From: a bacterium
GTDB lineage: Bacteria > JAMCPX01
Length of the DNA stretch: 64,000 nt
Direction of reading: 5' to 3'
Assembly: GCA_037439545.1 (NCBI GenBank)
Contig: JBBIVV010000003.1
Coordinates: 12,906-76,905 of the forward strand
In this document: positions 1 through 64,000 of the stretch, piece by piece
Numbering within the stretch: the stretch's first letter is position 1
Layout of the letters: every line of letters begins with the position of its first letter
Program-made: the position numbers and the translations under genes
The notes under the pieces: model-generated
What the model was told of the DNA's origin: nothing
Database searches by the model: none
What the model saw: only the letters and a program-made list of their open reading frames with translations

Positions 1-137
1 TGCCTGTGCATCTGCAAACTGGAGCGCATGCCCGTTTTCAGGAATAAAATCTTTCCTATATACAATTCGCAATCAGCCCATATCAGTTCATACCCCCAGG
101 GCTTATCAACCCGGTACGGCGGCTTCCTCGGTGTCAT
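1..137 (-). CDS. cupin-domain protein (phosphomannose-isomerase-type cupin), N-terminal part only, runs off the window
   Basis: Not in the ORF track because it is truncated. My translation of the minus strand from ATG 137..135 gives MTPRKPPYRVDKPWGYELIWADCELYIGKILFLKTGMRSSLQMHR... The KPWGYE...GK.L....G...S.Q.H pattern is typical of small PMI-type cupins. The ATG overlaps the TGA of the upstream LysM gene (ATGA). Confidence 0.5.
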   Translation of the reverse strand, partial: MTPRKPPYRVDKPWGYELIWADCELYIGKILFLKTGMRSSLQMHR

Positions 138-1327
138 ATGACTCCGGATGCCGTATCTGCGAGGAGCTTATCCCCGGCTTCTATCTCCCGAACGCTTTTT
201 GTTATAAGAGCCGTCGAGGTGTTACCGTGCACGCTTATGATTAAAAGCTTACCCAATATCTCTTTAGGCAGTTGCAGTGTTTTGCCGGTTGAGGGGTCTT
301 CGACAGATTTTCTGTCTTTGTATATGACGAATGTATTGCCTACCTGCACCCCGTCGCTGCTTCCCCTGTCTATATAAACAATGTCGTTTTCTCCGAAATT
401 TTTCTGGTTGCCTTTCCCGCAGACAAGGTAGCCGTCAATGGGGTTTGATGCCAGTGCCAGGGTTATTGTTTTTGTCCCCGGTTCATAAGGCATGAGTTTG
501 TCATGAACCCTTATCTCTTCGGATGACAAGGTAATCCGAGCAGTGGATACACTGCCCTCTACCTTCGTTATTTTCAATATTCCCAAAACCCTTATCTTAT
601 AGCCGAGGAAACTGCCTGTTGACGGGTCATCAATCTCTCCGTCTGTTTTATATATTCTAAACTGATCACCCTCTTTTACGCCCGCATCGGTACCGAGGTT
701 TATAAATACTACATCATTCTCTCCAAGTATGGTCCTTTCGTGCACATGAGATGCAACGATTTCTCCGGCAGCCGAGAGCTCCTCTTTCGTTAAAAATCCT
801 GCAGATCCTGCGGATGGATATAAATAAGTATTGGCCGCTACATTGGCATACTGCATGCCGTACGGTGTAGCTGTCTCAATGGAAGGAGTAACCTCCTCCT
901 GCGGCTCCTCCATGGGCTGCTCCTCTGTTTCTATGGTCGGCGCAGTCATTTCCTGTGTTGACGATGTTATCCCCTGTTCAGGTAGTTGTGCGACCTGTTC
1001 GGGAGCCTGGGCAGCAGACGTTATAGGTGCGGCTGTCGTGCCTGCCTCTGCAACGCCTGCTGAAGGTACGACAGAAGTGGGAAGTAGTGCTATCGGCTCA
1101 CCGGGATAAATAAGGTGTGGATTGGTTATGTATTTGTTCTGTTCCCATAGTTTAGGCCAGAGCCAGGGATTTGCGTTAAACCGGACAGCTATGTTCCAGA
1201 GCGTATCTCCCTGCTTCACGATATAAACCATTGCGTCTTTGTTGGAGTCTGTCATGCCGTAGACCGATGATAACACCAACATTAATCCGCATATAAACCC
1301 CAAGGCTATTCTTTTTTTATTCTTCAT
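134..1327 (-). CDS. secreted LysM peptidoglycan-binding protein with two C-terminal ~95-aa repeats
   Basis: ORF 134..1531 trimmed to Met69 (ATG 1327..1325), which yields the signal peptide MKNKKRIALGFICGLMLVLSSVYG. LysM motif YIVKQGDTLWNIAVRF...HLIYPGEPI. P/E/T/A-rich linker. Two internal repeats (GENDVVFINLGTDAGVKEGDQFRIYK..DPSTG.. and GENDIVYIDRGSSDGVQVGNTFVIYK..DPSTG..). Confidence 0.8.
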   Translation of the reverse strand: MKNKKRIALGFICGLMLVLSSVYGMTDSNKDAMVYIVKQGDTLWNIAVRFNANPWLWPKLWEQNKYITNPHLIYPGEPIALLPTSVVPSAGVAEAGTTAAPITSAAQAPEQVAQLPEQGITSSTQEMTAPTIETEEQPMEEPQEEVTPSIETATPYGMQYANVAANTYLYPSAGSAGFLTKEELSAAGEIVASHVHERTILGENDVVFINLGTDAGVKEGDQFRIYKTDGEIDDPSTGSFLGYKIRVLGILKITKVEGSVSTARITLSSEEIRVHDKLMPYEPGTKTITLALASNPIDGYLVCGKGNQKNFGENDIVYIDRGSSDGVQVGNTFVIYKDRKSVEDPSTGKTLQLPKEILGKLLIISVHGNTSTALITKSVREIEAGDKLLADTASGVI

Positions 1328-1467
1328 AACCCTCCCGTGTTTTTTTATAAATCCATACCAGTTATAAGGCTCGTAGTCAATAAGGTTGTATAGTATAGCC
1401 GAATCAGGGCTGTTCGCCGGATGGCCCTGCACCATACATTGATACAGATTGCATAAAGTCATCGGTA

Positions 1468-2097
1468 ATGATACATGCTGCTGACATGAATAATATTGAT
1501 ACTCTGCTCTCCAATTTATATCCATGGTCATACTTTATCGTCGGTATCGGCGTGATGATAGAGAATGCCGGTATTCCCGTACCCGGTGAGACTATCATGC
1601 TTACCGCAAGTATACTGTCGGCAGCAGGCAGGCTCGACCCCTATCTTGTTATCGTAAGCGGTGCAACCGGGGCTGTAATCGGCGATAATATCGGGTATTG
1701 GATCGGAAAAATCGGAGGAAGAAGACTTATTGAAACCGTTTCAAAAAGATTATCTTATGTGAATCAGGCGGAAAAATATACGGAAAAGTTCTTCAACAAA
1801 CACGGAGGGAAAACCGTCTTTTTTGCGAGGTTCATAACGGGTGTAAGGATATTCGCTGGGCCGGTTGCAGGCGCATCTCTCATGGATTTCAAGAAATTCT
1901 TTTTATATAATGCACTCGGTGCAATTGTATGGGCGTGTACGATTGTATTCGGGGTAATGTATCTCGGTAATGTTTACCGGCAATATGTAAGGGATTACAT
2001 AGATGCTGATTTTGTGATCTATGGACTTTTATGCATTGTACTGCTATTCATTACGTACAGGATGATAAGAAGGTTTAGAGAATCAAATAAGAAGTAG
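1468..2097 (+). CDS. DedA family inner-membrane protein
   Basis: GIPVPGETIMLTA...GDNIGYWIGKIGGRRL...FFARFITGVR is the DedA/SNARE-associated signature, with several hydrophobic spans. An alternative start is ATG 1486. Confidence 0.85.
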   Translation: MIHAADMNNIDTLLSNLYPWSYFIVGIGVMIENAGIPVPGETIMLTASILSAAGRLDPYLVIVSGATGAVIGDNIGYWIGKIGGRRLIETVSKRLSYVNQAEKYTEKFFNKHGGKTVFFARFITGVRIFAGPVAGASLMDFKKFFLYNALGAIVWACTIVFGVMYLGNVYRQYVRDYIDADFVIYGLLCIVLLFITYRMIRRFRESNKK

Positions 2098-2144
2098 ACA
2101 GTTGCGCATGATGCAGTTTCGACAAATACAAGAAATAACCGTAT

Positions 2145-2909
2145 ATGACAGATAACAGGAAAAAACATGGGCTGTTGGACTTTATAGCTGCAATATTTCC
2201 GGGTCAATCGCGGCGCATCGTTGATGCCGAGATTAAAAGCCTTTTGCTTCACATAGAGAATGTAACAGGGAAAAGATTCAAGAACCACCATCTCGTCAAG
2301 AAGGCATTAACGCACAAATCATCGAAGAATGCGGATGAACATAATAACTATGAAAGGATGGAGTTCCTTGGCGATGCGGTGCTCGGGCTTATCGTGTCAG
2401 ACCTGCTTTACACATTCTATAAGGATGAAGACGAGGGCAGACTTACCTATTATAAGGATACGCTCATTCAGATGAGAAGCCTCGCCGGAAAAGCGAGGGA
2501 ACTCGGTCTCAGTGAGTATGTGATAGTCGGCAATAAAGAAAAGAAAAACGGATTTTCAAACAGCGATACCCTGCTCGGGGACATATTTGAATCTCTGATA
2601 GGCGCTATATATCTGGACATGGGATTCGAGGGTGTATTCAAGTTTATAAAAAGACTTTTTGAAAACGACATACAGCATATTAAAGAGCAGCCGGAATGGG
2701 ACTTCAAATCAAAATTAAACAATATCGCGCAGGAAATCTACAAGATGCCGCCTGATTATAAAATAATGGGCGAATCTATTGTCAACGGCATCAAGGTGTA
2801 CAGGGTTGCCGTAGAACTGAACAAAAAAGTCATAGCGTACGGAGAGGCAAGAAATAAAAAAGAAGCCGAGCAAAAAGCTGCAATGAAGGCGCTTGCCAAA
2901 TTTGAATAA
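2145..2909 (+). CDS. rnc: ribonuclease III
   Basis: RNase III signature ERMEFLGDAVLGLIVSDLLY, plus a C-terminal dsRNA-binding motif (KSKLNNIAQE...GEARNKKEAEQKAAMKAL). Confidence 0.93.
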   Translation: MTDNRKKHGLLDFIAAIFPGQSRRIVDAEIKSLLLHIENVTGKRFKNHHLVKKALTHKSSKNADEHNNYERMEFLGDAVLGLIVSDLLYTFYKDEDEGRLTYYKDTLIQMRSLAGKARELGLSEYVIVGNKEKKNGFSNSDTLLGDIFESLIGAIYLDMGFEGVFKFIKRLFENDIQHIKEQPEWDFKSKLNNIAQEIYKMPPDYKIMGESIVNGIKVYRVAVELNKKVIAYGEARNKKEAEQKAAMKALAKFE

Positions 2910-2916
2910 CGAACGA

Positions 2917-3453
2917 TTACTTTCTTTTATAGCGTCCCATGAGTTCTGTCTGTGCAAGTATGTGGTCTTTCATTGCTTTTTCCAGAACAGGTTTTTCTGA
3001 GGCAGGGCTTATCGTAAGGATTGTATCGAGAGCGTACAACGTGAAGAAGTATCTATGAATTCCCCAGGGCGGACAGGGCCCGCCGTATTCGTGCTTTTTA
3101 AAGCTATTGATTCCTTGAACAGCGGGTTCAGGCACGCTCCCTTGTTTTATCGTATGCATATCAGGACTCATATTCCACAACAACCAGTGGACCCATGTGC
3201 CCACCGGCGCGTCGGGGTCGTCGACAATCAATGCAAGTGATTTTGCATTTTTCGGAACGTTCTTAATCACAAGTCCGGGATTTACGTCCTTGCCATCGCA
3301 CGTATATTCTTGCGGTATAAATCCAAGCCGGTTGAATGCAGGCGATGAAAGCTCAAGTCCGGCTTCTCCTGCTCTTACTGCCCGGGTGCCGGCAGATGCG
3401 TTCCCTATAAAAATCAAAACGATTATCAGATATACTATATGCTTTGTGCTCAT
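2917..3453 (-). CDS. YbhB/YbcL family Raf-kinase-inhibitor-like (PEBP) protein, secreted
   Basis: ORF 2917..3537 trimmed to ATG 3453, which overlaps the apt stop (ATGA) and gives the signal peptide [25 protein letters not shown] motifs [11 protein letters not shown] and [11 protein letters not shown]. Confidence 0.85.
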
Positions 3454-3974
3454 TTGTACTGTATCAACGAGAACGCGGGATGCGGCTTTATCTTGTTCCT
3501 TCCTTTTAATCCAAGCAGTTCTATAACGAATGCGCACTCGACAACCTTGCCGCCCGATTTTGTGACAAGCTGGATTACGGCGGCAGATGTCCCGCCTGTT
3601 GCGAGCAGGTCATCGACGATAAGGACCCTATCGCCCTTTTTTATGGCATCTTTGTGTATCTCTACCTCATCAACCCCGTATTCGAGCTGATAGCTTGCCC
3701 GGACGGTCCTGTAAGGCAGTTTGCCCTTTTTTCTGACGAGCACAATACCCTTGCCAAGCTTGTATGCGAGCGCCGAGCCGATGATAAAACCCCTTGCATC
3801 AATAGCAACCACGACATCGATAGCACTATCGATATACCTGTTGCCGAGTATGTCTATGGTGCGCTGAAACGCCTTTGCGTCTTTCAGAAGTGTCGTGATG
3901 TCATAGAACAGTATGCCCTTCTTCGGAAAGTCCGGTATCTCCCGTATAGCCTGTCTCAAATCAAACTCATCCAT
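3450..3974 (-). CDS. apt: adenine phosphoribosyltransferase
   Basis: [18 protein letters not shown] and the PRPP-binding loop [13 protein letters not shown]. The 174-aa length is typical for Apt. Confidence 0.93.
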
Positions 3975-4118
3975 CGTATTCCTCCAGTCAAAGTATAGAA
4001 CATAAATAGAGCAGAATTTTTAGAAAAGCAAACGATCGGATAAAACAGGACTGCGTCATAATGTATTTCTGAGGCTTTAGCCGAAGAATTTAAAAACTTC
4101 AAGAAGGGCACATACTAC

Positions 4119-5693
4119 CTAATTATTCCGACGAAAAAGTTTCTTTCTCATGAAATTAACCGCCTCATGGAGTTCCCGTGCCCTGAGAACATAAGCGGTC
4201 ATAAGATAGACAGACATGCCCGTGAGCAGTGCGAGGAAGAGCATAACCGCAAGGTGCAGTGCCGTGCAACGGACGGTAAGATAAATAACTTGTTTGAATA
4301 ACAGCAGTATCACACCGCTCATGAAAAGCGACGAGATGACCGCCTTTAACAAGGAGCTCGTTATTGCCCTTAATCCGAGCATGCCTATCTTTGATCGCAA
4401 TGCATAGAGTAAATAGAAGAGATTGAAGAAAGCTGATATGCTTGTTGCGAGTGCAAGGCCTCTGTACTCCATAGTGTTCATAAGCCACACGCTGAGCAAA
4501 AGATTGATGATCACGGTAAAAAAAGCTATTATAACCGGCGTTTTCGCGTTCTTCATTGCGTAGAATGCCTGTGTAATTACCCTCGTGTATGCGACCGCCC
4601 ATAAGCCTATCGCATAAAACATAAGAGCGGAGGAGACCGCTATTGCATCATTCCTGCTGAAAGAACCCCTGTGGAACAAAACCATTATTATAGGTCTTGA
4701 CAGGATGATCAATCCTGCTGTTGCCGGTATCGTAAAGAAGTTCAAAAGTCTTAAAGAGAAACCAAGGGAATCTTTCAGTCTCACAAGGCTATCCTGTGCC
4801 GTGTCACGGGACATTGCCGGCAGTGCTGCAATGGCAATCGATACCGCGAATATGCCCTGAGGGAATTCAAACAGTCTCGATGCGTAATAAAGATACGAGA
4901 TGCTCCCTGTCTTAAGGAATGAAGCCAGTATGTTGCTGACGAATACATTCAACTGATAAACTGCAGCGCCGAACACCATGGGCAGGAACAGAAAAAGAGA
5001 TTCTTTGAGGGCAGGGTGCTTGTAATCGAAGTTGAAGGAGAACAGATAGCCCTTTTTGCGCATGAGTATCAATTGCGGGATCAACTCCATGAGAGCTCCA
5101 ACTACGACTCCGATGGCTACTGTGATGATTGCATGCCTGCCGTGATTGGCGATCAGGATAAAGGTTATTATGGAAATGTTCAGGATGATCGGAGAAAGTG
5201 CGGGCACAAGAAAGCGTTTCAGGGAATTCAGGATGCCCATACACAGGGCCACAATGCTCACAAACAGGATAAACGGAAACATGATCCTCGTTAAAGTTAC
5301 CGTAAGCTTGAATTTCTCCGGGTGAGACTCGAAGCCCGGTGCAAACAGGTATACAAACTGTTTTGCGAAGATTACGCCGAGCAGGGAGATGACGGCAAGG
5401 ATGACGAACAGATAACTGAAGGTGATGTCGGACACCTTTTTTGCTTCTTTGTCTCCGTGTTTTTCATGATAAGAAGTGAAAACGGGGACAAATGCGCTGC
5501 TCATGGCACCCTCTGCAACAAGCCTGCGGAGGAGGTTCGGTATTCTGAAGGCCACAAAGAATGCATCGGCAGAGGTAATTGCGCCAAAAAAATAAGCAAA
5601 ACTTATGTCCCTCACCAGCCCCAGCACCCTGCTGATCAAGGTCATAATGCTCACGACACCGGCGTTTTTTGCTATATCGGATTTACTGCTCAT
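4119..5693 (-). CDS. murJ: lipid II flippase MurJ (MviN)
   Basis: 524-aa polytopic protein. The N-terminus ...SRVLGLVRDISFAYFFGA...DAFFVAFRIPNLLRRLVAEGA is the MurJ/MviN signature. Confidence 0.9.
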   Translation of the reverse strand: MSSKSDIAKNAGVVSIMTLISRVLGLVRDISFAYFFGAITSADAFFVAFRIPNLLRRLVAEGAMSSAFVPVFTSYHEKHGDKEAKKVSDITFSYLFVILAVISLLGVIFAKQFVYLFAPGFESHPEKFKLTVTLTRIMFPFILFVSIVALCMGILNSLKRFLVPALSPIILNISIITFILIANHGRHAIITVAIGVVVGALMELIPQLILMRKKGYLFSFNFDYKHPALKESLFLFLPMVFGAAVYQLNVFVSNILASFLKTGSISYLYYASRLFEFPQGIFAVSIAIAALPAMSRDTAQDSLVRLKDSLGFSLRLLNFFTIPATAGLIILSRPIIMVLFHRGSFSRNDAIAVSSALMFYAIGLWAVAYTRVITQAFYAMKNAKTPVIIAFFTVIINLLLSVWLMNTMEYRGLALATSISAFFNLFYLLYALRSKIGMLGLRAITSSLLKAVISSLFMSGVILLLFKQVIYLTVRCTALHLAVMLFLALLTGMSVYLMTAYVLRARELHEAVNFMRKKLFRRNN

Positions 5694-5706
5694 GTAGGGT
5701 TACCGG

Positions 5707-6828
5707 TCATTTCACGATACCGCCGAGCGCCTTCGAAAATTCCGCAAGCGTACACAGGTTCGTGAGTTCCTTGTCCATCAAAAGGTACAGCAGTGTATAG
5801 GAGATGGCGTTTGCCCGGACCTTGGTCCTGAGGTAGTCAATCAACTTCTTATCATGCAGAGCAAGCCGGTCCATATTCAATGTTTCTTCTATCACTCTTT
5901 TTAATGCCTCATCCTCCTCAAGCTTATTCTTGAGCCTGTTTACATCGGTCCTTACTGTATCACTGCTGTAAAAGGTGTCGTGGACCTTGTTCATAATAAA
6001 TCCGGAGAAGTTTATGTGAAAACCTTTCAAGATACTGTAAAAATATATTGCCTCTTCAACCGCATCATGTGTCGGTATGGTTACCATATAAAAGTGCACA
6101 TTCTTCGAGGATAAGAGAGACTGCACATCCCTTGCCCTTGATTTAAACCCCGAGTACAACCCGTCAAACTCACTGAAAAAATTCGTAAGTTCTTCAACTA
6201 TTTCAAGTCCGACATAGCTTTTTAAAAGTTTTATGACCTTCTGCGGCGCCCGGTTGATGATGTTTAAACCGAGCAGGCTTACATTCATCGACGGCTTCAC
6301 GAGCCACTTTAAAACACCCGAGCTAATCAACTGCGTGAGCCTGTTCGGTGCTGTCAGGAAGTTTATGGCATGTCTTGCCGGAGGAGTATCGACGACGATA
6401 AGATCGTAATCGTACTCGTTTTTTATCTCATACAATTTCTCCATTGCCATATAATCTTCCGATCCTGCAAGCTCTCCCGATACATACTGATAATAACTGT
6501 TGTTTAATATCGCCTCTGCCTTTTGTTCCGACTGGGCATATTTTCTTATGAGGTTGTTGAAGGTCGTTCTTGTCTCGAGGATCATGGCATCCAGGCTGCC
6601 CGTCATGCCGGTATCGCAGCCGGTAAAAGCTGATAAAGGTATAGATGTCGGAGTGTTTTTAAGTGTTTTCAAGCCCATCGATTGTGCAAGCCTTTTTGCG
6701 GGATCAATGGTCATGACAAGCGTTTTCCTTCCTTTCAGAGCGGACGCTATACCGATCGCAGCTGATACGGTCGTCTTTCCGACGCCTCCGGTTCCAACAC
6801 ATACTATAACCTCTGGCTGGGGTCTCAT
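5707..6828 (-). CDS. ArsA/GET3-family P-loop ATPase (divergent), copy 2
   Basis: Deviant Walker A VCVGTGGVGKTT. VVDTPPARHAINFL resembles the ArsA DTAPTGHT switch. There is a 4-nt overlap with the upstream paralogue. Confidence 0.75.
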   Translation of the reverse strand: MRPQPEVIVCVGTGGVGKTTVSAAIGIASALKGRKTLVMTIDPAKRLAQSMGLKTLKNTPTSIPLSAFTGCDTGMTGSLDAMILETRTTFNNLIRKYAQSEQKAEAILNNSYYQYVSGELAGSEDYMAMEKLYEIKNEYDYDLIVVDTPPARHAINFLTAPNRLTQLISSGVLKWLVKPSMNVSLLGLNIINRAPQKVIKLLKSYVGLEIVEELTNFFSEFDGLYSGFKSRARDVQSLLSSKNVHFYMVTIPTHDAVEEAIYFYSILKGFHINFSGFIMNKVHDTFYSSDTVRTDVNRLKNKLEEDEALKRVIEETLNMDRLALHDKKLIDYLRTKVRANAISYTLLYLLMDKELTNLCTLAEFSKALGGIVK

Positions 6829-7775
6829 AGTGCGGCGCCGCCGATAGCAGTAAGTTGTATCGATAAAGACTCTGCAATAAAAAGGTCGCTGTCCGGTGTT
6901 TCTACGAAAGGCAGGGTCACCACAGGTATATTTTTTACTCTGCTGTTGAACCAGTCAATAGCCCTGTGTTCCATTTGTGCGTAATTCAGCAATCGTTGAA
7001 CCGCATGTGCTATGCTTTCATGTACGGTCTGTTTTGACGCAAGCTCTTCGAGCCGCTGCCGGTAGTATCGCGGCTCCATAATGCTTATTCTTCCCGAGAC
7101 AGTCATGTTAAGAAAAAAAGCCCTGATGACCGGTTGTTGGATTTCAGCAAGTTCTTTCTGTGCCTCGACAGCCTCAGTTACCGCCATTTCATCAGGCGTA
7201 CTGACGATTGCAACGGAGCATTTACCCGAGTCAATCAAATGGTAGACCTTCTCCGCCTCTTTCTTGACCGGGCCTATCCTGAACATCTTCATCACGGTCT
7301 GGGGCGTTTTTACAAACGAAACAAATTTTCCGAGTTGCGGTGCGTCCACGATTATCGGATCATACAGATGTTTTCCGTTGTCATCCCTTTTTTTTTCAAG
7401 GTCGTAGAGCTTGCCGACAGCGACGAGTTCTTTGAGTCCCGGTGCCGTATTCGAGATATGACGGTAGAATTTCGTGCTCAGGACAAATTTAGACAGTATA
7501 TCCAAAATCAACTGTCTCCTTATATATTCTGCGAGTGCCTCGTCCGCTGAAATGTTGAAATAGAACAGATTCCTGGTGATCTCTGTTTCCCTGTATGGCT
7601 CTGCTTTTATATGAAAGATGTGTTCTATGCTTTTATCCGGAGCAAACTCAACAATCAGCGGTTTTCTGCCCGCAGACTTTAAAAATATACCCATGGCAGT
7701 AGTTATCGTGCTTTTTCCTACCCCGCCTTTACCGGTAACAAAAATGATCCTGCTTTTGAACAGTTCTTCCAACAT
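6825..7775 (-). CDS. ArsA/GET3-family P-loop ATPase (divergent), copy 1
   Basis: Deviant Walker A FVTGKGGVGKST and Walker B-like IIVDAPQLG. The 316-aa product is adjacent to and overlaps the second ArsA-like gene. Confidence 0.7.
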   Translation of the reverse strand: MLEELFKSRIIFVTGKGGVGKSTITTAMGIFLKSAGRKPLIVEFAPDKSIEHIFHIKAEPYRETEITRNLFYFNISADEALAEYIRRQLILDILSKFVLSTKFYRHISNTAPGLKELVAVGKLYDLEKKRDDNGKHLYDPIIVDAPQLGKFVSFVKTPQTVMKMFRIGPVKKEAEKVYHLIDSGKCSVAIVSTPDEMAVTEAVEAQKELAEIQQPVIRAFFLNMTVSGRISIMEPRYYRQRLEELASKQTVHESIAHAVQRLLNYAQMEHRAIDWFNSRVKNIPVVTLPFVETPDSDLFIAESLSIQLTAIGGAAL

Positions 7776-7837
7776 AGGTTAGGAAAGACTATACATGATT
7801 ATGGGAAATGGCACAAATTAAAACAAGAAAAGATGTG

Positions 7838-8656
7838 CTACGGATTATTCTTAAAGTCCTCTGTCAATAAACGTAAGACATGTCTATAAACAGTGTTTGA
7901 AAACAACATGGCTATGTGGCCTTTAAAGGGCAGGGAAACATTGGGTATAGTATCCATAAAGGCATGTTCCGGCGGGACGATAAGGTTATCGAGTGTCGAC
8001 CATATCGAATAGATCGGCGGCAGAGGTTTTTTGTTCATCTCATTGAGGAATTCACTGCCGGGAATCATCTCTTTTGCATTGATGCCCGCACCAAGCACTG
8101 CCATGCGCGTACCCCGGTGAGGACTCGCAATGGTAATAAGCTTTTTTATCCTGCCCGCACCTCTCGGTGAATTGCCGTAATACCGCGTGACAAGGCCGCC
8201 CATACTGTGGCCTATCAGGAAAGCCCCTTTTTCACCTGTTTTGTCCTCTATTTCATCCATTTTATCGGCCACACGCTCTGCAAGTTCTCTTATAGACAAT
8301 GCCGGCGGATATAAATTGACACTGAATACCCTGAACCCATCGAGTGCCAGCCTTATATGGACATACATAAAACACGCCCTGTTCATCATATAACCGTGCA
8401 CAAGGAGCACAGGAGGGTATTTTTTGTTTTCTTTCCTCAGAAAAAGAGGATCATAGTTTATGAAACCAAGAACATAAGTAAGGAATGCAAAAGAGTTAAC
8501 GACAGCTTCTCCAAAAATCTCCACTGCAATAGATAAAGGGCTCCCTATTGGTTTATGACGGAAGTTCAACCAGTCATAGATCACCAGGGTAAATTGTATG
8601 ACGATGTAAACCAGAACGACAATAAAAAACCATGCGAGAATTTTTAAAATAATCAT
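7838..8656 (-). CDS. membrane-anchored alpha/beta hydrolase (lipase/esterase-like)
   Basis: N-terminal TM helices (ILAWFFIVVLVYIVIQFTLVIY), an oxyanion-region motif LLVHGYMMN, and the nucleophile elbow GHSMGG. Confidence 0.75.
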   Translation of the reverse strand: MIILKILAWFFIVVLVYIVIQFTLVIYDWLNFRHKPIGSPLSIAVEIFGEAVVNSFAFLTYVLGFINYDPLFLRKENKKYPPVLLVHGYMMNRACFMYVHIRLALDGFRVFSVNLYPPALSIRELAERVADKMDEIEDKTGEKGAFLIGHSMGGLVTRYYGNSPRGAGRIKKLITIASPHRGTRMAVLGAGINAKEMIPGSEFLNEMNKKPLPPIYSIWSTLDNLIVPPEHAFMDTIPNVSLPFKGHIAMLFSNTVYRHVLRLLTEDFKNNP

Positions 8657-9858
8657 GTCTTTCTCCTCATTTTTGCCACCAGTGCTTCAATGACCAACGG
8701 TACCTTCTGCAGGAGGACCAGGAGCTCTCCGATATCCGTCGAGGCGAATTCCCCCCCGCCGCTGTCTCCGTAAAGCATCTGGACAAGTCCGCCCCTGAAA
8801 TGAATCGGAATAATGACAACTGTCCGCGGAGGCTTGCCTCCAAGCAACAGGAAAAAGTCCCTGTTTAATTCGGTGTTCTGGGGTGTACCGACGAAATGGG
8901 CGCCTGTATCGTTTACAAACTTAAAAACGGACGGCTGGTCAAGGGGTATCACGAGCTGTTTTATGTTGGACCTCTTCACCCCTTCTCCGGCGCCCTCCCA
9001 TCCCATTGCAATGCCTTTGTAGATCATAAATAGTGCAGCTCTCTTGAATATGGAAAGCGCATAGCCGAGTACGACAGCCGCGATATCGTCCCTTGATTCC
9101 GATTGAGAGATCGCGGAGATTGCATCAGTCATAGTGGAAGGATGCTTGAGGGTTAATTCAGTTTCTACTTCCATTCCCTGAGAAAGCTCTATGGCCGGTT
9201 CACCGGCCTCTGACAAAGGCGGAGAGGTTTTCAGCATCTTCTGGAAGTCTTCCTCTGTGGTGAGTTCTTCGTCGGCAGACAGGGGTTTTATGGACAGGGA
9301 TGGCTGTTCTTTGACTGTTTGTTGTGCCGGTGTTTTATCCCTGGACTTAAGGCTTTCAGAGGACGGTTTCTTATTCAACCTGTTCGACATGAATTGGCCG
9401 GCATCCTGCCTTGAAAGGGTAATGTAGCGCACGTCCCTTTTGATAGCGTAATAATGTTCCAACAGAAGAAGGAACCTGATCTCAGGAACGATATATGGTT
9501 TTATGGTCAAGCCTGTAACGAATGACAGCTCATCGATTGCATCGAGCCTGCCGGGATCCAGGAATATAACATGAAGCTGTTTGTCGGAATGTTCAAAAGG
9601 TATTGCTTTGAGCTTTTTTACCAGATTGACCGGTATTAATTTCAACGTGTTTGTCTGTATATTTAATGTTTTTTCGAGGGGTATCGGCTGGAGATGATAG
9701 TACGTTGAAAGCTGATTCTCGAGTTCGGCTTCTGTGAGTACGCCGGATTCTATAAGATTTGTCCCGAGCCTGCCTCCGAATATGATCTGTGCATTCAGAG
9801 CCTCTGTAAGCTGCTCTGCGGTTATGGCTTTTCGTTTTAGGAGAAATTCCCCGAACAT
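8653..9858 (-). CDS. MshEN/T2SSE_N-domain protein (putative c-di-GMP receptor) with uncharacterised C-terminal domain
   Basis: The N-terminus carries two tandem 24-residue MshEN-type motifs separated by 5 residues: FGEFLLKRKAITAEQLTEALNAQ - IIFGG - RLGTNLIESGVLTEAELENQLSTY. The middle is low-complexity. I do not recognise the ~150-aa C-terminal domain. Confidence 0.7.
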   Translation of the reverse strand: MFGEFLLKRKAITAEQLTEALNAQIIFGGRLGTNLIESGVLTEAELENQLSTYYHLQPIPLEKTLNIQTNTLKLIPVNLVKKLKAIPFEHSDKQLHVIFLDPGRLDAIDELSFVTGLTIKPYIVPEIRFLLLLEHYYAIKRDVRYITLSRQDAGQFMSNRLNKKPSSESLKSRDKTPAQQTVKEQPSLSIKPLSADEELTTEEDFQKMLKTSPPLSEAGEPAIELSQGMEVETELTLKHPSTMTDAISAISQSESRDDIAAVVLGYALSIFKRAALFMIYKGIAMGWEGAGEGVKRSNIKQLVIPLDQPSVFKFVNDTGAHFVGTPQNTELNRDFFLLLGGKPPRTVVIIPIHFRGGLVQMLYGDSGGGEFASTDIGELLVLLQKVPLVIEALVAKMRRKT

Positions 9859-9897
9859 GAGAACATGCTATCAGAGTTTTATCGTAAATGCCATTTC

Positions 9898-11049
9898 TCA
9901 GTCTTTCAGCAGGTCTCTTGCGATCATGAACCTCTGGATCTCCGAAGTGCCTTCGAAGATCCTGTATGCCCTTATGTCCCTGAACATGCGTTCAACCTTC
10001 GTTTCTTTCATAAACCCCATGCCTCCGTGCACCTGCATGATCCTGTCGGCAATCTTGAATGCCGATTCTGTCGCAAAGAGCTTGGTCATACTCGACTGCA
10101 TGCGGATGTCCTCACCGTTGTCGAACCTGTAGGCAGTATCTGCAAGCATCCTGTCTGCTGCATAAAGCTCTGTTGCACTATCGGCAAGCATCCATTGTAT
10201 GGCTTCAAACTCGGAAATGGGCTTTCCAAACTGTTTTCTGAGCTTTGCATATTCAATGCCCATGGACAACAGCCTTTCACCGATGCCGATTGCGGATGCT
10301 GCTGCGGAAAGCCTTCCCTCATTCAGCGTTTTCATTGCTATTTTGAATCCGTTCCCAATCCCGCCTATCAGGTTTTTATCAGGCACAATACAGTCTTCAA
10401 AGATTACCTCTGCCTGCAGCCAGCCTTTGCCGCCCATGGTGTTATGTATGTTTCCTATATGCAGTCCTCGAGTGCCTTTTTCCACAAGGAATGCAGTGAT
10501 CCCGCCCTTGGCCCTTTTTTCCCTGTCTGTTAAGGCTATAACCGTAAAGACGTCTGCAACCGGCGCATTTGTTATGAAGTGTTTCATACCGTTCAGTATC
10601 CATCCGGCGTCCACCTTTCCTGCCGTTGTCGTTATGGCGGACGCATCGGAGCCTGCACCAGGCTCCGTAAGAGCAAATGCTGCAATATACTCTCCGTTTG
10701 CAAGGAGCGGGAGGTAGTGTTTTTTCTGCTCTTCCGTCCCGTCATGTACGATTGCCATGGAGCCTATCCCGTTGTTCACGCTCATTATTGCCCTTATTGC
10801 ATCATGGGATTTTGACAATTCCTTCAGTGCGTAACAGTAATCCAGCAGGTTCATGCCCGAGCCGCCGTAAACAGAAGGTATCCGAAGTCCGAACAGCCCT
10901 AAATCCTTCATTTTCGCTATAAGTCCATCGGGCAGCCTGCCTGAATCTTCTATCGAATCTTCTACGGGCATACATTCGTCTTTAACAAACCGTTTTACGA
11001 TCTCTATGAAATGTCTTGCTTCCTGCGTTATCCTGTCATCCATAAGCAT
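9898..11049 (-). CDS. acyl-CoA dehydrogenase family protein
   Basis: The 383-aa length is typical of ACADs. Motifs FALTEPGAGSD and a C-terminal ...RIFEGTSEIQ. Confidence 0.9.
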   Translation of the reverse strand: MLMDDRITQEARHFIEIVKRFVKDECMPVEDSIEDSGRLPDGLIAKMKDLGLFGLRIPSVYGGSGMNLLDYCYALKELSKSHDAIRAIMSVNNGIGSMAIVHDGTEEQKKHYLPLLANGEYIAAFALTEPGAGSDASAITTTAGKVDAGWILNGMKHFITNAPVADVFTVIALTDREKRAKGGITAFLVEKGTRGLHIGNIHNTMGGKGWLQAEVIFEDCIVPDKNLIGGIGNGFKIAMKTLNEGRLSAAASAIGIGERLLSMGIEYAKLRKQFGKPISEFEAIQWMLADSATELYAADRMLADTAYRFDNGEDIRMQSSMTKLFATESAFKIADRIMQVHGGMGFMKETKVERMFRDIRAYRIFEGTSEIQRFMIARDLLKD

Positions 11050-11189
11050 CTCCTTTTAGTCTTTGTAGTAATATGGCGGAAGAAAATCAATCAAAAGGCA
11101 AAACCAGGAAATACACTACAGCAAATACGGGTTCAGGCATTATCGACCGGGTCCGAATATGATGGTTCTTTGCACTTCTTGTAAAACAG

Positions 11190-11218
11190 TTGAAAATTAC
11201 TATATTAAAGTTTAGAAT
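11190..11218 (+). promoter_or_regulatory. sigma70-type promoter candidate for tatA
   Basis: TTGAAA (11190-11195), a 17-nt spacer, then TAGAAT (11213-11218). It lies ~30 nt upstream of the AAGGAGAG RBS and the ATG at 11249. Confidence 0.4.
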
Positions 11219-11248
11219 AAAAGGAAACGTTAGGATAAGGAGAGTAAC

Positions 11249-11467
11249 ATGTTTGATATAGGTATGCCTGAGCTGGTGGTAATATTCGTGATCATTCTGG
11301 TGCTTTTTGGCGGAAAAAAACTTCCAGAAGTAGGGAAGAGCCTCGGAGAGGCAATAAAAAACTTTAAGAAGGCAATGAACGAGCTCGATACTACTGCTAC
11401 CACTGATCAATCAAAAAAATCACTCCCGGAAAATAAACCCGAAAGCAAGACGGAAGAAAAAAAATAA
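11249..11467 (+). CDS. tatA: twin-arginine translocase subunit TatA/E
   Basis: [43 protein letters not shown] is the canonical TatA N-terminus (TM helix plus amphipathic helix). Confidence 0.92.
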
Positions 11468-11472
11468 ACCCG

Positions 11473-13821
11473 TTACCTTCTTTTATTGTGTGACGGCTGC
11501 ATGACAAACACCTTCCCTGTCAAGAGTTCCTTCATTCTCGGTTTGCCGAGAAGTTTTGCGAAATCGCTGTCGTTAACCACGGTCATCTTGAAAGAAGGAT
11601 TGATCTTGAACAGTTTTGCAAGTGCAGTAAAAGCGCCGTTCTCATTGTGCATGAGTATGTAGATGTGTGCAAGCGTATACCATGCGACAGGATTTTCAGG
11701 CGAGATCTTGGTAAGCTGGTTGGCATAGGTAAGTGCATCGTTATAGTCGCTTGTTTTCTGCAGACATTCCGTAAGATTTAAAACGGCATTAAAATCAGAC
11801 GGATTTTTTGTTACTGCCTCTTTCAGGTATTTTATTGCACCGGCATAATCAGCCTTCATGTAATAGGCTGTACCGAGCAAAAAATCATAGACCTCGTTCT
11901 TCGGGTCGCTGTTCTTCATGGTAGTTGCCAATGCAATAGCGCTGTCGATATCGTTCGTACTCAGGTATGAGCTTATCAGGTAAGGCCCTATCTCATTCCT
12001 GGACAGAGGCATGAGATCAAGGGATGCTTTGAATTCATTTATAGCACCTGCGTAATTATCCTTGCTATAGTAAAGGAAACCAAGCAGTTTATGCCCGTAA
12101 GAGAAATAGGGTGCAAGGCTTATTACAATTTTTGCATTTACTATCGCGTCTGCCGTATCGAGGCTCCCTGCCTCTGCCCTTGCAAGCGTGTAAAGGATCA
12201 TATAATCATCGGGTGCCAGTTCGTGGGCCTTTTTTACGGCATCCTCTGCCTTTTTCGGCATCTTCAGGTCAAGATACGTTTCAGCCTCCATGTTATAAAT
12301 GCCGGCGAGTGCCTGCTTATACGATGTAGAGCTCAGGTTGCCCAGGAGTATCACAGATACGATGAATGCGATTACGAAGAAAACGGTCAGGGAATAATTA
12401 TTGCTTATACTGAGTCCGAAATCGTACTTCCACCGCCATTTAAACCCCGATAACTTTTTCAGTATGGATACGAAACCATACTCGTCTTCAAAATGCCTGT
12501 ATTTACGTTTTCCGACAATAAGCCCGGCAAATACCCAGAACATTAAAGCAGAGGAAGGGATTTCAAGGTTAAAGGTAAAAAGAGCAGCTATAAGTGCCGA
12601 TGCAATACCGGCCATAAGCGCAATGTTCCAGATGATGTTATGTGCATCTTCCTGTGCATCTTTTATACTCCTGATGCCGGTAATAAAGATCTCCAGAAGA
12701 AACCAGAGAAAACAGAAAACGCCTGCTATGCCGAGTTCAAAAAATGCCTGCAAATACTCATTGTGGGCATTATCGAGGTAGCGGAGCTCTGTCCAGTCGG
12801 TTGTTTTGAGCGCGGCGACTTCATACAGCGGTATGTTGATCTGGTAGTTACCGATGCCGACACCGAAGACAGGATCGTCCTTTGCACCCTTCAGGGTACT
12901 GTCCCAGACAAGCAGCCTGAAAGCGTTTGATGAATAATCGCTGTTAAAGATGCTTTCAGCCCTTTGCACGAGGTTATTGCCGGTACGTGTGAATCCCAGT
13001 ATGACGGAAAATACAATAATCCCCGCAACACCTGTAGATAGCAGCAGCCTTTTTGTAGGAACGGTGAACAGCTTATGCCGCGTGTATGAGCTGGACATAA
13101 TGATATAGAAGAACATCGATCCGGCAATCGCTACCCAGCCTGCGCGGTTCCTTCCTATAATTATATAGGCAAATGCGAGAAGAATGCCTGAATAGGCGAT
13201 GTATTTCAAAATGCTTTTATCGGGCTCTGTCAGGAAGAGCGTGAGCATCAATGGTACAACCATGACGAGGTAATCGGTCGAAAAGTTGGTCAGTCCCATG
13301 GTACTTGCAGGGTTTGGACGCCCCCATTGATCGAGCGGAAGGGCAAGGAAATGAAAAGACTGCATCATGCCGTAAATACTGACTGCAATAGATACGATTG
13401 TTATGATAATACCGATTGTCCTGAGTTTGATATTTCTTGCATAATAGATGAACAGGAAAAAAGGCATCTGATAGGCAGCCTGCTTTATGAGCATCTGTGC
13501 CGAGAGGTGTATATTATAGGCATGGAATGCCGACAGGCATGCAATGAGATCGAGCAGTAACAGCGGGATAAGTACCGGTGTATAGAAGAAATCTATGTTC
13601 CGGTTCAGCATGGATCTTAAGAAATAAATAATAATGACGGGCCAGAGAAACAGATAGAGTACGAATACCTTCGACCAGATGTACTCGCTCCTGTAAAAGA
13701 CCAGGGGAACAAGGAACAGCAGCAGCAAAAGACTCGCTATGCTGATAGAATCAAGCCTGCTTGCGATGGTATCGCCCTGCTTAATCAGGATTCTTTGATT
13801 CTCAATCTTCAAATTCCACAC
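11473..13821 (-). CDS. O-antigen ligase (Wzy_C)-like polytopic membrane protein fused to C-terminal TPR repeats
   Basis: More than 10 TM spans. The Wzy_C-type motif YLDNAHNEYLQAFFELGIAG is present. The C-terminal ~300 aa carry TPR-like repeats (AEDAVKKAHELAPDD..., YAGAINEFKASLDLMP..., YAGAIKYLKEAVTKNP...). Confidence 0.75.
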   Translation of the reverse strand: MWNLKIENQRILIKQGDTIASRLDSISIASLLLLLFLVPLVFYRSEYIWSKVFVLYLFLWPVIIIYFLRSMLNRNIDFFYTPVLIPLLLLDLIACLSAFHAYNIHLSAQMLIKQAAYQMPFFLFIYYARNIKLRTIGIIITIVSIAVSIYGMMQSFHFLALPLDQWGRPNPASTMGLTNFSTDYLVMVVPLMLTLFLTEPDKSILKYIAYSGILLAFAYIIIGRNRAGWVAIAGSMFFYIIMSSSYTRHKLFTVPTKRLLLSTGVAGIIVFSVILGFTRTGNNLVQRAESIFNSDYSSNAFRLLVWDSTLKGAKDDPVFGVGIGNYQINIPLYEVAALKTTDWTELRYLDNAHNEYLQAFFELGIAGVFCFLWFLLEIFITGIRSIKDAQEDAHNIIWNIALMAGIASALIAALFTFNLEIPSSALMFWVFAGLIVGKRKYRHFEDEYGFVSILKKLSGFKWRWKYDFGLSISNNYSLTVFFVIAFIVSVILLGNLSSTSYKQALAGIYNMEAETYLDLKMPKKAEDAVKKAHELAPDDYMILYTLARAEAGSLDTADAIVNAKIVISLAPYFSYGHKLLGFLYYSKDNYAGAINEFKASLDLMPLSRNEIGPYLISSYLSTNDIDSAIALATTMKNSDPKNEVYDFLLGTAYYMKADYAGAIKYLKEAVTKNPSDFNAVLNLTECLQKTSDYNDALTYANQLTKISPENPVAWYTLAHIYILMHNENGAFTALAKLFKINPSFKMTVVNDSDFAKLLGKPRMKELLTGKVFVMQPSHNKRR

Positions 13822-16378
13822 CCACTTTTTTCAGCGGCGCATTTATAATGTCATGGTAAAGTATGCCGAGCCCCTTTTCTATTATATCAACAGGACCTAT
13901 GAGCCTGTTGTCTACCCTTTTTACGACCATAAAGAGTTTTCCTGTCCTATCTATGCCCAATTCCTCTATAAAAGGTCTGATATTAAACTCGCCGGTCTTT
14001 TTTTTCTGGTTCAATGATACCATAAATATTTTACTGCTCAAAAGCAAATCTATGGCTGAACTTAATACCGACAAACTGCAACTGCTTACCGCATCGAGCA
14101 TGAGCTCGTAATGTACCGACTTTACCGCGATACCGGCCGGTCTTGCACCGTAGGGCAGGAGAGTGACATTCATAAACTCCAGCCCCTGGTGCCCGTATTT
14201 TTTTAAAGCCTCAAGGACTTTACCCGCATCAATATTTCCATAGAGTTTTATATCAATGTATTCGGCACTGCTTTCAATGCCGACAGGTATAGGATCGCTG
14301 AACGATACAATGGGTTTTGGATGAAATCCGGATGTGTATGCCAGGGGCAGTTTTGCCCTGTGGATCGCATGCATGAGGAAGTCCATAAGTTCGAGATGGC
14401 CGAGGAACCTTATCAAGCCTGATTTTGTATAGTGCACCCGTATGTTCGTGGTCCACTGATTCGGTGTTTCTTCGGGTCCTTTAATTGCCTTTTGAACACC
14501 GGATGATTTTTGCAGAGGTTCTTTAGATGCTACCGGTTCGATATATTTAAAATCGCATACGCCGCAATCGGTGCATACAGCCTGAAAACAATCCTCCGTG
14601 ATAAGCTGCGACCGTGACTTCTCGTATTCCTGGCGGAGGAAAGACTTCGGTATAAAGGTATCGATATGATCCCAGGGAAGGGACTCATCAGCGGTCCGTT
14701 CTCTGATCAGGTCCGATAACGACAGCCCGTGAGCCTTTAGTGCATCAAGCCATACCTGATAGTCAAAACCGGATGAAGGATCGTCAACCGGTTTATGGAT
14801 TTCTTCCTCCGGGGATAAGCCGCGTGTGGCCGCAGATTTTAATTCGTGTGCTAAAACATCTTCAATGACAGGCCCCATTCTCCTGTCAGCCCTTGCAAGT
14901 ACAGCCTCTATGACGCTTATCTCAGGCGTCTGGTATTTTATAACGACACCCGTTTTCCTTACGATATCCCTTACCATGAATAATCTTCTCCTGAATTCCC
15001 CCGGTGTAATCATCTCGGCCCACTGAAACGGCGTATGGGGTTTTGGGATGAACGCCGATATGCTTGCATTGATCTTGGTTTTCCTGTTGTTTTTTCTGAC
15101 CGCAGCATGGATACGTTTTATAAGCTCCCCCATACCCGTAACGTCATCATCTGTTTCAAGCGGCAGTCCAAGCATAAAGTAAAGCTTTATGGTCTGCCAC
15201 CCCTTCTTTGCCGCAAGTTCAACGGAGGCGAGGATCTCGTCTTCTGTGATGTTTTTATTTATAATGTTCCTCATCCTCTGGGTGCCTGCTTCTATTGCAA
15301 CGGTGAACCCCGTTTTCCTTACCTGTTTTATCTGGTCGAGTATGGAATCCGCGACAGAATCTATTCTTAAAGAGGGGAGTGACAGGGAGCACCTGTCATC
15401 GATAAATTCAGACATGAAGGCTTTCAAAAGCGGAAGTATATGGGTATAGTCCCCTGCACTGAGTGAGAGAAGGCTTACATCTGAAAATCCGGACACATCG
15501 ATGTTCTGTTTTATTTCTTTCAGTACCGTATCCATGTCTTTTTCCCTGACAGGCCTGTAGATCATGCCTGCCTGACAGAACCTGCAGCCTTTAGTACAGC
15601 CGCGTGCGATTTCAACAACAAGCCTGTCATGGACCGGTTTTAAAAAAGGTATCAGTGCATGTTTCAATGCCGAGCTGTTGATACCGGGCAGTATTCTCCT
15701 CTTAACGCCTGGTGTTGATTTACCGTAAGGCACAATGCCTTTGAATTTGTCCTGTCCGTCGATGACCTGTTCGAAAAGTGATGGCACGTACACCCCTTTT
15801 ACAGAGGAGAGCGTGTTCAGGCATGACTCTCTGGAAAGCCCCTGCTCTTTGCATCGTATGACAATATCTATAATCTCTTTTATAGCCTCTTCGCCGTCGC
15901 CGATCACGAACGCATCGAAGAAATCCGCAACAGGTTCTGGGCTAAAAGCGCAACTGCCTCCTCCAAGAACGAGCGGAAACAGCTTTTTTCTTTTCCCAGA
16001 GCGTGCCTCCAGCCCCGACAGCTTCATGACGCGCAAAGCATTGGTGTAATTGAGTTCTGTCTGGAGTGTGATGCCTATGATATCGAATTCGTCAAGAGGC
16101 GTGTCCGTTTCGATGGACGAGAGTTTTGACGCATGCCTTTTCATCATTTCTTCCATGTCGCTCCCCGGCAGGTATGCCCTCTCAGCGAGTGCATAGGGCA
16201 GATCATTTATCAGCTCATAGAGTATTTTCAAGCCGAGGTTTGCTATGCCGACCTCATACAGATCAGGGTAAACAAGGACGGTCTTTAATTTTACCGAGTT
16301 ATGCTGTTTTACTATGGCGTTTGGCTCGGGCCCTATGTATCTGGCGGGCCTTCTCACGTACGATAAAAGCTCTCTCAT
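13802..16378 (-). CDS. B12-binding-domain radical SAM protein fused to a DUF2344-type radical-SAM-associated domain
   Basis: CxxxCxxC cluster ARGCTKGCRFCQAG. The N-terminus is B12-binding-like. The C-terminal ~230 aa (IRVHYTKSGLIRFLGHLELMDF...) resemble the TIGR03936/DUF2344 module that is commonly fused or adjacent. Confidence 0.8.
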   Translation of the reverse strand: MRELLSYVRRPARYIGPEPNAIVKQHNSVKLKTVLVYPDLYEVGIANLGLKILYELINDLPYALAERAYLPGSDMEEMMKRHASKLSSIETDTPLDEFDIIGITLQTELNYTNALRVMKLSGLEARSGKRKKLFPLVLGGGSCAFSPEPVADFFDAFVIGDGEEAIKEIIDIVIRCKEQGLSRESCLNTLSSVKGVYVPSLFEQVIDGQDKFKGIVPYGKSTPGVKRRILPGINSSALKHALIPFLKPVHDRLVVEIARGCTKGCRFCQAGMIYRPVREKDMDTVLKEIKQNIDVSGFSDVSLLSLSAGDYTHILPLLKAFMSEFIDDRCSLSLPSLRIDSVADSILDQIKQVRKTGFTVAIEAGTQRMRNIINKNITEDEILASVELAAKKGWQTIKLYFMLGLPLETDDDVTGMGELIKRIHAAVRKNNRKTKINASISAFIPKPHTPFQWAEMITPGEFRRRLFMVRDIVRKTGVVIKYQTPEISVIEAVLARADRRMGPVIEDVLAHELKSAATRGLSPEEEIHKPVDDPSSGFDYQVWLDALKAHGLSLSDLIRERTADESLPWDHIDTFIPKSFLRQEYEKSRSQLITEDCFQAVCTDCGVCDFKYIEPVASKEPLQKSSGVQKAIKGPEETPNQWTTNIRVHYTKSGLIRFLGHLELMDFLMHAIHRAKLPLAYTSGFHPKPIVSFSDPIPVGIESSAEYIDIKLYGNIDAGKVLEALKKYGHQGLEFMNVTLLPYGARPAGIAVKSVHYELMLDAVSSCSLSVLSSAIDLLLSSKIFMVSLNQKKKTGEFNIRPFIEELGIDRTGKLFMVVKRVDNRLIGPVDIIEKGLGILYHDIINAPLKKVGVEFED

Positions 16379-17118
16379 ATCGTACCGGTATAATATTTCA
16401 GATCAAATCTGCCGTCTTGAAACACGACATAGCTGTAATCTTTAAACCAATTACCCGCGTTGATATACGTTATTTTCTTGCCGTTGAAGGTCGATTCCCT
16501 GATCTCGGGTACATGGAAATGGGCTGAAATAATGACATCGAACCCCTGCAGGGCCTTCTCGCCGATATACGCGTCAATGACGGATTCCGGCATTGTCCTT
16601 TTTACGGTCCACACCTCCCTGCTGCGTTTTGACATGTTTGATGCGACGCGTCTTGCGAGCCATGCCGGCAGAAGTTCTGATAGTAAACGGCTGAACCTGC
16701 TTCTCAGGATCCACCGCAGCATTCTGTATTTTTTGTCCGTAGAGTCAATCATATCGCCGTGCGTGATAAAGCACTTTATGCCGTCGAGCTGCATACTGAT
16801 GCCGTCCTCGATCACATGGATGTCTTCAAACATGCTTTTCAGGGTATGTTTTATGAAAAAGTCGTGGTTGCCTATATGATAATATATCTTTACACCTTTG
16901 CCGGACAGTTGTTTCACAGTGTTCAAAAGCGGAATATAAAAAGGGTCTATGAATCCGCCGGGACTTACCCAGTAATCAAAAATATCGCCAAGCAAAAACA
17001 GGATGTCGGGAACAACCGGATGCTGCGTACTCAAACCATCGAGGAACGATACAAGCCTTTCCTGGTTCGGATCGCCTTTGCCCCTTAGGTGTGCATCAGA
17101 AAGAAATATACAGTACAT
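16375..17118 (-). CDS. lpxH: UDP-2,3-diacylglucosamine diphosphatase (LpxH-like metallophosphoesterase)
   Basis: ORF trimmed to ATG 17118 (MYCIFLSDAHL). It is collinear with LpxH motifs: SDAHL, LGDIFDYW, GNHDF, THGD, and H.H in ISAHFHVP. Confidence 0.72.
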   Translation of the reverse strand: MYCIFLSDAHLRGKGDPNQERLVSFLDGLSTQHPVVPDILFLLGDIFDYWVSPGGFIDPFYIPLLNTVKQLSGKGVKIYYHIGNHDFFIKHTLKSMFEDIHVIEDGISMQLDGIKCFITHGDMIDSTDKKYRMLRWILRSRFSRLLSELLPAWLARRVASNMSKRSREVWTVKRTMPESVIDAYIGEKALQGFDVIISAHFHVPEIRESTFNGKKITYINAGNWFKDYSYVVFQDGRFDLKYYTGTI

Positions 17119-17376
17119 GAGCGAATTATAATCCGCCCGGCTGGCAGTAGTCAAATGTTTGAATAACTTAGGACATCCATAGATACATCGTCCTGACTTT
17201 CCCAATTAGTGCGGCTTTTTATCAAGAATCACGCTGAGAGTATTACCTGAGACTTCTTCTTTTGAGCCTCAATTACCCGTTTCATGCAAAGGGCAACAAA
17301 GACAATTAAGATATGATATCTGATAGAGGTTTCTAAATGATGATAATGAAGCAAGGATCCATTTTATTCTAAAGCT

Positions 17377-17420
17377 GGATTCCCGTTGGAATCTATCCCG
17401 CGATTGGCGGGACGGGAATG
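17377..17420. repeat. nested-hairpin REP-like element in a 360-bp non-coding gap
   Basis: Outer inverted repeat ATTCCCGT (17379-17386) / ACGGGAAT (17412-17419). Inner hairpins are GATTCC-cgtt-GGAATC and CCCGC-gattg-GCGGG. It resembles the (ATTCCCGC...GCGGGAAT)-type intergenic palindromes common in many bacteria. Confidence 0.45.
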
Positions 17421-17531
17421 ACGGAAAGGGAGACAGGAACTTCATGCACCCCTCGTCCCTCTTGGTAGAGGAGAAAAGAAGATACCCCGTTTCCGCGACC
17501 CAAGCCTTGCTTGGGTACTCCGACGGGAACA

Positions 17532-17548
17532 CCCCTTTATAAAAGGGG
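17532..17548 (-). terminator. hairpin just downstream of the ABC permease gene (weak terminator or repeat-family member)
   Basis: CCCCTTT-ata-AAAGGGG lies 18 nt after the permease stop. It has the same CCCCT(C/T)TT...AAGGGG architecture as the hairpins at 18815 and 18851. No clear T-tract follows on the minus strand. Confidence 0.35.
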
Positions 17549-17565
17549 AATTCTTCACCCCTTGC

Positions 17566-18783
17566 CTACTCGTACCGCAGCGCTTCTATGGGGTTGAGCT
17601 TGGACGCCTTGGTAGCGGGGTACAGTCCGAAGAACACACCCACTGCGAATGAGAAAAAGAACGCAATGGCGACCGGCAGGGCGTTTACCTGTATAGGTAT
17701 CTTGATGAACGAGGCAGCCGTAAGGCTGAGCGCGGACCCGAGTATGATGCCGATGATACCGCCTATGGTACTGAGGATAATGGCCTCGAAGAGGAACTGG
17801 AGCAGGATGTCCCGCCTTTTTGCGCCCACCGCCATCCGTATGCCGATCTCCCTTGTCCTTTCGGTCACGGATACGAGCATGATGTTCATAATGCCTATGC
17901 CGCCGACTATGAGTGCTATCGATGCGATACTTCCGAGGAAGATTGTCAGCAGGTTCGTAATGTTCATGATGGCGGACAGCATATCGGTTACGTTGCGGAT
18001 GGTAAAGTCATCGTCAGCCTCGGCCTTTATGTTATGCCTCTGGCGCAGCAGAGATTCTATCTCCTGCTGGGCTGCATTGACGGACGAGCTCGATATTGCT
18101 TTGACAAAGATCAGATTGAGATAGTCTATTCCGAGCAATTTCTTCTGTATGGTCGTATACGGCGCAAGGATCATGTCGTCCTGGTCCTGTCCGAATCCGG
18201 CTGTGCCTTTTGATGCCATAACGGCAACGACCCTGAACGGCAGATTTTTGATCTTGATGATCTTGCCTATGGGGTCAATACCTCCGAACAGTTGTTCCTT
18301 TACGACCTGTCCGATGGCGCACACATTTGCCGACGCGTCTATGTCCTCTTTATCGAAGAAATTTCCTTCCGCAACAGGCCAGTCACGTATCATCGGGAAG
18401 CTTGCACCGACCCCCATGATTGTCGTTGCCCAGTTCTGATTTTGATATATGGTTTGACCGACCCACCTGACGCCGGGTGAAATATACAGTGCATCAGGGG
18501 CCTGGTTTGCTATTGCACTCGCATCCGACGGCATAAGGGTATTGACCGAACCGAATCCGCCATGTACCCCGCCCATCGAGGTACTGCCGGGAAAGATCAC
18601 CAGCAGGTTGGAGCCGAGTGCAGAAATCTGGCTCTCTATTTTTTTGCTTACACCCTGTCCTATTGAGACAAGCGCAACAACAGCAGCGATACCTATGATA
18701 ACACCGAGTCCTGTAAGAACAGAACGCATCTTGTTCTTGTAGAGCGCCCTTGTCGATACCTTGATTGCCTCGGGAAAGTTCAT
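17566..18783 (-). CDS. ABC transporter permease, MacB-type (MacB periplasmic core domain + FtsX)
   Basis: 405 aa. The N-terminal TM is followed by a large periplasmic domain and the C-terminal FtsX region ...RTREIGIRMAVGAKRRDILLQFLFEA... Confidence 0.88.
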   Translation of the reverse strand: MNFPEAIKVSTRALYKNKMRSVLTGLGVIIGIAAVVALVSIGQGVSKKIESQISALGSNLLVIFPGSTSMGGVHGGFGSVNTLMPSDASAIANQAPDALYISPGVRWVGQTIYQNQNWATTIMGVGASFPMIRDWPVAEGNFFDKEDIDASANVCAIGQVVKEQLFGGIDPIGKIIKIKNLPFRVVAVMASKGTAGFGQDQDDMILAPYTTIQKKLLGIDYLNLIFVKAISSSSVNAAQQEIESLLRQRHNIKAEADDDFTIRNVTDMLSAIMNITNLLTIFLGSIASIALIVGGIGIMNIMLVSVTERTREIGIRMAVGAKRRDILLQFLFEAIILSTIGGIIGIILGSALSLTAASFIKIPIQVNALPVAIAFFFSFAVGVFFGLYPATKASKLNPIEALRYE

Positions 18784-18812
18784 AAAAGCTCCTTGTTTCC
18801 ATTTTTTCTGTA

Positions 18813-18882
18813 TTCCCCTCTTAATCTAAGAGGGGTAACACGGAAGAATGCCCCTCTTATGTAAGAGGGATAACGCAGAAGC
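18813..18882. repeat. two tandem copies of a ~35-nt hairpin unit between the ABC ATPase and permease genes
   Basis: Unit 1 is ttCCCCTCTTAatcTAAGAGGGGtaacacggaag (hairpin 18815-18835). Unit 2 is tgCCCCTCTTAtgTAAGAGGGataacgcagaag (hairpin 18851-18870). Confidence 0.7.
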
Positions 18883-18917
18883 TTATATGTAACTACGAAA
18901 GACTTTCTCATTTTAAG

Positions 18918-19649
18918 TTATTTCTGTCCATGTTCCACCGTGTCGGACACGACAAGACCGTCCTTGAATGTTATAATCCTCTGTGCATACTTGGCTATAT
19001 CTTGTTCGTGGGTCACCAGTATTATGGTGACACCCATTTCTTCATTCAGATTTTTCAAGATGTTCATGATCTCATAGCTCGTTTTGCTGTCGAGGTTACC
19101 CGTAGGCTCGTCCGCAAGGATGATGCTCGGAGAATTGACGAGAGCCCGTGCTATCGCAACGCGCTGCTGCTGTCCGCCCGAGAGCTGCTGGGGAAAATGT
19201 TTCTCGAAACCCTTCAGTCCCATCATTTCAAGCAGCTCCAATGCCTTTTTCTGTCTCTCGTGTCTTGTTATACCGGAATATACGAGTGGTAATTCGACAT
19301 TTTCCATGGCGCTCGTTCGTCCGAGCAGGTTGAAGTTCTGAAATATAAAACCGATCCTTTCATTACGGATCTCCGCAAGCCTGTCGGGTGTGAGAGATGA
19401 AACATCCGTTCCTTCAAGAAGGTAGTGGCCTTCTGTCGGTTTATCAAGGCATCCAAGTATATTCATAAAGGTTGTTTTACCGGAGCCTGATGCACCTGTT
19501 ATGGACACGAATGCACTCTCCGGTATTTGCAGGTTCACCTCTTTCAGTGCAGGTACGGCCACACTATCGAGGAAATAGGTCTTTTTCAGGCCTATGGCCT
19601 TTACAACGATACCGTTATTGTCCTGTCTGATATCCTGTAACAACCTCAT
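18918..19649 (-). CDS. ABC transporter ATP-binding protein (MacB/LolD-type)
   Basis: Walker [10 protein letters not shown], signature [15 protein letters not shown], Walker [13 protein letters not shown]. Confidence 0.92.
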
Positions 19650-20805
19650 CTCCTTCTTTCAGGTCACCTTGAACAAGCTCCGTAAAGTTGTTGTTCCTGA
19701 TACCGGTCTGCAGAGGTATAGGTGCAAGCTTACTGTTTTTGTATACCCACACCTTTGTTATGCGGTACCACGCCTTTTTCTCATCCTCCGGGCTGCCTGC
19801 TTTTGCCCAATCCGGCAGTTTATTATGGAGACTGTAAGTCTTTATAAGCGTGTCTGCATCCTTTGGAGCAAATCTGAGTGCTGCATTCGGGATCATCAAA
19901 ATATTGTCTTTTTGACCTACGTCAATGGTAACATAGGTCGTCATGCCCGGTTTCAGTTTGAAGTCTTTATTGTCGACATAGATAATCACATCATAGTTAA
20001 CGACGTTCTGGATCACGATGGGGGCATTCCTTACAATGGCGACCGTGCCGGTGAATACCGTATTCGGATATGCGTCGACGGTAAACTCCGATTTCTGGCC
20101 GACCTTTACCTTTCCTATATCGGTCTCAACCACATTCGTGTCGCTTTCCATCTTTTCAAGGTTTTCTGCAATATCGAACAAATCCGGTGTCTGGAACGAT
20201 GCCGCAACGGTCTGTCCAACATTTATATTGCGAGATACGACTATACCGTTCAGGGGAGAAATAATGCGTGTATTGTCAAGATTGAACTTCGTTGTACTGT
20301 AATTTGCCTGTGCCTGAATAAGTGCAGCTTGAGCTGCTGAAAAATTTGCAGCAGCGACGTCATACGTCGCTTTTGTCGTCTCAAGGTCTTGTTTAGATAT
20401 GAGCTCCGGAGGGAGTGAGATCTGTCTTTCATAGTTTGCCCTGTCAAGCTCCAGAGTCGCTTTTGTCTGCAATATACCTGCCTTGGCACTGAGCAAGCTC
20501 GCAGCTGCCTGTGAGAGTGCTGCCTCAAAGGGGGTCGGATCTATAAGCGCAAGGAGCTGGCCTTTCTTTACCATGCTGTTAAAATCAGCATAGAGCTTTA
20601 TGATCTTTCCCGAAACCTGACTGCCCACCTGAACCTCGACTATGGGATTGATCTGTCCTGTTGAAGTTACGGCCGAGGTAATGTTCCCTCTCTTTATATT
20701 TTCGAATGTAAGTGAAGGCTTTTTGTCCTTTTTGACAAGAACAACTATTATTATAATTACTGCCGCAAGTACTGTACCCGCTATGATCCAATATTTATTC
20801 TTCAT
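19615..20805 (-). CDS. efflux transporter periplasmic adaptor subunit (MacA/HlyD family)
   Basis: N-terminal TM anchor, a lipoyl-like region VGSQVSGKIIKLYADFNSMVKKGQLLALID, a coiled-coil hairpin, and a C-terminal beta-barrel. It sits between the TolC-like and ABC genes. Confidence 0.88.
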   Translation of the reverse strand: MKNKYWIIAGTVLAAVIIIIVVLVKKDKKPSLTFENIKRGNITSAVTSTGQINPIVEVQVGSQVSGKIIKLYADFNSMVKKGQLLALIDPTPFEAALSQAAASLLSAKAGILQTKATLELDRANYERQISLPPELISKQDLETTKATYDVAAANFSAAQAALIQAQANYSTTKFNLDNTRIISPLNGIVVSRNINVGQTVAASFQTPDLFDIAENLEKMESDTNVVETDIGKVKVGQKSEFTVDAYPNTVFTGTVAIVRNAPIVIQNVVNYDVIIYVDNKDFKLKPGMTTYVTIDVGQKDNILMIPNAALRFAPKDADTLIKTYSLHNKLPDWAKAGSPEDEKKAWYRITKVWVYKNSKLAPIPLQTGIRNNNFTELVQGDLKEGDEVVTGYQTGQ

Positions 20806-22123
20806 TGTCCGTACCCCCGTTTCCGATTACATATTCAAGGTTAGCTATCGATATATTATACGACGCAAGCGCTGTCGCGTACGATGATTCAGCACTCTGG
20901 TAAGTGCTTGCGGCAGTCAGATAATCGAGATAGTTGTTGATCCCCGCTTTGTAGCCTTTTTCGGTAAGCTCCATAGTTGCTTCAGCCTGACTCAAGGTGT
21001 CTTTTGCAACTGCTATGCTCTTTTTTGCCTGTTCAAGGTTGTTGATCGCCGACTGAACTGAAAGCTCTACCGCAAGCTTTTGCTGGTCAATCGTATAGCG
21101 AAGCTTCAGCATCTGTGCCCTTGCAACCTGCGTTGCCGAGGTACTCTGGAACCCCGAAAATATGTTAAAATCAAGCTCAAGCCCTATTGCCCAGTTCCAG
21201 ACAAGAGGAAAGTCCTGCCCCGACCAGTTGTAGGAAGCGCTGCCCGAGAGCGCCGGCAGGTAGGCGCTTATGGATTGCTTGTATGAATAGGCGGCAGAAT
21301 CGAGCTGTTTCTGCAGAGAAAGATAGTCAGGCCTGTTTCCTATGGCCTTGCTTATGTACAGCGCAGCATCGGGAGAGACGGGTGATGCAGTAAGCTCCCC
21401 TGTGAATCCGATGCCTGATGTAAGAGGCAGGCCCATGAGCGAAAGCAGGTTCAGCACGTATATCTGTTTTGAATTTTCCGCTGTTATCAGATTCAGTTTA
21501 ATGTTTCCCAGACTTGTCTGTGCGCTCAGAACATCTATTTTTGTCTTGAGCCCCGCCTTATAATAAGTCTCTGCCTGCTGTAACTGCGTTTCCATCTGCC
21601 GGAGCAGGTGTTTGTCAGATTCTATGATCATATTGTATTGAAGCAGATTAAAAAAATTCTGCTTCACCGTATAGATGAGCGTGTTGCGCGTCGTGGTGAG
21701 GTTGTATCTTGCCGCACGTACGAGTTCAGAGGCTGACTGCATGCCGAAATAGTTTTTGCCGAAACTAAAAAGCTGCTGACTGAGTGTTACCGATGCGGTG
21801 TAGTACGGGTAATTCGTATTGTCAGGCTGCTTATAGAACAAGGAGGTATAAGGACTCTTTGATGTGACGATAAGGTTCGAGGTGGTCCTTTGTGCATCTG
21901 CAACAGCGTTTACCTGCGGCAGGATTGCAGATCGCGCAATGCCGTAGGTGCCCCTGCTCGACAGAACATCCATCTCTGATGTCCTGAGCTGGGGGTTATT
22001 CTCAAGGGTGGTCTTTAAACAGTCACGAAGGGTCATAACCTGTTGTTCGTCCGCCCGGGCTTTCGAAATCATGGCCGTTATGACGACGAAAGACAGTAAG
22101 ATCGCTACGCTCAATGTTTTCAT
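20795..22123 (-). CDS. TolC-family outer-membrane efflux protein
   Basis: ORF trimmed to Met26 (MKTLSVAILLSFVVITAMISKARA signal peptide). The two-repeat TolC architecture starts with the typical LRDCLKTTLENNPQLR. Confidence 0.85.
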   Translation of the reverse strand: MKTLSVAILLSFVVITAMISKARADEQQVMTLRDCLKTTLENNPQLRTSEMDVLSSRGTYGIARSAILPQVNAVADAQRTTSNLIVTSKSPYTSLFYKQPDNTNYPYYTASVTLSQQLFSFGKNYFGMQSASELVRAARYNLTTTRNTLIYTVKQNFFNLLQYNMIIESDKHLLRQMETQLQQAETYYKAGLKTKIDVLSAQTSLGNIKLNLITAENSKQIYVLNLLSLMGLPLTSGIGFTGELTASPVSPDAALYISKAIGNRPDYLSLQKQLDSAAYSYKQSISAYLPALSGSASYNWSGQDFPLVWNWAIGLELDFNIFSGFQSTSATQVARAQMLKLRYTIDQQKLAVELSVQSAINNLEQAKKSIAVAKDTLSQAEATMELTEKGYKAGINNYLDYLTAASTYQSAESSYATALASYNISIANLEYVIGNGGTDNEE

Positions 22124-22181
22124 ACTATAAACTCTTTTGCGCAGGGTTGTTCCCTCTCCCGGTACGGTAAAGGATATTCCC

Positions 22182-22664
22182 TTAACGATTGGGGCCATGG
22201 GGGCCAGGTCCTCTCTTCTCCCGTTTCGCCATAATATTCTCTATAAATCCAAAGAACTTCTTCTGCTGATCATTATTCAATATCGTTTTTACCTCCATGA
22301 TATGGCTGACGACTGTTTTCTCGATGTTCTCTTGCACATCTCCAATGGCTTCGATGGTGTACTCAATCTTTTTGGGGTCGGGTTTATCAGTCTGCATCAG
22401 ATTCAGAAGTTGCAGTCGTTTTTGAAATAATGTTTGTTTCATCGCTCTTATCTGTGCATGAAATGATTGCTGGTTTTTCATCAGGAGATCTGCCTGATCC
22501 GAATTCAAGGTTAACTCCTTCATGAGGAACGCACGGCGTCCCGGGCCGAAAGGCGCAGGTTCATTGCCGGTATGCCGGTAATACAAAAAACCCACAGTAC
22601 CAAGAACGGCCATATTCAGGATTACTGACAGAAGCAGAAGGAACTTCAAGGTGCTATTTTTCAT
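22182..22664 (-). CDS. periplasmic Spy/CpxP/ZraP-like (LTXXQ-motif) protein
   Basis: An N-terminal TM/signal segment is followed by two LTXXQ-like motifs (LTLNSDQADLL and ILNNDQQKKF). It lies immediately downstream of the anti-sigma gene with an 11-nt overlap. Confidence 0.6.
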   Translation of the reverse strand: MKNSTLKFLLLLSVILNMAVLGTVGFLYYRHTGNEPAPFGPGRRAFLMKELTLNSDQADLLMKNQQSFHAQIRAMKQTLFQKRLQLLNLMQTDKPDPKKIEYTIEAIGDVQENIEKTVVSHIMEVKTILNNDQQKKFFGFIENIMAKREKRGPGPHGPNR

Positions 22665-23103
22665 TGGTTCCCTCTAACATTGCCGTGTATGCTCCGGCGA
22701 TGGAACCAGGCTGGACCGGCTCAAAGCTGTCCAGAGACAGCGACGATACAAGGGTTGTTTTCTGCTCCATGAACGTACTGCCCAGAAAACTGCCGGCCCT
22801 TGTGCCTATAATTATTATCGCGATTATAAGGACTGCCTCAGCAAGTTGTGTAAATACAGGGAAGAATGAGGGCCTTTTAACCTTGTTTTCTTCCAGAACA
22901 GCCATGACTCTTGTCGCAAAGCCATAAGGAGCGCTGAGCTTTTCCATGTTCGTGAAGGCATTATGGATGCCCTGTATCTCCTCAAGCTCTTCGGAGCATT
23001 TGATGCAGTTTTTTATGTGAGAATAGAACAATTCTCTTTGCAGTGATGTCATTTCACCGTCAATGGCAGCCGAGAAAAGTTTTTTTGCCTTTGAGCATCT
23101 CAT
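22654..23103 (-). CDS. zf-HC2 anti-sigma factor
   Basis: N-terminal H-x3-C-x2-C motif (YSHIKNCIKCSEEL) and a single TM helix (FFPVFTQLAEAVLIIAIIIIG). It lies downstream of the ECF sigma gene. Confidence 0.75.
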   Translation of the reverse strand: MRCSKAKKLFSAAIDGEMTSLQRELFYSHIKNCIKCSEELEEIQGIHNAFTNMEKLSAPYGFATRVMAVLEENKVKRPSFFPVFTQLAEAVLIIAIIIIGTRAGSFLGSTFMEQKTTLVSSLSLDSFEPVQPGSIAGAYTAMLEGTNEK

Positions 23104-23193
23104 TTCTTTCTCCTTATAGGATATAACGCTCTATCCTTGTTTTTTGTTCCGTAAACAATGACGGATGTCCCGGTTTTACGGGGAAAATATGAA

Positions 23194-23784
23194 TTACCTG
23201 TTTTCATGAGTAGCCTTTTCCAGCGGGTTAAACCCTTTCAGGAGTACTTTCAATTCTTCTCTCGCCCTTGAAATCCGTGATTTTACGGTGCCTATGGATA
23301 TGTCCATGACACCGGCAATATCTTCATAGGAAAGTCCTTCTACCTCTTTCATGACTATGACCGCCCTTAGTTTCTTCGATAATTTTCCAAGGGCCTGTTG
23401 CAGGGCAGCGGCCATTTGTCCGGACTCTGAAAGCATTTCAGGAGAAGGGCTGTCGGACGGTTCTTGCTCAACAGAGTTTTCATTATTGGGAAGGTGTCTG
23501 AATAAGGATTCTGAGACCGATCTCCGTTTATAGTCAATGCATGTATTGACTGCGATGCGGTATATCCATGTATAAAGAGAAGCATCCGGCTTGAAACTTT
23601 TCAGGTTCTGATACGCTTTGAGAAATGTGTCCTGGGCCGCATCCTGAGCATTATGATGATCGCCGAGCATACGGAAGCAGAGCCCGTAGATAGTGTCCTG
23701 ATAGGCAAGGACGATCTCCTGAAAGGCGGACGTATCCCCGTTTTTGAAGCGTTCAAGGATGACAGGATCATTCAGTTTTTTCAT
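23194..23784 (-). CDS. ECF-type RNA polymerase sigma-70 factor
   Basis: Region 2 (YGLCFRMLGDHHNAQDAAQDTFLKAY...) and region 4 (LSYEDIAGVMDISIGTVKSRISRAREEL). Confidence 0.9.
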   Translation of the reverse strand: MKKLNDPVILERFKNGDTSAFQEIVLAYQDTIYGLCFRMLGDHHNAQDAAQDTFLKAYQNLKSFKPDASLYTWIYRIAVNTCIDYKRRSVSESLFRHLPNNENSVEQEPSDSPSPEMLSESGQMAAALQQALGKLSKKLRAVIVMKEVEGLSYEDIAGVMDISIGTVKSRISRAREELKVLLKGFNPLEKATHENR

Positions 23785-23805
23785 TCAGTTGGAATCCGGT
23801 GAAGA

Positions 23806-24933
23806 TCAGAACAGTTCTGTAACAATGCCGTCCATCACGCACATGCCTTTTACCGTAAGGCTCAATTTATTGTCCGTAATGCGGATTAAACCGTCATCCG
23901 TAAGATGCTGCAGCAGGACTCTGTTTTTTACAAGATCCGTATCGACGCCCTTCCATGTCCTGAGAGAAAGGAATATGTGCTCCAGTGTCTCTGCATCGGT
24001 GTCCAGGACTTCAACCCTGCTTATGGGGAATGCGCTGTTGCCGTCGTTGCTGATTACCTTCTCCGTATACGCTGAAGGCGGGTATGCGTTTTCATACCGT
24101 GCCTGTGCCGTCATGCCAATCCAAGGCAGTCCTGTTTTGAAAAAGCCATGAGCGCCGGAACCTATCCCGAGATAATCGCCGCGCTCCCAGTAGTTCATGT
24201 TATGGACCGACTGAAAGCCTTTCTTTGCAAAGTTCGAGACCTCGTAATGGTCATAACCGGCATTGACCATTTCATCGTGGATACTCAAGTAGAGGTCCCC
24301 GAATGCCTCGTCGTTCAAGGGCTTGAAGATCTTGTCCATGGACAACGGGGTCCCCTGTTCTATGGTAAGGTAGTAAAATGAAACATGTTCGGGCTTGATT
24401 TTTTTTATACCGTCGAGTTCCTTTGCAATGTCCTGAGAAGGGATGCCGAATATGATATCCACATTTATATTTTTGAATCCAGCGCTCCTCGCCTTTTCTA
24501 TCGCCGCAAAGGATGAATCAGAGTCGTGGAGCCTGCCGAGTGATTTGAGCACCGTGTCATCGAAAGACTGCAGCCCGATACTGAGACGGTTAATCCCTGC
24601 TCTATACATGGTTTTCAGCTTTTCCGGTGATACGCTTTCAGGGTTGGCCTCGATGGTAATCTCGCTGCTTTCATTTATTTTCAGGGACAAACTTATTTCA
24701 GCGATGATTTGTTTTAATTGTTCCGGTTCCAGAAGTGAAGGTGTGCCCCCGCCTATATAGACGCTGCGTATCTCTCTGTTGGACAGGAACGGCCTGTAAA
24801 GCCTGAGTTCTGATTTCATGGCTTCTATATATGCATCCATATCGTTTGCAGCAGGTGCTGTTGACAGGAAGTTACAATACCTGCATTTCTTCTTACAGTA
24901 AGGTATATGTATATAAACTGAATAAGGTTCCAT
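23806..24933 (-). CDS. hemW: radical SAM heme chaperone HemW (oxygen-independent coproporphyrinogen-III-oxidase-like)
   Basis: YIHIPYCKKKCRYCNF (CxxxCxxC), GGGTPS, and the HemN_C-like C-terminus. The length is 375 aa. Confidence 0.85.
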   Translation of the reverse strand: MEPYSVYIHIPYCKKKCRYCNFLSTAPAANDMDAYIEAMKSELRLYRPFLSNREIRSVYIGGGTPSLLEPEQLKQIIAEISLSLKINESSEITIEANPESVSPEKLKTMYRAGINRLSIGLQSFDDTVLKSLGRLHDSDSSFAAIEKARSAGFKNINVDIIFGIPSQDIAKELDGIKKIKPEHVSFYYLTIEQGTPLSMDKIFKPLNDEAFGDLYLSIHDEMVNAGYDHYEVSNFAKKGFQSVHNMNYWERGDYLGIGSGAHGFFKTGLPWIGMTAQARYENAYPPSAYTEKVISNDGNSAFPISRVEVLDTDAETLEHIFLSLRTWKGVDTDLVKNRVLLQHLTDDGLIRITDNKLSLTVKGMCVMDGIVTELF

Positions 24934-24964
24934 AAATTATTACGGTAAATATAATGTCTATAAT

Positions 24965-25840
24965 ATGAGAATGCAAGTTAAAAACAATGGTCATCCATTG
25001 AAGTCGGCTCTGGAGGCTTTTTACGGACACTGCGGCTTGAAGCAGCATATTGCGCACGACCCCATTCAATTTCCGCACAGATATAAAAAGCCTGCTGACA
25101 GGGAGACCGCAGGGTTCATGGCTTCGAGCCTGTCATACGGGAGGGTAGACCTCTTTATGCCGGTGCTTGAAAAGATCTTCGGGATCATGGGACGGAGTCC
25201 CTACAGGTTTGTGCTGGGCTTTGATCCGCGGAAAGACGCCCATAGGTTTTGGGAAATAAAGAAGTACAGGTTTAACACCACAAAAGATATCCTTGCGTTC
25301 CTGCATTTGTTTTCCAGAATGCTCAGGACCTACGGCACGCTCGGAGAATTTTTTGCACAAGCGTTCAGCAAGGACGACCCCGATGTGATCCATGCCCTGT
25401 CGCGGTTTGTCAAGGCGTTCTATGATGGAGATACATCGGCAGTATACGGCAGAAACATCCGTCCGCCCGGACTTCTGCAGCTTCTTCCGTCTCCGGACAA
25501 AGGGAGCACGTGCAAGAGGGCAACGATGTTTTTAAGGTGGATGGTGCGGGCAGGGGACGGGGTTGATTTCGGCATATGGACATTCATACCCGCGGACAAA
25601 CTCATTATACCGCTCGACACGCATATCGCGAGGATAGCACGGCACCTTGGCTTAACGCAGAGAAAGACTACGGACATGAAAACAGCCATAGACATAACAA
25701 ACCGCCTGAAACAATTCGATCCGGCCGATCCGGTCAAATATGATTTTGCACTCTGTCATCTCGGCATTTCCGGCAAATGCCCGGCTAAAAGATCTAAACT
25801 CCTTTGCCTTTCATGCTCATTGAAAGACGTGTGCGTGTAA
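24965..25840 (+). CDS. TIGR02757/DUF2400-family protein (function unknown)
   Basis: This call is from family memory: ...HDPIQFPHRY....DRETAGFMASSLSYGRV... and the C-terminal LIIPLDTHIARIARHLGL with a Cys-rich tail. It is less certain than the enzyme calls. Confidence 0.55.
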   Translation: MRMQVKNNGHPLKSALEAFYGHCGLKQHIAHDPIQFPHRYKKPADRETAGFMASSLSYGRVDLFMPVLEKIFGIMGRSPYRFVLGFDPRKDAHRFWEIKKYRFNTTKDILAFLHLFSRMLRTYGTLGEFFAQAFSKDDPDVIHALSRFVKAFYDGDTSAVYGRNIRPPGLLQLLPSPDKGSTCKRATMFLRWMVRAGDGVDFGIWTFIPADKLIIPLDTHIARIARHLGLTQRKTTDMKTAIDITNRLKQFDPADPVKYDFALCHLGISGKCPAKRSKLLCLSCSLKDVCV

Positions 25841-25946
25841 CCCGGACAATTTAATAGTTGCAATCATTTATAGATGTGTTACTCAACCTATAACGATATG
25901 ATTACAAACTGGATGAAAACAACCCCCCCGGCTGTGCAGAATACAC

Positions 25947-27338
25947 ATGCGTGAAGGCATAAAGCCCGGCAATGTACTCTGCCTCTATCCCTATGTGAAA
26001 GAGGTCCCTGTTTACGAGTTTTTCCCGCCCATAGGTCTCGAGTATGTGGCGACTGCAGTCAGCGACATGGTTAAGAGCATAAAGATCGTCGATTTCCGGT
26101 ATGTGAAAGATCCCATGAGGTATTTTACTCCTTCCATCGATACTGCCCTGGTAAGTGTGAACTGGAATTACACGTTTGATCAGGTGTGTGCGGCAATACG
26201 GGAGATACCGCAGCAGGTCAGGGTCATCGTGGGAGGCCGGCAGGCGACCGATTGTGTCGATGACCTGTTCAGCAGGTGCCCGAACATATCGGTGATTGTC
26301 AGGGGCGAAGGCGAGGCGACCCTGAGGGACTTATTCAGCGGAAGACCGCTGGAAGAAGTAAAGGGGATCTCCTATGTGGACGACGGAAAGATTGTTCACA
26401 ATGAATCCAGACCTTTGCCTCCTCTTAAAGAGGTGAAAAGACCCGACAGAAAACTCAGGACAACGACGTACCGGGCGACCATCAAGGGTATTGACCTTGG
26501 GTTAAGCATCGATGCCATCATGAGTTCACGGGGCTGTCCTTACAAATGTAAATTCTGTACCTTCAAGCTCAATCCTCTTGGGCAGATGCGCGGGTGGGAG
26601 GCAAGAAGTCCCGAATCGACTGTTGAAGAAATAGAAGCTATAGATGCTGACTTTGTGGCATTTGTCGATGATAATTTTACCGCTGATATGAACCGGGTCG
26701 AAAAGATCTGCGACTTAATCATTTCAAAGGGAATAAAGAAGATGTTCCTGTGTAATGTCAGGATTGACATTGCCCGCAAGCCGGCATTGGTAGAAAAGAT
26801 GAAAAAGGCCGGGTTTAAATTTTTGATGGTAGGACTGGAGTCGGCAGAGGATCGATCCCTGGTCGCACTGAAAAAAGGCTTTAAAACAGCCAAAGTGAGA
26901 GAGGCATTCAAGACCCTGTCCCGGTCAGGCATGCTCGTAAACGGATATTTCATCGTGGGGATTATCGGGGAGAGCGAACACGAGATGCTCGGGATCTCGC
27001 GGTATGCCCGGGAGATAAATCTGGACTTCATTTCCCTGAGCAGGCTCAGGTGGGAGAAATTTTCTCCCTTAGAGGACGTCGTAAAAGAGACCCCGGGGTA
27101 TTACATAGGCCAGGACGGAGGGATCTACTCTCAGGAATACGGGCGGAAGGAACTGACCGTAATCCTCAAGAAGATCGATCGGGCTTTTTATACTCCCCGG
27201 CAGATTACACAAATAGTACTCAAGGCATTCAGGCTCGGGATCCTGACACCACGGCGGCTGGGAAGACTTCTCTATTACGTGCCCTACATTCTCCTGAGGA
27301 CACGGGCAAGTACTCGGAGACTGAAGAAGGGCAGGTAA
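25947..27338 (+). CDS. B12-binding-domain radical SAM protein (class B, substrate unknown)
   Basis: The N-terminus is cobalamin-binding-like (VIVGGRQATD.....VIVRGEGE). Radical SAM cluster SSRGCPYKCKFCTF. Confidence 0.8.
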   Translation: MREGIKPGNVLCLYPYVKEVPVYEFFPPIGLEYVATAVSDMVKSIKIVDFRYVKDPMRYFTPSIDTALVSVNWNYTFDQVCAAIREIPQQVRVIVGGRQATDCVDDLFSRCPNISVIVRGEGEATLRDLFSGRPLEEVKGISYVDDGKIVHNESRPLPPLKEVKRPDRKLRTTTYRATIKGIDLGLSIDAIMSSRGCPYKCKFCTFKLNPLGQMRGWEARSPESTVEEIEAIDADFVAFVDDNFTADMNRVEKICDLIISKGIKKMFLCNVRIDIARKPALVEKMKKAGFKFLMVGLESAEDRSLVALKKGFKTAKVREAFKTLSRSGMLVNGYFIVGIIGESEHEMLGISRYAREINLDFISLSRLRWEKFSPLEDVVKETPGYYIGQDGGIYSQEYGRKELTVILKKIDRAFYTPRQITQIVLKAFRLGILTPRRLGRLLYYVPYILLRTRASTRRLKKGR

Positions 27339-27463
27339 TACCATTTACGTGCCCCCTGGCGCGTCCTTTGATTTGACCCCTGAGCTGATAATTTACCGGC
27401 TCCAGGATCCTGAACCCCCTGCAGATTCTTGACAATGTATACAAATTCGTTAAAATAAAATGT

Positions 27464-28789
27464 ATGGGAACTTCTGATTCTATTATATCCGAGTTGATTT
27501 TGCTTCTATTCCTGGTTTTTGTAAATGCCTTTTTTGCTGCCGCTGAAATAGCCATAATTACCGTCAGGGCCAAAGGCTTGAAGAGGGAGAAGGGTAAAAG
27601 CTGGCTGTGGGACAATGTAGCGTCGTTACTGCAGGATACGCGGAGCCTGTTTTCAATCATTCAGATTATGGTGACGGTTGTCGGGTTCCTGTCGTCAGCG
27701 ATTGCAGCACAATGGTATGCAGCCCCGCTTTCGAATTATCTGTCTTCCCATGTGGGTTTTTTGAGCATACGCCACTGGCAGATGCTTTCCATATTTTCTG
27801 TTACCATGATTATGTCGTATATATTTCTTGTCATTGGAGAGCTGTTCCCCAAGGCCCTTGCCGTTGAATACCCTGATAAGATTGCAGCGGTCACGGCACC
27901 GGTCATAAACCTGATCTTAAAGCTTCTTTATCCCCTCGTAAAATTTCTTGCCCTGTCCGTGCAGGCCGTCGGCAGGATATTCGGCCTGAGCCTGAAGGGT
28001 GGCTTGTCGATAATTACCGAGGACGAGATACGGGCAATCATAGATAAAGGTACGAAAGAGGGTGTGGTGGAGCCGGATGAGCGGAAATTGATCTACTCGG
28101 TACTTGAGTTCAGCAATACCATGATAAAAGAGATAATGACGCCGAGGGTCGATGTGATAGCGATAGAAAAAGATGTGCCCACAGAAGAGGCATTAAACAA
28201 GATGATAGAATCCGGCTATTCGAGGATGCCCGTATATGAGAATGATATGGACCATGTTGTCGGCATAGTCCACATTAAGGACCTTATCGATGCAAGAAAT
28301 AAAAGCAAACAACTGCCGAATATACTCAGAATAGCTCACTTTATACCGGATACCATGAGGCTCGATGATGCCATCAAGGAATTCAGGAAAAAGGACATAC
28401 AGATGGCCGTTGTTTCTGACGAGTACGGCGGGGTTTCAGGTATCGTAACGATGGAAGACATACTTGAAGAGATCGTCGGGGAAATACGGGATGAGTATGA
28501 CCAGCAGGAAGAAGAACCGATACAGCATGTGCAGGGAGGTATCGTCGTGCTCGGGAGTGTCAACATCGCGGACATAAACGAAGCCCTCGGTGTCAATCTT
28601 GACGACTCGAAGGTAAGCACGATAGGAGGATTTGTGACGGGTGCCATGGGGCATTATCCGTCGGTCGGCGAGATTTATGTGGATGGGCAGGTAAAGATAT
28701 TTATATTGAAAATAAAAGGCAGGCGGCTGGAAAAACTGAAGATTATCAAAAAGGATGAGAATGCCATAGAGGCAATGGATCGACGTTGA
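27464..28789 (+). CDS. hemolysin/CNNM family protein (DUF21 TM domain + CBS pair + CorC_HlyC)
   Basis: N-terminus LLLFLVFVNAFFAAAEIAIITV (DUF21), a CBS pair (IMTPRVDV....GYSRMPVY), and a C-terminal CorC_HlyC-like domain. Confidence 0.88.
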   Translation: MGTSDSIISELILLLFLVFVNAFFAAAEIAIITVRAKGLKREKGKSWLWDNVASLLQDTRSLFSIIQIMVTVVGFLSSAIAAQWYAAPLSNYLSSHVGFLSIRHWQMLSIFSVTMIMSYIFLVIGELFPKALAVEYPDKIAAVTAPVINLILKLLYPLVKFLALSVQAVGRIFGLSLKGGLSIITEDEIRAIIDKGTKEGVVEPDERKLIYSVLEFSNTMIKEIMTPRVDVIAIEKDVPTEEALNKMIESGYSRMPVYENDMDHVVGIVHIKDLIDARNKSKQLPNILRIAHFIPDTMRLDDAIKEFRKKDIQMAVVSDEYGGVSGIVTMEDILEEIVGEIRDEYDQQEEEPIQHVQGGIVVLGSVNIADINEALGVNLDDSKVSTIGGFVTGAMGHYPSVGEIYVDGQVKIFILKIKGRRLEKLKIIKKDENAIEAMDRR

Positions 28790-28811
28790 TGTAAAATGCC
28801 GGGAGGGCAGT

Positions 28812-30113
28812 ATGTATGATTTTATAATTGTTGGGGGAGGGGTAGCAGGCCTCGAGCTTGGTGCGATGCTGAGCCACGACGGATATAACCTGCTTATCCT
28901 TGAACAGTCAGAGCACGCTGGCGGAAGGGCATTTGTACATTCGAAAGACGGGTTTACCCTGGATAACGGCATTCATCTCGTGAGGTTTGGGAAAAAGAGC
29001 GCCATTGCAAGAACGATGAAGCATATCGGCAGGGAGATTGAATTCGTGTCACCGGGAAATGCTTATCTTGCGGATGAAAACAATAATTTCATACTTTTCC
29101 CCACGGGCCCCGGGGGGTTTTTAAAGAGCGAGTTGTTTACGTTCTCCGAACGTATCAAAGCCCTGAAGATCATGATCAAGTTGAAGATTGGCGGTCACCA
29201 TGGGCTCGAACAATACACTGTTGAAGATTGGTTGCAAAATGAAGGGGTAGAGGGCGGGCTCAAGAGGTACTTTAAACTGGTCAGTGCTTCTATGCTCGTA
29301 TGTTCAATGACATCCATTGCATCTGCGAAGGCATTTGCGGAGAATGTAGGCATGGTTTTGAAGACAGGCATATCCGTGGAATACCCGTCACACGGCTGGC
29401 AGAAAGATATCATCGGACCTCTCATCGATGAAATAAAACGGCACGGCGAGATAAGGACGGGTGCACGGGTAAGCTCGGTCATTCTTGAGAATGGTACGGC
29501 TGCAGGTGTCAGGGTAAAGGATGAAACCGTTCCTGCAAAAAATATAATCATCGATATTCCCTCTCAGGAACTGGGAACAATACTGGATATAAAAGCTATC
29601 AAGGATGAAAGGCTGAAAACAGCTTCGAACCTTGTGCCCACGTCAGGCATATCCATAGACTATGCCGTCGAAGGCACTATAAGTGACAAGAACGGGCTTA
29701 TCTATCTTGAAGACCCGGTGAGTTTTGGCTGTATCGTATCCAACCTGTCGTCAGAAATCGCCCCTGCAGGCAAGTCGCTTTTAACATGGTTCTGCCCGAT
29801 CCATTGTGAGGAGATGAAGCAGAAGGATCAGGTACGCAGGTATCAGCAAAAACTTGAAAGCAGGATAGAGTCCCTATTTCCAAGTCTTAAAAACAAGACC
29901 CTGTTCAAACGCGTCCTCCATTTTAACATGGTAGACGGTGTCGAGCTGAATATAAACCAGCTGCAGGGTAAAAGATTAAACTATACGGTAAACGGTATCG
30001 GGAACCTTTATTTCGTCGGTGATACAACCGCGGCACCGGGAGCAGGGGGCGACATAGCCCATGAGTCAAGTATCGGGTGTTATGAAACGATAACAGGCAA
30101 GGCAATCTTATAA
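28812..30113 (+). CDS. FAD/NAD(P)-dependent oxidoreductase, phytoene-desaturase-like
   Basis: Dinucleotide-binding fold DFIIVGGGVAGLELGAML...LEQSEHAGGRA, and C-terminal FVGDTTAAPGAGGD. The length is 433 aa. Confidence 0.75.
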   Translation: MYDFIIVGGGVAGLELGAMLSHDGYNLLILEQSEHAGGRAFVHSKDGFTLDNGIHLVRFGKKSAIARTMKHIGREIEFVSPGNAYLADENNNFILFPTGPGGFLKSELFTFSERIKALKIMIKLKIGGHHGLEQYTVEDWLQNEGVEGGLKRYFKLVSASMLVCSMTSIASAKAFAENVGMVLKTGISVEYPSHGWQKDIIGPLIDEIKRHGEIRTGARVSSVILENGTAAGVRVKDETVPAKNIIIDIPSQELGTILDIKAIKDERLKTASNLVPTSGISIDYAVEGTISDKNGLIYLEDPVSFGCIVSNLSSEIAPAGKSLLTWFCPIHCEEMKQKDQVRRYQQKLESRIESLFPSLKNKTLFKRVLHFNMVDGVELNINQLQGKRLNYTVNGIGNLYFVGDTTAAPGAGGDIAHESSIGCYETITGKAIL

Positions 30114-30130
30114 ATGACAGCGTATAAAAG

Positions 30131-31207
30131 ATGGTTGAAGCGATAAAACTTGTAGTAAGCGATCTGCATCTCGGAAGGGGAAGATTCACGTCTGAAGGCA
30201 TAAGGAACCCTTATGAGGATTTCTTTTTCGATGAGAGTTTTTCCGAGTTGATAGGTTATTATACGTCCGGAACATATACCGATTATGACGTGGAACTGAT
30301 TATAAACGGAGATTTTCTCAACTTGCTTCAGGCAGATATACTAAAGGACGGGGTTACCATTGGAGAGCCTGAAAGTGTTCTTATGCTCCAGAGGATCATA
30401 AAAGGACACCCCGTATTTTTCGATTCTCTCAGACAGTTTTTGTATGCATTAAATCATCATGTAAGCATAATTATCGGCAACCATGATCAGGGTTTACTCT
30501 GGAATGAGGTCGAAAGATTTTTGAAAAATGCCCTTTCTCCGCGCATAGAACTCTACAGCCGTTCAAAAACATTCAATGACATATACATAGAACACGGCAA
30601 TAACTACGATATCCTGAACGGATTTTCTCCCATCGATTCTATAAAAAAATCTCCGGTAACGAATGAACCGGCACTCAATATACCCTGGGGCAGTTATTTC
30701 GTATTAACGTTCATCTATCCGAGAAAAAAGAACACGCCGTATCTCGACAGGATAAAGCCCCTGAGGAAATATATAAGGTGGGGGCTTTTGTTCGACACAA
30801 GAAAAACGGTGATTACCCTGCTCCAGATGGTATGGTTCTATCTCAAAAACAGGTTCCATGCAGACCCCCACAGACGCAGGAAGTTCCGCATATCCCTCGA
30901 ACATGTCATGGAATCGTTGAAGTTAGGCTCTATTACGGACATTGCTTTCTCTATATTGAAACACACGAATTACAGGATAGTAATCATGGGTCATACACAC
31001 AAGGCACTGCATATGGAGGTGCAGGGCAAGCAATATCTTAATACGGGCACGTGGACGGATATCGTGGATATGGGTATCGATAATCCAGGCAGGCACACGA
31101 AACTTACCTATGTACTGATCGATTACCGTGTAAACCCGGCAAGGGTAAGCCTCAGGGAATGGCACGGGAATTACAGGATAGAAAATGAAATACATGGATG
31201 GTTGTAA
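30131..31207 (+). CDS. metallophosphoesterase (calcineurin-like), specificity unknown
   Basis: Motifs VVSDLHLG, NGDFLN, GNHD and MGHTH. Confidence 0.75.
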   Translation: MVEAIKLVVSDLHLGRGRFTSEGIRNPYEDFFFDESFSELIGYYTSGTYTDYDVELIINGDFLNLLQADILKDGVTIGEPESVLMLQRIIKGHPVFFDSLRQFLYALNHHVSIIIGNHDQGLLWNEVERFLKNALSPRIELYSRSKTFNDIYIEHGNNYDILNGFSPIDSIKKSPVTNEPALNIPWGSYFVLTFIYPRKKNTPYLDRIKPLRKYIRWGLLFDTRKTVITLLQMVWFYLKNRFHADPHRRRKFRISLEHVMESLKLGSITDIAFSILKHTNYRIVIMGHTHKALHMEVQGKQYLNTGTWTDIVDMGIDNPGRHTKLTYVLIDYRVNPARVSLREWHGNYRIENEIHGWL

Positions 31208-31284
31208 CATGGAAAGGTTGATCGAATGAACAAATTTTGCCATGGTAATTTTTCCGTTAAGCCGGTAAGTGCTCATAAGGCATC

Positions 31285-32118
31285 ATGAACTTTTTACTCG
31301 GCGCTCTATTTTTTTCGATCATTCAGGGACACGGTGTCAGTATGACGGTGGTCCCTGACCGGCTCTATCCCGGGAGTCCATTTTTAGTGAGCATGAGCGG
31401 ACTTGTGTCAGGCACAGCCTACGACATTCAATTCGATAACCGCGCCCTTCGATTTACCGGCAGCGGCAAAGCAACCGTTTTACTCGGAGTCGATCTGTCC
31501 CATCCGGCAGGCATGGATCACATAAGCCTCTCTGCACAGGGTATAAGCACGCCGGTTACCTCTGCGACTATCCGGATACACCGGCATACCTATCCGGCAC
31601 AGTATCTAAAACTACCTAAAAACTATGTAGAACTTACCCCCGCGGAATTACAAAGAGCAGAGAAAGAACAGGCACAGTTGGACAGGCTCTTTGCCGTCGA
31701 TACCATGCCTCCATTATGGAGCGGAGATTTTATAATGCCGCTTCGTGGCATAATAACGGCGCCGTTCGGGGGGAGGAGATTTTTGAACGGCGAACCCAGG
31801 TCTCCTCACACGGGCATAGACATAGCGGCACGTGCAGGAGCTCCTGTCGTTGCGACGAACAGGGGTATCGTGTGTTTTACCGGAAATCTGTTTTTCGGCG
31901 GTAACAGTATTATAATAGATCATGGTCAGGGCATTTATTCCATGTATTTTCATCTTGATAAGTATGCAGTGAAAAATGGGGAGCAGGTGAACAAGGGGCA
32001 GATAATAGGCTATGCCGGCAACTCAGGACGTGTGACAGGAGCAGCACTGCACTTCGGCGTACGGATCATGGACAGTAAGATTGATCCCCAGTTATTGTTC
32101 CCGCTCATACAACAGTAA
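31285..32118 (+). CDS. M23 family metallopeptidase
   Basis: HTGIDIAA...G.PV, IIIDHGQGIYSMYFHL and GNSGRVTGAALHFGV (HxxxD / HxH M23 signature). Confidence 0.88.
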   Translation: MNFLLGALFFSIIQGHGVSMTVVPDRLYPGSPFLVSMSGLVSGTAYDIQFDNRALRFTGSGKATVLLGVDLSHPAGMDHISLSAQGISTPVTSATIRIHRHTYPAQYLKLPKNYVELTPAELQRAEKEQAQLDRLFAVDTMPPLWSGDFIMPLRGIITAPFGGRRFLNGEPRSPHTGIDIAARAGAPVVATNRGIVCFTGNLFFGGNSIIIDHGQGIYSMYFHLDKYAVKNGEQVNKGQIIGYAGNSGRVTGAALHFGVRIMDSKIDPQLLFPLIQQ

Positions 32119-32238
32119 TTCTTATATCGCCGCAAACTTTTTCCCCTTTTAAACAAACTCCCCTGTTTGGAAATGTAAAATCAAAATTTTATTGCTATTC
32201 GATGTAGGAATAAGGTATAGTAATAATGGAGGTTATTG

Positions 32239-33297
32239 ATGGGAAACAAAAAGCCTTTGGAAAAAATGATGAGTGAGTACGACAAAAAACCGAGAACATC
32301 ATTGAAAATCGGTTTATGCCTCAGCGGCGGTGCCATACGGGGGCTTGCTCATGTCGGCGTTCTCCGTGTCCTTTATAACGAATTTATCCCCATTGACTTT
32401 ATAACAGGCAGCAGCGCAGGATCCATTGTTGCAGGGCTGTATGCCTTGTACGGCTATCATTCAAGCTGGTCGGTCTTTGAAAAGACACTAAGAAACAGAT
32501 CCATCTTTAAAATTAAAAAAGGGAAGAATGACGAGTTCTTTGATTCAGCATATTTTAAAGTGTGGCTAAAAGCGCTTTTTGGAGATGCCACTTTTCATGA
32601 TGTGAAGATCCCTTTTGAGGTTACGGCACTCGATATCGTATCAGGCAAGACCATCTACATAAGCGAGGGATACCTCAGAGATGCGATATATGCCTCCTGT
32701 GCGGTACCGGGTGTATGGAAGCCTGCCAAAGTCGGCAGTATGCTTCTTGTCGACGGGTCGTTTGGGAATGATGCCCCTGTTGACTGGCTGAGAGGAAAAG
32801 GAGCTGACGTTATCATAGTTTCCATCGTCAACATCTACAATGAATTCCTCTACGGTACCGGTCTCTCGGTATCACGGTTATTAAAGCTCATAGCATCAAG
32901 ACGCCTTCTCAATCCGTTCATTACCGCAAGCGGCAGAGGGCTTGAATACGTAACGAGGGACATGAAGGACATGGAGAAGAAACCATTGTGGAGCTTGCTG
33001 CGGACAATCGCTGTGTTCGGCAAAAATTTCGATACGCAGAAATGGGGCACTGATGCCGATGTCAAGATAGTGCCGGACATAGGGGATTTTTATTCGAGTA
33101 ATCCAGGGTATTTATCCAGGAATAAGAGGACGGAATTTATAGCGGCAGGCGCTATTGCGACATGGAAGAAGATCCCCCAGTTAAAGCACATTCTTGGAGA
33201 GATAAAGTTAAAGAAGGAAATGTCAGGCTCGGCTTCCGATAAGATAAAGAAACAGATTAAGAGTGTAAAGAATTCTTTCCTGAAATTAGTCGGCTAA
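32239..33297 (+). CDS. patatin-like phospholipase
   Basis: GLCLSGGAIRGLAHVGVL (oxyanion GGxR), GSSAGS (GxSxG nucleophile), and DGSF (catalytic Asp). The ATG at 32239 is preferred over the TTG at 32236, and a GGAGG lies 5 nt upstream. Confidence 0.85.
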   Translation: MGNKKPLEKMMSEYDKKPRTSLKIGLCLSGGAIRGLAHVGVLRVLYNEFIPIDFITGSSAGSIVAGLYALYGYHSSWSVFEKTLRNRSIFKIKKGKNDEFFDSAYFKVWLKALFGDATFHDVKIPFEVTALDIVSGKTIYISEGYLRDAIYASCAVPGVWKPAKVGSMLLVDGSFGNDAPVDWLRGKGADVIIVSIVNIYNEFLYGTGLSVSRLLKLIASRRLLNPFITASGRGLEYVTRDMKDMEKKPLWSLLRTIAVFGKNFDTQKWGTDADVKIVPDIGDFYSSNPGYLSRNKRTEFIAAGAIATWKKIPQLKHILGEIKLKKEMSGSASDKIKKQIKSVKNSFLKLVG

Positions 33298-33313
33298 GTT
33301 TTATCATTCCGCC

Positions 33314-33694
33314 TTAGAGGGTGTCCGGCCCCTTAGGACTTTGAGGTGCCGTATCTTCTTTTATTTCTTTCTGAGATGCCGGGACAGATGTGTTTGCTTT
33401 CTTTACCGTCTTCTTTCTCTTCCCCTTTTTCTTTGCCCCGGATTTTTTCGATACCTCGTTCAGCCTTAAATTCAGTTTTGTAATCTCGCCGTTCAGTTTT
33501 TTGATGTCTTCGAGAGAAGGCATATTCAAAATGCCGAGTGCCAGAGGCATCACGGCATCAAGTCTCGATTTTAGTTTCATCATCTGTTCAAAAGTCTTGT
33601 TTAATACGGGCTGTATCTTTTTCGACGAAAGCAGCTTGGTTGCCACTTCACTTATTGTCAAACCTTCAAAAAAATCCGATGTCTTTTTCTTCAT
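33314..33694 (-). CDS. small coiled-coil protein with Lys-rich tail (phasin-like?)
   Basis: Trimmed to ATG 33694, which has an AGGAGG RBS upstream. ...NMPSLEDIKKLNGEITKLNLRLNEV... resembles PHA-granule phasin/regulator C-termini. The KKKGKRKKTVKK tail is basic. The functional call is weak. Confidence 0.4.
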   Translation of the reverse strand: MKKKTSDFFEGLTISEVATKLLSSKKIQPVLNKTFEQMMKLKSRLDAVMPLALGILNMPSLEDIKKLNGEITKLNLRLNEVSKKSGAKKKGKRKKTVKKANTSVPASQKEIKEDTAPQSPKGPDTL

Positions 33695-33755
33695 AACCTC
33701 TCCTCCTGTCCTCATCTAACCCAAACTTGCGAAGATATGTCAATTATTTTTACAA

Positions 33756-33784
33756 TTGACACGCATAAAATACGCTATTATAGA
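33756..33784 (+). promoter_or_regulatory. sigma70-type promoter candidate, possibly giving a near-leaderless mRNA
   Basis: TTGACA (33756-33761), a 17-nt spacer, then TATAGA (33779-33784). The -10 element ends only 8 nt before ATG 33793, and no Shine-Dalgarno sequence is visible. Confidence 0.3.
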
Positions 33785-33792
33785 AATCAATT

Positions 33793-35334
33793 ATGAAAAA
33801 AGTCCTGATAGTGTCATCACTACTGCCGGTTTTCCTTTTATCTTTTGTGCTTTCCTGCAGTAAAAGAGGCACTGCTCAATCATCTTCATCCACAGCGACA
33901 CTGGTCATAGGCATTGAAGGCGACCCTGCGAACCTCGATCCCCGGTATGCTACTGACGCATATTCTCAGCAGATAGACAGATTGTGCTTCCAGGGTTTGA
34001 TGAGATATAAAAGGGACGGCACCCTTGTCCCGCTGCTTGCAGAGCACGTTGCCATTGAAAACAATACAACGATACAGTTTGACCTCAAAAGGGGCATCAC
34101 ATTTCAGGATGGTTCTCCTTTCACTGCGCAGGATGTCTTTTCAACAATAGACGGCATTATACGATCAGGCACCTACTCGCCGTATACAGAGGCATTATCG
34201 CATATAAAAGATATGAGGGTTTTAAGCCCCTGGAGGCTGACAATCCAGCTTAAAGAGCCTTATGCACCGATACTCACGGCCTTTGTCATAGGCATACTGC
34301 CGCATAAGCTCGCGTACAAGAAAGAGATACCGGTCGATGAATTTACAGGGACAGGCCCTTACAGGTTCTCTGTGTATAAGCAGGCAGGGTATGTTAAACT
34401 TGAAGCATACAACGGATATTGGCAGGGTGCACCCGGGATAAAGAATATCGTATTCAGAGTCATGCCTGATGACCTGACCCGCGTGCTTGAGCTTGAGAAA
34501 GGCAGTATAGACATGCTTGTCAATGCTGTTCCCCCTGATTCTGTAAACAGCCTTGAGCATACCGGACACATCCGCGTTATCGCAGGCCCTGGAAATAATT
34601 ATGAATACCTTGGGTTTAACATGAAGGACCCTATACTCGGAAGAAAGAGGGTCAGGCAGGCAATAGCAAACGCAATAAACAGGGAGGACATTATACGGTA
34701 TGTTCTGTTTAATCAGGCAGAGCCTGCGGCAGGCATACTGCCTGAATGGAACAACGCGTACAACCCGGGCCTCCGGCAGTATGCCTATGACCCTTCAAAA
34801 GCAAAACGATTGCTCGATCAGGCCGGATTTCCCGAAAAACACGGGTACAGGTTTACCCTCGATTATAAAACATCGAACAACCCTCTGTCCGTAAGGGTCG
34901 CACAGGCAATTTCATATCAGCTTGAACACGTAGGCATAAAGGTCAATCTCAGATCGTACGAATGGGCAACCTTTTACAACGACATCCGGCACGGAAATTT
35001 TCAGATATATACCTTAAGATGGGTCGGTGTCATGGACCCTGATATATTTTACTATGCGTTTGATTCGAATGCCGTTCCACCGTATGGCGCAAACAGAGGG
35101 TATTATTCGAACCCGGATGTGGACAGGCTCCTTGAGCAGGCACGGGGCATACTGAACATACATGAATCCCTGCCGCTGTATATGCATGTCCAGAGCATCA
35201 TTGCCGATGACCTGCCCTGCGTGAGCCTGTGGTATATGAAGGACATAACCGCAATCAGGGACAGGGTCCACAACTTCGAGCCCTTTCCCGGCGGAGGATA
35301 TACAGGTATTGAAAAGGCATATTTAACCAAATAA
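33793..35334 (+). CDS. ABC transporter substrate-binding lipoprotein, family 5 (peptide/nickel type)
   Basis: Lipobox VLSC. The fold is SBP_bac_5-like (LVIGIEGDPANLDPRYATD...). The length is 513 aa. No permease or ATPase genes are adjacent. Confidence 0.85.
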   Translation: MKKVLIVSSLLPVFLLSFVLSCSKRGTAQSSSSTATLVIGIEGDPANLDPRYATDAYSQQIDRLCFQGLMRYKRDGTLVPLLAEHVAIENNTTIQFDLKRGITFQDGSPFTAQDVFSTIDGIIRSGTYSPYTEALSHIKDMRVLSPWRLTIQLKEPYAPILTAFVIGILPHKLAYKKEIPVDEFTGTGPYRFSVYKQAGYVKLEAYNGYWQGAPGIKNIVFRVMPDDLTRVLELEKGSIDMLVNAVPPDSVNSLEHTGHIRVIAGPGNNYEYLGFNMKDPILGRKRVRQAIANAINREDIIRYVLFNQAEPAAGILPEWNNAYNPGLRQYAYDPSKAKRLLDQAGFPEKHGYRFTLDYKTSNNPLSVRVAQAISYQLEHVGIKVNLRSYEWATFYNDIRHGNFQIYTLRWVGVMDPDIFYYAFDSNAVPPYGANRGYYSNPDVDRLLEQARGILNIHESLPLYMHVQSIIADDLPCVSLWYMKDITAIRDRVHNFEPFPGGGYTGIEKAYLTK

Positions 35335-35407
35335 TGAATGTAGAATACAGGAAGTTCGACGGAGGCTTCCTACTTGAAAGTTTTCTATTTAAGTATACAA
35401 TAATATT

Positions 35408-36418
35408 ATGCAAAAAGAGGGTATTAAAAATCTTGAGATAGCCATTCTGTTTTCAGCACTTCTGCATATTATAATCCTGTATGCGTTCAGGTATAATATG
35501 TTGCACGTAAGCCCTGTTATCAATCAGCCCCAAAAATATATCGAACTCAGTACAGTTCCACCCGAAGATCTGAAAAGCGAAAATGCAGAACCGGTGCCTG
35601 AAAAAAACGATATGCTGCCGAAAAAAAACGACCGGCAGAAACTCGTTCTTAAAAATCAGATAGTGGACATTCCGAAACCTCTTGTTCAGCAGGAGCCCAA
35701 GAAAACAGCCTATCTGTCGAACTGGTCGCAGAGCGTAAACGAAGAAATGGTCAGCAAGCATAAGGGCGGCGGTTATGGGACAGACGGTCTGAAATCACTT
35801 GAGGTCAGTGCAAAGCCGCAGGTCCCTGAAGCTGGCAATGAAAAAACGATTCCAAAACCACCGGAGGCAAAGCCATTGGCAGATGAGGAAGGGCTGACAT
35901 CGAATCCAAAGGACACGCTTTCTCTTAAGCAGCACAACAGTTCACAGTCAGGCAAGGACCAGAAACTCGCCCTGAATTCGCTGCTGCCTTCTTATTCGAG
36001 GATGAGGGAAAACCAGGGTATAGGCGATAACAATTATCTTCCTGGCCTTAAAGAAGGGGACGTGACCCTTCTGAACACCAAGAGCTTTGTGTATGCCGGC
36101 TTTGTGAGGAGGGTTGCGTACAGGATATTCGATCAGTTTATATTCGATATGCGGAACAGTGATATAAGCCCGGATGAAATAAACAACATTAACAGTCATG
36201 CATATATTGAAGCCAATATGAACCAGGCAGGTAAATTGATATCCGTAAAACTGCTCAGGTCGTCAGGTTCGCCGGCATGGGACCATATGGCAATAGAGGC
36301 GTGCAAAGACGCAACATGGGATGCGAATCCTCCCAAAGGAGCAGAAGGCAAAGATGGGGTCATACATTTTGTATTTGCCCCGGGTAAAGATGTTCTTGTT
36401 GTCGGTTTGCTTGACTGA
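35408..36418 (+). CDS. TonB-like energy-transducer family protein
   Basis: N-terminal TM (LEIAILFSALLHIIILYAF), a Pro/Lys/Glu-rich spacer, and a C-terminal TonB_C-like segment (GKLISVKLLRSSGSPAWDHMAIEACKDA). Confidence 0.55.
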   Translation: MQKEGIKNLEIAILFSALLHIIILYAFRYNMLHVSPVINQPQKYIELSTVPPEDLKSENAEPVPEKNDMLPKKNDRQKLVLKNQIVDIPKPLVQQEPKKTAYLSNWSQSVNEEMVSKHKGGGYGTDGLKSLEVSAKPQVPEAGNEKTIPKPPEAKPLADEEGLTSNPKDTLSLKQHNSSQSGKDQKLALNSLLPSYSRMRENQGIGDNNYLPGLKEGDVTLLNTKSFVYAGFVRRVAYRIFDQFIFDMRNSDISPDEINNINSHAYIEANMNQAGKLISVKLLRSSGSPAWDHMAIEACKDATWDANPPKGAEGKDGVIHFVFAPGKDVLVVGLLD

Positions 36419-36518
36419 TTGATAATATCTCTTGATAAGATAAAACTTCAGATTATATTTTAATAGTTGTAAGGGGTGACAGGAGTAACCCTTTAAGAAA
36501 TAATATTAAAAATAATAA

Positions 36519-38180
<1,662 letters not shown>

Positions 38181-38223
38181 AGATCCGGTCGTCTGAAACC
38201 ACGGGAAAATTAAGCAATAAGCA

Positions 38224-38252
38224 AGGGGCGCTGCATGCAGCGCCCCTTTTTC
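38224..38252 (+). terminator. rho-independent terminator after groEL (between convergent genes)
   Basis: GGGGCGCTGCATGCAGCGCCCC forms a stem-loop (self-complementary 22-mer) followed by TTTTT. Confidence 0.8.
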
Positions 38253-38267
38253 ATGTGCCTGAAATTG

Positions 38268-39764
38268 TCAGCAGATCACCTCATATACTGTGACGGGATT
38301 TTCTTTCCCCTTGACCGCTATCTCTCCGACCAGTTTCGTGTTCACGGGCCTTTGGACGAAGCTATTTGTCTCTCTCGAGATCAATATCTGATTTACCTGT
38401 GCAATGGACTGCAGCCGTGATGCTACATTGACGATGTTGCCGATGACCGTGTATTCAAGCCTCCGGGACGACCCGACCATAATACCGAGGACCGGTCCTG
38501 TATCTATGCCTATCCTTAAGGAGACGTCGATTCCATCCTCATTGTTTTTTACCCATCGGATCAATGATTCGGCTGAATTTATGGCCCTATCGGGATCATC
38601 GGCATGCGAGATCGGTGTGCCGAATACAGCCATAAAGCCGTCACCGAGGAACTTGTTTATGGATCCTCCGTTCGAAAGAACGATAGTCGTCGCCTTTTCA
38701 AAGAACGCACGCAGGATACGCGCGATCTCCCGGGGATTGTTCTTCTCCGTCAGCGAGGTAAAGCCCACGATGTCTGCGAACAGTATGGTGCTTCTGTTTA
38801 CCTCCTGCACATTCCACAGGGATGAAGGATTGTTCTTTATCATATCGAGAAATCCGGACACAGCCTCTATCGGTACGAATCGTTTGATCTGCTCTACGAT
38901 GTTTTTTTCGTCCGTTATTTTTTGAATGAGCCGTTCGTGGGCTATGGTCAAGGCAAGCAGGTTTGCAATGATGGTAATGAAATTCAGATTTTCTTCGCTG
39001 AACTGCTGCCGGCCGATCTTACGATCAGCATAGAGTGCACCGTAGATTTGGTCCTTTTCCCATATAGGGGCACAGATGGCGGAATATATGCCCATATTCT
39101 GTATCGTGCGGTCCCCGGTAAATCTATTGTCAATGCCCGCATTTTTCACAAGGATGCCCGCCCTGTTTTTTATGGATTTGTTGAGTATTGATGAACTGAT
39201 ACCCGTTACGCCCGGTCCCCGGACATGGCTTGCAGATTTCATCAATAGCTCTCCGGTAGTCTCATTTATTACCAGTATTGCCCCGTAATCTGCTTTAAGG
39301 GCGTTCCCTATCGATTTTATGGTATGATCATAAAATTGTTCCTGGTCATGCGTGTAGATACCTTCCCGGGCGACAGAGAATATGATGTCCAGATACACAT
39401 TGTTTAACAGCGAGGGTGAAGAGGCTATACTGTTGAGCTCAGCGGACGGGACTTCCTTGACGGTTATAAGCTCCTCGTCTTTGAAGACCAATACCACATT
39501 GCCTGCTTTAATCTCATCCTGATCCTTTAATTTAATTTTTTCTGCAATCATCTCGCCGTTGAGAAGGGTGCCGTTTGAGCTTCCATTATCATAGACATAA
39601 TATCCGTCCGGTTCTTTTTTTATGACGAAATGATTTCTGGAAACACTCGAGTCGAACAGTACTATATCATTGGAGGGTAGTCTGCCGGCGCTTACCGCGC
39701 CTTTATCGATTACAAAAACCTCTTCGGACTGATTATTTTTTTGACTGTAAACCAGAGACGGCAT
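38268..39764 (-). CDS. FHA - GAF - class III adenylate/guanylate cyclase
   Basis: FHA domain (GRLPSNDIVLFDSSVSRNHFVIKK....YDNGSSNGTLLNG), a central GAF-like domain, and the cyclase catalytic domain (TILFADIVGFTSLTE...FLGDGFMAVFG). Confidence 0.85.
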   Translation of the reverse strand: MPSLVYSQKNNQSEEVFVIDKGAVSAGRLPSNDIVLFDSSVSRNHFVIKKEPDGYYVYDNGSSNGTLLNGEMIAEKIKLKDQDEIKAGNVVLVFKDEELITVKEVPSAELNSIASSPSLLNNVYLDIIFSVAREGIYTHDQEQFYDHTIKSIGNALKADYGAILVINETTGELLMKSASHVRGPGVTGISSSILNKSIKNRAGILVKNAGIDNRFTGDRTIQNMGIYSAICAPIWEKDQIYGALYADRKIGRQQFSEENLNFITIIANLLALTIAHERLIQKITDEKNIVEQIKRFVPIEAVSGFLDMIKNNPSSLWNVQEVNRSTILFADIVGFTSLTEKNNPREIARILRAFFEKATTIVLSNGGSINKFLGDGFMAVFGTPISHADDPDRAINSAESLIRWVKNNEDGIDVSLRIGIDTGPVLGIMVGSSRRLEYTVIGNIVNVASRLQSIAQVNQILISRETNSFVQRPVNTKLVGEIAVKGKENPVTVYEVIC

Positions 39765-39773
39765 GTACCGGCG

Positions 39774-41234
39774 CTACCATAAGAGTAACGTATATGCCAG
39801 AAAATTTACGGCAGAGAGGGCGATTGCTCCCCTCAGATATCCGCTGCCTTCAATCAATGGCTTACGCTTGAGGAAAACAAGTATTCCTATTGACAGAAGA
39901 AGGCTGAGGGCTGTCAATAAAATGCCGATCTGAAACATCGGAGATAAAAACCATTTCGGCAGTACCTTCAGGTTAAAGAAATAAAGAATATCGAGTATAA
40001 AAACCACCGGACCGCCTATGAGGCTTATGACCGGGAGCAGGACAAGTAAATGCATGGGTTTAATTGCAGGCTCGACGATCTTCATCGGCTTGCCGCATTT
40101 TTCGCATTGCTCCTTCGTATCCTGCTGGTAACCGCACCATGGGCATACGGAGGTCGAAGTCCGTCTTGTAACCCGAGCTTGAGTGAGTATGGCATTGTGC
40201 AGGTTGGCGCCGTTCATGTCCGTTTCGCGCAGATCAGCTCCGCTCAGGTTCGCACTGCTCAGGTCGCTGTAGGGAAGTACTGAATTGTTCATGATAGCAC
40301 CGGATAAGTTCGCTTCTTTTAGAGATGCTTTTGATGCCATCGCATGACTCAATATAACACCTTTCATATTTGCCATTGAAAAGTTTGTATGAACACACGA
40401 CGCATGAGACATACTGGAACGCTCGAGCATTGCACCGGTCATGACCGCATTGTCGAGTTTTGCATAGTCTAAAATAGCTCCCGAGAGCTGCGCATAATCA
40501 AGCTGTGAACCTTCGAGGTTGGCTCCTCTCAGGTTTGCATCCGTAAGATTGATATTACTCATCTTTGCAGAGGTGATGACCGCTTCGGACAGGTCGAGTC
40601 CCGACAGATTAATTCCTCTTAAATCGCTTGAAGGCATGAATACCTTTCTGAGCGATACACCTGTTAACAAGGCTTTCTGTATGTTCGACCCTCTCAATGT
40701 TGCACTGGAAAAATCAGCACCACGCATGTCTGCTTCTGATAGGTCTGACGATTCAAGGTTTGCATTTACAAAGCTTGCCCGGTATAGCAGTGCCTTGTTA
40801 AATTTTATGCCTGCTGCCCTTATGCTGTCGAATGTTGCCTCTTTCCCGTTTACCCCTGTCAGCGTTGCACCTGCCATCTGACAGGAAGTGAAGTCCGCCC
40901 GTTCAATAGTAGCAGATGACATGTTTGCTTCCTGAAGCACAGAACCGGAGAAATCGGCATTTCTCGCATCCGCCTTTGTCATCGTTGCACCCTGCAGGTT
41001 TGCACCCTTGAATGATGATTTTATCAGTTTTGCTTCTTTCATCAGACAGAAAGAAAGGTCCGCGTTATCGAATAGTGCTTCCGAGAGATCAGTGCCGGAT
41101 AGATCTGAATTTCTCATCCTTATGCCCGAAAGGTTTAGCCCCTTTAGATTCTCGCCCGTTAGTTTTACATTTGAAAGCTCAATCCCCTTGTCCTTATGAT
41201 CGGACATGTATTTAATCAGTTCGTCTCTGGTCAT
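39774..41234 (-). CDS. membrane-anchored pentapeptide-repeat protein with zinc-ribbon
   Basis: About 370 aa of A(D/N)LXX pentapeptide repeats (...ANLQGATMTKADARNADFSGSVLQEANMSSA...), then CPWCGYQQDTKEQCEKCG (CxxC-x10-CxxC) and three C-terminal TM helices. The ATG at 41234 is preferred over the TTG at 41270. Confidence 0.8.
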   Translation of the reverse strand: MTRDELIKYMSDHKDKGIELSNVKLTGENLKGLNLSGIRMRNSDLSGTDLSEALFDNADLSFCLMKEAKLIKSSFKGANLQGATMTKADARNADFSGSVLQEANMSSATIERADFTSCQMAGATLTGVNGKEATFDSIRAAGIKFNKALLYRASFVNANLESSDLSEADMRGADFSSATLRGSNIQKALLTGVSLRKVFMPSSDLRGINLSGLDLSEAVITSAKMSNINLTDANLRGANLEGSQLDYAQLSGAILDYAKLDNAVMTGAMLERSSMSHASCVHTNFSMANMKGVILSHAMASKASLKEANLSGAIMNNSVLPYSDLSSANLSGADLRETDMNGANLHNAILTQARVTRRTSTSVCPWCGYQQDTKEQCEKCGKPMKIVEPAIKPMHLLVLLPVISLIGGPVVFILDILYFFNLKVLPKWFLSPMFQIGILLTALSLLLSIGILVFLKRKPLIEGSGYLRGAIALSAVNFLAYTLLLW

Positions 41235-41355
41235 AAAAAGATTCTTATAACAATTATCGTAAATATGCAAGCGGGAATAGAGTCAGGAAGAAGTAACTCC
41301 TCAACTCCTTCTCCCTTGCTTTGACATTATAAAAAAAATGGGGTAAAAGAAAAGC

Positions 41356-42549
41356 ATGAAAATAATCGTGAGATTATTACCGTTAATTTTATTTATAGCA
41401 CTATCGATATCAACAGCAGATCCATCGTACGCACAGCAATATGTCAGTCAGGGGGCATGGGCAGTAGGCATAGTAAAAGGGCTCGGTTGGGAGAGCAAGG
41501 GCATACCGCAACAGCCATCTTTAATGGATTACATGGATCTCCTGTCAGGAAGGAATTTTATCAATGTAAACCTCAAAAATTATGCAACAAGGCTCGGCAC
41601 TTTTCCCGATACCCTTACCTATAATGTAAATGTAGAACACTGCGGAAGATATCGTCTTATTGTGTATGTGTACGGCAATCCGGTATTATTTACCATGGAT
41701 AATGAACCTACTGTTTCATCTCATTTCTCAAACGGCTGGAACTATGAAGAACCCGCCACCTTTATACTGAAAAGGGGTGTTCACAGATTGAGTATTACCA
41801 TACCGAAAGGCAGCTCAATATTTGCCCTTTATCTGAGTTCTATGGCAGAAAACGCGATTCAACCGAAAGGCGGCTGGGTTGCGGCAAAGCCGCTAGATTA
41901 TGGTGCAGAAGCAAGTACACTGACCATGGCAATGGATGTTGCCGGCAAGCTGCCTGTCCAATCTGAAATACCTCCAGCAGTCAGGGCTGGTGCAAATGCA
42001 CGTCAATTTACCTTTCAAATACCCTCTGATCCTGTCCTGAACTTTAACACAACATTCCAGGGCCCATCGAGAGGGTATGTCATGGTGGATAACTCTATTG
42101 TTATACCTTATGAGGTTCGCGGCACGGACGCACCGCCCCTCAACATGAAAGCAATAAACCTTGGTCAGGGCACGCATACTGCATATTTGAAAATTCTCTC
42201 AGGCCAAGCGCCTTCGTCATTCGTTATATACCAGCATAATGATTCCCCCGAAGCATGTAGTGCGCTGATGAGATCCATGGGATTTAATATGGGGCTTGCT
42301 TATTTGCCGGTACCGTACGATATCGCACGGGCATCACTTGGGGCCTTCATCGTAATAGTGGCAAAAACCGTGCCATACAATATTGCACGGGTGTCGCTGG
42401 AAGAATTGATTGCAAGGATGGCAAAAAACAAAATGCCCAATGAACTCGATCTTTCCGGTCTGCCTGTCAAGCAGACAGAATTACCCTCACAGCGCGTTAT
42501 CAGGACATATAAAGAACCCATAAGCCCCATGGTTCCGTTTGAGGATTAA
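41356..42549 (+). CDS. secreted protein 'A': two beta-sandwich-like modules fused to a PFED-tail module (family not recognised)
   Basis: Signal peptide MKIIVRLLPLILFIALSISTADPSYA. It is a paralogue of 42779..43747 over ~290 aa. The C-terminal ~85 aa are paralogous to the separate gene 43763..44071. The protein ends ...YKEPISPMVPFED. Confidence 0.7.
   Translation: MKIIVRLLPLILFIALSISTADPSYAQQYVSQGAWAVGIVKGLGWESKGIPQQPSLMDYMDLLSGRNFINVNLKNYATRLGTFPDTLTYNVNVEHCGRYRLIVYVYGNPVLFTMDNEPTVSSHFSNGWNYEEPATFILKRGVHRLSITIPKGSSIFALYLSSMAENAIQPKGGWVAAKPLDYGAEASTLTMAMDVAGKLPVQSEIPPAVRAGANARQFTFQIPSDPVLNFNTTFQGPSRGYVMVDNSIVIPYEVRGTDAPPLNMKAINLGQGTHTAYLKILSGQAPSSFVIYQHNDSPEACSALMRSMGFNMGLAYLPVPYDIARASLGAFIVIVAKTVPYNIARVSLEELIARMAKNKMPNELDLSGLPVKQTELPSQRVIRTYKEPISPMVPFED
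41429..42294 (+). repeat. copy 1 of an ~870-nt direct gene duplication
   Basis: It aligns by eye with 42860..43741 with long identical runs, e.g. gggagagcaagggcataccgcaacag and gaggaattttatcaatgta. Substitutions are scattered. Confidence 0.85.
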
Positions 42550-42691
42550 GCTGGTCTTAATTATACGATCTATGAATAGTTTTTCGTGCCGCTTGTGTAA
42601 TATTCAACCGTAATAATTAAATTTTCAACATCTATTCCACACTACTGTGTAAATTGGTATTAAATATTAATAGGTTACGAATGGTTTATTC

Positions 42692-42707
42692 TGGCACAGA
42701 TGTTGCA
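42692..42707 (+). promoter_or_regulatory. sigma54 (-24/-12) promoter core upstream of secreted protein 'B'
   Basis: TGGCAC-agatg-TTGCA is an exact match to TGGCAC-N5-TTGC(A/T). It lies in an AT-rich 229-bp intergenic region ~72 nt upstream of ATG 42779. A 9-bp inverted repeat GAACATGAA (42722-42730) / TTCATGTTC (42750-42758) lies in the predicted leader. Confidence 0.5.
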
Positions 42708-42778
42708 AATCAAAATATGAAGAACATGAACATAATTATGCATGGTGTATTCATGTTCGGATTGACATTACAGGGAAA

Positions 42779-43747
42779 ATGGTGTTAAAAGATTTTATGA
42801 GAAAAATAGTTAAGCCGGGTTTATATTTACTGGTATTGTTATCCGTAGTTAAGCCATCTTATGCACAGCAGTATGTGAGTCAGGGAGCATGGGCCGTTGC
42901 CCTTGTAAAAGGGCTTGGCTGGGAGAGCAAGGGCATACCGCAACAGTCATCTTTAATGGATTATTTCGATCTCCTTGCAGGGAGGAATTTTATCAATGTA
43001 GACATCAAAAATTATGCAACAAGGCTCGGTACTTTGCCCGATACACTTACGTATAATGTAAATGTCACTCACAGCGGCAGGTATAATCTTATCGTGTATG
43101 TGTATGGTAATCCCATGATGTTTACCCTGGATAATGAACCTACTGCATCGTCTAATTTCTCAAATGGCTGGAACTATGAGGATCTCGGCACCTTTATGCT
43201 GAAAAGAGGTATTCACAAGTTGAGTATCACCATACCAAAAGGCAGCTCAATAGTATCGCTTTATCTGAGTTCTATGGCAGAGGATGCTATTCAACCGAAA
43301 GACGGCTGGGTTGCGAGCAAACCCCTTGATTATGGTGCTGAGGCAAGGACCATGACCATGGTAATGGATGATGCCGGTAAATTGGATGCAGGTAAATTGC
43401 CTGTTAAATCTCAAATACCTTCTGCAATAAGGGCTGGTGCAAATATAAGAGAATTTGTATTTCAATTGTCATCAGACCCTGTCCTGAACTTCAACATAAC
43501 ATTCCAGGGTCCATCAAAAGGATATGTCATGGTTGATAACTCCATTGTCATTCCTTATGAGGTTAGTGGCCGGGGAATGGAACCTCTCAATATGAAGGCA
43601 ATAAGTCTTGCACAGGGCGCACATACCGCATTTTTGAAAGTTTTATCAGGGCAGCTGCCCTCGTCATTCGTTATATACCAGCATGATGATTCTTCCGAAG
43701 CATGCATTACGCTTATGAAAACAATGGGCTTTGATATGGGATTTTAA
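42779..43747 (+). CDS. secreted protein 'B': paralogue of A lacking the tail module
   Basis: Signal peptide ...LYLLVLLSVVKPSYA. It is collinear with A (QQYVSQGAWAV..VKGLGWESKGIPQQ...). It stops at ...MGFDMGF, where A continues into the tail. AGGGA RBS. Confidence 0.7.
   Translation: MVLKDFMRKIVKPGLYLLVLLSVVKPSYAQQYVSQGAWAVALVKGLGWESKGIPQQSSLMDYFDLLAGRNFINVDIKNYATRLGTLPDTLTYNVNVTHSGRYNLIVYVYGNPMMFTLDNEPTASSNFSNGWNYEDLGTFMLKRGIHKLSITIPKGSSIVSLYLSSMAEDAIQPKDGWVASKPLDYGAEARTMTMVMDDAGKLDAGKLPVKSQIPSAIRAGANIREFVFQLSSDPVLNFNITFQGPSKGYVMVDNSIVIPYEVSGRGMEPLNMKAISLAQGAHTAFLKVLSGQLPSSFVIYQHDDSSEACITLMKTMGFDMGF
42860..43741 (+). repeat. copy 2 of the ~870-nt direct gene duplication
   Basis: See 41429..42294. 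This copy carries an extra 15-nt tandem duplication at 43370-43399. Confidence 0.85.
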
Positions 43748-43762
43748 TCGAAGGGGAAATTT

Positions 43763-44071
43763 ATGCTTATAAAAAAAAGGATCATTTTATTATTCTTTCT
43801 TGTAATTCCTATAAGTGTTCTCGCACAATCCGCAGGAAATGCTTTTGCAGCAGACTATAATACCTCTGTTCGTGATGTGGTGAATAGACCTGTCCCCTAC
43901 GATACTGCACGGGCATCACTTGCCAGATTGATGACCATGGTGGCAAAAAATAAACCGGAGGGAGGCATCTCTCTGGCGGGTATGGCTGCCAAAAAGACGG
44001 AATTACCGTCACAGACTGCTCTCAGGACATACAAAGAATCCATAAGCCCCATGCGTCCGTTCGAGGATTAA
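43763..44071 (+). CDS. small secreted protein 'C': free-standing PFED-tail module
   Basis: It has its own signal peptide, MLIKKRIILLFFLVIPISVLAQSAGNAFA. RPVPYDTARASLARLMTMVAKNK...ELPSQTALRTYKESISPMRPFED aligns with the C-terminus of A. An AAGGGGA RBS lies in the 15-nt gap after the B stop. Confidence 0.65.
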   Translation: MLIKKRIILLFFLVIPISVLAQSAGNAFAADYNTSVRDVVNRPVPYDTARASLARLMTMVAKNKPEGGISLAGMAAKKTELPSQTALRTYKESISPMRPFED

Positions 44072-44073
44072 GG

Positions 44074-44628
44074 ATGACAGCACTCATAAGACGGACAATT
44101 ATAATAGGGTGGTTCTTTTTATTATTTTGCACCTCAGCATCAGCAGGTGAGATCATTTATGCTTCCAGAAGTTTTAATATTGCAAGCGGTGCAAGTATTA
44201 TCGTTGCTCCATTCCAAAATCTAACAAAGGCACAGGGTGCAGGTGATAAATTTTCGAACTATATTGCACAGGCACTTGCAGAATCTGGATCCATGCGCAT
44301 TGTGAGGGAAGATCAGTTCATTTCCCGCTTGTCGTACAATAGGTTGAAACCAGGCCTGCCTGTCGATAGATCCATTGCTCAATTAGTGGGCGGACAGCTC
44401 GGCATTCGTTATGTCGTGTTTGGCAGTGTCGTGGAATATAACTACGAACTCTCCAATGATGGAAGCAGGACAATACCCATTGCAGGTATCGATGTTAGAA
44501 TCCTTGATGTCGATTCGGGCAGAATTATTTTTGCAGGCTCTTTCATAAAAGAAGGCTCATCTGGCACTCAACTGGATAGTGTTGCAATGGATGCAGCCGA
44601 TGCATTTCAAAAGAGGATCATGCAGTGA
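44074..44628 (+). CDS. CsgG/LpoB/TolB-N-fold periplasmic (lipo)protein
   Basis: Signal peptide, then IIVAPFQNLTKAQGAGDKFSNYIAQALAESGSMRIVREDQFISRL...LGIRYVVFGSV. This is the vAvlPF.N.t....g..l...l...L...g.f.vv.R pattern shared by CsgG, LpoB and FlgO-type proteins. Confidence 0.55.
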   Translation: MTALIRRTIIIGWFFLLFCTSASAGEIIYASRSFNIASGASIIVAPFQNLTKAQGAGDKFSNYIAQALAESGSMRIVREDQFISRLSYNRLKPGLPVDRSIAQLVGGQLGIRYVVFGSVVEYNYELSNDGSRTIPIAGIDVRILDVDSGRIIFAGSFIKEGSSGTQLDSVAMDAADAFQKRIMQ

Positions 44629-45650
44629 TGCTGATAAAAAGATTCGTAATCATTGCTCTCATTGTTTCGTCAGGGTGCGCACCTTCCATCACCTCGAATT
44701 TTCTTATTCCGCCGTCGAGTATTAATACTATAAGCTGTATTGCAGTGCTTCCCTTAAAGAACGATACTCAGAATCCCAATGCCGGCAATGTAATATCAGA
44801 CATACTTTCAGTGGCGCTCATGAAACAGGGCGGGTTCAACGTTATGGACAGGATGGAGGTTGAGAGGGTTTTAAGGGAAAGGGATATCTATACACCGGAT
44901 GGGATAGCGCCGGACGATGCGGCGGGAATGGGCATTATATTGGGTGTGCAGGCTGTATTTACCGGAAAGGTAACACGGTATGTGTATAAACCGTCAAGCC
45001 TTGCAACAGAAGGGGCAATACCGCTTGTAGACATCGCACTTTCTCTTATTGATACAACGACCGGACAGACTCTGTGGACCGGTGAAGGCACATTCTCGTC
45101 ATCCGGTTTGCTTGCTGCAGGTACGACACCAATCACCGATGCTGTGCAGGATGGCGTGACGCAGCTTCTTGATTCATTGTATGCCGGAATAGGCCAGAAA
45201 CCCGAGCCGCCATCCGGTATGTGCTGGTATGATCCGAACACGATATTCTCAAGAGTAATTATTGCAAATCAGCCGGCGCCCCGGCCTGTTCAAAGACCCG
45301 CGGTTTCTTATGCTCCAAGGCCTGTGCAGGAACAGCAGGTCGCATCTGTAACTGTGCCAGAACAAAGGCCTCAGGCGCAGTTGCCGCAGGCAAAGGTATC
45401 GGTAATGAATGCAAGCGGCAGCCCGAAGGCATCGATAGTGGTGGGTGTGACGCTTATAAAAAGTAAAATCAATGTGGTAAATGTAAGTATGGAAAAGCGT
45501 GTAAAACCGAGAAGTACGATATATTACAAACCGGCTTACCATGAACAGGCGCTTGCCATAGCAAGATTATTTAAAAAAACACCCTCTCTCGTACAGTCGC
45601 AGACATTTAAATGGGACATAACATTCGTTATCGGCAGGGATTTAAAATAG
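44628..45650 (+). CDS. CsgG/LpoB-fold lipoprotein fused to a C-terminal LytR_C domain
   Basis: Lipobox IVSSGC. CIAVLPLKNDTQNPNAGNVISDILSVALMKQGGFNVMDRMEVERVLRE...LGVQAVFTGKV. A P/Q-rich linker follows. The C-terminus KVSVMNASGSPKASIVVGVTLIKSKINVVNV...STIYYKPAYHEQALAIARLF...FVIGRDL is LytR_C-like. The start overlaps the upstream stop (TGATG). Confidence 0.6.
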   Translation: MLIKRFVIIALIVSSGCAPSITSNFLIPPSSINTISCIAVLPLKNDTQNPNAGNVISDILSVALMKQGGFNVMDRMEVERVLRERDIYTPDGIAPDDAAGMGIILGVQAVFTGKVTRYVYKPSSLATEGAIPLVDIALSLIDTTTGQTLWTGEGTFSSSGLLAAGTTPITDAVQDGVTQLLDSLYAGIGQKPEPPSGMCWYDPNTIFSRVIIANQPAPRPVQRPAVSYAPRPVQEQQVASVTVPEQRPQAQLPQAKVSVMNASGSPKASIVVGVTLIKSKINVVNVSMEKRVKPRSTIYYKPAYHEQALAIARLFKKTPSLVQSQTFKWDITFVIGRDLK

Positions 45651-45667
45651 GGACCGGAGGAAATTTT

Positions 45668-46810
45668 ATGAAGCAAAACAAGTTATTCCTTTGTACGCTT
45701 TTTATATTGATTGTCATTATAATGCCCCGCAGTGTGTATGCCGCAGGCGATCACGAGAGATTATTGAAAGCGTATCTTTCATTGAGCGATGCTTATGATA
45801 CGAATGTTTTAGGAGCCGGAGGGCAGGCTAAAGACAAGTCGGATAACATTATCTATATTCAGCCGTCCCTCGATTTCCTTCTGCCTTTCAGGTTTGGAGC
45901 CGACCTTAATGTTAATTATACTTTTACCTACCTCAACTACAGCAAATATACGCAATACAATACCTACTACAACGATCTCAATGCATCACTCAACTTCTAT
46001 CCGGTAGATAATCTCATATTTGGCATAAGCGATCAATATGTGGCAGTCCCTATATCTCCGCAGCTGCCGACGTTTGCAGCAACAAATATAACGCAGGTAA
46101 ATTACCTTAATCCTTATATCGCCTATAAATTCCCGATTATGACGAGGTTCTCCATAGATGTCAGATACGATTACATAAAAGTTGATTTCCCCGGCTCGCT
46201 TGGCATTGCATACAGCATCAATGAGCCGCAGATAGATGCGGCTTGGCTTCCGAACCGTTACTTAAAAATTAAACCGGGTTTCAAGTATATATCCCAGACA
46301 TTCACGGCATCATCGTTAGGGACAATTAATCAGTCTATACCCTATATAGAAGTTGCTATATCGGATGGATCGAAACTGACTTTTACAGGTAATTACAGCT
46401 ATGTTGCATTTAGCTTTACTAATAATACACAATCCGGCAGTATATATCTCGCGAAGCTTACATATAAGCCGGATGACAGACTTGATACCGACTTGTACGT
46501 GGATGGATCAAAGGCTTTCGATATATTCGGCAGGTTATACACGAACTTTGAAACCGGATTGGATGCGACCTATAAGATGACGGATCAAGTAAACGGTACG
46601 ATCGGAGCTAAATACCTGAAGCTTAAATATGCAGGGGAGAATTACTATGAAGATGCTTATGGATTTAATATTGGAATCAATTACAAGTTTATAAGGTGGG
46701 CTGAGTTATTTGCGACATACTACTATTTCAATGAAAAACCGGAATCATCAAGTGTTATTGGCTATCAGGACTCAAGGATACTCTTCGGTATCCGTGCGGG
46801 CCTGCTGTAA
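45668..46810 (+). CDS. outer-membrane beta-barrel protein (Tyr-rich, EPS-locus type)
   Basis: Trimmed to ATG 45668 with a GGAGG RBS. Signal peptide MKQNKLFLCTLFILIVIIMPRSVYA. Alternating hydrophobic/aromatic beta-strand patterns run throughout (NVNYTFTYLNY, SIDVRYDYIKV, FNIGINYKF). Confidence 0.6.
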   Translation: MKQNKLFLCTLFILIVIIMPRSVYAAGDHERLLKAYLSLSDAYDTNVLGAGGQAKDKSDNIIYIQPSLDFLLPFRFGADLNVNYTFTYLNYSKYTQYNTYYNDLNASLNFYPVDNLIFGISDQYVAVPISPQLPTFAATNITQVNYLNPYIAYKFPIMTRFSIDVRYDYIKVDFPGSLGIAYSINEPQIDAAWLPNRYLKIKPGFKYISQTFTASSLGTINQSIPYIEVAISDGSKLTFTGNYSYVAFSFTNNTQSGSIYLAKLTYKPDDRLDTDLYVDGSKAFDIFGRLYTNFETGLDATYKMTDQVNGTIGAKYLKLKYAGENYYEDAYGFNIGINYKFIRWAELFATYYYFNEKPESSSVIGYQDSRILFGIRAGLL

Positions 46811-47660
46811 GCTGATACTTTTAGTATTTATTATATCTCTCCTGTTTGTCCCGAACATTCATGCGCAGGATGAATATACCATAGGTCCTTCCGATGTACT
46901 GCATATAGAAGTTTTCGGAGAGAATGATCTCACAGGCGATTTCACGGTTTCTCAGGACGGGACCATAAAAAATATATTACTTGGAGATGTCACGGTCCAG
47001 GGGCTTACTACAGCACAGGCAGAAGCATTGCTTACCGAAGAGCTCGGCAGTGACTATCTTGTCGATCCGAAGGTTTCAGTCTCCATTAAAGAATACAAGA
47101 GCCATAAAGTGTATGTTCTCGGTGAGATCGATAAACCGGGAACCTACGCACTGACGACAAAAAGCAGCCTGCTTGATATACTCCTGAAAGCAGGAGGACC
47201 TACTTCGAATGCAGGAGACAATGTTTCTATCCTGCGCAGTGCAGACGGAACGCTCACGCATATACGGGTCGACATCACAAAACTTTTTATTGAAGGAGAC
47301 CTGTCTCAGAACATACCGATTAAAGACGGGGACATAATCTATGTGGCGCGGCAGGAAAAGGGTAACATCACGAGCAGGTTCTTTGAGAAAAGACTGAACG
47401 TTTTTTATGTTGTCGGCGAGGTTAAATCTCCGGGCTCCTATGAGCTGCAAGAGGGCTACACGGTGTTGAATGCAATACTTCAGGCGGGCGGTTTTACGGA
47501 CTATGCAAAGAAGAACGGAGTCATGCTCGTCCGGTACGAGGACGGTAAGAAAAAAGTGTATCACATTAAAATGGGCGATGTGATGAACAAAGGCGATCTG
47601 TCCGATGACATGCATGTGCAGGCATCGGATCTTATAATCGTTCCGGAGAGTCTGTTTTAA
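46794..47660 (+). CDS. polysaccharide export protein (Wza/Poly_export + SLBB)
   Basis: YTIGPSDVLHIEVFGENDLTGDFTVSQDGTI (Poly_export motif), KVYVLGEIDKPGTY and FYVVGEVKSPGSY (SLBB). I propose the GTG at 46794, which gives (M)RACCKLILLVFIISLLFVPNIHA as a signal peptide. The ORF-track start 46710 overlaps the upstream gene by 101 nt. Confidence 0.8.
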   Translation: MRACCKLILLVFIISLLFVPNIHAQDEYTIGPSDVLHIEVFGENDLTGDFTVSQDGTIKNILLGDVTVQGLTTAQAEALLTEELGSDYLVDPKVSVSIKEYKSHKVYVLGEIDKPGTYALTTKSSLLDILLKAGGPTSNAGDNVSILRSADGTLTHIRVDITKLFIEGDLSQNIPIKDGDIIYVARQEKGNITSRFFEKRLNVFYVVGEVKSPGSYELQEGYTVLNAILQAGGFTDYAKKNGVMLVRYEDGKKKVYHIKMGDVMNKGDLSDDMHVQASDLIIVPESLF

Positions 47661-47661
47661 A

Positions 47662-49512
47662 ATGTCTTCACATATAACGGAAACAAAAAGCGACATAAAG
47701 TATTATATCGATATACTCTATCAACGCCGGCTGCTTATTGCTGTCGTGTTTGTCGTTACCATGGTCATGATAATAATTGCCTATGCAGTAACGCCTCCGA
47801 TGTATACGGGTAAGACAAAGCTGCTGATAGAGCCGGAGCATTACACAAGCCTCAATACGAACAATACGGATCAAAACCAGCAATCCTTTTATTTTCAAAC
47901 ACAGCTCGAACTTATGAGAAGCGAGCCGGTGATACATCTTGCAGCACAGAGCCTCGGCTTCCAGAAAGGAACAAAAGAGTTTTATGAAACGACCGGAAAA
48001 CTGAGAAAAGACCTCCGTGTTGACCGTATTCAGGATTCAAGGATATTCACCATCTCAATAAAATCTCATAGTCCCGCATTTGCCGCCCGGGCTGCAAATG
48101 CCATAGCCGACAGCTACATAAGATTTTTAGACGAGCAGAGGAAGAAGCGTATAAGCGATATTACACTGTGGCTGCAGGGAGAGCTGACATCACTGAAAAA
48201 TAAGGTCGAAAGCTCGGAGATGAAACTCATAAAATATGTCGAAGATAAGGAGACCAGCAACAGCAGTGATACTTTTATGTTTCTCGGAGGACCTGACAAC
48301 AATACAGGTGCAAAAGCCCTGTCCGAGCTCGAAACGAAGTATATTACGCTCCAGATAGAACTTACGAATATGCTTCAGAAATACAAAGATAAATATCCTT
48401 TAGTCGTTCAGTTACGAAATGATCTGAAAGCACTCAATATAAGAATAAACATGATGAAGCAGGCAATGCTTGAAGCAAATAAAAGCCGGATACAGTATGT
48501 CATGCTGAGCAGGGATGCGGAATTGAGCAAGGATCTCTACAGCATGCTCACCAAGGAATTGAAAGAGGTGGACGTTTTCGGGGAGATCGGTTACCCCACA
48601 GCAACAATCCTAGAACATGCCGGTATACCGACCGGCAGATCGGACCAGGGATTTATGTTCTGGCTGTTGTTCGGCTTAATAGCGTCGACACTGACCGGCG
48701 TCGTGTCTGCAATGATTGCCGATCAATTGGACAATAGTATCAAAGGAGAAACGGACATAGAGCGGTTTGTGAAGTATCCTATTATTGGTGCACTGCCGTT
48801 TCTTGAAGAGCTCAAAAACAGCGAACCTCATAAGCTTTTAGGCTTGCTGAACAGCACGACATCCCAGATTTATGCCGAGGCATTGAGACTTATCAGGACA
48901 AACCTTAAGTATTCTTTTGTCACGAAATCAGGCAGGGTATTGTTGGTCACCTCGACCGGAGAAAATGAAGGGAAAACAACCATGTCGACGAGTCTTGCGT
49001 ATATACTGTCCATTACAGGGTCAAAGGTCCTGCTCCTCGATGCCGATGTCAAGAAACCGACGATACATAAGCTGTTCGACACCGAACGTATACCCGGGTA
49101 TACAGAGCTGCTGATAGAAGAAAAAAATTCTATTATGGATGTAATCAAACAGAGCAGTTATAGTTCGCTTTATTATCTTACCTCCGGCAGACAACCGCCC
49201 AACTTTGCTGAGCTGCTCGACTCTCCGCGATCGAAGGAATTCATAGAGATGCTGAGGAGCAATTTCGATTATGTTATAATAGATTCACCTCCGGTCGGTA
49301 TCGTTTCTGATGCCGCTATACTGTCATCACAGGTCGATGGTATACTCTTTGTCATTAAGGCCAACGGATATCCGAGGGAGCACATTATGAGGAGCATTAA
49401 AGCCTTGTCCGGGATCAATGCGAAGATAGCAGGTATCGTCTTGACGCATCTTGATAAGGGTAAGGGGTATTACAGAGATTATTACTACAGCAAAGGTTAT
49501 TATCATGAATGA
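47662..49512 (+). CDS. polysaccharide co-polymerase / tyrosine autokinase (Wzc/GumC type)
   Basis: N-terminal Wzz chain-length domain with coiled coil, a second TM, and a P-loop kinase (VTSTGENEGKTT, LLDADVKKP, VIIDSPPVG). The C-terminal Tyr cluster is GKGYYRDYYYSKGYYHE. Confidence 0.88.
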   Translation: MSSHITETKSDIKYYIDILYQRRLLIAVVFVVTMVMIIIAYAVTPPMYTGKTKLLIEPEHYTSLNTNNTDQNQQSFYFQTQLELMRSEPVIHLAAQSLGFQKGTKEFYETTGKLRKDLRVDRIQDSRIFTISIKSHSPAFAARAANAIADSYIRFLDEQRKKRISDITLWLQGELTSLKNKVESSEMKLIKYVEDKETSNSSDTFMFLGGPDNNTGAKALSELETKYITLQIELTNMLQKYKDKYPLVVQLRNDLKALNIRINMMKQAMLEANKSRIQYVMLSRDAELSKDLYSMLTKELKEVDVFGEIGYPTATILEHAGIPTGRSDQGFMFWLLFGLIASTLTGVVSAMIADQLDNSIKGETDIERFVKYPIIGALPFLEELKNSEPHKLLGLLNSTTSQIYAEALRLIRTNLKYSFVTKSGRVLLVTSTGENEGKTTMSTSLAYILSITGSKVLLLDADVKKPTIHKLFDTERIPGYTELLIEEKNSIMDVIKQSSYSSLYYLTSGRQPPNFAELLDSPRSKEFIEMLRSNFDYVIIDSPPVGIVSDAAILSSQVDGILFVIKANGYPREHIMRSIKALSGINAKIAGIVLTHLDKGKGYYRDYYYSKGYYHE

Positions 49513-49570
49513 CGAACCCAAAAAATGCGTATGCAAAACGGAAAAGTGTGCGTAAAGCGGTTCTTCAGGC

Positions 49571-50761
49571 TTACTCAAATATGATTCTTATCTGCTTCCT
49601 TCTGCCTGCCTGTAGTATATAACTGCCCTTTGCATCTATTTTAGAGAATATGTTGTTCACGGCTGCGTTATTTATGGTAACGCCGCCTCCCTGGATAAGA
49701 CGTTTCGCTTCTGATTTACTCGGGACAAGAGCGGCATCTACAAGGAGCTGATAGACAAAAGCAGGCCCGGTGGTCGAGCTGAGCTTAAGCTCTTCAAGTT
49801 TATCGGGTACTTCTTTTTTTGAAAACACTTTTTCGAACACTTCTTGTGCATGATGTGCGTCGGCTTCTGAGTAAAACTTTTTGCAGATCATGAAAGCAAG
49901 CCGCTTCTTTATCTCCATGGGATTTGTCTCCCTTTGTCGTGTGTGTGCTTTTAATGTATTTATATCGTCCCGGGACATCTCCGTCAGGAGTTCATAGTAA
50001 GTCCACATAAGTTCATCACTGATACTCATGATCTTTCCGAATATCATATCAACCGGTTCGTCAATGCCTATATAATTTCCATAGGACTTGCTCATCTTTT
50101 TGATACCGTCGAGTCCGGGCAGCAGGGGCATGGTAAGGACCACCTGGGCAGGCTGGTTGTAAGCCTCTTGGAGGACCCTCCCGACAAGTAGGTTAAACTT
50201 CTGGTCCGAGCCTCCGATCTCAACGTCCGCGTGAAGCATAACAGAGTCATAACCCTGCATCAGGGGGTAGAGCAGCTCATGGATGCCGATAGGCTTTTTT
50301 TCTGAATACCGTTTCGTAAAATCGTCTCTTTCAAGCAGTCTTGCAACGGTATATTTCGATGCAATTCTTATCAATTCCATCATATCGAGCTTTAAAAACC
50401 ATTCGGAATTATAATGTACTTCTGTCTTTGACGGATCAAGGATCTTAAAGGCCTGTTTCATGTATGTCTGTGCATTTTCATGGACCTGTTCCTGAGAGAG
50501 CTGGGGCCTTGTCACGGACACGCCCGTAGGATCACCTATCATTGCCGTAAAATCACCGATAAGAAAAATAACGGTGTGTCCCGCAATCTGGAAATGTCTT
50601 AATTTCTCCATCAATACCGTGTGCCCGAGATGGATATCCGCTGAAGTCGGATCAAACCCTGCTTTTACTCTGAGAGGTTTTTTTGATGCAATCCGCTTCT
50701 TTAATTCTTCTTTTTGAATTATCTCGACAGCGCCTTTTTCTATAAGGGATAATGGTTCCAT
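49571..50761 (-). CDS. tyrS: tyrosine--tRNA ligase
   Basis: HIGH motif DIHLGH, KMSKS motif present, C-terminal S4-like domain. The length is 396 aa. Confidence 0.93.
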
Positions 50762-50802
50762 AGTTATTTTTTATATATGCGGTTTTCTGTCATAAGATAT
50801 GA

Positions 50803-50831
50803 AAAAGGACGGTCACCATGACCGTCCTTTT
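50803..50831 (-). terminator. rho-independent terminator after the ferredoxin gene
   Basis: AAAGGACGGTCA-cca-TGACCGTCCTTT forms a 12-bp stem, followed on the minus strand by TTTTTC. Confidence 0.7.
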
Positions 50832-50836
50832 ATTGT

Positions 50837-51052
<216 letters not shown>

Positions 51053-51067
51053 TTAATATTTTAAACA

Positions 51068-52165
51068 TCATTTTTTTAACATCTCTGCATATTCATGGTC
51101 AACTATATTAAACATAGTATTGTTTTTTATGGATGACAATAGGTCAGGCTTTTTATACAACTCCATTGCAGTCAATGCAAGTAACAGAGAACCTGTTGCG
51201 AGGGCCCTGTATGCTTCAGGAGTGTCCGCCTGTTTTTTGAATGCCTCCGAATGTGCGGGGCAGGTAGTATCCGTTATAGCAAGAGTCGGATGCAATGTCG
51301 GAATAACCGCGCTTACATTGCCTATATCGGAGGATCCCATTTCATTGTCTGTAAAAAAGTTGTCTATTTTCACGTGCAGCTTTTTTAACTGCAGGGCAAA
51401 CAGTTTTGCACATGCAAGGTGAGGACGCAGAGGGTAATAAACATTGCCTATAGAATGAATCTCATAATCAAGGCCAAATGCCTTTGCCGTCCCTTTTACC
51501 ATAGTGATGAACCGTTTGAGCAGTTTATGATGCGACTCGATCTGTTTCGACCTCAGAAAAAACTCTGCATGAGCCGCGTCAGGAATGATATTGGCCGCAG
51601 TGCCTCCTTGTTTTATGATACCGTTTATTTTATCTCCATCATTCATGGTAATTCTGTTTATATCTATTGTCTGGAAGAGTGACTGCAAGCCCGTAAGGGC
51701 ATTCTTACCTTTCCACGGTGTTGCGGATGCATGGGAAGAAATACCCCTGAAGGTAACGCCGAGTCTTTGGAGTGACAACGACAACTTTACGATCTCCGTT
51801 TTATCCGCAGGATGAATCATGAAAGCAGCATCGATATTCCCGAAAATGCCCTTTTTCACCAGCACTGCTTTCCCACCGATTGTTTCCTCAGCCGGACAAC
51901 CTATAACATGTATCGTTCCGCCTTTTGATTTCAGCATGGATGCAATTCCTATTGCGGATAGTACCGACATGCCTGCAATCAAATGGTGACCGCATGCATG
52001 CCCCATGCCTTCCAGGGCATCGTATTCAGCGAGCAATGCAATGTGCGGTTTGCCTGCACCATAGGCTGCGGTGAAGGCAGTAGGCATGCCGCGGACATCT
52101 CTTATAGAGAAGCCGTGTTTTTTGAGCAGCGTGCAGAGCCTGGCTTTTGCCTTGAATTCGTGCAA
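51068..52165 (-). CDS. M20D-family amidohydrolase (AbgB-like); true start probably upstream of 52165
   Basis: AEYDALEGMGHACGHHL, GCPAEETIGGK, MIHP. The listed start is a TTG. The frame stays open to the frr stop and encodes a conserved N-terminal segment (see finding). Confidence 0.8.
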   Translation of the reverse strand: MHEFKAKARLCTLLKKHGFSIRDVRGMPTAFTAAYGAGKPHIALLAEYDALEGMGHACGHHLIAGMSVLSAIGIASMLKSKGGTIHVIGCPAEETIGGKAVLVKKGIFGNIDAAFMIHPADKTEIVKLSLSLQRLGVTFRGISSHASATPWKGKNALTGLQSLFQTIDINRITMNDGDKINGIIKQGGTAANIIPDAAHAEFFLRSKQIESHHKLLKRFITMVKGTAKAFGLDYEIHSIGNVYYPLRPHLACAKLFALQLKKLHVKIDNFFTDNEMGSSDIGNVSAVIPTLHPTLAITDTTCPAHSEAFKKQADTPEAYRALATGSLLLALTAMELYKKPDLLSSIKNNTMFNIVDHEYAEMLKK

Positions 52166-52258
52166 GCCGGTTTCAGGATTTCGATATAAGTATTTCGCAG
52201 TATCTCTTACTTCAGGATAGGCTCGATGCAGAGCTTTTGAAAGCGGTGAGGTTGATAT

Positions 52259-52816
52259 TTAAACCTCCATAATTTCTTTATCTTTCTTTTGGACAAGCTC
52301 ATCAATCTTTTTTATATATTCATCGGTGACCGTTTGGATCTTTTTCTGAAGCGTTTTGGAGTCATCTTCGCTGATCTGCTTGTCTTTTTCCGTCTTCTTG
52401 AGCTCGTCATTCGATGTCCTTCTGATGTTTCTGACTTCTACCCGTGCTTCCTCTGACATCTTTCCGATTACCCTGGTGAGTTCCTTCCGCCTTTCCTCTG
52501 TCAGAGGCGGTATCGATATGCGGACAACCTTCCCATCGTTTATTGGAGTCAAGCCAAGCTCTGACGCAAGTATTGCTTTTTCGATTGCCTGGATTGCCTT
52601 GATGTCCCATGGTTGTATCACTATTTGTTTCGGATCGGACGCTGAAACAGACGATATCTGGTTCAAAGGAGTAAGGGTGCCGTAGTAATCCACTTTTATA
52701 ATATCGAGAATCGAAACAGATGCCCTGCCTGTTCTCAGCTTAGAAAGCTCGCCTTTGAATGCGGTAATGGCTTTTTCCATCTTTTCCTTTGCAGTGTGCA
52801 GTACGGTTTCATTCAT
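52259..52816 (-). CDS. frr: ribosome recycling factor
   Basis: 185 aa. ...KLRTGRASVSILD.IKVDYYG..TPLNQ...ISIPPLTEERRKEL. Confidence 0.95.
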   Translation of the reverse strand: MNETVLHTAKEKMEKAITAFKGELSKLRTGRASVSILDIIKVDYYGTLTPLNQISSVSASDPKQIVIQPWDIKAIQAIEKAILASELGLTPINDGKVVRISIPPLTEERRKELTRVIGKMSEEARVEVRNIRRTSNDELKKTEKDKQISEDDSKTLQKKIQTVTDEYIKKIDELVQKKDKEIMEV

Positions 52817-52821
52817 CTCCT

Positions 52822-53544
52822 CTACCTCCCCGTAATAAGTGTCCCAACTTTTTTACCCATTACTATGCTTTTTATGTTGTCCTTGATGTTGATGTCAAAA
52901 ACGATTATCGGAAAGTTGTTGTCCATACTCAGCGATATGGCTGTAGAATCCATAACCTTCAAGCCCCGTTTCAGGACATCAATGTATTTTAACTGATCGA
53001 ACTTTACGGCGGATTTTACAAGGTTCGGGTCAGCATCGTACACGCCGTCCACTTTGGTTGCCTTCATCAGTATCTCTGCTTTTATTTCTATTGCCCTTAA
53101 CGCAGCAGCCGTATCTGTCGTAAAATACGGATTTCCCGTACCGCCTGCAAATATTACAACTCTGCCTTTCTCAAGGTGCCTTATTGCTCTTCTTCTTATG
53201 TAGGGCTCTGCAATCTCATGCATTTCTATGGCACTCTGGACCCTTGTTTGTATGTCGTTATGCTCGAGCACATCCTGCAGAGCAATCGCATTGATCGTCG
53301 TCGACAGCATACCCATATAATCGGCGGTTGCCCTGTCTATGCCGATGTCATGGGATAAATTATCACCCCTGATAAGATTGCCTCCGCCTATGACCATGGC
53401 GACCTGAACTCCGAGTCCTATTATCTCCTTGATCTGATCTGCGATGTCCCGCAGCGTGGTCGATGAAAAACCGCTTCCCCTGTCTCCGCCGAGTATCTCA
53501 CCGCTGAGCTTTAAAAGTATTCTTTTATACTTAAGGTTGGCCAT
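52822..53544 (-). CDS. pyrH: UMP kinase
   Basis: [11 protein letters not shown]..., [31 protein letters not shown]. Confidence 0.95.
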
Positions 53545-53555
53545 TGCTCGCTTTG

Positions 53556-54161
53556 TTATTTTGCTGTCTCTCCAAGCTGGTATCTGGCAAATCTCCTTAT
53601 AATGATGTTTTCTCCCACCTTTGCGATAAGCGACTTCAGCAAGTCACCGATGATGATATTGGGGTCGCGTATATAACTCTGCTCTACCAGGCAGGTCTCT
53701 TTATAAAATTTTTCAAGTTTTCCCTGCACCATCTTTTCTATGACGGCAGGCGGCTTTCCCGATGCCTTCGACTGTTCTGCGTATATCTCTTTTTCCTTTT
53801 GAAGCACGTCGGCAGGCACCGATTCCCTGCCTATGTACAGGGGATTTGCCGCTGCTATCTGCATTGCAATGTCTTTTGCAAAATTCTTGAAGTCCTGAGT
53901 TCTGCCGACGAAATCAGTTTCGCAGTTGATCTCGACCATCACGCCTATCTTGTTGCCGGCATGTATGTATGATTCAATAACACCCTCAATAGCGCTCCTC
54001 CCGATCTTCTTCGATGCAGAGGCAATACCTTTTTTTCTGAGGATATCGACTGCTTTGTCGAAATCATTGTTCGCTTCTACGAGAGCGCCCTTGCACTCCA
54101 TTATACCTGCCCCGGTTTTTTCCCGCAGGGTCTTCACCATTTCAGCAGTTATTTCTGCCAT
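53556..54161 (-). CDS. tsf: translation elongation factor Ts (short form)
   Basis: [45 protein letters not shown] is the canonical EF-Ts N-terminal UBA-like domain. Confidence 0.95.
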
Positions 54162-54179
54162 CTCATTTCACTCCTTTCG

Positions 54180-55001
54180 TTATTCGAATTTGTCCGGGAC
54201 ATCGAGCTGTTTGTCGTCCCCTGTCTCTTCCGTTGCCGTTCCTTCCGGTCCAGCTGCATCCGCGTTTACCGGTGCAGATGCGTCCGGTGCTTCTTCTGCG
54301 GCCGGCGACTGCTCGCCCCTGATCTTCGAACCTTCGAGACAGGCATCAGCTATTTTCGAAGTTAACAGCTTAATGGCCCTTATCGCATCGTCGTTCGCCG
54401 GTATCGGGTACTGGATGAGTTCCGGATTACAGTTTGTGTCCACGATACCTACGATAGGTATACCGAGTTTGTTCGCTTCTTTCACGGTGATGAGCTCGTG
54501 GTTTGTATCGACGATAAAAAGCATGTCTGGCAGCTTCTTCATATTTCTTACGCCGCCCAGATACTTGATAAGTTTTTCCTTTTCCTTGGTGAGCTGCATC
54601 TGCTCTTTCTTTGTAATCTTCTCGAACGTGCCGTCTGTTTCCATCTTTTCAATGGACTCGAGTCTCGAGAGGTTGCTCCTTATAGTTTTGAAGTTCGTCA
54701 GCATGCCGCCAAGCCAGCGTATATTGACATAGAACATGCCCGCTCTTTCAGCCTCTTCTTTGATTGATTCCTGCGCCTGTTTCTTGGTGCCGACAAACAG
54801 GACATGTCCCCTTGAGCCAACCGTGTTGACAACTGCGTCATAAGCCACTTTCAGTGATTCGAGGGTCTTCTGCAGATCTATGATATAGATCTTGTTCCTC
54901 GCTTCAAAAATGAACGGCTTCATTTTTGGGTCCCACCTGTTCGTCTGGTGTCCGAAGTGCACTCCTGCTTCAAGCAGGTCTTTCATTGTTACGTCAAACA
55001 T
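54180..55001 (-). CDS. rpsB: 30S ribosomal protein S2
   Basis: Trimmed to ATG 55001 with an [31 protein letters not shown]... The C-terminal tail is acidic. Confidence 0.95.
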
Positions 55002-55099
55002 TCTAACCTCCTGGTTTTGTTCTTCCACCTGCAGTGTGCTCGGTTTCAGGACTCCTGAGAGCACCCCTGAACCAATATGCAGATGTGTTTTTTAATTTA

Positions 55100-55125
55100 T
55101 AGGGGCACAGCGAACTGTGCCCCTA
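55100..55125. terminator. GC-rich hairpin between acylase gene and rpsB (terminator-like)
   Basis: TAGGGGCACAG-cgaa-CTGTGCCCCTA forms an 11-bp stem. T-rich sequence flanks it on the plus strand, and the minus-strand T-tract is only weak. Confidence 0.5.
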
Positions 55126-55177
55126 TTCTTGTTACACAAAACAATCTACTATTCAAATAATTGTTAAGTCAAGCAGA

Positions 55178-58162
55178 TCAAGGCTGGAATATGACCCTTG
55201 ATTCTGCGTTTTGCAGTATGTCCTTCGGATAGAACCATTGCGGATGGACCTTGTTATTTACCCACAGGTTGACCTGGTCAGCGTAATGTTTCGGCGGGTT
55301 CGCAAGATCAGGTCCCATACCAGACTCTCCGCCCGGCAGGACGTTATATCCCACTATCGCACCTGGTTTCATCTCGACCGAGAACCGTATTGCAGGTCCG
55401 CCACCGTAGGTATAGTCCGTGTGAAATGGCATTGCACCATTGCCCATCTCAAACCCGAATGTTCCCGGGTCCACCGAGAACATGCTCCCGGGTCTTGGAT
55501 AGCCCTGATTGTTATTGGCCGGATCAGCAAGATCGAATTCGTGATCTCCGGTAAGACTGATCAGATCGGAAAAGGTCAGGGTGTGCAGTTTGCCCCATTG
55601 CCATTGTGTCATATCGGTTGTTCCAAAGCTCGTCGGCGTTCCTTTACCGGTGGAAGCCATTGAGAGATCATCGATGCCCTGTGCAAGACTTTGTATCATG
55701 ACCTGGTCAAGGGTCCTTGGACTGAAGGTATAGCCGGATGAAGTCGGAACAAGGGCATCAAGGAGCGTGCTCTGCTGGGTCGAGAGTGAGTATGTCGCGC
55801 ACTGTGTCGGGTGCTCCAGCATGGTGACCAGGGTATTGATGATAATCATGTCGTTAATTGATCGGTCCTGACCTAAGGCCTGCATCTTGTCATAAAAGAT
55901 AGTGTAAAACAGTCTTTGGACAAAGCCCTCGAATATGGATGTTGCAATGCTGTTATTGACGTCATCGGTCGTTGCCGACGGAGACATGCCCGTAGGCGTG
56001 TCATAAGGATGAGTACTCGTTGTCCATGCATTCAAATAGGTCATGGCGGTCGCGGTCGGTGAATTTGCGGGGATGGTGCCTTTCAGATCTGTATATGCTT
56101 TTTGCAGGAATGGCAGTATGTCCAATGCGTAGGTATCTGTATGATCAGCTTGAATAACGTTCTGGACATACGCGAGATCAATAGTCCCTTTGCCTGCTGC
56201 TTCGATGTCCTTGTCTATCTGGTGCGCTCTGTATCCGGGGTCATAAAATCCACCAAGGTAATAGGGGTTGTTCATCGGTTCGTTATTATACGTAACACCC
56301 ACAGGGTCTTCGTTTGCTGTTGCTATATAGCCCTGTGCAGGGTTTTCAACAAATGGGACCGCTGATGCAGGCACCCAGCCTGTCCAGTATACATTGGGAT
56401 CATAACCAGGCAGCATTAGATAAGGCGGATAGGTAAAATCGCTGAAAGGCAGTCCACTCGGCAGTGCGTTTTGCGTATAAAGCTGTGTGTCTGGCCCTCT
56501 TGTCGGAATCGCACTCTGGTCCGTTAAATATATATTTCCCTTTATATCGGCATAAACAAAGTTCTGTGAGCCGACTTTGAAATAACTCTGAGCTGTTATA
56601 AATTCGGCAAGGTTCTGTGCCTGGTCTATTCCGTAAAATGCCTGCAGTTCGTCTGACGGTACCATGCCTGTCCATGTGAATGCTTCCAATGCTGTCGATC
56701 CCCCAGGCGTGTAACTGCCAGGGTATACGGGCATGGTTCCATGTCCGGGTATGGTTACATAATATGCGTTAATTGTCGTTGGCGATAATCCCTTGCCCAA
56801 CACACCGCCATAATTAAAAGTCATAGGGACAGGTTGTATGGGTATGGCTGTTCCATTATAGTTTGCGGTATCAGGATTACCCGTAGTTACGGTAAATTGA
56901 TAAACGTCTATAACATCCGATGGAAATACGGTGTCACCCCATGCAATAGAATCATTATGTCCTATGACGACACCAGGTGCACCCGGAAATACGACACCTA
57001 TGGTATTAATGTTGCCATTACCGACAGCCGTTGTATTGACATGTATCTCATACCAAATAGGCGGATTGTAAAGCGGGAGGTGCGTATCGTTTGCAAGGAT
57101 TGCATATCCGTCTTTGGTAAGGGAAGGACCGATTACCCAGTTGTTGCTGCCTACCTGGCCCTTCTCTCGGGGCTTATACAAGAAACCGAAAGGCCCATTC
57201 CGTAAGGAATTGTAAAAGTCCTCTGCGCCCTGCAGGGCTGTCTGATTTATCTGCATGGGATGTACAGAGGCATTGTTTTTAGTCCCGGGAACGGACATAA
57301 GGTTTAGGTTTTTGTAGGATAATACCGAGAATGTGGTAGAGGTCGCATATGAAAACGGGTTCGGCAATGGAACAGCAGGAGCCTTTGCCGCAGGCTCTGA
57401 GCGTGCGAAATCATACGTAAGCCCTGAAAAATGTTTCAAACCAGGATCAGAAGAAGTTGAGGTGAAAATCGTAGACCCTGCATTAAAGTAATGCGTTGCG
57501 TGTACCTTGGTCCCCTCGTCCTCCATCGTAAGACTGTAGGATTCAAATTTACCGAAAGCAATGAGGTCTTCGGGTGTGAACGGCTTTATATCGGAAATGG
57601 TGATACCCATGAGAGGACTCGAATATTCGGCAGGCAGCACCTTTGCATTCGGATTTGCCTGTATCTGCTGTGCAAGCTGACTCAGATAAAAATTGATGCC
57701 ATTGCAGAATGCTTGAAGTATGCCCTGCAGGTCAGGGGGGGTTTGTGCATATACAATTTGAGCAATCGAATAAAAACCCATCATCCTTGAATGTATGTCC
57801 TCGTTTAATGCCTGGTTGCCGAAGTATTCTGTCAAGGTGCCGTCGGCAATATGTCTGAACATGTCCATTTCAAAGAGCCTGTCCGACGCCTCTGCATAAC
57901 CCTGCGCAAACGCGACATCGGTAATTGTCTTACCGTATATATGTGGTATGCCGTAGGTGTCCCTGATTATTTCGACCGGGGATTGAATGGATCCTTTTGA
58001 TGTCTGAATAGTCTGGTTTACCGCCAAACCTGTAAAAGGATCATTCGGACCTATTGATACACCCGAACTGGAACTGCTGGAGCATGTGGTGAATTGCAGC
58101 ACTGATAAGACTAACACTGTTAGTCCCGCGATAGAGAGCCATGAGCGTGTTTTTAACGACAT
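55178..58162 (-). CDS. penicillin/AHL-acylase-family Ntn hydrolase, lipoprotein-type, long form (paralogue 1)
   Basis: Signal peptide plus Cys (LSVLQFTTC). Alpha-subunit motifs IIRDTYGIPHIYG and AQGYAEASDRLFEMD. The autoproteolytic site is G/SNNW with Ser339 (codon 57146-57148). The length is 994 aa. Confidence 0.85.
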   Translation of the reverse strand: MSLKTRSWLSIAGLTVLVLSVLQFTTCSSSSSSGVSIGPNDPFTGLAVNQTIQTSKGSIQSPVEIIRDTYGIPHIYGKTITDVAFAQGYAEASDRLFEMDMFRHIADGTLTEYFGNQALNEDIHSRMMGFYSIAQIVYAQTPPDLQGILQAFCNGINFYLSQLAQQIQANPNAKVLPAEYSSPLMGITISDIKPFTPEDLIAFGKFESYSLTMEDEGTKVHATHYFNAGSTIFTSTSSDPGLKHFSGLTYDFARSEPAAKAPAVPLPNPFSYATSTTFSVLSYKNLNLMSVPGTKNNASVHPMQINQTALQGAEDFYNSLRNGPFGFLYKPREKGQVGSNNWVIGPSLTKDGYAILANDTHLPLYNPPIWYEIHVNTTAVGNGNINTIGVVFPGAPGVVIGHNDSIAWGDTVFPSDVIDVYQFTVTTGNPDTANYNGTAIPIQPVPMTFNYGGVLGKGLSPTTINAYYVTIPGHGTMPVYPGSYTPGGSTALEAFTWTGMVPSDELQAFYGIDQAQNLAEFITAQSYFKVGSQNFVYADIKGNIYLTDQSAIPTRGPDTQLYTQNALPSGLPFSDFTYPPYLMLPGYDPNVYWTGWVPASAVPFVENPAQGYIATANEDPVGVTYNNEPMNNPYYLGGFYDPGYRAHQIDKDIEAAGKGTIDLAYVQNVIQADHTDTYALDILPFLQKAYTDLKGTIPANSPTATAMTYLNAWTTSTHPYDTPTGMSPSATTDDVNNSIATSIFEGFVQRLFYTIFYDKMQALGQDRSINDMIIINTLVTMLEHPTQCATYSLSTQQSTLLDALVPTSSGYTFSPRTLDQVMIQSLAQGIDDLSMASTGKGTPTSFGTTDMTQWQWGKLHTLTFSDLISLTGDHEFDLADPANNNQGYPRPGSMFSVDPGTFGFEMGNGAMPFHTDYTYGGGPAIRFSVEMKPGAIVGYNVLPGGESGMGPDLANPPKHYADQVNLWVNNKVHPQWFYPKDILQNAESRVIFQP

Positions 58163-58238
58163 TTTTCCTCCTTCAGTAAAGTTACCAATAGGTATTATAA
58201 TATATCAGTCACGAAAGCAAGAAAAAATTGTAAGTGAA

Positions 58239-58268
58239 AAAGGGCGTGGTTGAAAAACCGCGCCCTTT
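58239..58268. terminator. bidirectional-looking terminator hairpin downstream of acylase paralogue 2
   Basis: AAAGGGCGTGG-ttgaaaaa-CCGCGCCCTTT, with T-runs following on both strands. Confidence 0.6.
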
Positions 58269-58277
58269 TGAACGGGT

Positions 58278-58319
58278 GCTCGCCTTGACCCCGTTATTTA
58301 TAGCGGGGTCAAGGCGAGC
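58278..58319. repeat. perfect 16-bp-stem hairpin
   Basis: GCTCGCCTTGACCCCG-ttatttatag-CGGGGTCAAGGCGAGC. Confidence 0.8.
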
Positions 58320-58346
58320 TATACGATCAACCTATTCGCTACCGAC

Positions 58347-58380
58347 GAAGAATCCACGCTGTTTACAGCGTGGATTCTTC
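58347..58380. repeat. perfect 15-bp-stem hairpin abutting the stop of acylase paralogue 2
   Basis: GAAGAATCCACGCTG-ttta-CAGCGTGGATTCTTC, ending 7 nt before the stop codon at 58388-58390. Confidence 0.8.
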
Positions 58381-58387
58381 AATGATA

Positions 58388-61312
58388 CTACTGCGGCTGG
58401 AATATGACCCTTGATTCTGCGTTTTTCAGTATGTCCTTCGGATAGAACCACAGCGGGTGTTCCTGGTTGTTGACCCAAAGATTCGCCTGGTCGCCATAAT
58501 GCTTGGGCGGATTGTCGAGATCAGGTCCAAGTCCGGACTCGCCTCCGGGTAAGACATTGAAAGCGGTTATGTCCCCGGGCTTCATCTGGACGGAGAACCT
58601 GATGGCAGGTCCTGAGCTATAGGTATAATCCGTCGGATAATTCATCTGAATATCGTTTGCTCCAAGTTCCCCGGGGTCGACCGTATAGTTGCTGCCGGGC
58701 CGTGGATAGCCCTTGCCGGTTGACGGCAGGTTTATTTGCGGGAAGAGATTACCTGCCGAGTTCAGCAGGTTCATCAATGTCAGTGTATGAATGCTGCCCC
58801 AGAGCCATTGCGTCATATCGGTCGTCTTGAAGACATTGGATGAGAGCTCATTCAGTCCTGCCTGGAGGCTTTCCATCATCACCTGATTCACGGTCCGTGT
58901 GGTATAGGTATACCCGCCGCCATTGAGAACAAGCTTGTCGAACAGCATGCTCTGGTTTCGTACGGGAGAATACAGGGCTGTTTCTGTCGGATATTCGAGC
59001 GCCTTGAGCAATGAAGTGACAAGGTTGAACTCCACAATGCCGGGCGGATCCGTTATGCCGAGTGCAGCAAATTTGTCCTTATACACGTCCTGGAACAGTG
59101 CTTGTGCAAATCCCTCGTATATGGACGTAGCGATGCTGTCGTTGACCTGCTGCGTTGTTTCCGAGATGCCGGTCGGGGTATCGAACGTCCATTGATTCAG
59201 ATAGCCCATTGCCTGTGTTTCCATAGGCGTTACGGTCAGACTGTTTGCCGTGAAGTAATTGTACGCAGTCTGCAGAAAAGGCATGATCCTTTTTGCATAG
59301 GTATCCGTGTGGTCTGCCTGCATTTTGTTCTGTATAACATTAAAATCTATATTCGGTTCATTTGCATTGATATCATCGTTGATCTCTTTTGCCCTGAATC
59401 CGGGATCAAAGAACGCACCGAGATAATTGGGGTTTTCGAGCGGTTCATTATTGTAGGTAACCCCGACAGTATCCTGGTTCGCCGTTGCAATATATCCGAC
59501 CGATGGATTCGTGGTAAAAGGTACTGCCGCAGCAGACAGAAAGCCTGTCCATGTAAATGCACTGCCGCCAGGCAGAACAAGGTAGGGAGGATATTCATAG
59601 TTTTCATAGGTCAGGCCTGTATAGGGAAGCCCTACAGTCGTATGGATCGATGTTCCTGAAGCGCGTACCGGTATTGTGCACTGATCTGTAAGGTAGATAT
59701 TGCCGGATATATCCGCGTATACGAAATTCTGTGCCCCGAGCTTGAAGTCTGACTGAGCGGCTATAAACTGGCTCAGGTCCTGTGCTTGATCTATACCGTA
59801 GAATGCGCCGAGTTCGTTGGACGGGAGAAAGCCTGTCCAAGTCAATGCAAGGGCTGCCGATGTCGGGTTGCCGGGTATATAGCTTCCGGGTATAATCGGC
59901 AATGAGCCCATGCCCTGTATGGTCACATAGTATGTGTTTACCGTTCCTGTCGTAATCTTATTGCCGTTGAACAATCCTCCGAATGTCAAGGTCAAAGGCA
60001 CGGTTGTTATGGGGAGCGTCCATCCGTCGTAGCCGACCGTATCAGGAGAGCCCGTCGTTACGGTGAATTGATATATATCAATTATGTCAGGGCCAAAAAC
60101 AGTGACTCCCCATGCAATGGCATCATTATGTCCTACGATGACGCCCGGAGCCAGGGGAAATACGACACCGGCAACGTCGATATTACCGTTTCCAACTGCC
60201 TCTGTATTGTCATGCACCTCATAGAATATGGGAGGGTTGAACAATTGCAGATGTGTGTCGTTTGCAAGCATTGCATAATGATTCGTCGTGAGTGCCGGAC
60301 CGATTGTCCAGTTATTGCTGCCTTTCTTACCCAAAGGCTGCGGTCTGAATAACGCACCCATAGGTCCGTCATAGATAGAATTATAAAAGCGCATCGCACC
60401 CTGCAGTGAGACGGGACTGATGACGGTTTTGTGTTGATTCACACTGCTCATCACAGGGGGGAGCATACCCAATGTACTCAGAGACGTCGTCGTTGCTTTG
60501 GCAAAGGGGTTTGGCAAAGGCACAGCAGGGGCTTTTGCAGCAGGTTCGGATCTCACAATATCGTAGGTAAGCCCTGTAAAATGCCGGAGCCCGGTATCAG
60601 TGGCTGTAAATGCAAATACGGATTTCACGTTGTCAAGAAAGGAGGTAAGCGCGATTTTGGTCCCGTCATCTTCTCCCGAGAGGCTGTAGGACATATATTT
60701 ACCGAATGCGATTATGTCCATGGGTGTGAACGGTTTTATGGCAGTAACCGTGATGCCGATCTGGGAATACTCATACGGCAGGACTTTTACATTTGGATTG
60801 TTCTGCACCTGCAGTTTCAACTGGTCAAGATAGGTGTTTATACCATTACAAAATGATGTTAATACGGACTGGATCTGCGGAGATGATTGGGCATAGACGA
60901 TCGGCGCAATCGTGCTGAAGCCCAATATTCTCGAATGAATATCTTCATCCACGATACCGGGCATATTACCGAGATATTCGGTCAAGGTCCCGTCTCCGAT
61001 ATGCCTGAACATATCCATTTCGAATAATCTGTCGGACGCCTGGACATAACCCTGTGCAAATGCCACATCGGTCATGGTACGCCCGTATATATGGGGTATA
61101 CCGTAAACGTCTCTTATGACCTCGACAGGATATTGAAGAGAACTCTTTGGTATGTTTATGGTCTGACTGACAGCCAAACCTGTGAACGGATCATTCGGGC
61201 CTATTGAAGTGCTTCCGCCTGAGCTGCTCGAGCACGCGTTAAATTGCAGGACCGATAAAATCAACGCTGCAATGCCTGCGGCTGAGAACCATGAATGTTT
61301 TGTGGACGGCAT
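58388..61312 (-). CDS. penicillin/AHL-acylase-family Ntn hydrolase, lipoprotein-type, long form (paralogue 2)
   Basis: Signal peptide plus Cys (LSVLQFNAC). VIRDVYGIPHIYG and AQGYVQASDRLFEMD. G/SNNW with Ser332 (codon 60317-60319). The length is 974 aa. It is collinear with 55178..58162 throughout. Confidence 0.85.
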   Translation of the reverse strand: MPSTKHSWFSAAGIAALILSVLQFNACSSSSGGSTSIGPNDPFTGLAVSQTINIPKSSLQYPVEVIRDVYGIPHIYGRTMTDVAFAQGYVQASDRLFEMDMFRHIGDGTLTEYLGNMPGIVDEDIHSRILGFSTIAPIVYAQSSPQIQSVLTSFCNGINTYLDQLKLQVQNNPNVKVLPYEYSQIGITVTAIKPFTPMDIIAFGKYMSYSLSGEDDGTKIALTSFLDNVKSVFAFTATDTGLRHFTGLTYDIVRSEPAAKAPAVPLPNPFAKATTTSLSTLGMLPPVMSSVNQHKTVISPVSLQGAMRFYNSIYDGPMGALFRPQPLGKKGSNNWTIGPALTTNHYAMLANDTHLQLFNPPIFYEVHDNTEAVGNGNIDVAGVVFPLAPGVIVGHNDAIAWGVTVFGPDIIDIYQFTVTTGSPDTVGYDGWTLPITTVPLTLTFGGLFNGNKITTGTVNTYYVTIQGMGSLPIIPGSYIPGNPTSAALALTWTGFLPSNELGAFYGIDQAQDLSQFIAAQSDFKLGAQNFVYADISGNIYLTDQCTIPVRASGTSIHTTVGLPYTGLTYENYEYPPYLVLPGGSAFTWTGFLSAAAVPFTTNPSVGYIATANQDTVGVTYNNEPLENPNYLGAFFDPGFRAKEINDDINANEPNIDFNVIQNKMQADHTDTYAKRIMPFLQTAYNYFTANSLTVTPMETQAMGYLNQWTFDTPTGISETTQQVNDSIATSIYEGFAQALFQDVYKDKFAALGITDPPGIVEFNLVTSLLKALEYPTETALYSPVRNQSMLFDKLVLNGGGYTYTTRTVNQVMMESLQAGLNELSSNVFKTTDMTQWLWGSIHTLTLMNLLNSAGNLFPQINLPSTGKGYPRPGSNYTVDPGELGANDIQMNYPTDYTYSSGPAIRFSVQMKPGDITAFNVLPGGESGLGPDLDNPPKHYGDQANLWVNNQEHPLWFYPKDILKNAESRVIFQPQ

Positions 61313-61501
61313 ATTCTCCTCCCAACGATAAATTTAAGAATATTCTTTAGTATATTTCCGGCATGAAAGCAAGATAAAGCATAGCCCCGCGCTGCATCAG
61401 GTATGGGATGACAAAACAAGAAGACAAAGGATGTCGCGATGTTGCTTTTTTATTATGAAAGATGTATTGCAGGGTTATGACCGAAAAAAGGATTTATCCC
61501 T

Positions 61502-62671
61502 ATGCTTGACAGGAACAAGATTAGAAAAGACGCAGAACGGTACCTTATGGACGGTGCCTATGAAAAGGCCATAGAAGAACTCGGTAAACTGTGTGTCATA
61601 GAAACGAATGATCCATGGGTCTGGAATTCGCTCGGTGAATGCTATGCGAGCATCAACGACGAAAAGAAGGCCGTGAAGAATTTTATGATGGCGCACAAGA
61701 AGTTCCTCCAGCAGAATGACCTCCAGTCCGGTTTGTCTGCTTTGGAGCGTGTCCTGGCCATTGATTCCGGAAACAAAGAGGCTGAAGAGGACCGGACAAG
61801 GCTGTTGGCCAAGCTCTCTAAAGAGGGTGTCAAGCCCATCAAGAGCGTTGCGAAGAGAATACCCATATTCTCCGAGATAGAAGAGCAAGAATTAGACGAT
61901 ATACTCAAGATTGCCAGGGCCATTACCCTGCCTCAGGACAAAACGATAATCAAGGACGGAAGTAAAGGCGATTCTATTTATTTTATCATATCGGGTATTG
62001 TCAGTGTTTCTAAAAAGGACAAGGACGGAAAGGACATCATGCTCGATACGCTCTCTGACGGCGATTTCTTCGGCGAATTCGGGTTCTTTACCGGCGGCAA
62101 GAGGCAGGCGACCGTCGTATCCGCGAGTTCAGTAGAGCTTTATGAATTTACAAAGCAGGAAATGGAGGGTGTCGCACAGAAGCATCCGAATGTATCGAAG
62201 GTGATGGTCGATTTCTATAAAAAGCGGGTCCTCAGCAACATTATCGCCATGACGCCCGTATTCAGCGAGTTGAATAATAACGAAAGAGAAGATATTATAA
62301 ACAGGTTTGAACTCATGGTCGTGGAACCAGACAAGGCTGTCGTAAAAGAAGGGGACATTGGTGACGCAATGTATATTGTGAAAGACGGTGCCTTGCAGGT
62401 GAGCACGGTTGACGGCAAGGGCAAACCGGTCATGCTGGCAGAGCTCGGTGAAGGTGACATATTCGGCGAGGTTGCATTGATAACAGACAAGCCCCGGACA
62501 GCCACGGTAAAGACCCTGAAACAGAGCAGGCTGATGAAACTTAGGAAGGAAGATTTCAAAGAGATCGTCGAGCAATACGAATCCGTGAAAAACATGGTCA
62601 TGCAGACGATAAGCGAGAGGGCAGAGGACACCATAAAGCGCCTGTTCGATAAAAAAAATAGAGCGCTTTGA
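61502..62671 (+). CDS. TPR-like N-terminus + two cyclic-nucleotide-binding (CAP-effector) domains
   Basis: cNMP-binding motifs FGEFGFFTGGKRQATVVS and FGEVALITDKPRTATVKT. There is no DNA-binding HTH at the C-terminus. Confidence 0.8.
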   Translation: MLDRNKIRKDAERYLMDGAYEKAIEELGKLCVIETNDPWVWNSLGECYASINDEKKAVKNFMMAHKKFLQQNDLQSGLSALERVLAIDSGNKEAEEDRTRLLAKLSKEGVKPIKSVAKRIPIFSEIEEQELDDILKIARAITLPQDKTIIKDGSKGDSIYFIISGIVSVSKKDKDGKDIMLDTLSDGDFFGEFGFFTGGKRQATVVSASSVELYEFTKQEMEGVAQKHPNVSKVMVDFYKKRVLSNIIAMTPVFSELNNNEREDIINRFELMVVEPDKAVVKEGDIGDAMYIVKDGALQVSTVDGKGKPVMLAELGEGDIFGEVALITDKPRTATVKTLKQSRLMKLRKEDFKEIVEQYESVKNMVMQTISERAEDTIKRLFDKKNRAL

Positions 62672-64000
62672 TGGCGGCTGCAATATCCGAAAGCAAGCTG
62701 AGAGAGTTAGAATTTTTAAAAAGGCTTTTTTCCATATACGAGGTCTTATCGCAGCAGAGAATCGATCGACAGATAGCCGATAAGCTGTACGATGATCTAC
62801 TCGCTCTTATTGTAAAAGAACTTTCATGCACTGCAGGAAGTCTGTTTATTATAGACAAAGACAACGGCTCACCGGTTTTTGCCGCAGTGAAAGGCGGTGA
62901 TGAAAGCCTTATCGGCAAGAAACTCGAAAAAGGCAAGGGCATTGTAGGAAATGTCGCAGAAACGGGCATAAGTTACCTATCACACGATGTATCGAAAGAC
63001 AAGACGTGGATGGGAGAGGTGAGCAAGAGCAAAGGCTTCTCGACCAGCGATATCCTTGCGTGTCCGATAAAGTACGGCGAGGAAGTCATCGGTGTCGTGG
63101 AGGTTTTGAACAAGAAGCGCGGTATCTGCAATAAAAAGGACATGAAAAGACTTCTTCAGTTGACACCGCATATCGCAGTTATCATAAAATATTTTATCGA
63201 TGAGCTTGAACGCCAGAGATTCGTCGAGATGCAGACAAAACTGTATGAGCTGTCCATGGTGCTTAACTCGGACCTTGATACAAAGGCCGTCGTAAGGAAT
63301 GCGATAAAAGCCATCGTATCACTCGTCAATGCCGATGTCGGGTCCCTCCTGCTCGTGGATAAAGAAAAGCAGGAGCTGTTTTTCGAGGTCGTGCTTGGAG
63401 ACAGCGAGAAGGCGTTGAAGGAAATACGCCTGAAATTCGGTCAGGGCATAGCAGGCTGGGTCGCACAGCAGAAACAGCCTATTATTGTCAATGACACTGC
63501 AAACGATGAGAGGTTCTATAAAAAGGCTGACGAGAAAACGGGCTTTGTCACAAAAAATGTACTGTGTGTCCCGGTGCTTTCAAAAGGTGAGGTGACCGGG
63601 GTCATACAGGCCATAAACAAAAAAGAAGAGTTGTTTGCCCCGTTTGATAAAACCGCCAGTCCGGAGATGACATCTCATCCTGGAAATGAAGCCGTAACAA
63701 AGCCGCAGCCAATGCAAGCGGCAGGAAAGAATAGTTATCGAACGGGGTTTACAAAGCATGATCTCGAGCTCCTGAAATCATTGGCGGACCAGGTGGCGAT
63801 TGCGCTCGAGAATGCGTCCCTCCATGAAGAGCTGAAAAGGACGTTTCTCGAGGTAGTGCAGTCGCTCGCAGAGGCGATAGAGAAAAGGGACCCCTACACA
63901 GGGGGGCATACAAAGCGTGTGGTAAAATATTCGCTGATGATTGCCGATCAGATAGGTGTGTCGGGCGATGAGAGGGACAGGCTTAAAATAGCTGCACTGC
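62671..64000 (+). CDS. GAF-GAF-HD-GYP domain protein (putative c-di-GMP phosphodiesterase), 3' end outside window
   Basis: Not in the ORF track because it is truncated. My translation from ATG 62671 gives MAAAISESKLRELEFLKRLF... It has two GAF-like modules (GKGIVGNVAETG..., GQGIAGWVAQQKQPIIVND...), then AEAIEKRDPYTGGHTKRVVKYSLMIADQIG, the start of an HD-GYP domain. The ATG overlaps the upstream TGA (TGATG). Confidence 0.75.
   Translation, partial: MAAAISESKLRELEFLKRLFSIYEVLSQQRIDRQIADKLYDDLLALIVKELSCTAGSLFIIDKDNGSPVFAAVKGGDESLIGKKLEKGKGIVGNVAETGISYLSHDVSKDKTWMGEVSKSKGFSTSDILACPIKYGEEVIGVVEVLNKKRGICNKKDMKRLLQLTPHIAVIIKYFIDELERQRFVEMQTKLYELSMVLNSDLDTKAVVRNAIKAIVSLVNADVGSLLLVDKEKQELFFEVVLGDSEKALKEIRLKFGQGIAGWVAQQKQPIIVNDTANDERFYKKADEKTGFVTKNVLCVPVLSKGEVTGVIQAINKKEELFAPFDKTASPEMTSHPGNEAVTKPQPMQAAGKNSYRTGFTKHDLELLKSLADQVAIALENASLHEELKRTFLEVVQSLAEAIEKRDPYTGGHTKRVVKYSLMIADQIGVSGDERDRLKIAAL

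Follow-up and report, generated by a model that had tools for sequence, protein, structure and literature searches.

What is carried out by a set of polysaccharide export genes that lacks any polymer-synthesis partner and is preceded by genes for secreted and envelope proteins of no obvious function? The question is raised by a locus of eight genes, all on the + strand (nine had been counted in the preliminary description), within the window, the whole 64-kb stretch of DNA analysed here. Comparison with related contigs reveals a self-contained six-function cassette in which, at this locus, duplication of the first gene has been followed by splitting of the second copy. The favoured reading, to which we give a probability of roughly 0.55, is of a Wzc/OPX exporter served by a PelC-like collar, which is anchored in the outer membrane (OM) and to the cell wall and bears sugar-binding arms.

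The ORF list confirmed the positions, strand and spacing of the genes given previously. A is separated from B by 229 nt, and from B onward the intervals are 15, 2 and -1 nt, 17 nt, an overlap and 1 nt, the genes thus overlapping or lying 1 to 17 nt apart all the way to Wzc. These genes do form a tightly coupled unit, and its proximal half is undescribed. The GC content of the locus is 43.7%, against 46.4% in the remainder of the window, which puts it among the lowest 4.5% of windows of that size; the AT-richness earlier judged by eye is real and small. From reading of the sequence, a putative promoter (TTGACA-17 nt-TAAAAG; 41321..41349, + strand), with a weak -10, ends 6 nt upstream of the ATG of A, and is not among the results listed by a consensus promoter scan. 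CTTGACA is also found upstream of most of the A orthologues checked and of the type-2 loci described below, and is missing in L006 and L011. Compared with the region upstream of A, a second promoter-like copy (TTGACA-17 nt-TTAAAA; 42763..42791, + strand) precedes B, and this duplication would place the start of B at the ATG at 42797.

As had been noted, there is no glycosyltransferase, Wzx/Wzy flippase or polymerase, sugar-nucleotide enzyme or Wzb within 10 kb of the locus. The ORFs scanned throughout the 64 kb gave no synthesis-type matches other than MurJ and one Wzy_C+TPR protein, approximately 28 kb away. Furthermore, glycosyltransferase, Wzx/Wzy and synthesis genes were never beside the cassette in any genome examined; the cassette lacks a neighbouring Wzb or glycosyltransferase gene in each of these genomes, their absence here being nothing peculiar to this window.

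A (41356..42549, + strand) encodes a secreted protein of 397 aa with a signal peptidase I (SPI) signal (SYA|QQ). Its AF2 model (pLDDT 81.7) is a compact fold of two jelly-roll/CBM-like β-sandwiches (strands at 85-161 and 201-294; pLDDT > 90 over most of both domains), followed by a disordered tail (339-397) closing in ELPSQRVIRTYKEPISPMVPFED. Profile searches of Pfam and NCBIfam placed A in no curated family. CBM_35 matches were all sub-threshold (18 to 20 bits; 18.4 for A, cut-off 28), and the fold search matched CBM35 and galactose-binding-like domains per domain only (TM approximately 0.2 for the whole protein). The relatives of A (35 close, 103 at HMM level) are hypothetical proteins throughout.

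B (42779..43747, + strand) is a paralogue of A residues 23-314, with 78% identity across 297 aa, and ends ...MGFDMGF without the third helix and tail of A. The missing part is resembled by C (43763..44071, + strand; 102 aa), which has its own signal peptide, ends ISPMRPFED and shows 55% identity to the last 64 aa of A (334-397), comprising the last helix and tail. From these identities, A equals B plus C. In the DNA alignment a stop has been inserted, together with AAGGGG, which resembles an RBS, and a new signal peptide. An orthologue of C was found in another sample (P0078). Thus, while A remains outside the curated families, the three proteins are not the three separate novelties first proposed: sequence comparison indicates a single family arising from tandem duplication and then splitting of the second copy. 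Although disordered, the tail is the best-conserved stretch apart from the folds (core YxEPISPxxP, here ending PFED). As a module it also occurs elsewhere, either as a standalone protein (C and P0078) or attached to a different N-terminal domain (P0108).

The next two genes had been described as encoding consecutive lipoproteins of CsgG/LpoB type, a description that fits the second far better than the first. P1 (44074..44628, + strand) encodes a PelC-like periplasmic protein of 184 aa with marginal Pfam scores (LpoB, 23.3 bits against a cut-off of 22.3; CsgG, 19.8 against 20.8), and its top match in a PDB sequence search was PelC (9h80_C, E 4.8e-6), followed by 5t11, 5t10 and 5t0z. Its Cys is not conserved among orthologues, which have signal-peptidase-I sites (AxA|(D/G)E), and P1 is probably soluble rather than lipidated. 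P2 (44625..45650, + strand) encodes an OM lipoprotein with a conserved lipobox (SSGC), the Cys of which, together with a second Cys, is invariant in orthologues. It comprises an acidic PelC-like domain (residues ~21-188; pI 4.3), a conserved CWYDPN motif, the P/Q-rich, disordered linker previously recognized and a basic LytR_C domain (255-340; pI 10.4; 23.8 bits, cut-off 22.2). P2 matches Pfam CsgG (46.5 bits), LpoB (30.2) and GNA1162-like (30.8). However, its best match in the PDB sequence search was again PelC, to which its AF2 model is also similar (Foldseek TM 0.67-0.81, E 8e-11), compared with a TM of 0.71 to GNA1162, 0.62-0.64 to LpoB and 0.37-0.46 to CsgG. The model belongs to the same fold class as FlgT (3w1e), the LPHT ring (8z5n), GNA1162 (4hrv) and DUF330 (2iqi). 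For both P1 and P2 the closest match is PelC, not the CsgG channel.

The distal half encodes the exporter. The first gene (45668..46810, + strand) encodes a candidate outer-membrane β-barrel of 380 aa with an SPI signal, the putative porin partner of the OPX protein. It is indeed Tyr-rich (10.3%), as had been pointed out; profile scores, in contrast, fall short of the recognisable barrel announced (BBP2_2, 22.2 bits against 23.7; TIGR03016, 33.7 against 90.85), and a PDB sequence search gave no match. Its gene adjoins the OPX gene in every type-1 contig, that is, those carrying the cassette. The Wza-type OPX protein (46710..47660, + strand; true start probably near 46788 from comparison of orthologue N-termini) was correctly assigned, with Poly_export, SLBB and SLBB_2 domains and 188.1 bits to TIGR03027 (cut-off 180). 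It has no outer-membrane-spanning helix, no Wza_C domain and no lipobox, its C-terminus (IIVPESLF) is invariant across orthologues and its best PDB match is a 186-aa polysaccharide export protein (9n9a, E 8e-23). The Wzc-type PCP-2a tyrosine autokinase (47662..49512, + strand; Wzz, GNVR and AAA_31) is likewise as described, a BY-kinase PCP (TIGR01007, 161.7 bits against 108) with two TM-like segments and a tail, GYYRDYYYSKGYYHE, in which seven of the final 17 residues are Tyr.

How might these parts work together? The barrel, the helix-less, non-lipidated OPX protein and Wzc would export a polysaccharide synthesized from genes elsewhere in the genome. The lipid of P2 would hold it in the outer membrane, where its acidic PelC-like domain may form a ring under the barrel at the periplasmic face, probably with the participation of its soluble paralogue P1. 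This placement is proposed by likeness to PelC, 12 copies of which make up a lipid-anchored ring on the PelB barrel (PMC12141448). Attachment of the ring to the cell wall could be provided by the P/Q linker together with LytR_C, a basic domain (in distant relatives, by OmpA). The conserved C-terminal peptide would suspend A from the ring, P1 being the likeliest point of contact, so that the CBM-like sandwiches might bind or guide glycan there. B and C would then be an A-like protein rebuilt in trans, with the last helix and docking tail supplied by C. A non-lipidated OPX protein would plausibly gain from such a lipidated collar. Gene content, folds and the conserved order of the genes are seen directly, whereas we infer that a ring forms, that it binds the wall, that the tail docks and that glycan is bound.

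Gene order argues for a link with export. The order A-P1-P2-barrel-OPX-Wzc is the same in all 11 distinct complete related contigs, truncated contigs agree with it, and the close relatives of A are always syntenic with genes for PelC-like proteins, barrel, OPX and Wzc. The cassettes come from uncultured sediment bacteria and their flanks vary from genome to genome. Distant relatives of A (24 to 31% identity) keep A-P1-P2 (L021, L022). Among these relatives the export link is visible only where the locus is long enough, which is the case for two loci: in L023, P2 is followed by a remote barrel homologue (E 3e-8) and in L024 by a Wzc kinase (TIGR01007, 165.8 bits). The P2 orthologues of both have an OmpA peptidoglycan-binding domain replacing or joining LytR_C. 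With the triad beside a barrel in one and Wzc in the other, we favour the earlier suggestion that the polymer handled by Wza/Wzc is made elsewhere, A/B/C having an accessory role.

It is possible, if unlikely, that A, P1 and P2 form their own OM-to-wall complex and merely lie beside an exporter. Type-2 loci, found on seven contigs, have an A domain covalently fused to a P1-like domain, plus a P2-like gene, with unrelated flanks and no export genes nearby, showing that the triad can occur without an exporter; five genomes have both locus types. The LytR_C and OmpA domains suggest the cell wall, and P1 and P2 exceed the Pfam LpoB cut-off. Complexes of this kind could include an envelope tether, an LpoB-like cell-wall sensor or regulator, or a glycan-binding periplasmic scaffold. 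However, the close spacing runs through to Wzc, and the adjacency is intact in all type-1 contigs and is seen again, with other partners, in two distant lineages. The NCBIfam LpoB equivalog scores only 29.6 bits against a cut-off of 110.55, and the topology is opposite to that of LpoB, as the globular domain here adjoins the lipid anchor. The covalent A-P1 fusion of type-2 loci, from which the tail of A is absent, also supports docking of A on the ring by its tail, as the collar reading proposes.

The preliminary description had offered a second reading, that the CsgG-like rings and the barrel secrete or anchor A/B/C in the manner of curli CsgG or holdfast HfaB. In that case P2, alone or with P1 and the barrel, would be the channel taking A/B/C to the surface, where these would be adhesins or anchors for exported polymer. 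The Pfam CsgG score of P2, the NCBI annotation of one orthologue as 'CsgG/HfaB family protein', the signal peptides and CBM-like domains of A/B/C, which suit a surface lectin, and a conserved tail that could be a targeting signal are consistent with it. Nevertheless, it is very unlikely: P2 covers only positions 10-106 of the 210 of the CsgG profile, its PelC-sized domain (~165 aa) has no transmembrane hairpins in the model and its fold is PelC-like, far from CsgG by TM. CsgE, CsgF and HfaA/D-like genes were not found. Furthermore, A is a compact, well-folded two-domain protein, too large for an unfolded-chain pore model, and its type-2 fusion to a P1-like domain is in keeping with a subunit rather than cargo.

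Least probable is that an XrtA system uses the cassette as its export arm and sorts A/B/C as its substrates, since, although the OPX protein exceeds the cut-off of TIGR03027 ('XrtA/PEP-CTERM system exopolysaccharide export protein') and the barrel and Wzc partially match TIGR03016, TIGR03018 and TIGR03007, the latter scores are far under the family cut-offs, A and C end in soluble ...PFED without a PEP motif-TM helix-basic tail arrangement, and scanned ORFs of at least 120 aa in the 64-kb window gave no exosortase-suggesting match to Pfam models other than that of exosortase itself.

Among known systems, FlgT/MotY of Vibrio and TolB_N-like ring scaffolds (GNA1162, PqiC/DUF330) belong to the same fold class, and the design of a ring-forming periplasmic domain with an OmpA-like wall-binding domain is shared as well; these rings serve other machines and the likeness is at the level of fold. 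LpoB, the activator of PBP1b, is matched by both P1 and P2 and in TM, but the equivalog score is far under its cut-off, the domain order relative to the lipid anchor is reversed and the context here is polysaccharide export rather than a stand-alone gene. CsgG/HfaB share with P2 an α/β core, the Pfam CsgG match and lipoprotein nature, whereas P2 matches only the N-terminal half of the profile and the curli/Hfa partner genes are absent. In the Caulobacter holdfast system, an OPX/PCP exporter is likewise found together with anchoring proteins of the CsgG family.

PelC is the nearest solved structure to P1 and P2 by sequence, and to P2 also by predicted fold. Like PelC, P2 is an OM lipoprotein with an acidic domain, and a barrel gene directly follows. 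In contrast to the synthase-dependent Pel system, there is no pelA, pelB, pelD, pelE, pelF or pelG here, and the partners are OPX and Wzc, which are foreign to Pel. There are two paralogues, one non-lipidated, P2 adds a linker and a LytR_C (or OmpA) domain, and its sequence similarity to PelC is low (17 to 22% identity in structural alignments).

The known part of the cassette, namely the barrel, OPX protein and Wzc, corresponds to the Class-3 OPX/β-barrel/PCP translocon already published (PMC9603273, PMC9601211). The Class-3 translocons of Myxococcus xanthus (WzaB-WzpB-WzcB and EpsY-EpsX-EpsV) likewise have a Poly_export/SLBB OPX protein without an OM-spanning helix, its gene lying beside those for a barrel with an SPI signal and a Wzc-type PCP/kinase. 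The OPX C-terminus is aromatic in both (...SLF here, Phe-Phe in WzaB); in WzaB, Phe-Phe docks on the porin and a lipid anchor is needed for oligomerization (PMC12819527). About 30% of Class-3 OPX proteins elsewhere are non-lipidated and have no known collar (PMC9603273), and a term search of that paper found no mention of PelC, CsgG or LpoB. The cassette would not have passed the filter applied in PMC9601211, as synthesis genes are absent up to five genes away. It differs further in an OPX protein with two SLBB domains and no lipobox, and in a candidate barrel that is sub-threshold on profiles, compared with the 18-stranded Class-3 barrel. In addition, three extra conserved genes precede those of the translocon, and it is this accessory triad of A, P1 and P2, ahead of an ordinary exporter, that is new.

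The locus at 41356-49512 is real and its proximal half undescribed, as the preliminary description had proposed, although eight open reading frames (ORFs) were counted, all on the + strand, and not the nine genes it claimed. They encode the secreted proteins A (41356-42549, 397 aa), B (42779-43747, 322 aa) and C (43763-44071, 102 aa), P1 (44074-44628, 184 aa; previously described as the first of two lipoproteins) and P2 (44625-45650, 341 aa; the second), a candidate outer-membrane β-barrel (45668-46810, 380 aa), a Wza-type export protein, OPX (ORF 46710-47660, 316 aa for the whole ORF), and a Wzc-type autokinase, Wzc (47662-49512, 616 aa). The tight spacing from B onwards was reproduced (15, 2, -1 and 17 nt, an overlap and 1 nt), and the gap between A and B is 229 nt. 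The locus had looked AT-rich by eye, and its GC content is indeed 43.7% compared with 46.4% elsewhere in the window, within the lowest 4.5% of equal-sized windows. The dip is real but small, and comes mostly from B, C, P1 and the barrel gene. Horizontal acquisition of the cassette was considered and rejected, given how small the dip is and that the cassette has been conserved vertically throughout the lineage. A search of 41000-50000 against Rfam (E up to 1) gave no family and hence no riboswitch, and a tRNA search of the window found none. Promoter and terminator scans of the locus did no better than on shuffled sequence, and no convincing terminator was seen inside the locus.

A, B and C belong to one family. 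A and B are 78% identical across 297 residues, and C is 55% identical to the last 64 residues of A. Alignment of the DNA shows that C arose when the second copy acquired, after ...MGFDMGF, a stop codon together with an RBS-like AAGGGG and a new signal peptide. Related genomes hold a single A gene of ~377 aa, so the window carries a lineage-specific tandem duplication (41356-44071) whose second copy has been cleanly split; it was seen in no other genome examined. The sequence TTGACA-17 nt-TA(A/T)AA(G/A) precedes both A (41321-41349) and B (42763-42791, if B starts at the ATG at 42797), and these weak consensus matches suggest that the duplication took its promoter along. A CTTGACA -35-like box also lies before most A orthologues (contigs L001, L003, L005, L007-L009 and L020) and before the type-2 loci, in which A and P1 are fused. 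Its spacing in the window, L001 and L003 would put the start of transcription at or next to the start codon, and the mRNA would then be near-leaderless; in L005 and L007-L009 the box is ~80 nt upstream.

A falls in no Pfam or NCBIfam family. Matches to CBM_35 stayed below the gathering score of 28 bits (18.4 for A and 19.8 for B) and cover only ~30 residues. An AlphaFold model of A, built on a 36-sequence alignment (pLDDT 81.7, pTM 0.73), has two β-sandwiches (strands 85-161 and 201-294), each after a short bridge-plus-helix element, then a third helix of the bridge-plus-helix type (321-338) and a disordered tail (339-397). Foldseek matched this fold best to CBM35-bearing glucanotransferases (E 2e-7), with further matches to galactose-binding-like domains of GH2/GH35 enzymes, Cry toxin domains and collagen-binding domains. 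As the whole-model TM is ~0.2, the likeness holds domain by domain, and A may be regarded as CBM-like at the level of its predicted fold only. The tail ends in the strongly conserved ELPSQ(R/K)xLRTYxE(P/S)ISPMxPFE, usually the very C-terminus of the protein. B ends before the third helix, and since C brings that helix and the tail, the two should in combination restore an A-like protein. The idea that the tail mimics the first strand of a PelC domain (ISPMxPFE against IAVAPFEN in a MAFFT alignment) was kept only as a lead, as the spacing of the conserved Tyr differs and distant relatives have no PFE ending.

P1 and P2 had both been assigned to the CsgG/LpoB type. For P2 this is borne out by Pfam matches to CsgG (46.5 bits, spanning only profile positions 10-106 of 210), GNA1162-like, LpoB and LytR_C; for P1 it is marginal (LpoB 23.3 bits, CsgG 19.8 bits), and both proteins are closest to PelC. 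PelC was the best PDB sequence match by phmmer in each case (9h80_C for P1, E 4.8e-6; 5t11 for P2, E 0.002). The P2 model (pLDDT 73.5) comprises an α/β domain (21-188), a disordered P/Q-rich stretch (202-249) and LytR_C (256-335). In Foldseek, P2 reached target-normalised TM values of 0.67-0.81 with PelC structures 5t0z, 5t10, 5t11 and 9h80 (E down to 8e-11), 0.71 with GNA1162, 0.62-0.64 with LpoB and 0.37-0.46 with CsgG (4uv2). The PelC-like domain of P2 is acidic (pI 4.3) and its LytR_C domain very basic (pI 10.4). The lipobox Cys of P2 is invariant ([SAT]GC), as is a second Cys. In P1 the Cys is missing from most orthologues, which have signal-peptidase-I sites, and P1 is probably soluble. 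A word-indexed homologue search with P2 gave 17 matches, all in the same lineage. A LysM + FlgT_C protein is encoded at 134-1531 (-), with a similar gene 2 kb downstream of the cassette in L020 (18636-19793); FlgT has the same fold class as PelC and P2.

The distal half of the locus encodes an exporter of a recognised type. OPX matches Poly_export (81.8 bits), SLBB (90.3 bits) and SLBB_2 (94.4 bits), with nothing past residue 311 of 316; it thus has two SLBB domains and no Wza_C helix. Its alignment with Wza is limited to chain residues 59-287 (D1-D3), and in the PDB it is matched best by 9n9a, a polysaccharide export protein of 186 aa. OPX is without a lipobox, the Cys before its hydrophobic core is not conserved, and it has an SPI-type cleavage site (IHA|Q); its C-terminus, IIVPESLF, is invariant among orthologues. 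Wzc passes TIGR01007 (161.7 bits, cut-off 108.05) and matches AAA_31 (49.9 bits) and, weakly, Wzz; it has two TM-like hydrophobic windows starting near residues 18 and 331, and seven Tyr in its last 17 residues. The barrel candidate is sub-threshold for BBP2_2 (22.2 against 23.7 bits) and TIGR03016 (33.7 against 90.85) and has no PDB sequence match. It is Tyr-rich with an SPI signal, and its gene always adjoins that of OPX.

In described Class-3 translocons the integral outer-membrane β-barrel has 18 strands, and about half of Class-3 OPX proteins are lipidated at the N-terminus. The distal trio corresponds to the composite OPX/β-barrel translocon described for Myxococcus (PMC9601211, PMC9603273), with the barrel as a candidate. 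About 30% of Class-3 OPX proteins are SPI-type (PMC9603273), so lipidation is not exclusive. WzaB requires its lipid anchor to oligomerise and, for docking on the porin WzpB, a C-terminal Phe-Phe (PMC12819527). PelC, CsgG and LpoB are not mentioned in PMC9603273.

Polymer-synthesis genes had been reported missing from the flanks, and no glycosyltransferase, Wzx or Wzy was found within 10 kb of the cassette, whether in the window or in any of five further flank contexts. Among the window ORFs scanned, the only polymer-related matches, MurJ and a Wzy_C + TPR protein, lie 28-37 kb off. The latter (11473-13821 (-), 782 aa) is an O-antigen ligase/polymerase-like membrane protein and the sole polymerase-like gene in 64 kb. 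TPR proteins are found, too, beside L023 and L024, two of the distant loci.

A is rare. Among 5.8 billion clustered proteins it has only 35 close relatives, all hypothetical; 1.84 billion representatives yielded 103 relatives at E ≤ 1e-3 and just 7 at E ≤ 1e-30, and among 185,579 genomes it occurs in about ten species-level MAGs. The gene order A-P1-P2-barrel-OPX-Wzc (type-1 cassette) was present in 11/11 distinct contigs of sufficient length, and truncated contigs were consistent with it, with no exceptions; the genes are thus syntenic beyond the window. Relatives P0153-P0156 sit on contigs of 12-47 kb. Exact-sequence contig look-ups with the window's own A and P2 gave no match, and a metagenome scan with a single distant protein (P0057) as query found nothing.

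The flanks of the cassette vary. The window has a pentapeptide protein and tyrS, L028 pentapeptide and GAF proteins, L001 and L018 VTT/RNase III and LptD, L026 a GH2 hydrolase and a GAF protein, and L020 other genes. A block encoding VTT-domain, RNase III, PEBP, phosphoribosyltransferase, MurJ and ArsA-like ATPase proteins (1468-7775) adjoins the cassette in L001 and L018 but is 36-40 kb away in the window, indicating that a rearrangement relocated the cassette whole.

The pentapeptide-repeat protein, ~490 aa long with a membrane region at its C-terminus, is the divergent upstream neighbour in the window (39774-41270 (-)) and L028 (6151-7611 (-)). In L020 a gene for 486 aa without a Pfam match takes its position, and the pentapeptide neighbour is absent from L001, L018 and L026. 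The divergent upstream neighbour in L026, a GH2-family glycoside hydrolase (7060-9696 (-)), is the only carbohydrate-active enzyme beside any copy. In the window, the second gene upstream of the cassette encodes an FHA-GAF-adenylate/guanylate cyclase (38268-39764 (-)), and a gene 12 kb downstream encodes a protein with two cNMP-binding domains (61502-62671 (+)); both genes may serve cyclic-nucleotide signalling. In L026 and L028 the cassette is followed by GAF proteins. Elsewhere in the window are two adjacent paralogous genes of the penicillin-amidase family (55178-58162 (-), 994 aa, and 58388-61312 (-), 974 aa) and a MacB-type ABC efflux set (17566-23784 (-)) of FtsX/MacB permease, ABC ATPase, HlyD adaptor and OEP outer-membrane factor, followed by genes for a heavy-metal-resistance protein, a zf-HC2 anti-sigma factor and an ECF sigma factor.

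A second, paralogous arrangement of two genes, the type-2 locus, was found in seven contigs (L002, L013-L017 and L030), and five MAGs hold both types. Its first gene encodes a fusion protein of ~524 aa, where a linker with a conserved SGCG connects the A domains to a P1-like domain, and a gene for a P2-like lipoprotein follows. The internal SGCG looks like a relic lipobox. No export genes were found near the type-2 loci in these seven contigs.

Relatives with 22-31% identity to A keep its architecture and a tail core of LPSE...YxEP(I/V)SPxxP; only the window's lineage has the PFE(D) ending. Two such loci (L021 and L022) encode A-like and P1-like proteins and the start of a P2-like lipoprotein. 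L023 encodes a TPR protein, A-like and P1-like proteins, a P2-like protein with OmpA and LytR_C-like domains and a barrel homologue, and L024 encodes A-like and P1-like proteins, a P2-like protein with OmpA and a Wzc-type kinase that passes TIGR01007. The tail module stands alone in C and in its orthologue from another sample (P0078, 102 aa), and P0108 (286 aa) carries a C-type helix plus tail behind an unrelated β-rich N-terminal domain, FecR-like by eye. In P0020 (456 aa) the A domains are joined directly to a LytR_C domain, and the P2 proteins P0037 and P0038 (447 aa) have two LytR_C domains.

On the reading that we favour, the cassette is a polysaccharide translocon of the Class-3 type with a collar added to it. 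A PelC-like ring, made of P2 and perhaps also P1, would sit beneath the barrel on the inner side of the outer membrane; LytR_C or OmpA would tether this ring to the cell wall, and the CBM-like A would hang on it by its tail. This is suggested by the unbroken operon coupling and gene order, and by the recurrence of a link to barrel or Wzc kinase in distant lineages, where only two loci are long enough to show an export gene. PelC, which forms a dodecameric lipoprotein ring on the periplasmic face of an export barrel (PMC12141448), offers a precedent. Replacement of LytR_C by a bona fide peptidoglycan-binding domain is consistent with a wall tether, and the collar would give a non-lipidated OPX an anchor in the outer membrane. 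In addition, the type-2 loci replace the tail with a covalent link to P1, which supports the collar and points to P1 as the docking site of the tail.

The same type-2 loci count against a collar on the exporter, as the triad of A, P1 and P2 can evidently stand alone. It is therefore conceivable, if doubtful, that the triad is an autonomous envelope module merely neighbouring the exporter. Secretion or anchoring of A, B and C in the manner of CsgG or HfaB is unlikely, since the domains are PelC-sized and hairpin-free and the type-2 loci fuse the A domains to a P1-like domain. The preliminary description was largely right in what it observed; its curli-like reading is improbable, and the distal half of the locus already has an explanation. 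That the cassette is the export arm of a PEP-CTERM system is very improbable: OPX does exceed the TIGR03027 cut-off (188.1 bits against 180), but the window ORFs of at least 120 aa tested gave no Pfam match suggesting an exosortase (the Pfam exosortase model itself being left out), and A and C end in soluble ...PFED, without a PEP motif, transmembrane helix and basic C-terminus.

In its most specific form the collar reading is tentative, with a probability of roughly one in four. The triad would be an unrecognised class of periplasmic collar, a lipid-anchored, wall-bolted PelC-like ring that holds exchangeable carbohydrate-binding (or other) arms via YxEPISPxxP, and together with the helix-less, non-lipidated OPX and the barrel it would make a fourth architecture for polysaccharide export across the outer membrane. 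Such an architecture would merge elements seen so far only in synthase-dependent (PelC) and Wzx/Wzy-type (OPX/PCP) systems, and the type-2 loci would show the collar working alone or in trans. We rate the cassette as a putative PelC-like, wall-tethered, lectin-bearing collar on an OPX/PCP exporter, apparently confined to uncultured sediment bacteria.

The cassette bears on how polysaccharide passes the outer membrane when OPX has no pore of its own, for which, to our knowledge, only the myxobacterial OPX/porin/PCP trio has been dissected so far. In some lineages this trio seems to have been supplemented with a PelC-type ring, a cell-wall tether and a lectin-like subunit, which would link the PelC/PelB (synthase-dependent) and OPX/PCP (Wzx/Wzy-type) architectures, treated until now as separate. 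Literature searches on PelC-like or CsgG-like proteins, or LytR_C, with polysaccharide export turned up no account of this combination. One naturally fused gene and one naturally split gene predict which proteins touch, and the short conserved tail peptide is a testable docking tag.

The cassette was compared with several known systems. Neither P2 (29.6 bits) nor P1 (18.5 bits) reaches the 110.55 bits required by TIGR02722, the equivalog model of the PBP1b activator LpoB. CsgG has a full-length domain with two transmembrane hairpins, which build a 36-strand pore; these are absent from P2, whose model has no membrane hairpins, and the locus gave no Pfam or NCBIfam matches to csgE/csgF or csgA/csgB. 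PelC shares with P2 its α/β fold of ~150 residues. However, its pelABCDEFG operon with the adjacent PelB TPR/porin gene is not matched, no Pel family names appeared in Pfam scans of the locus flanks and of the window ORFs of at least 120 aa tested, and the partners here are OPX and Wzc. With the XrtA/PEP-CTERM system the export-protein profile is shared, whereas exosortase and sorting signals are unmatched within the window. The Class-3 translocon differs in that synthesis genes (glycosyltransferase, Wzx, Wzy) are absent near the cassette and OPX is non-lipidated, unlike WzaB, but it shares an OPX with Poly_export and SLBB domains and no Wza_C helix, and a Wzc-type PCP in the same cluster. The BY-kinases of the PCP-2a (Wzc) type combine a two-TM PCP, a P-loop kinase and a C-terminal Tyr cluster, and Wzc of this locus matches them in all three.
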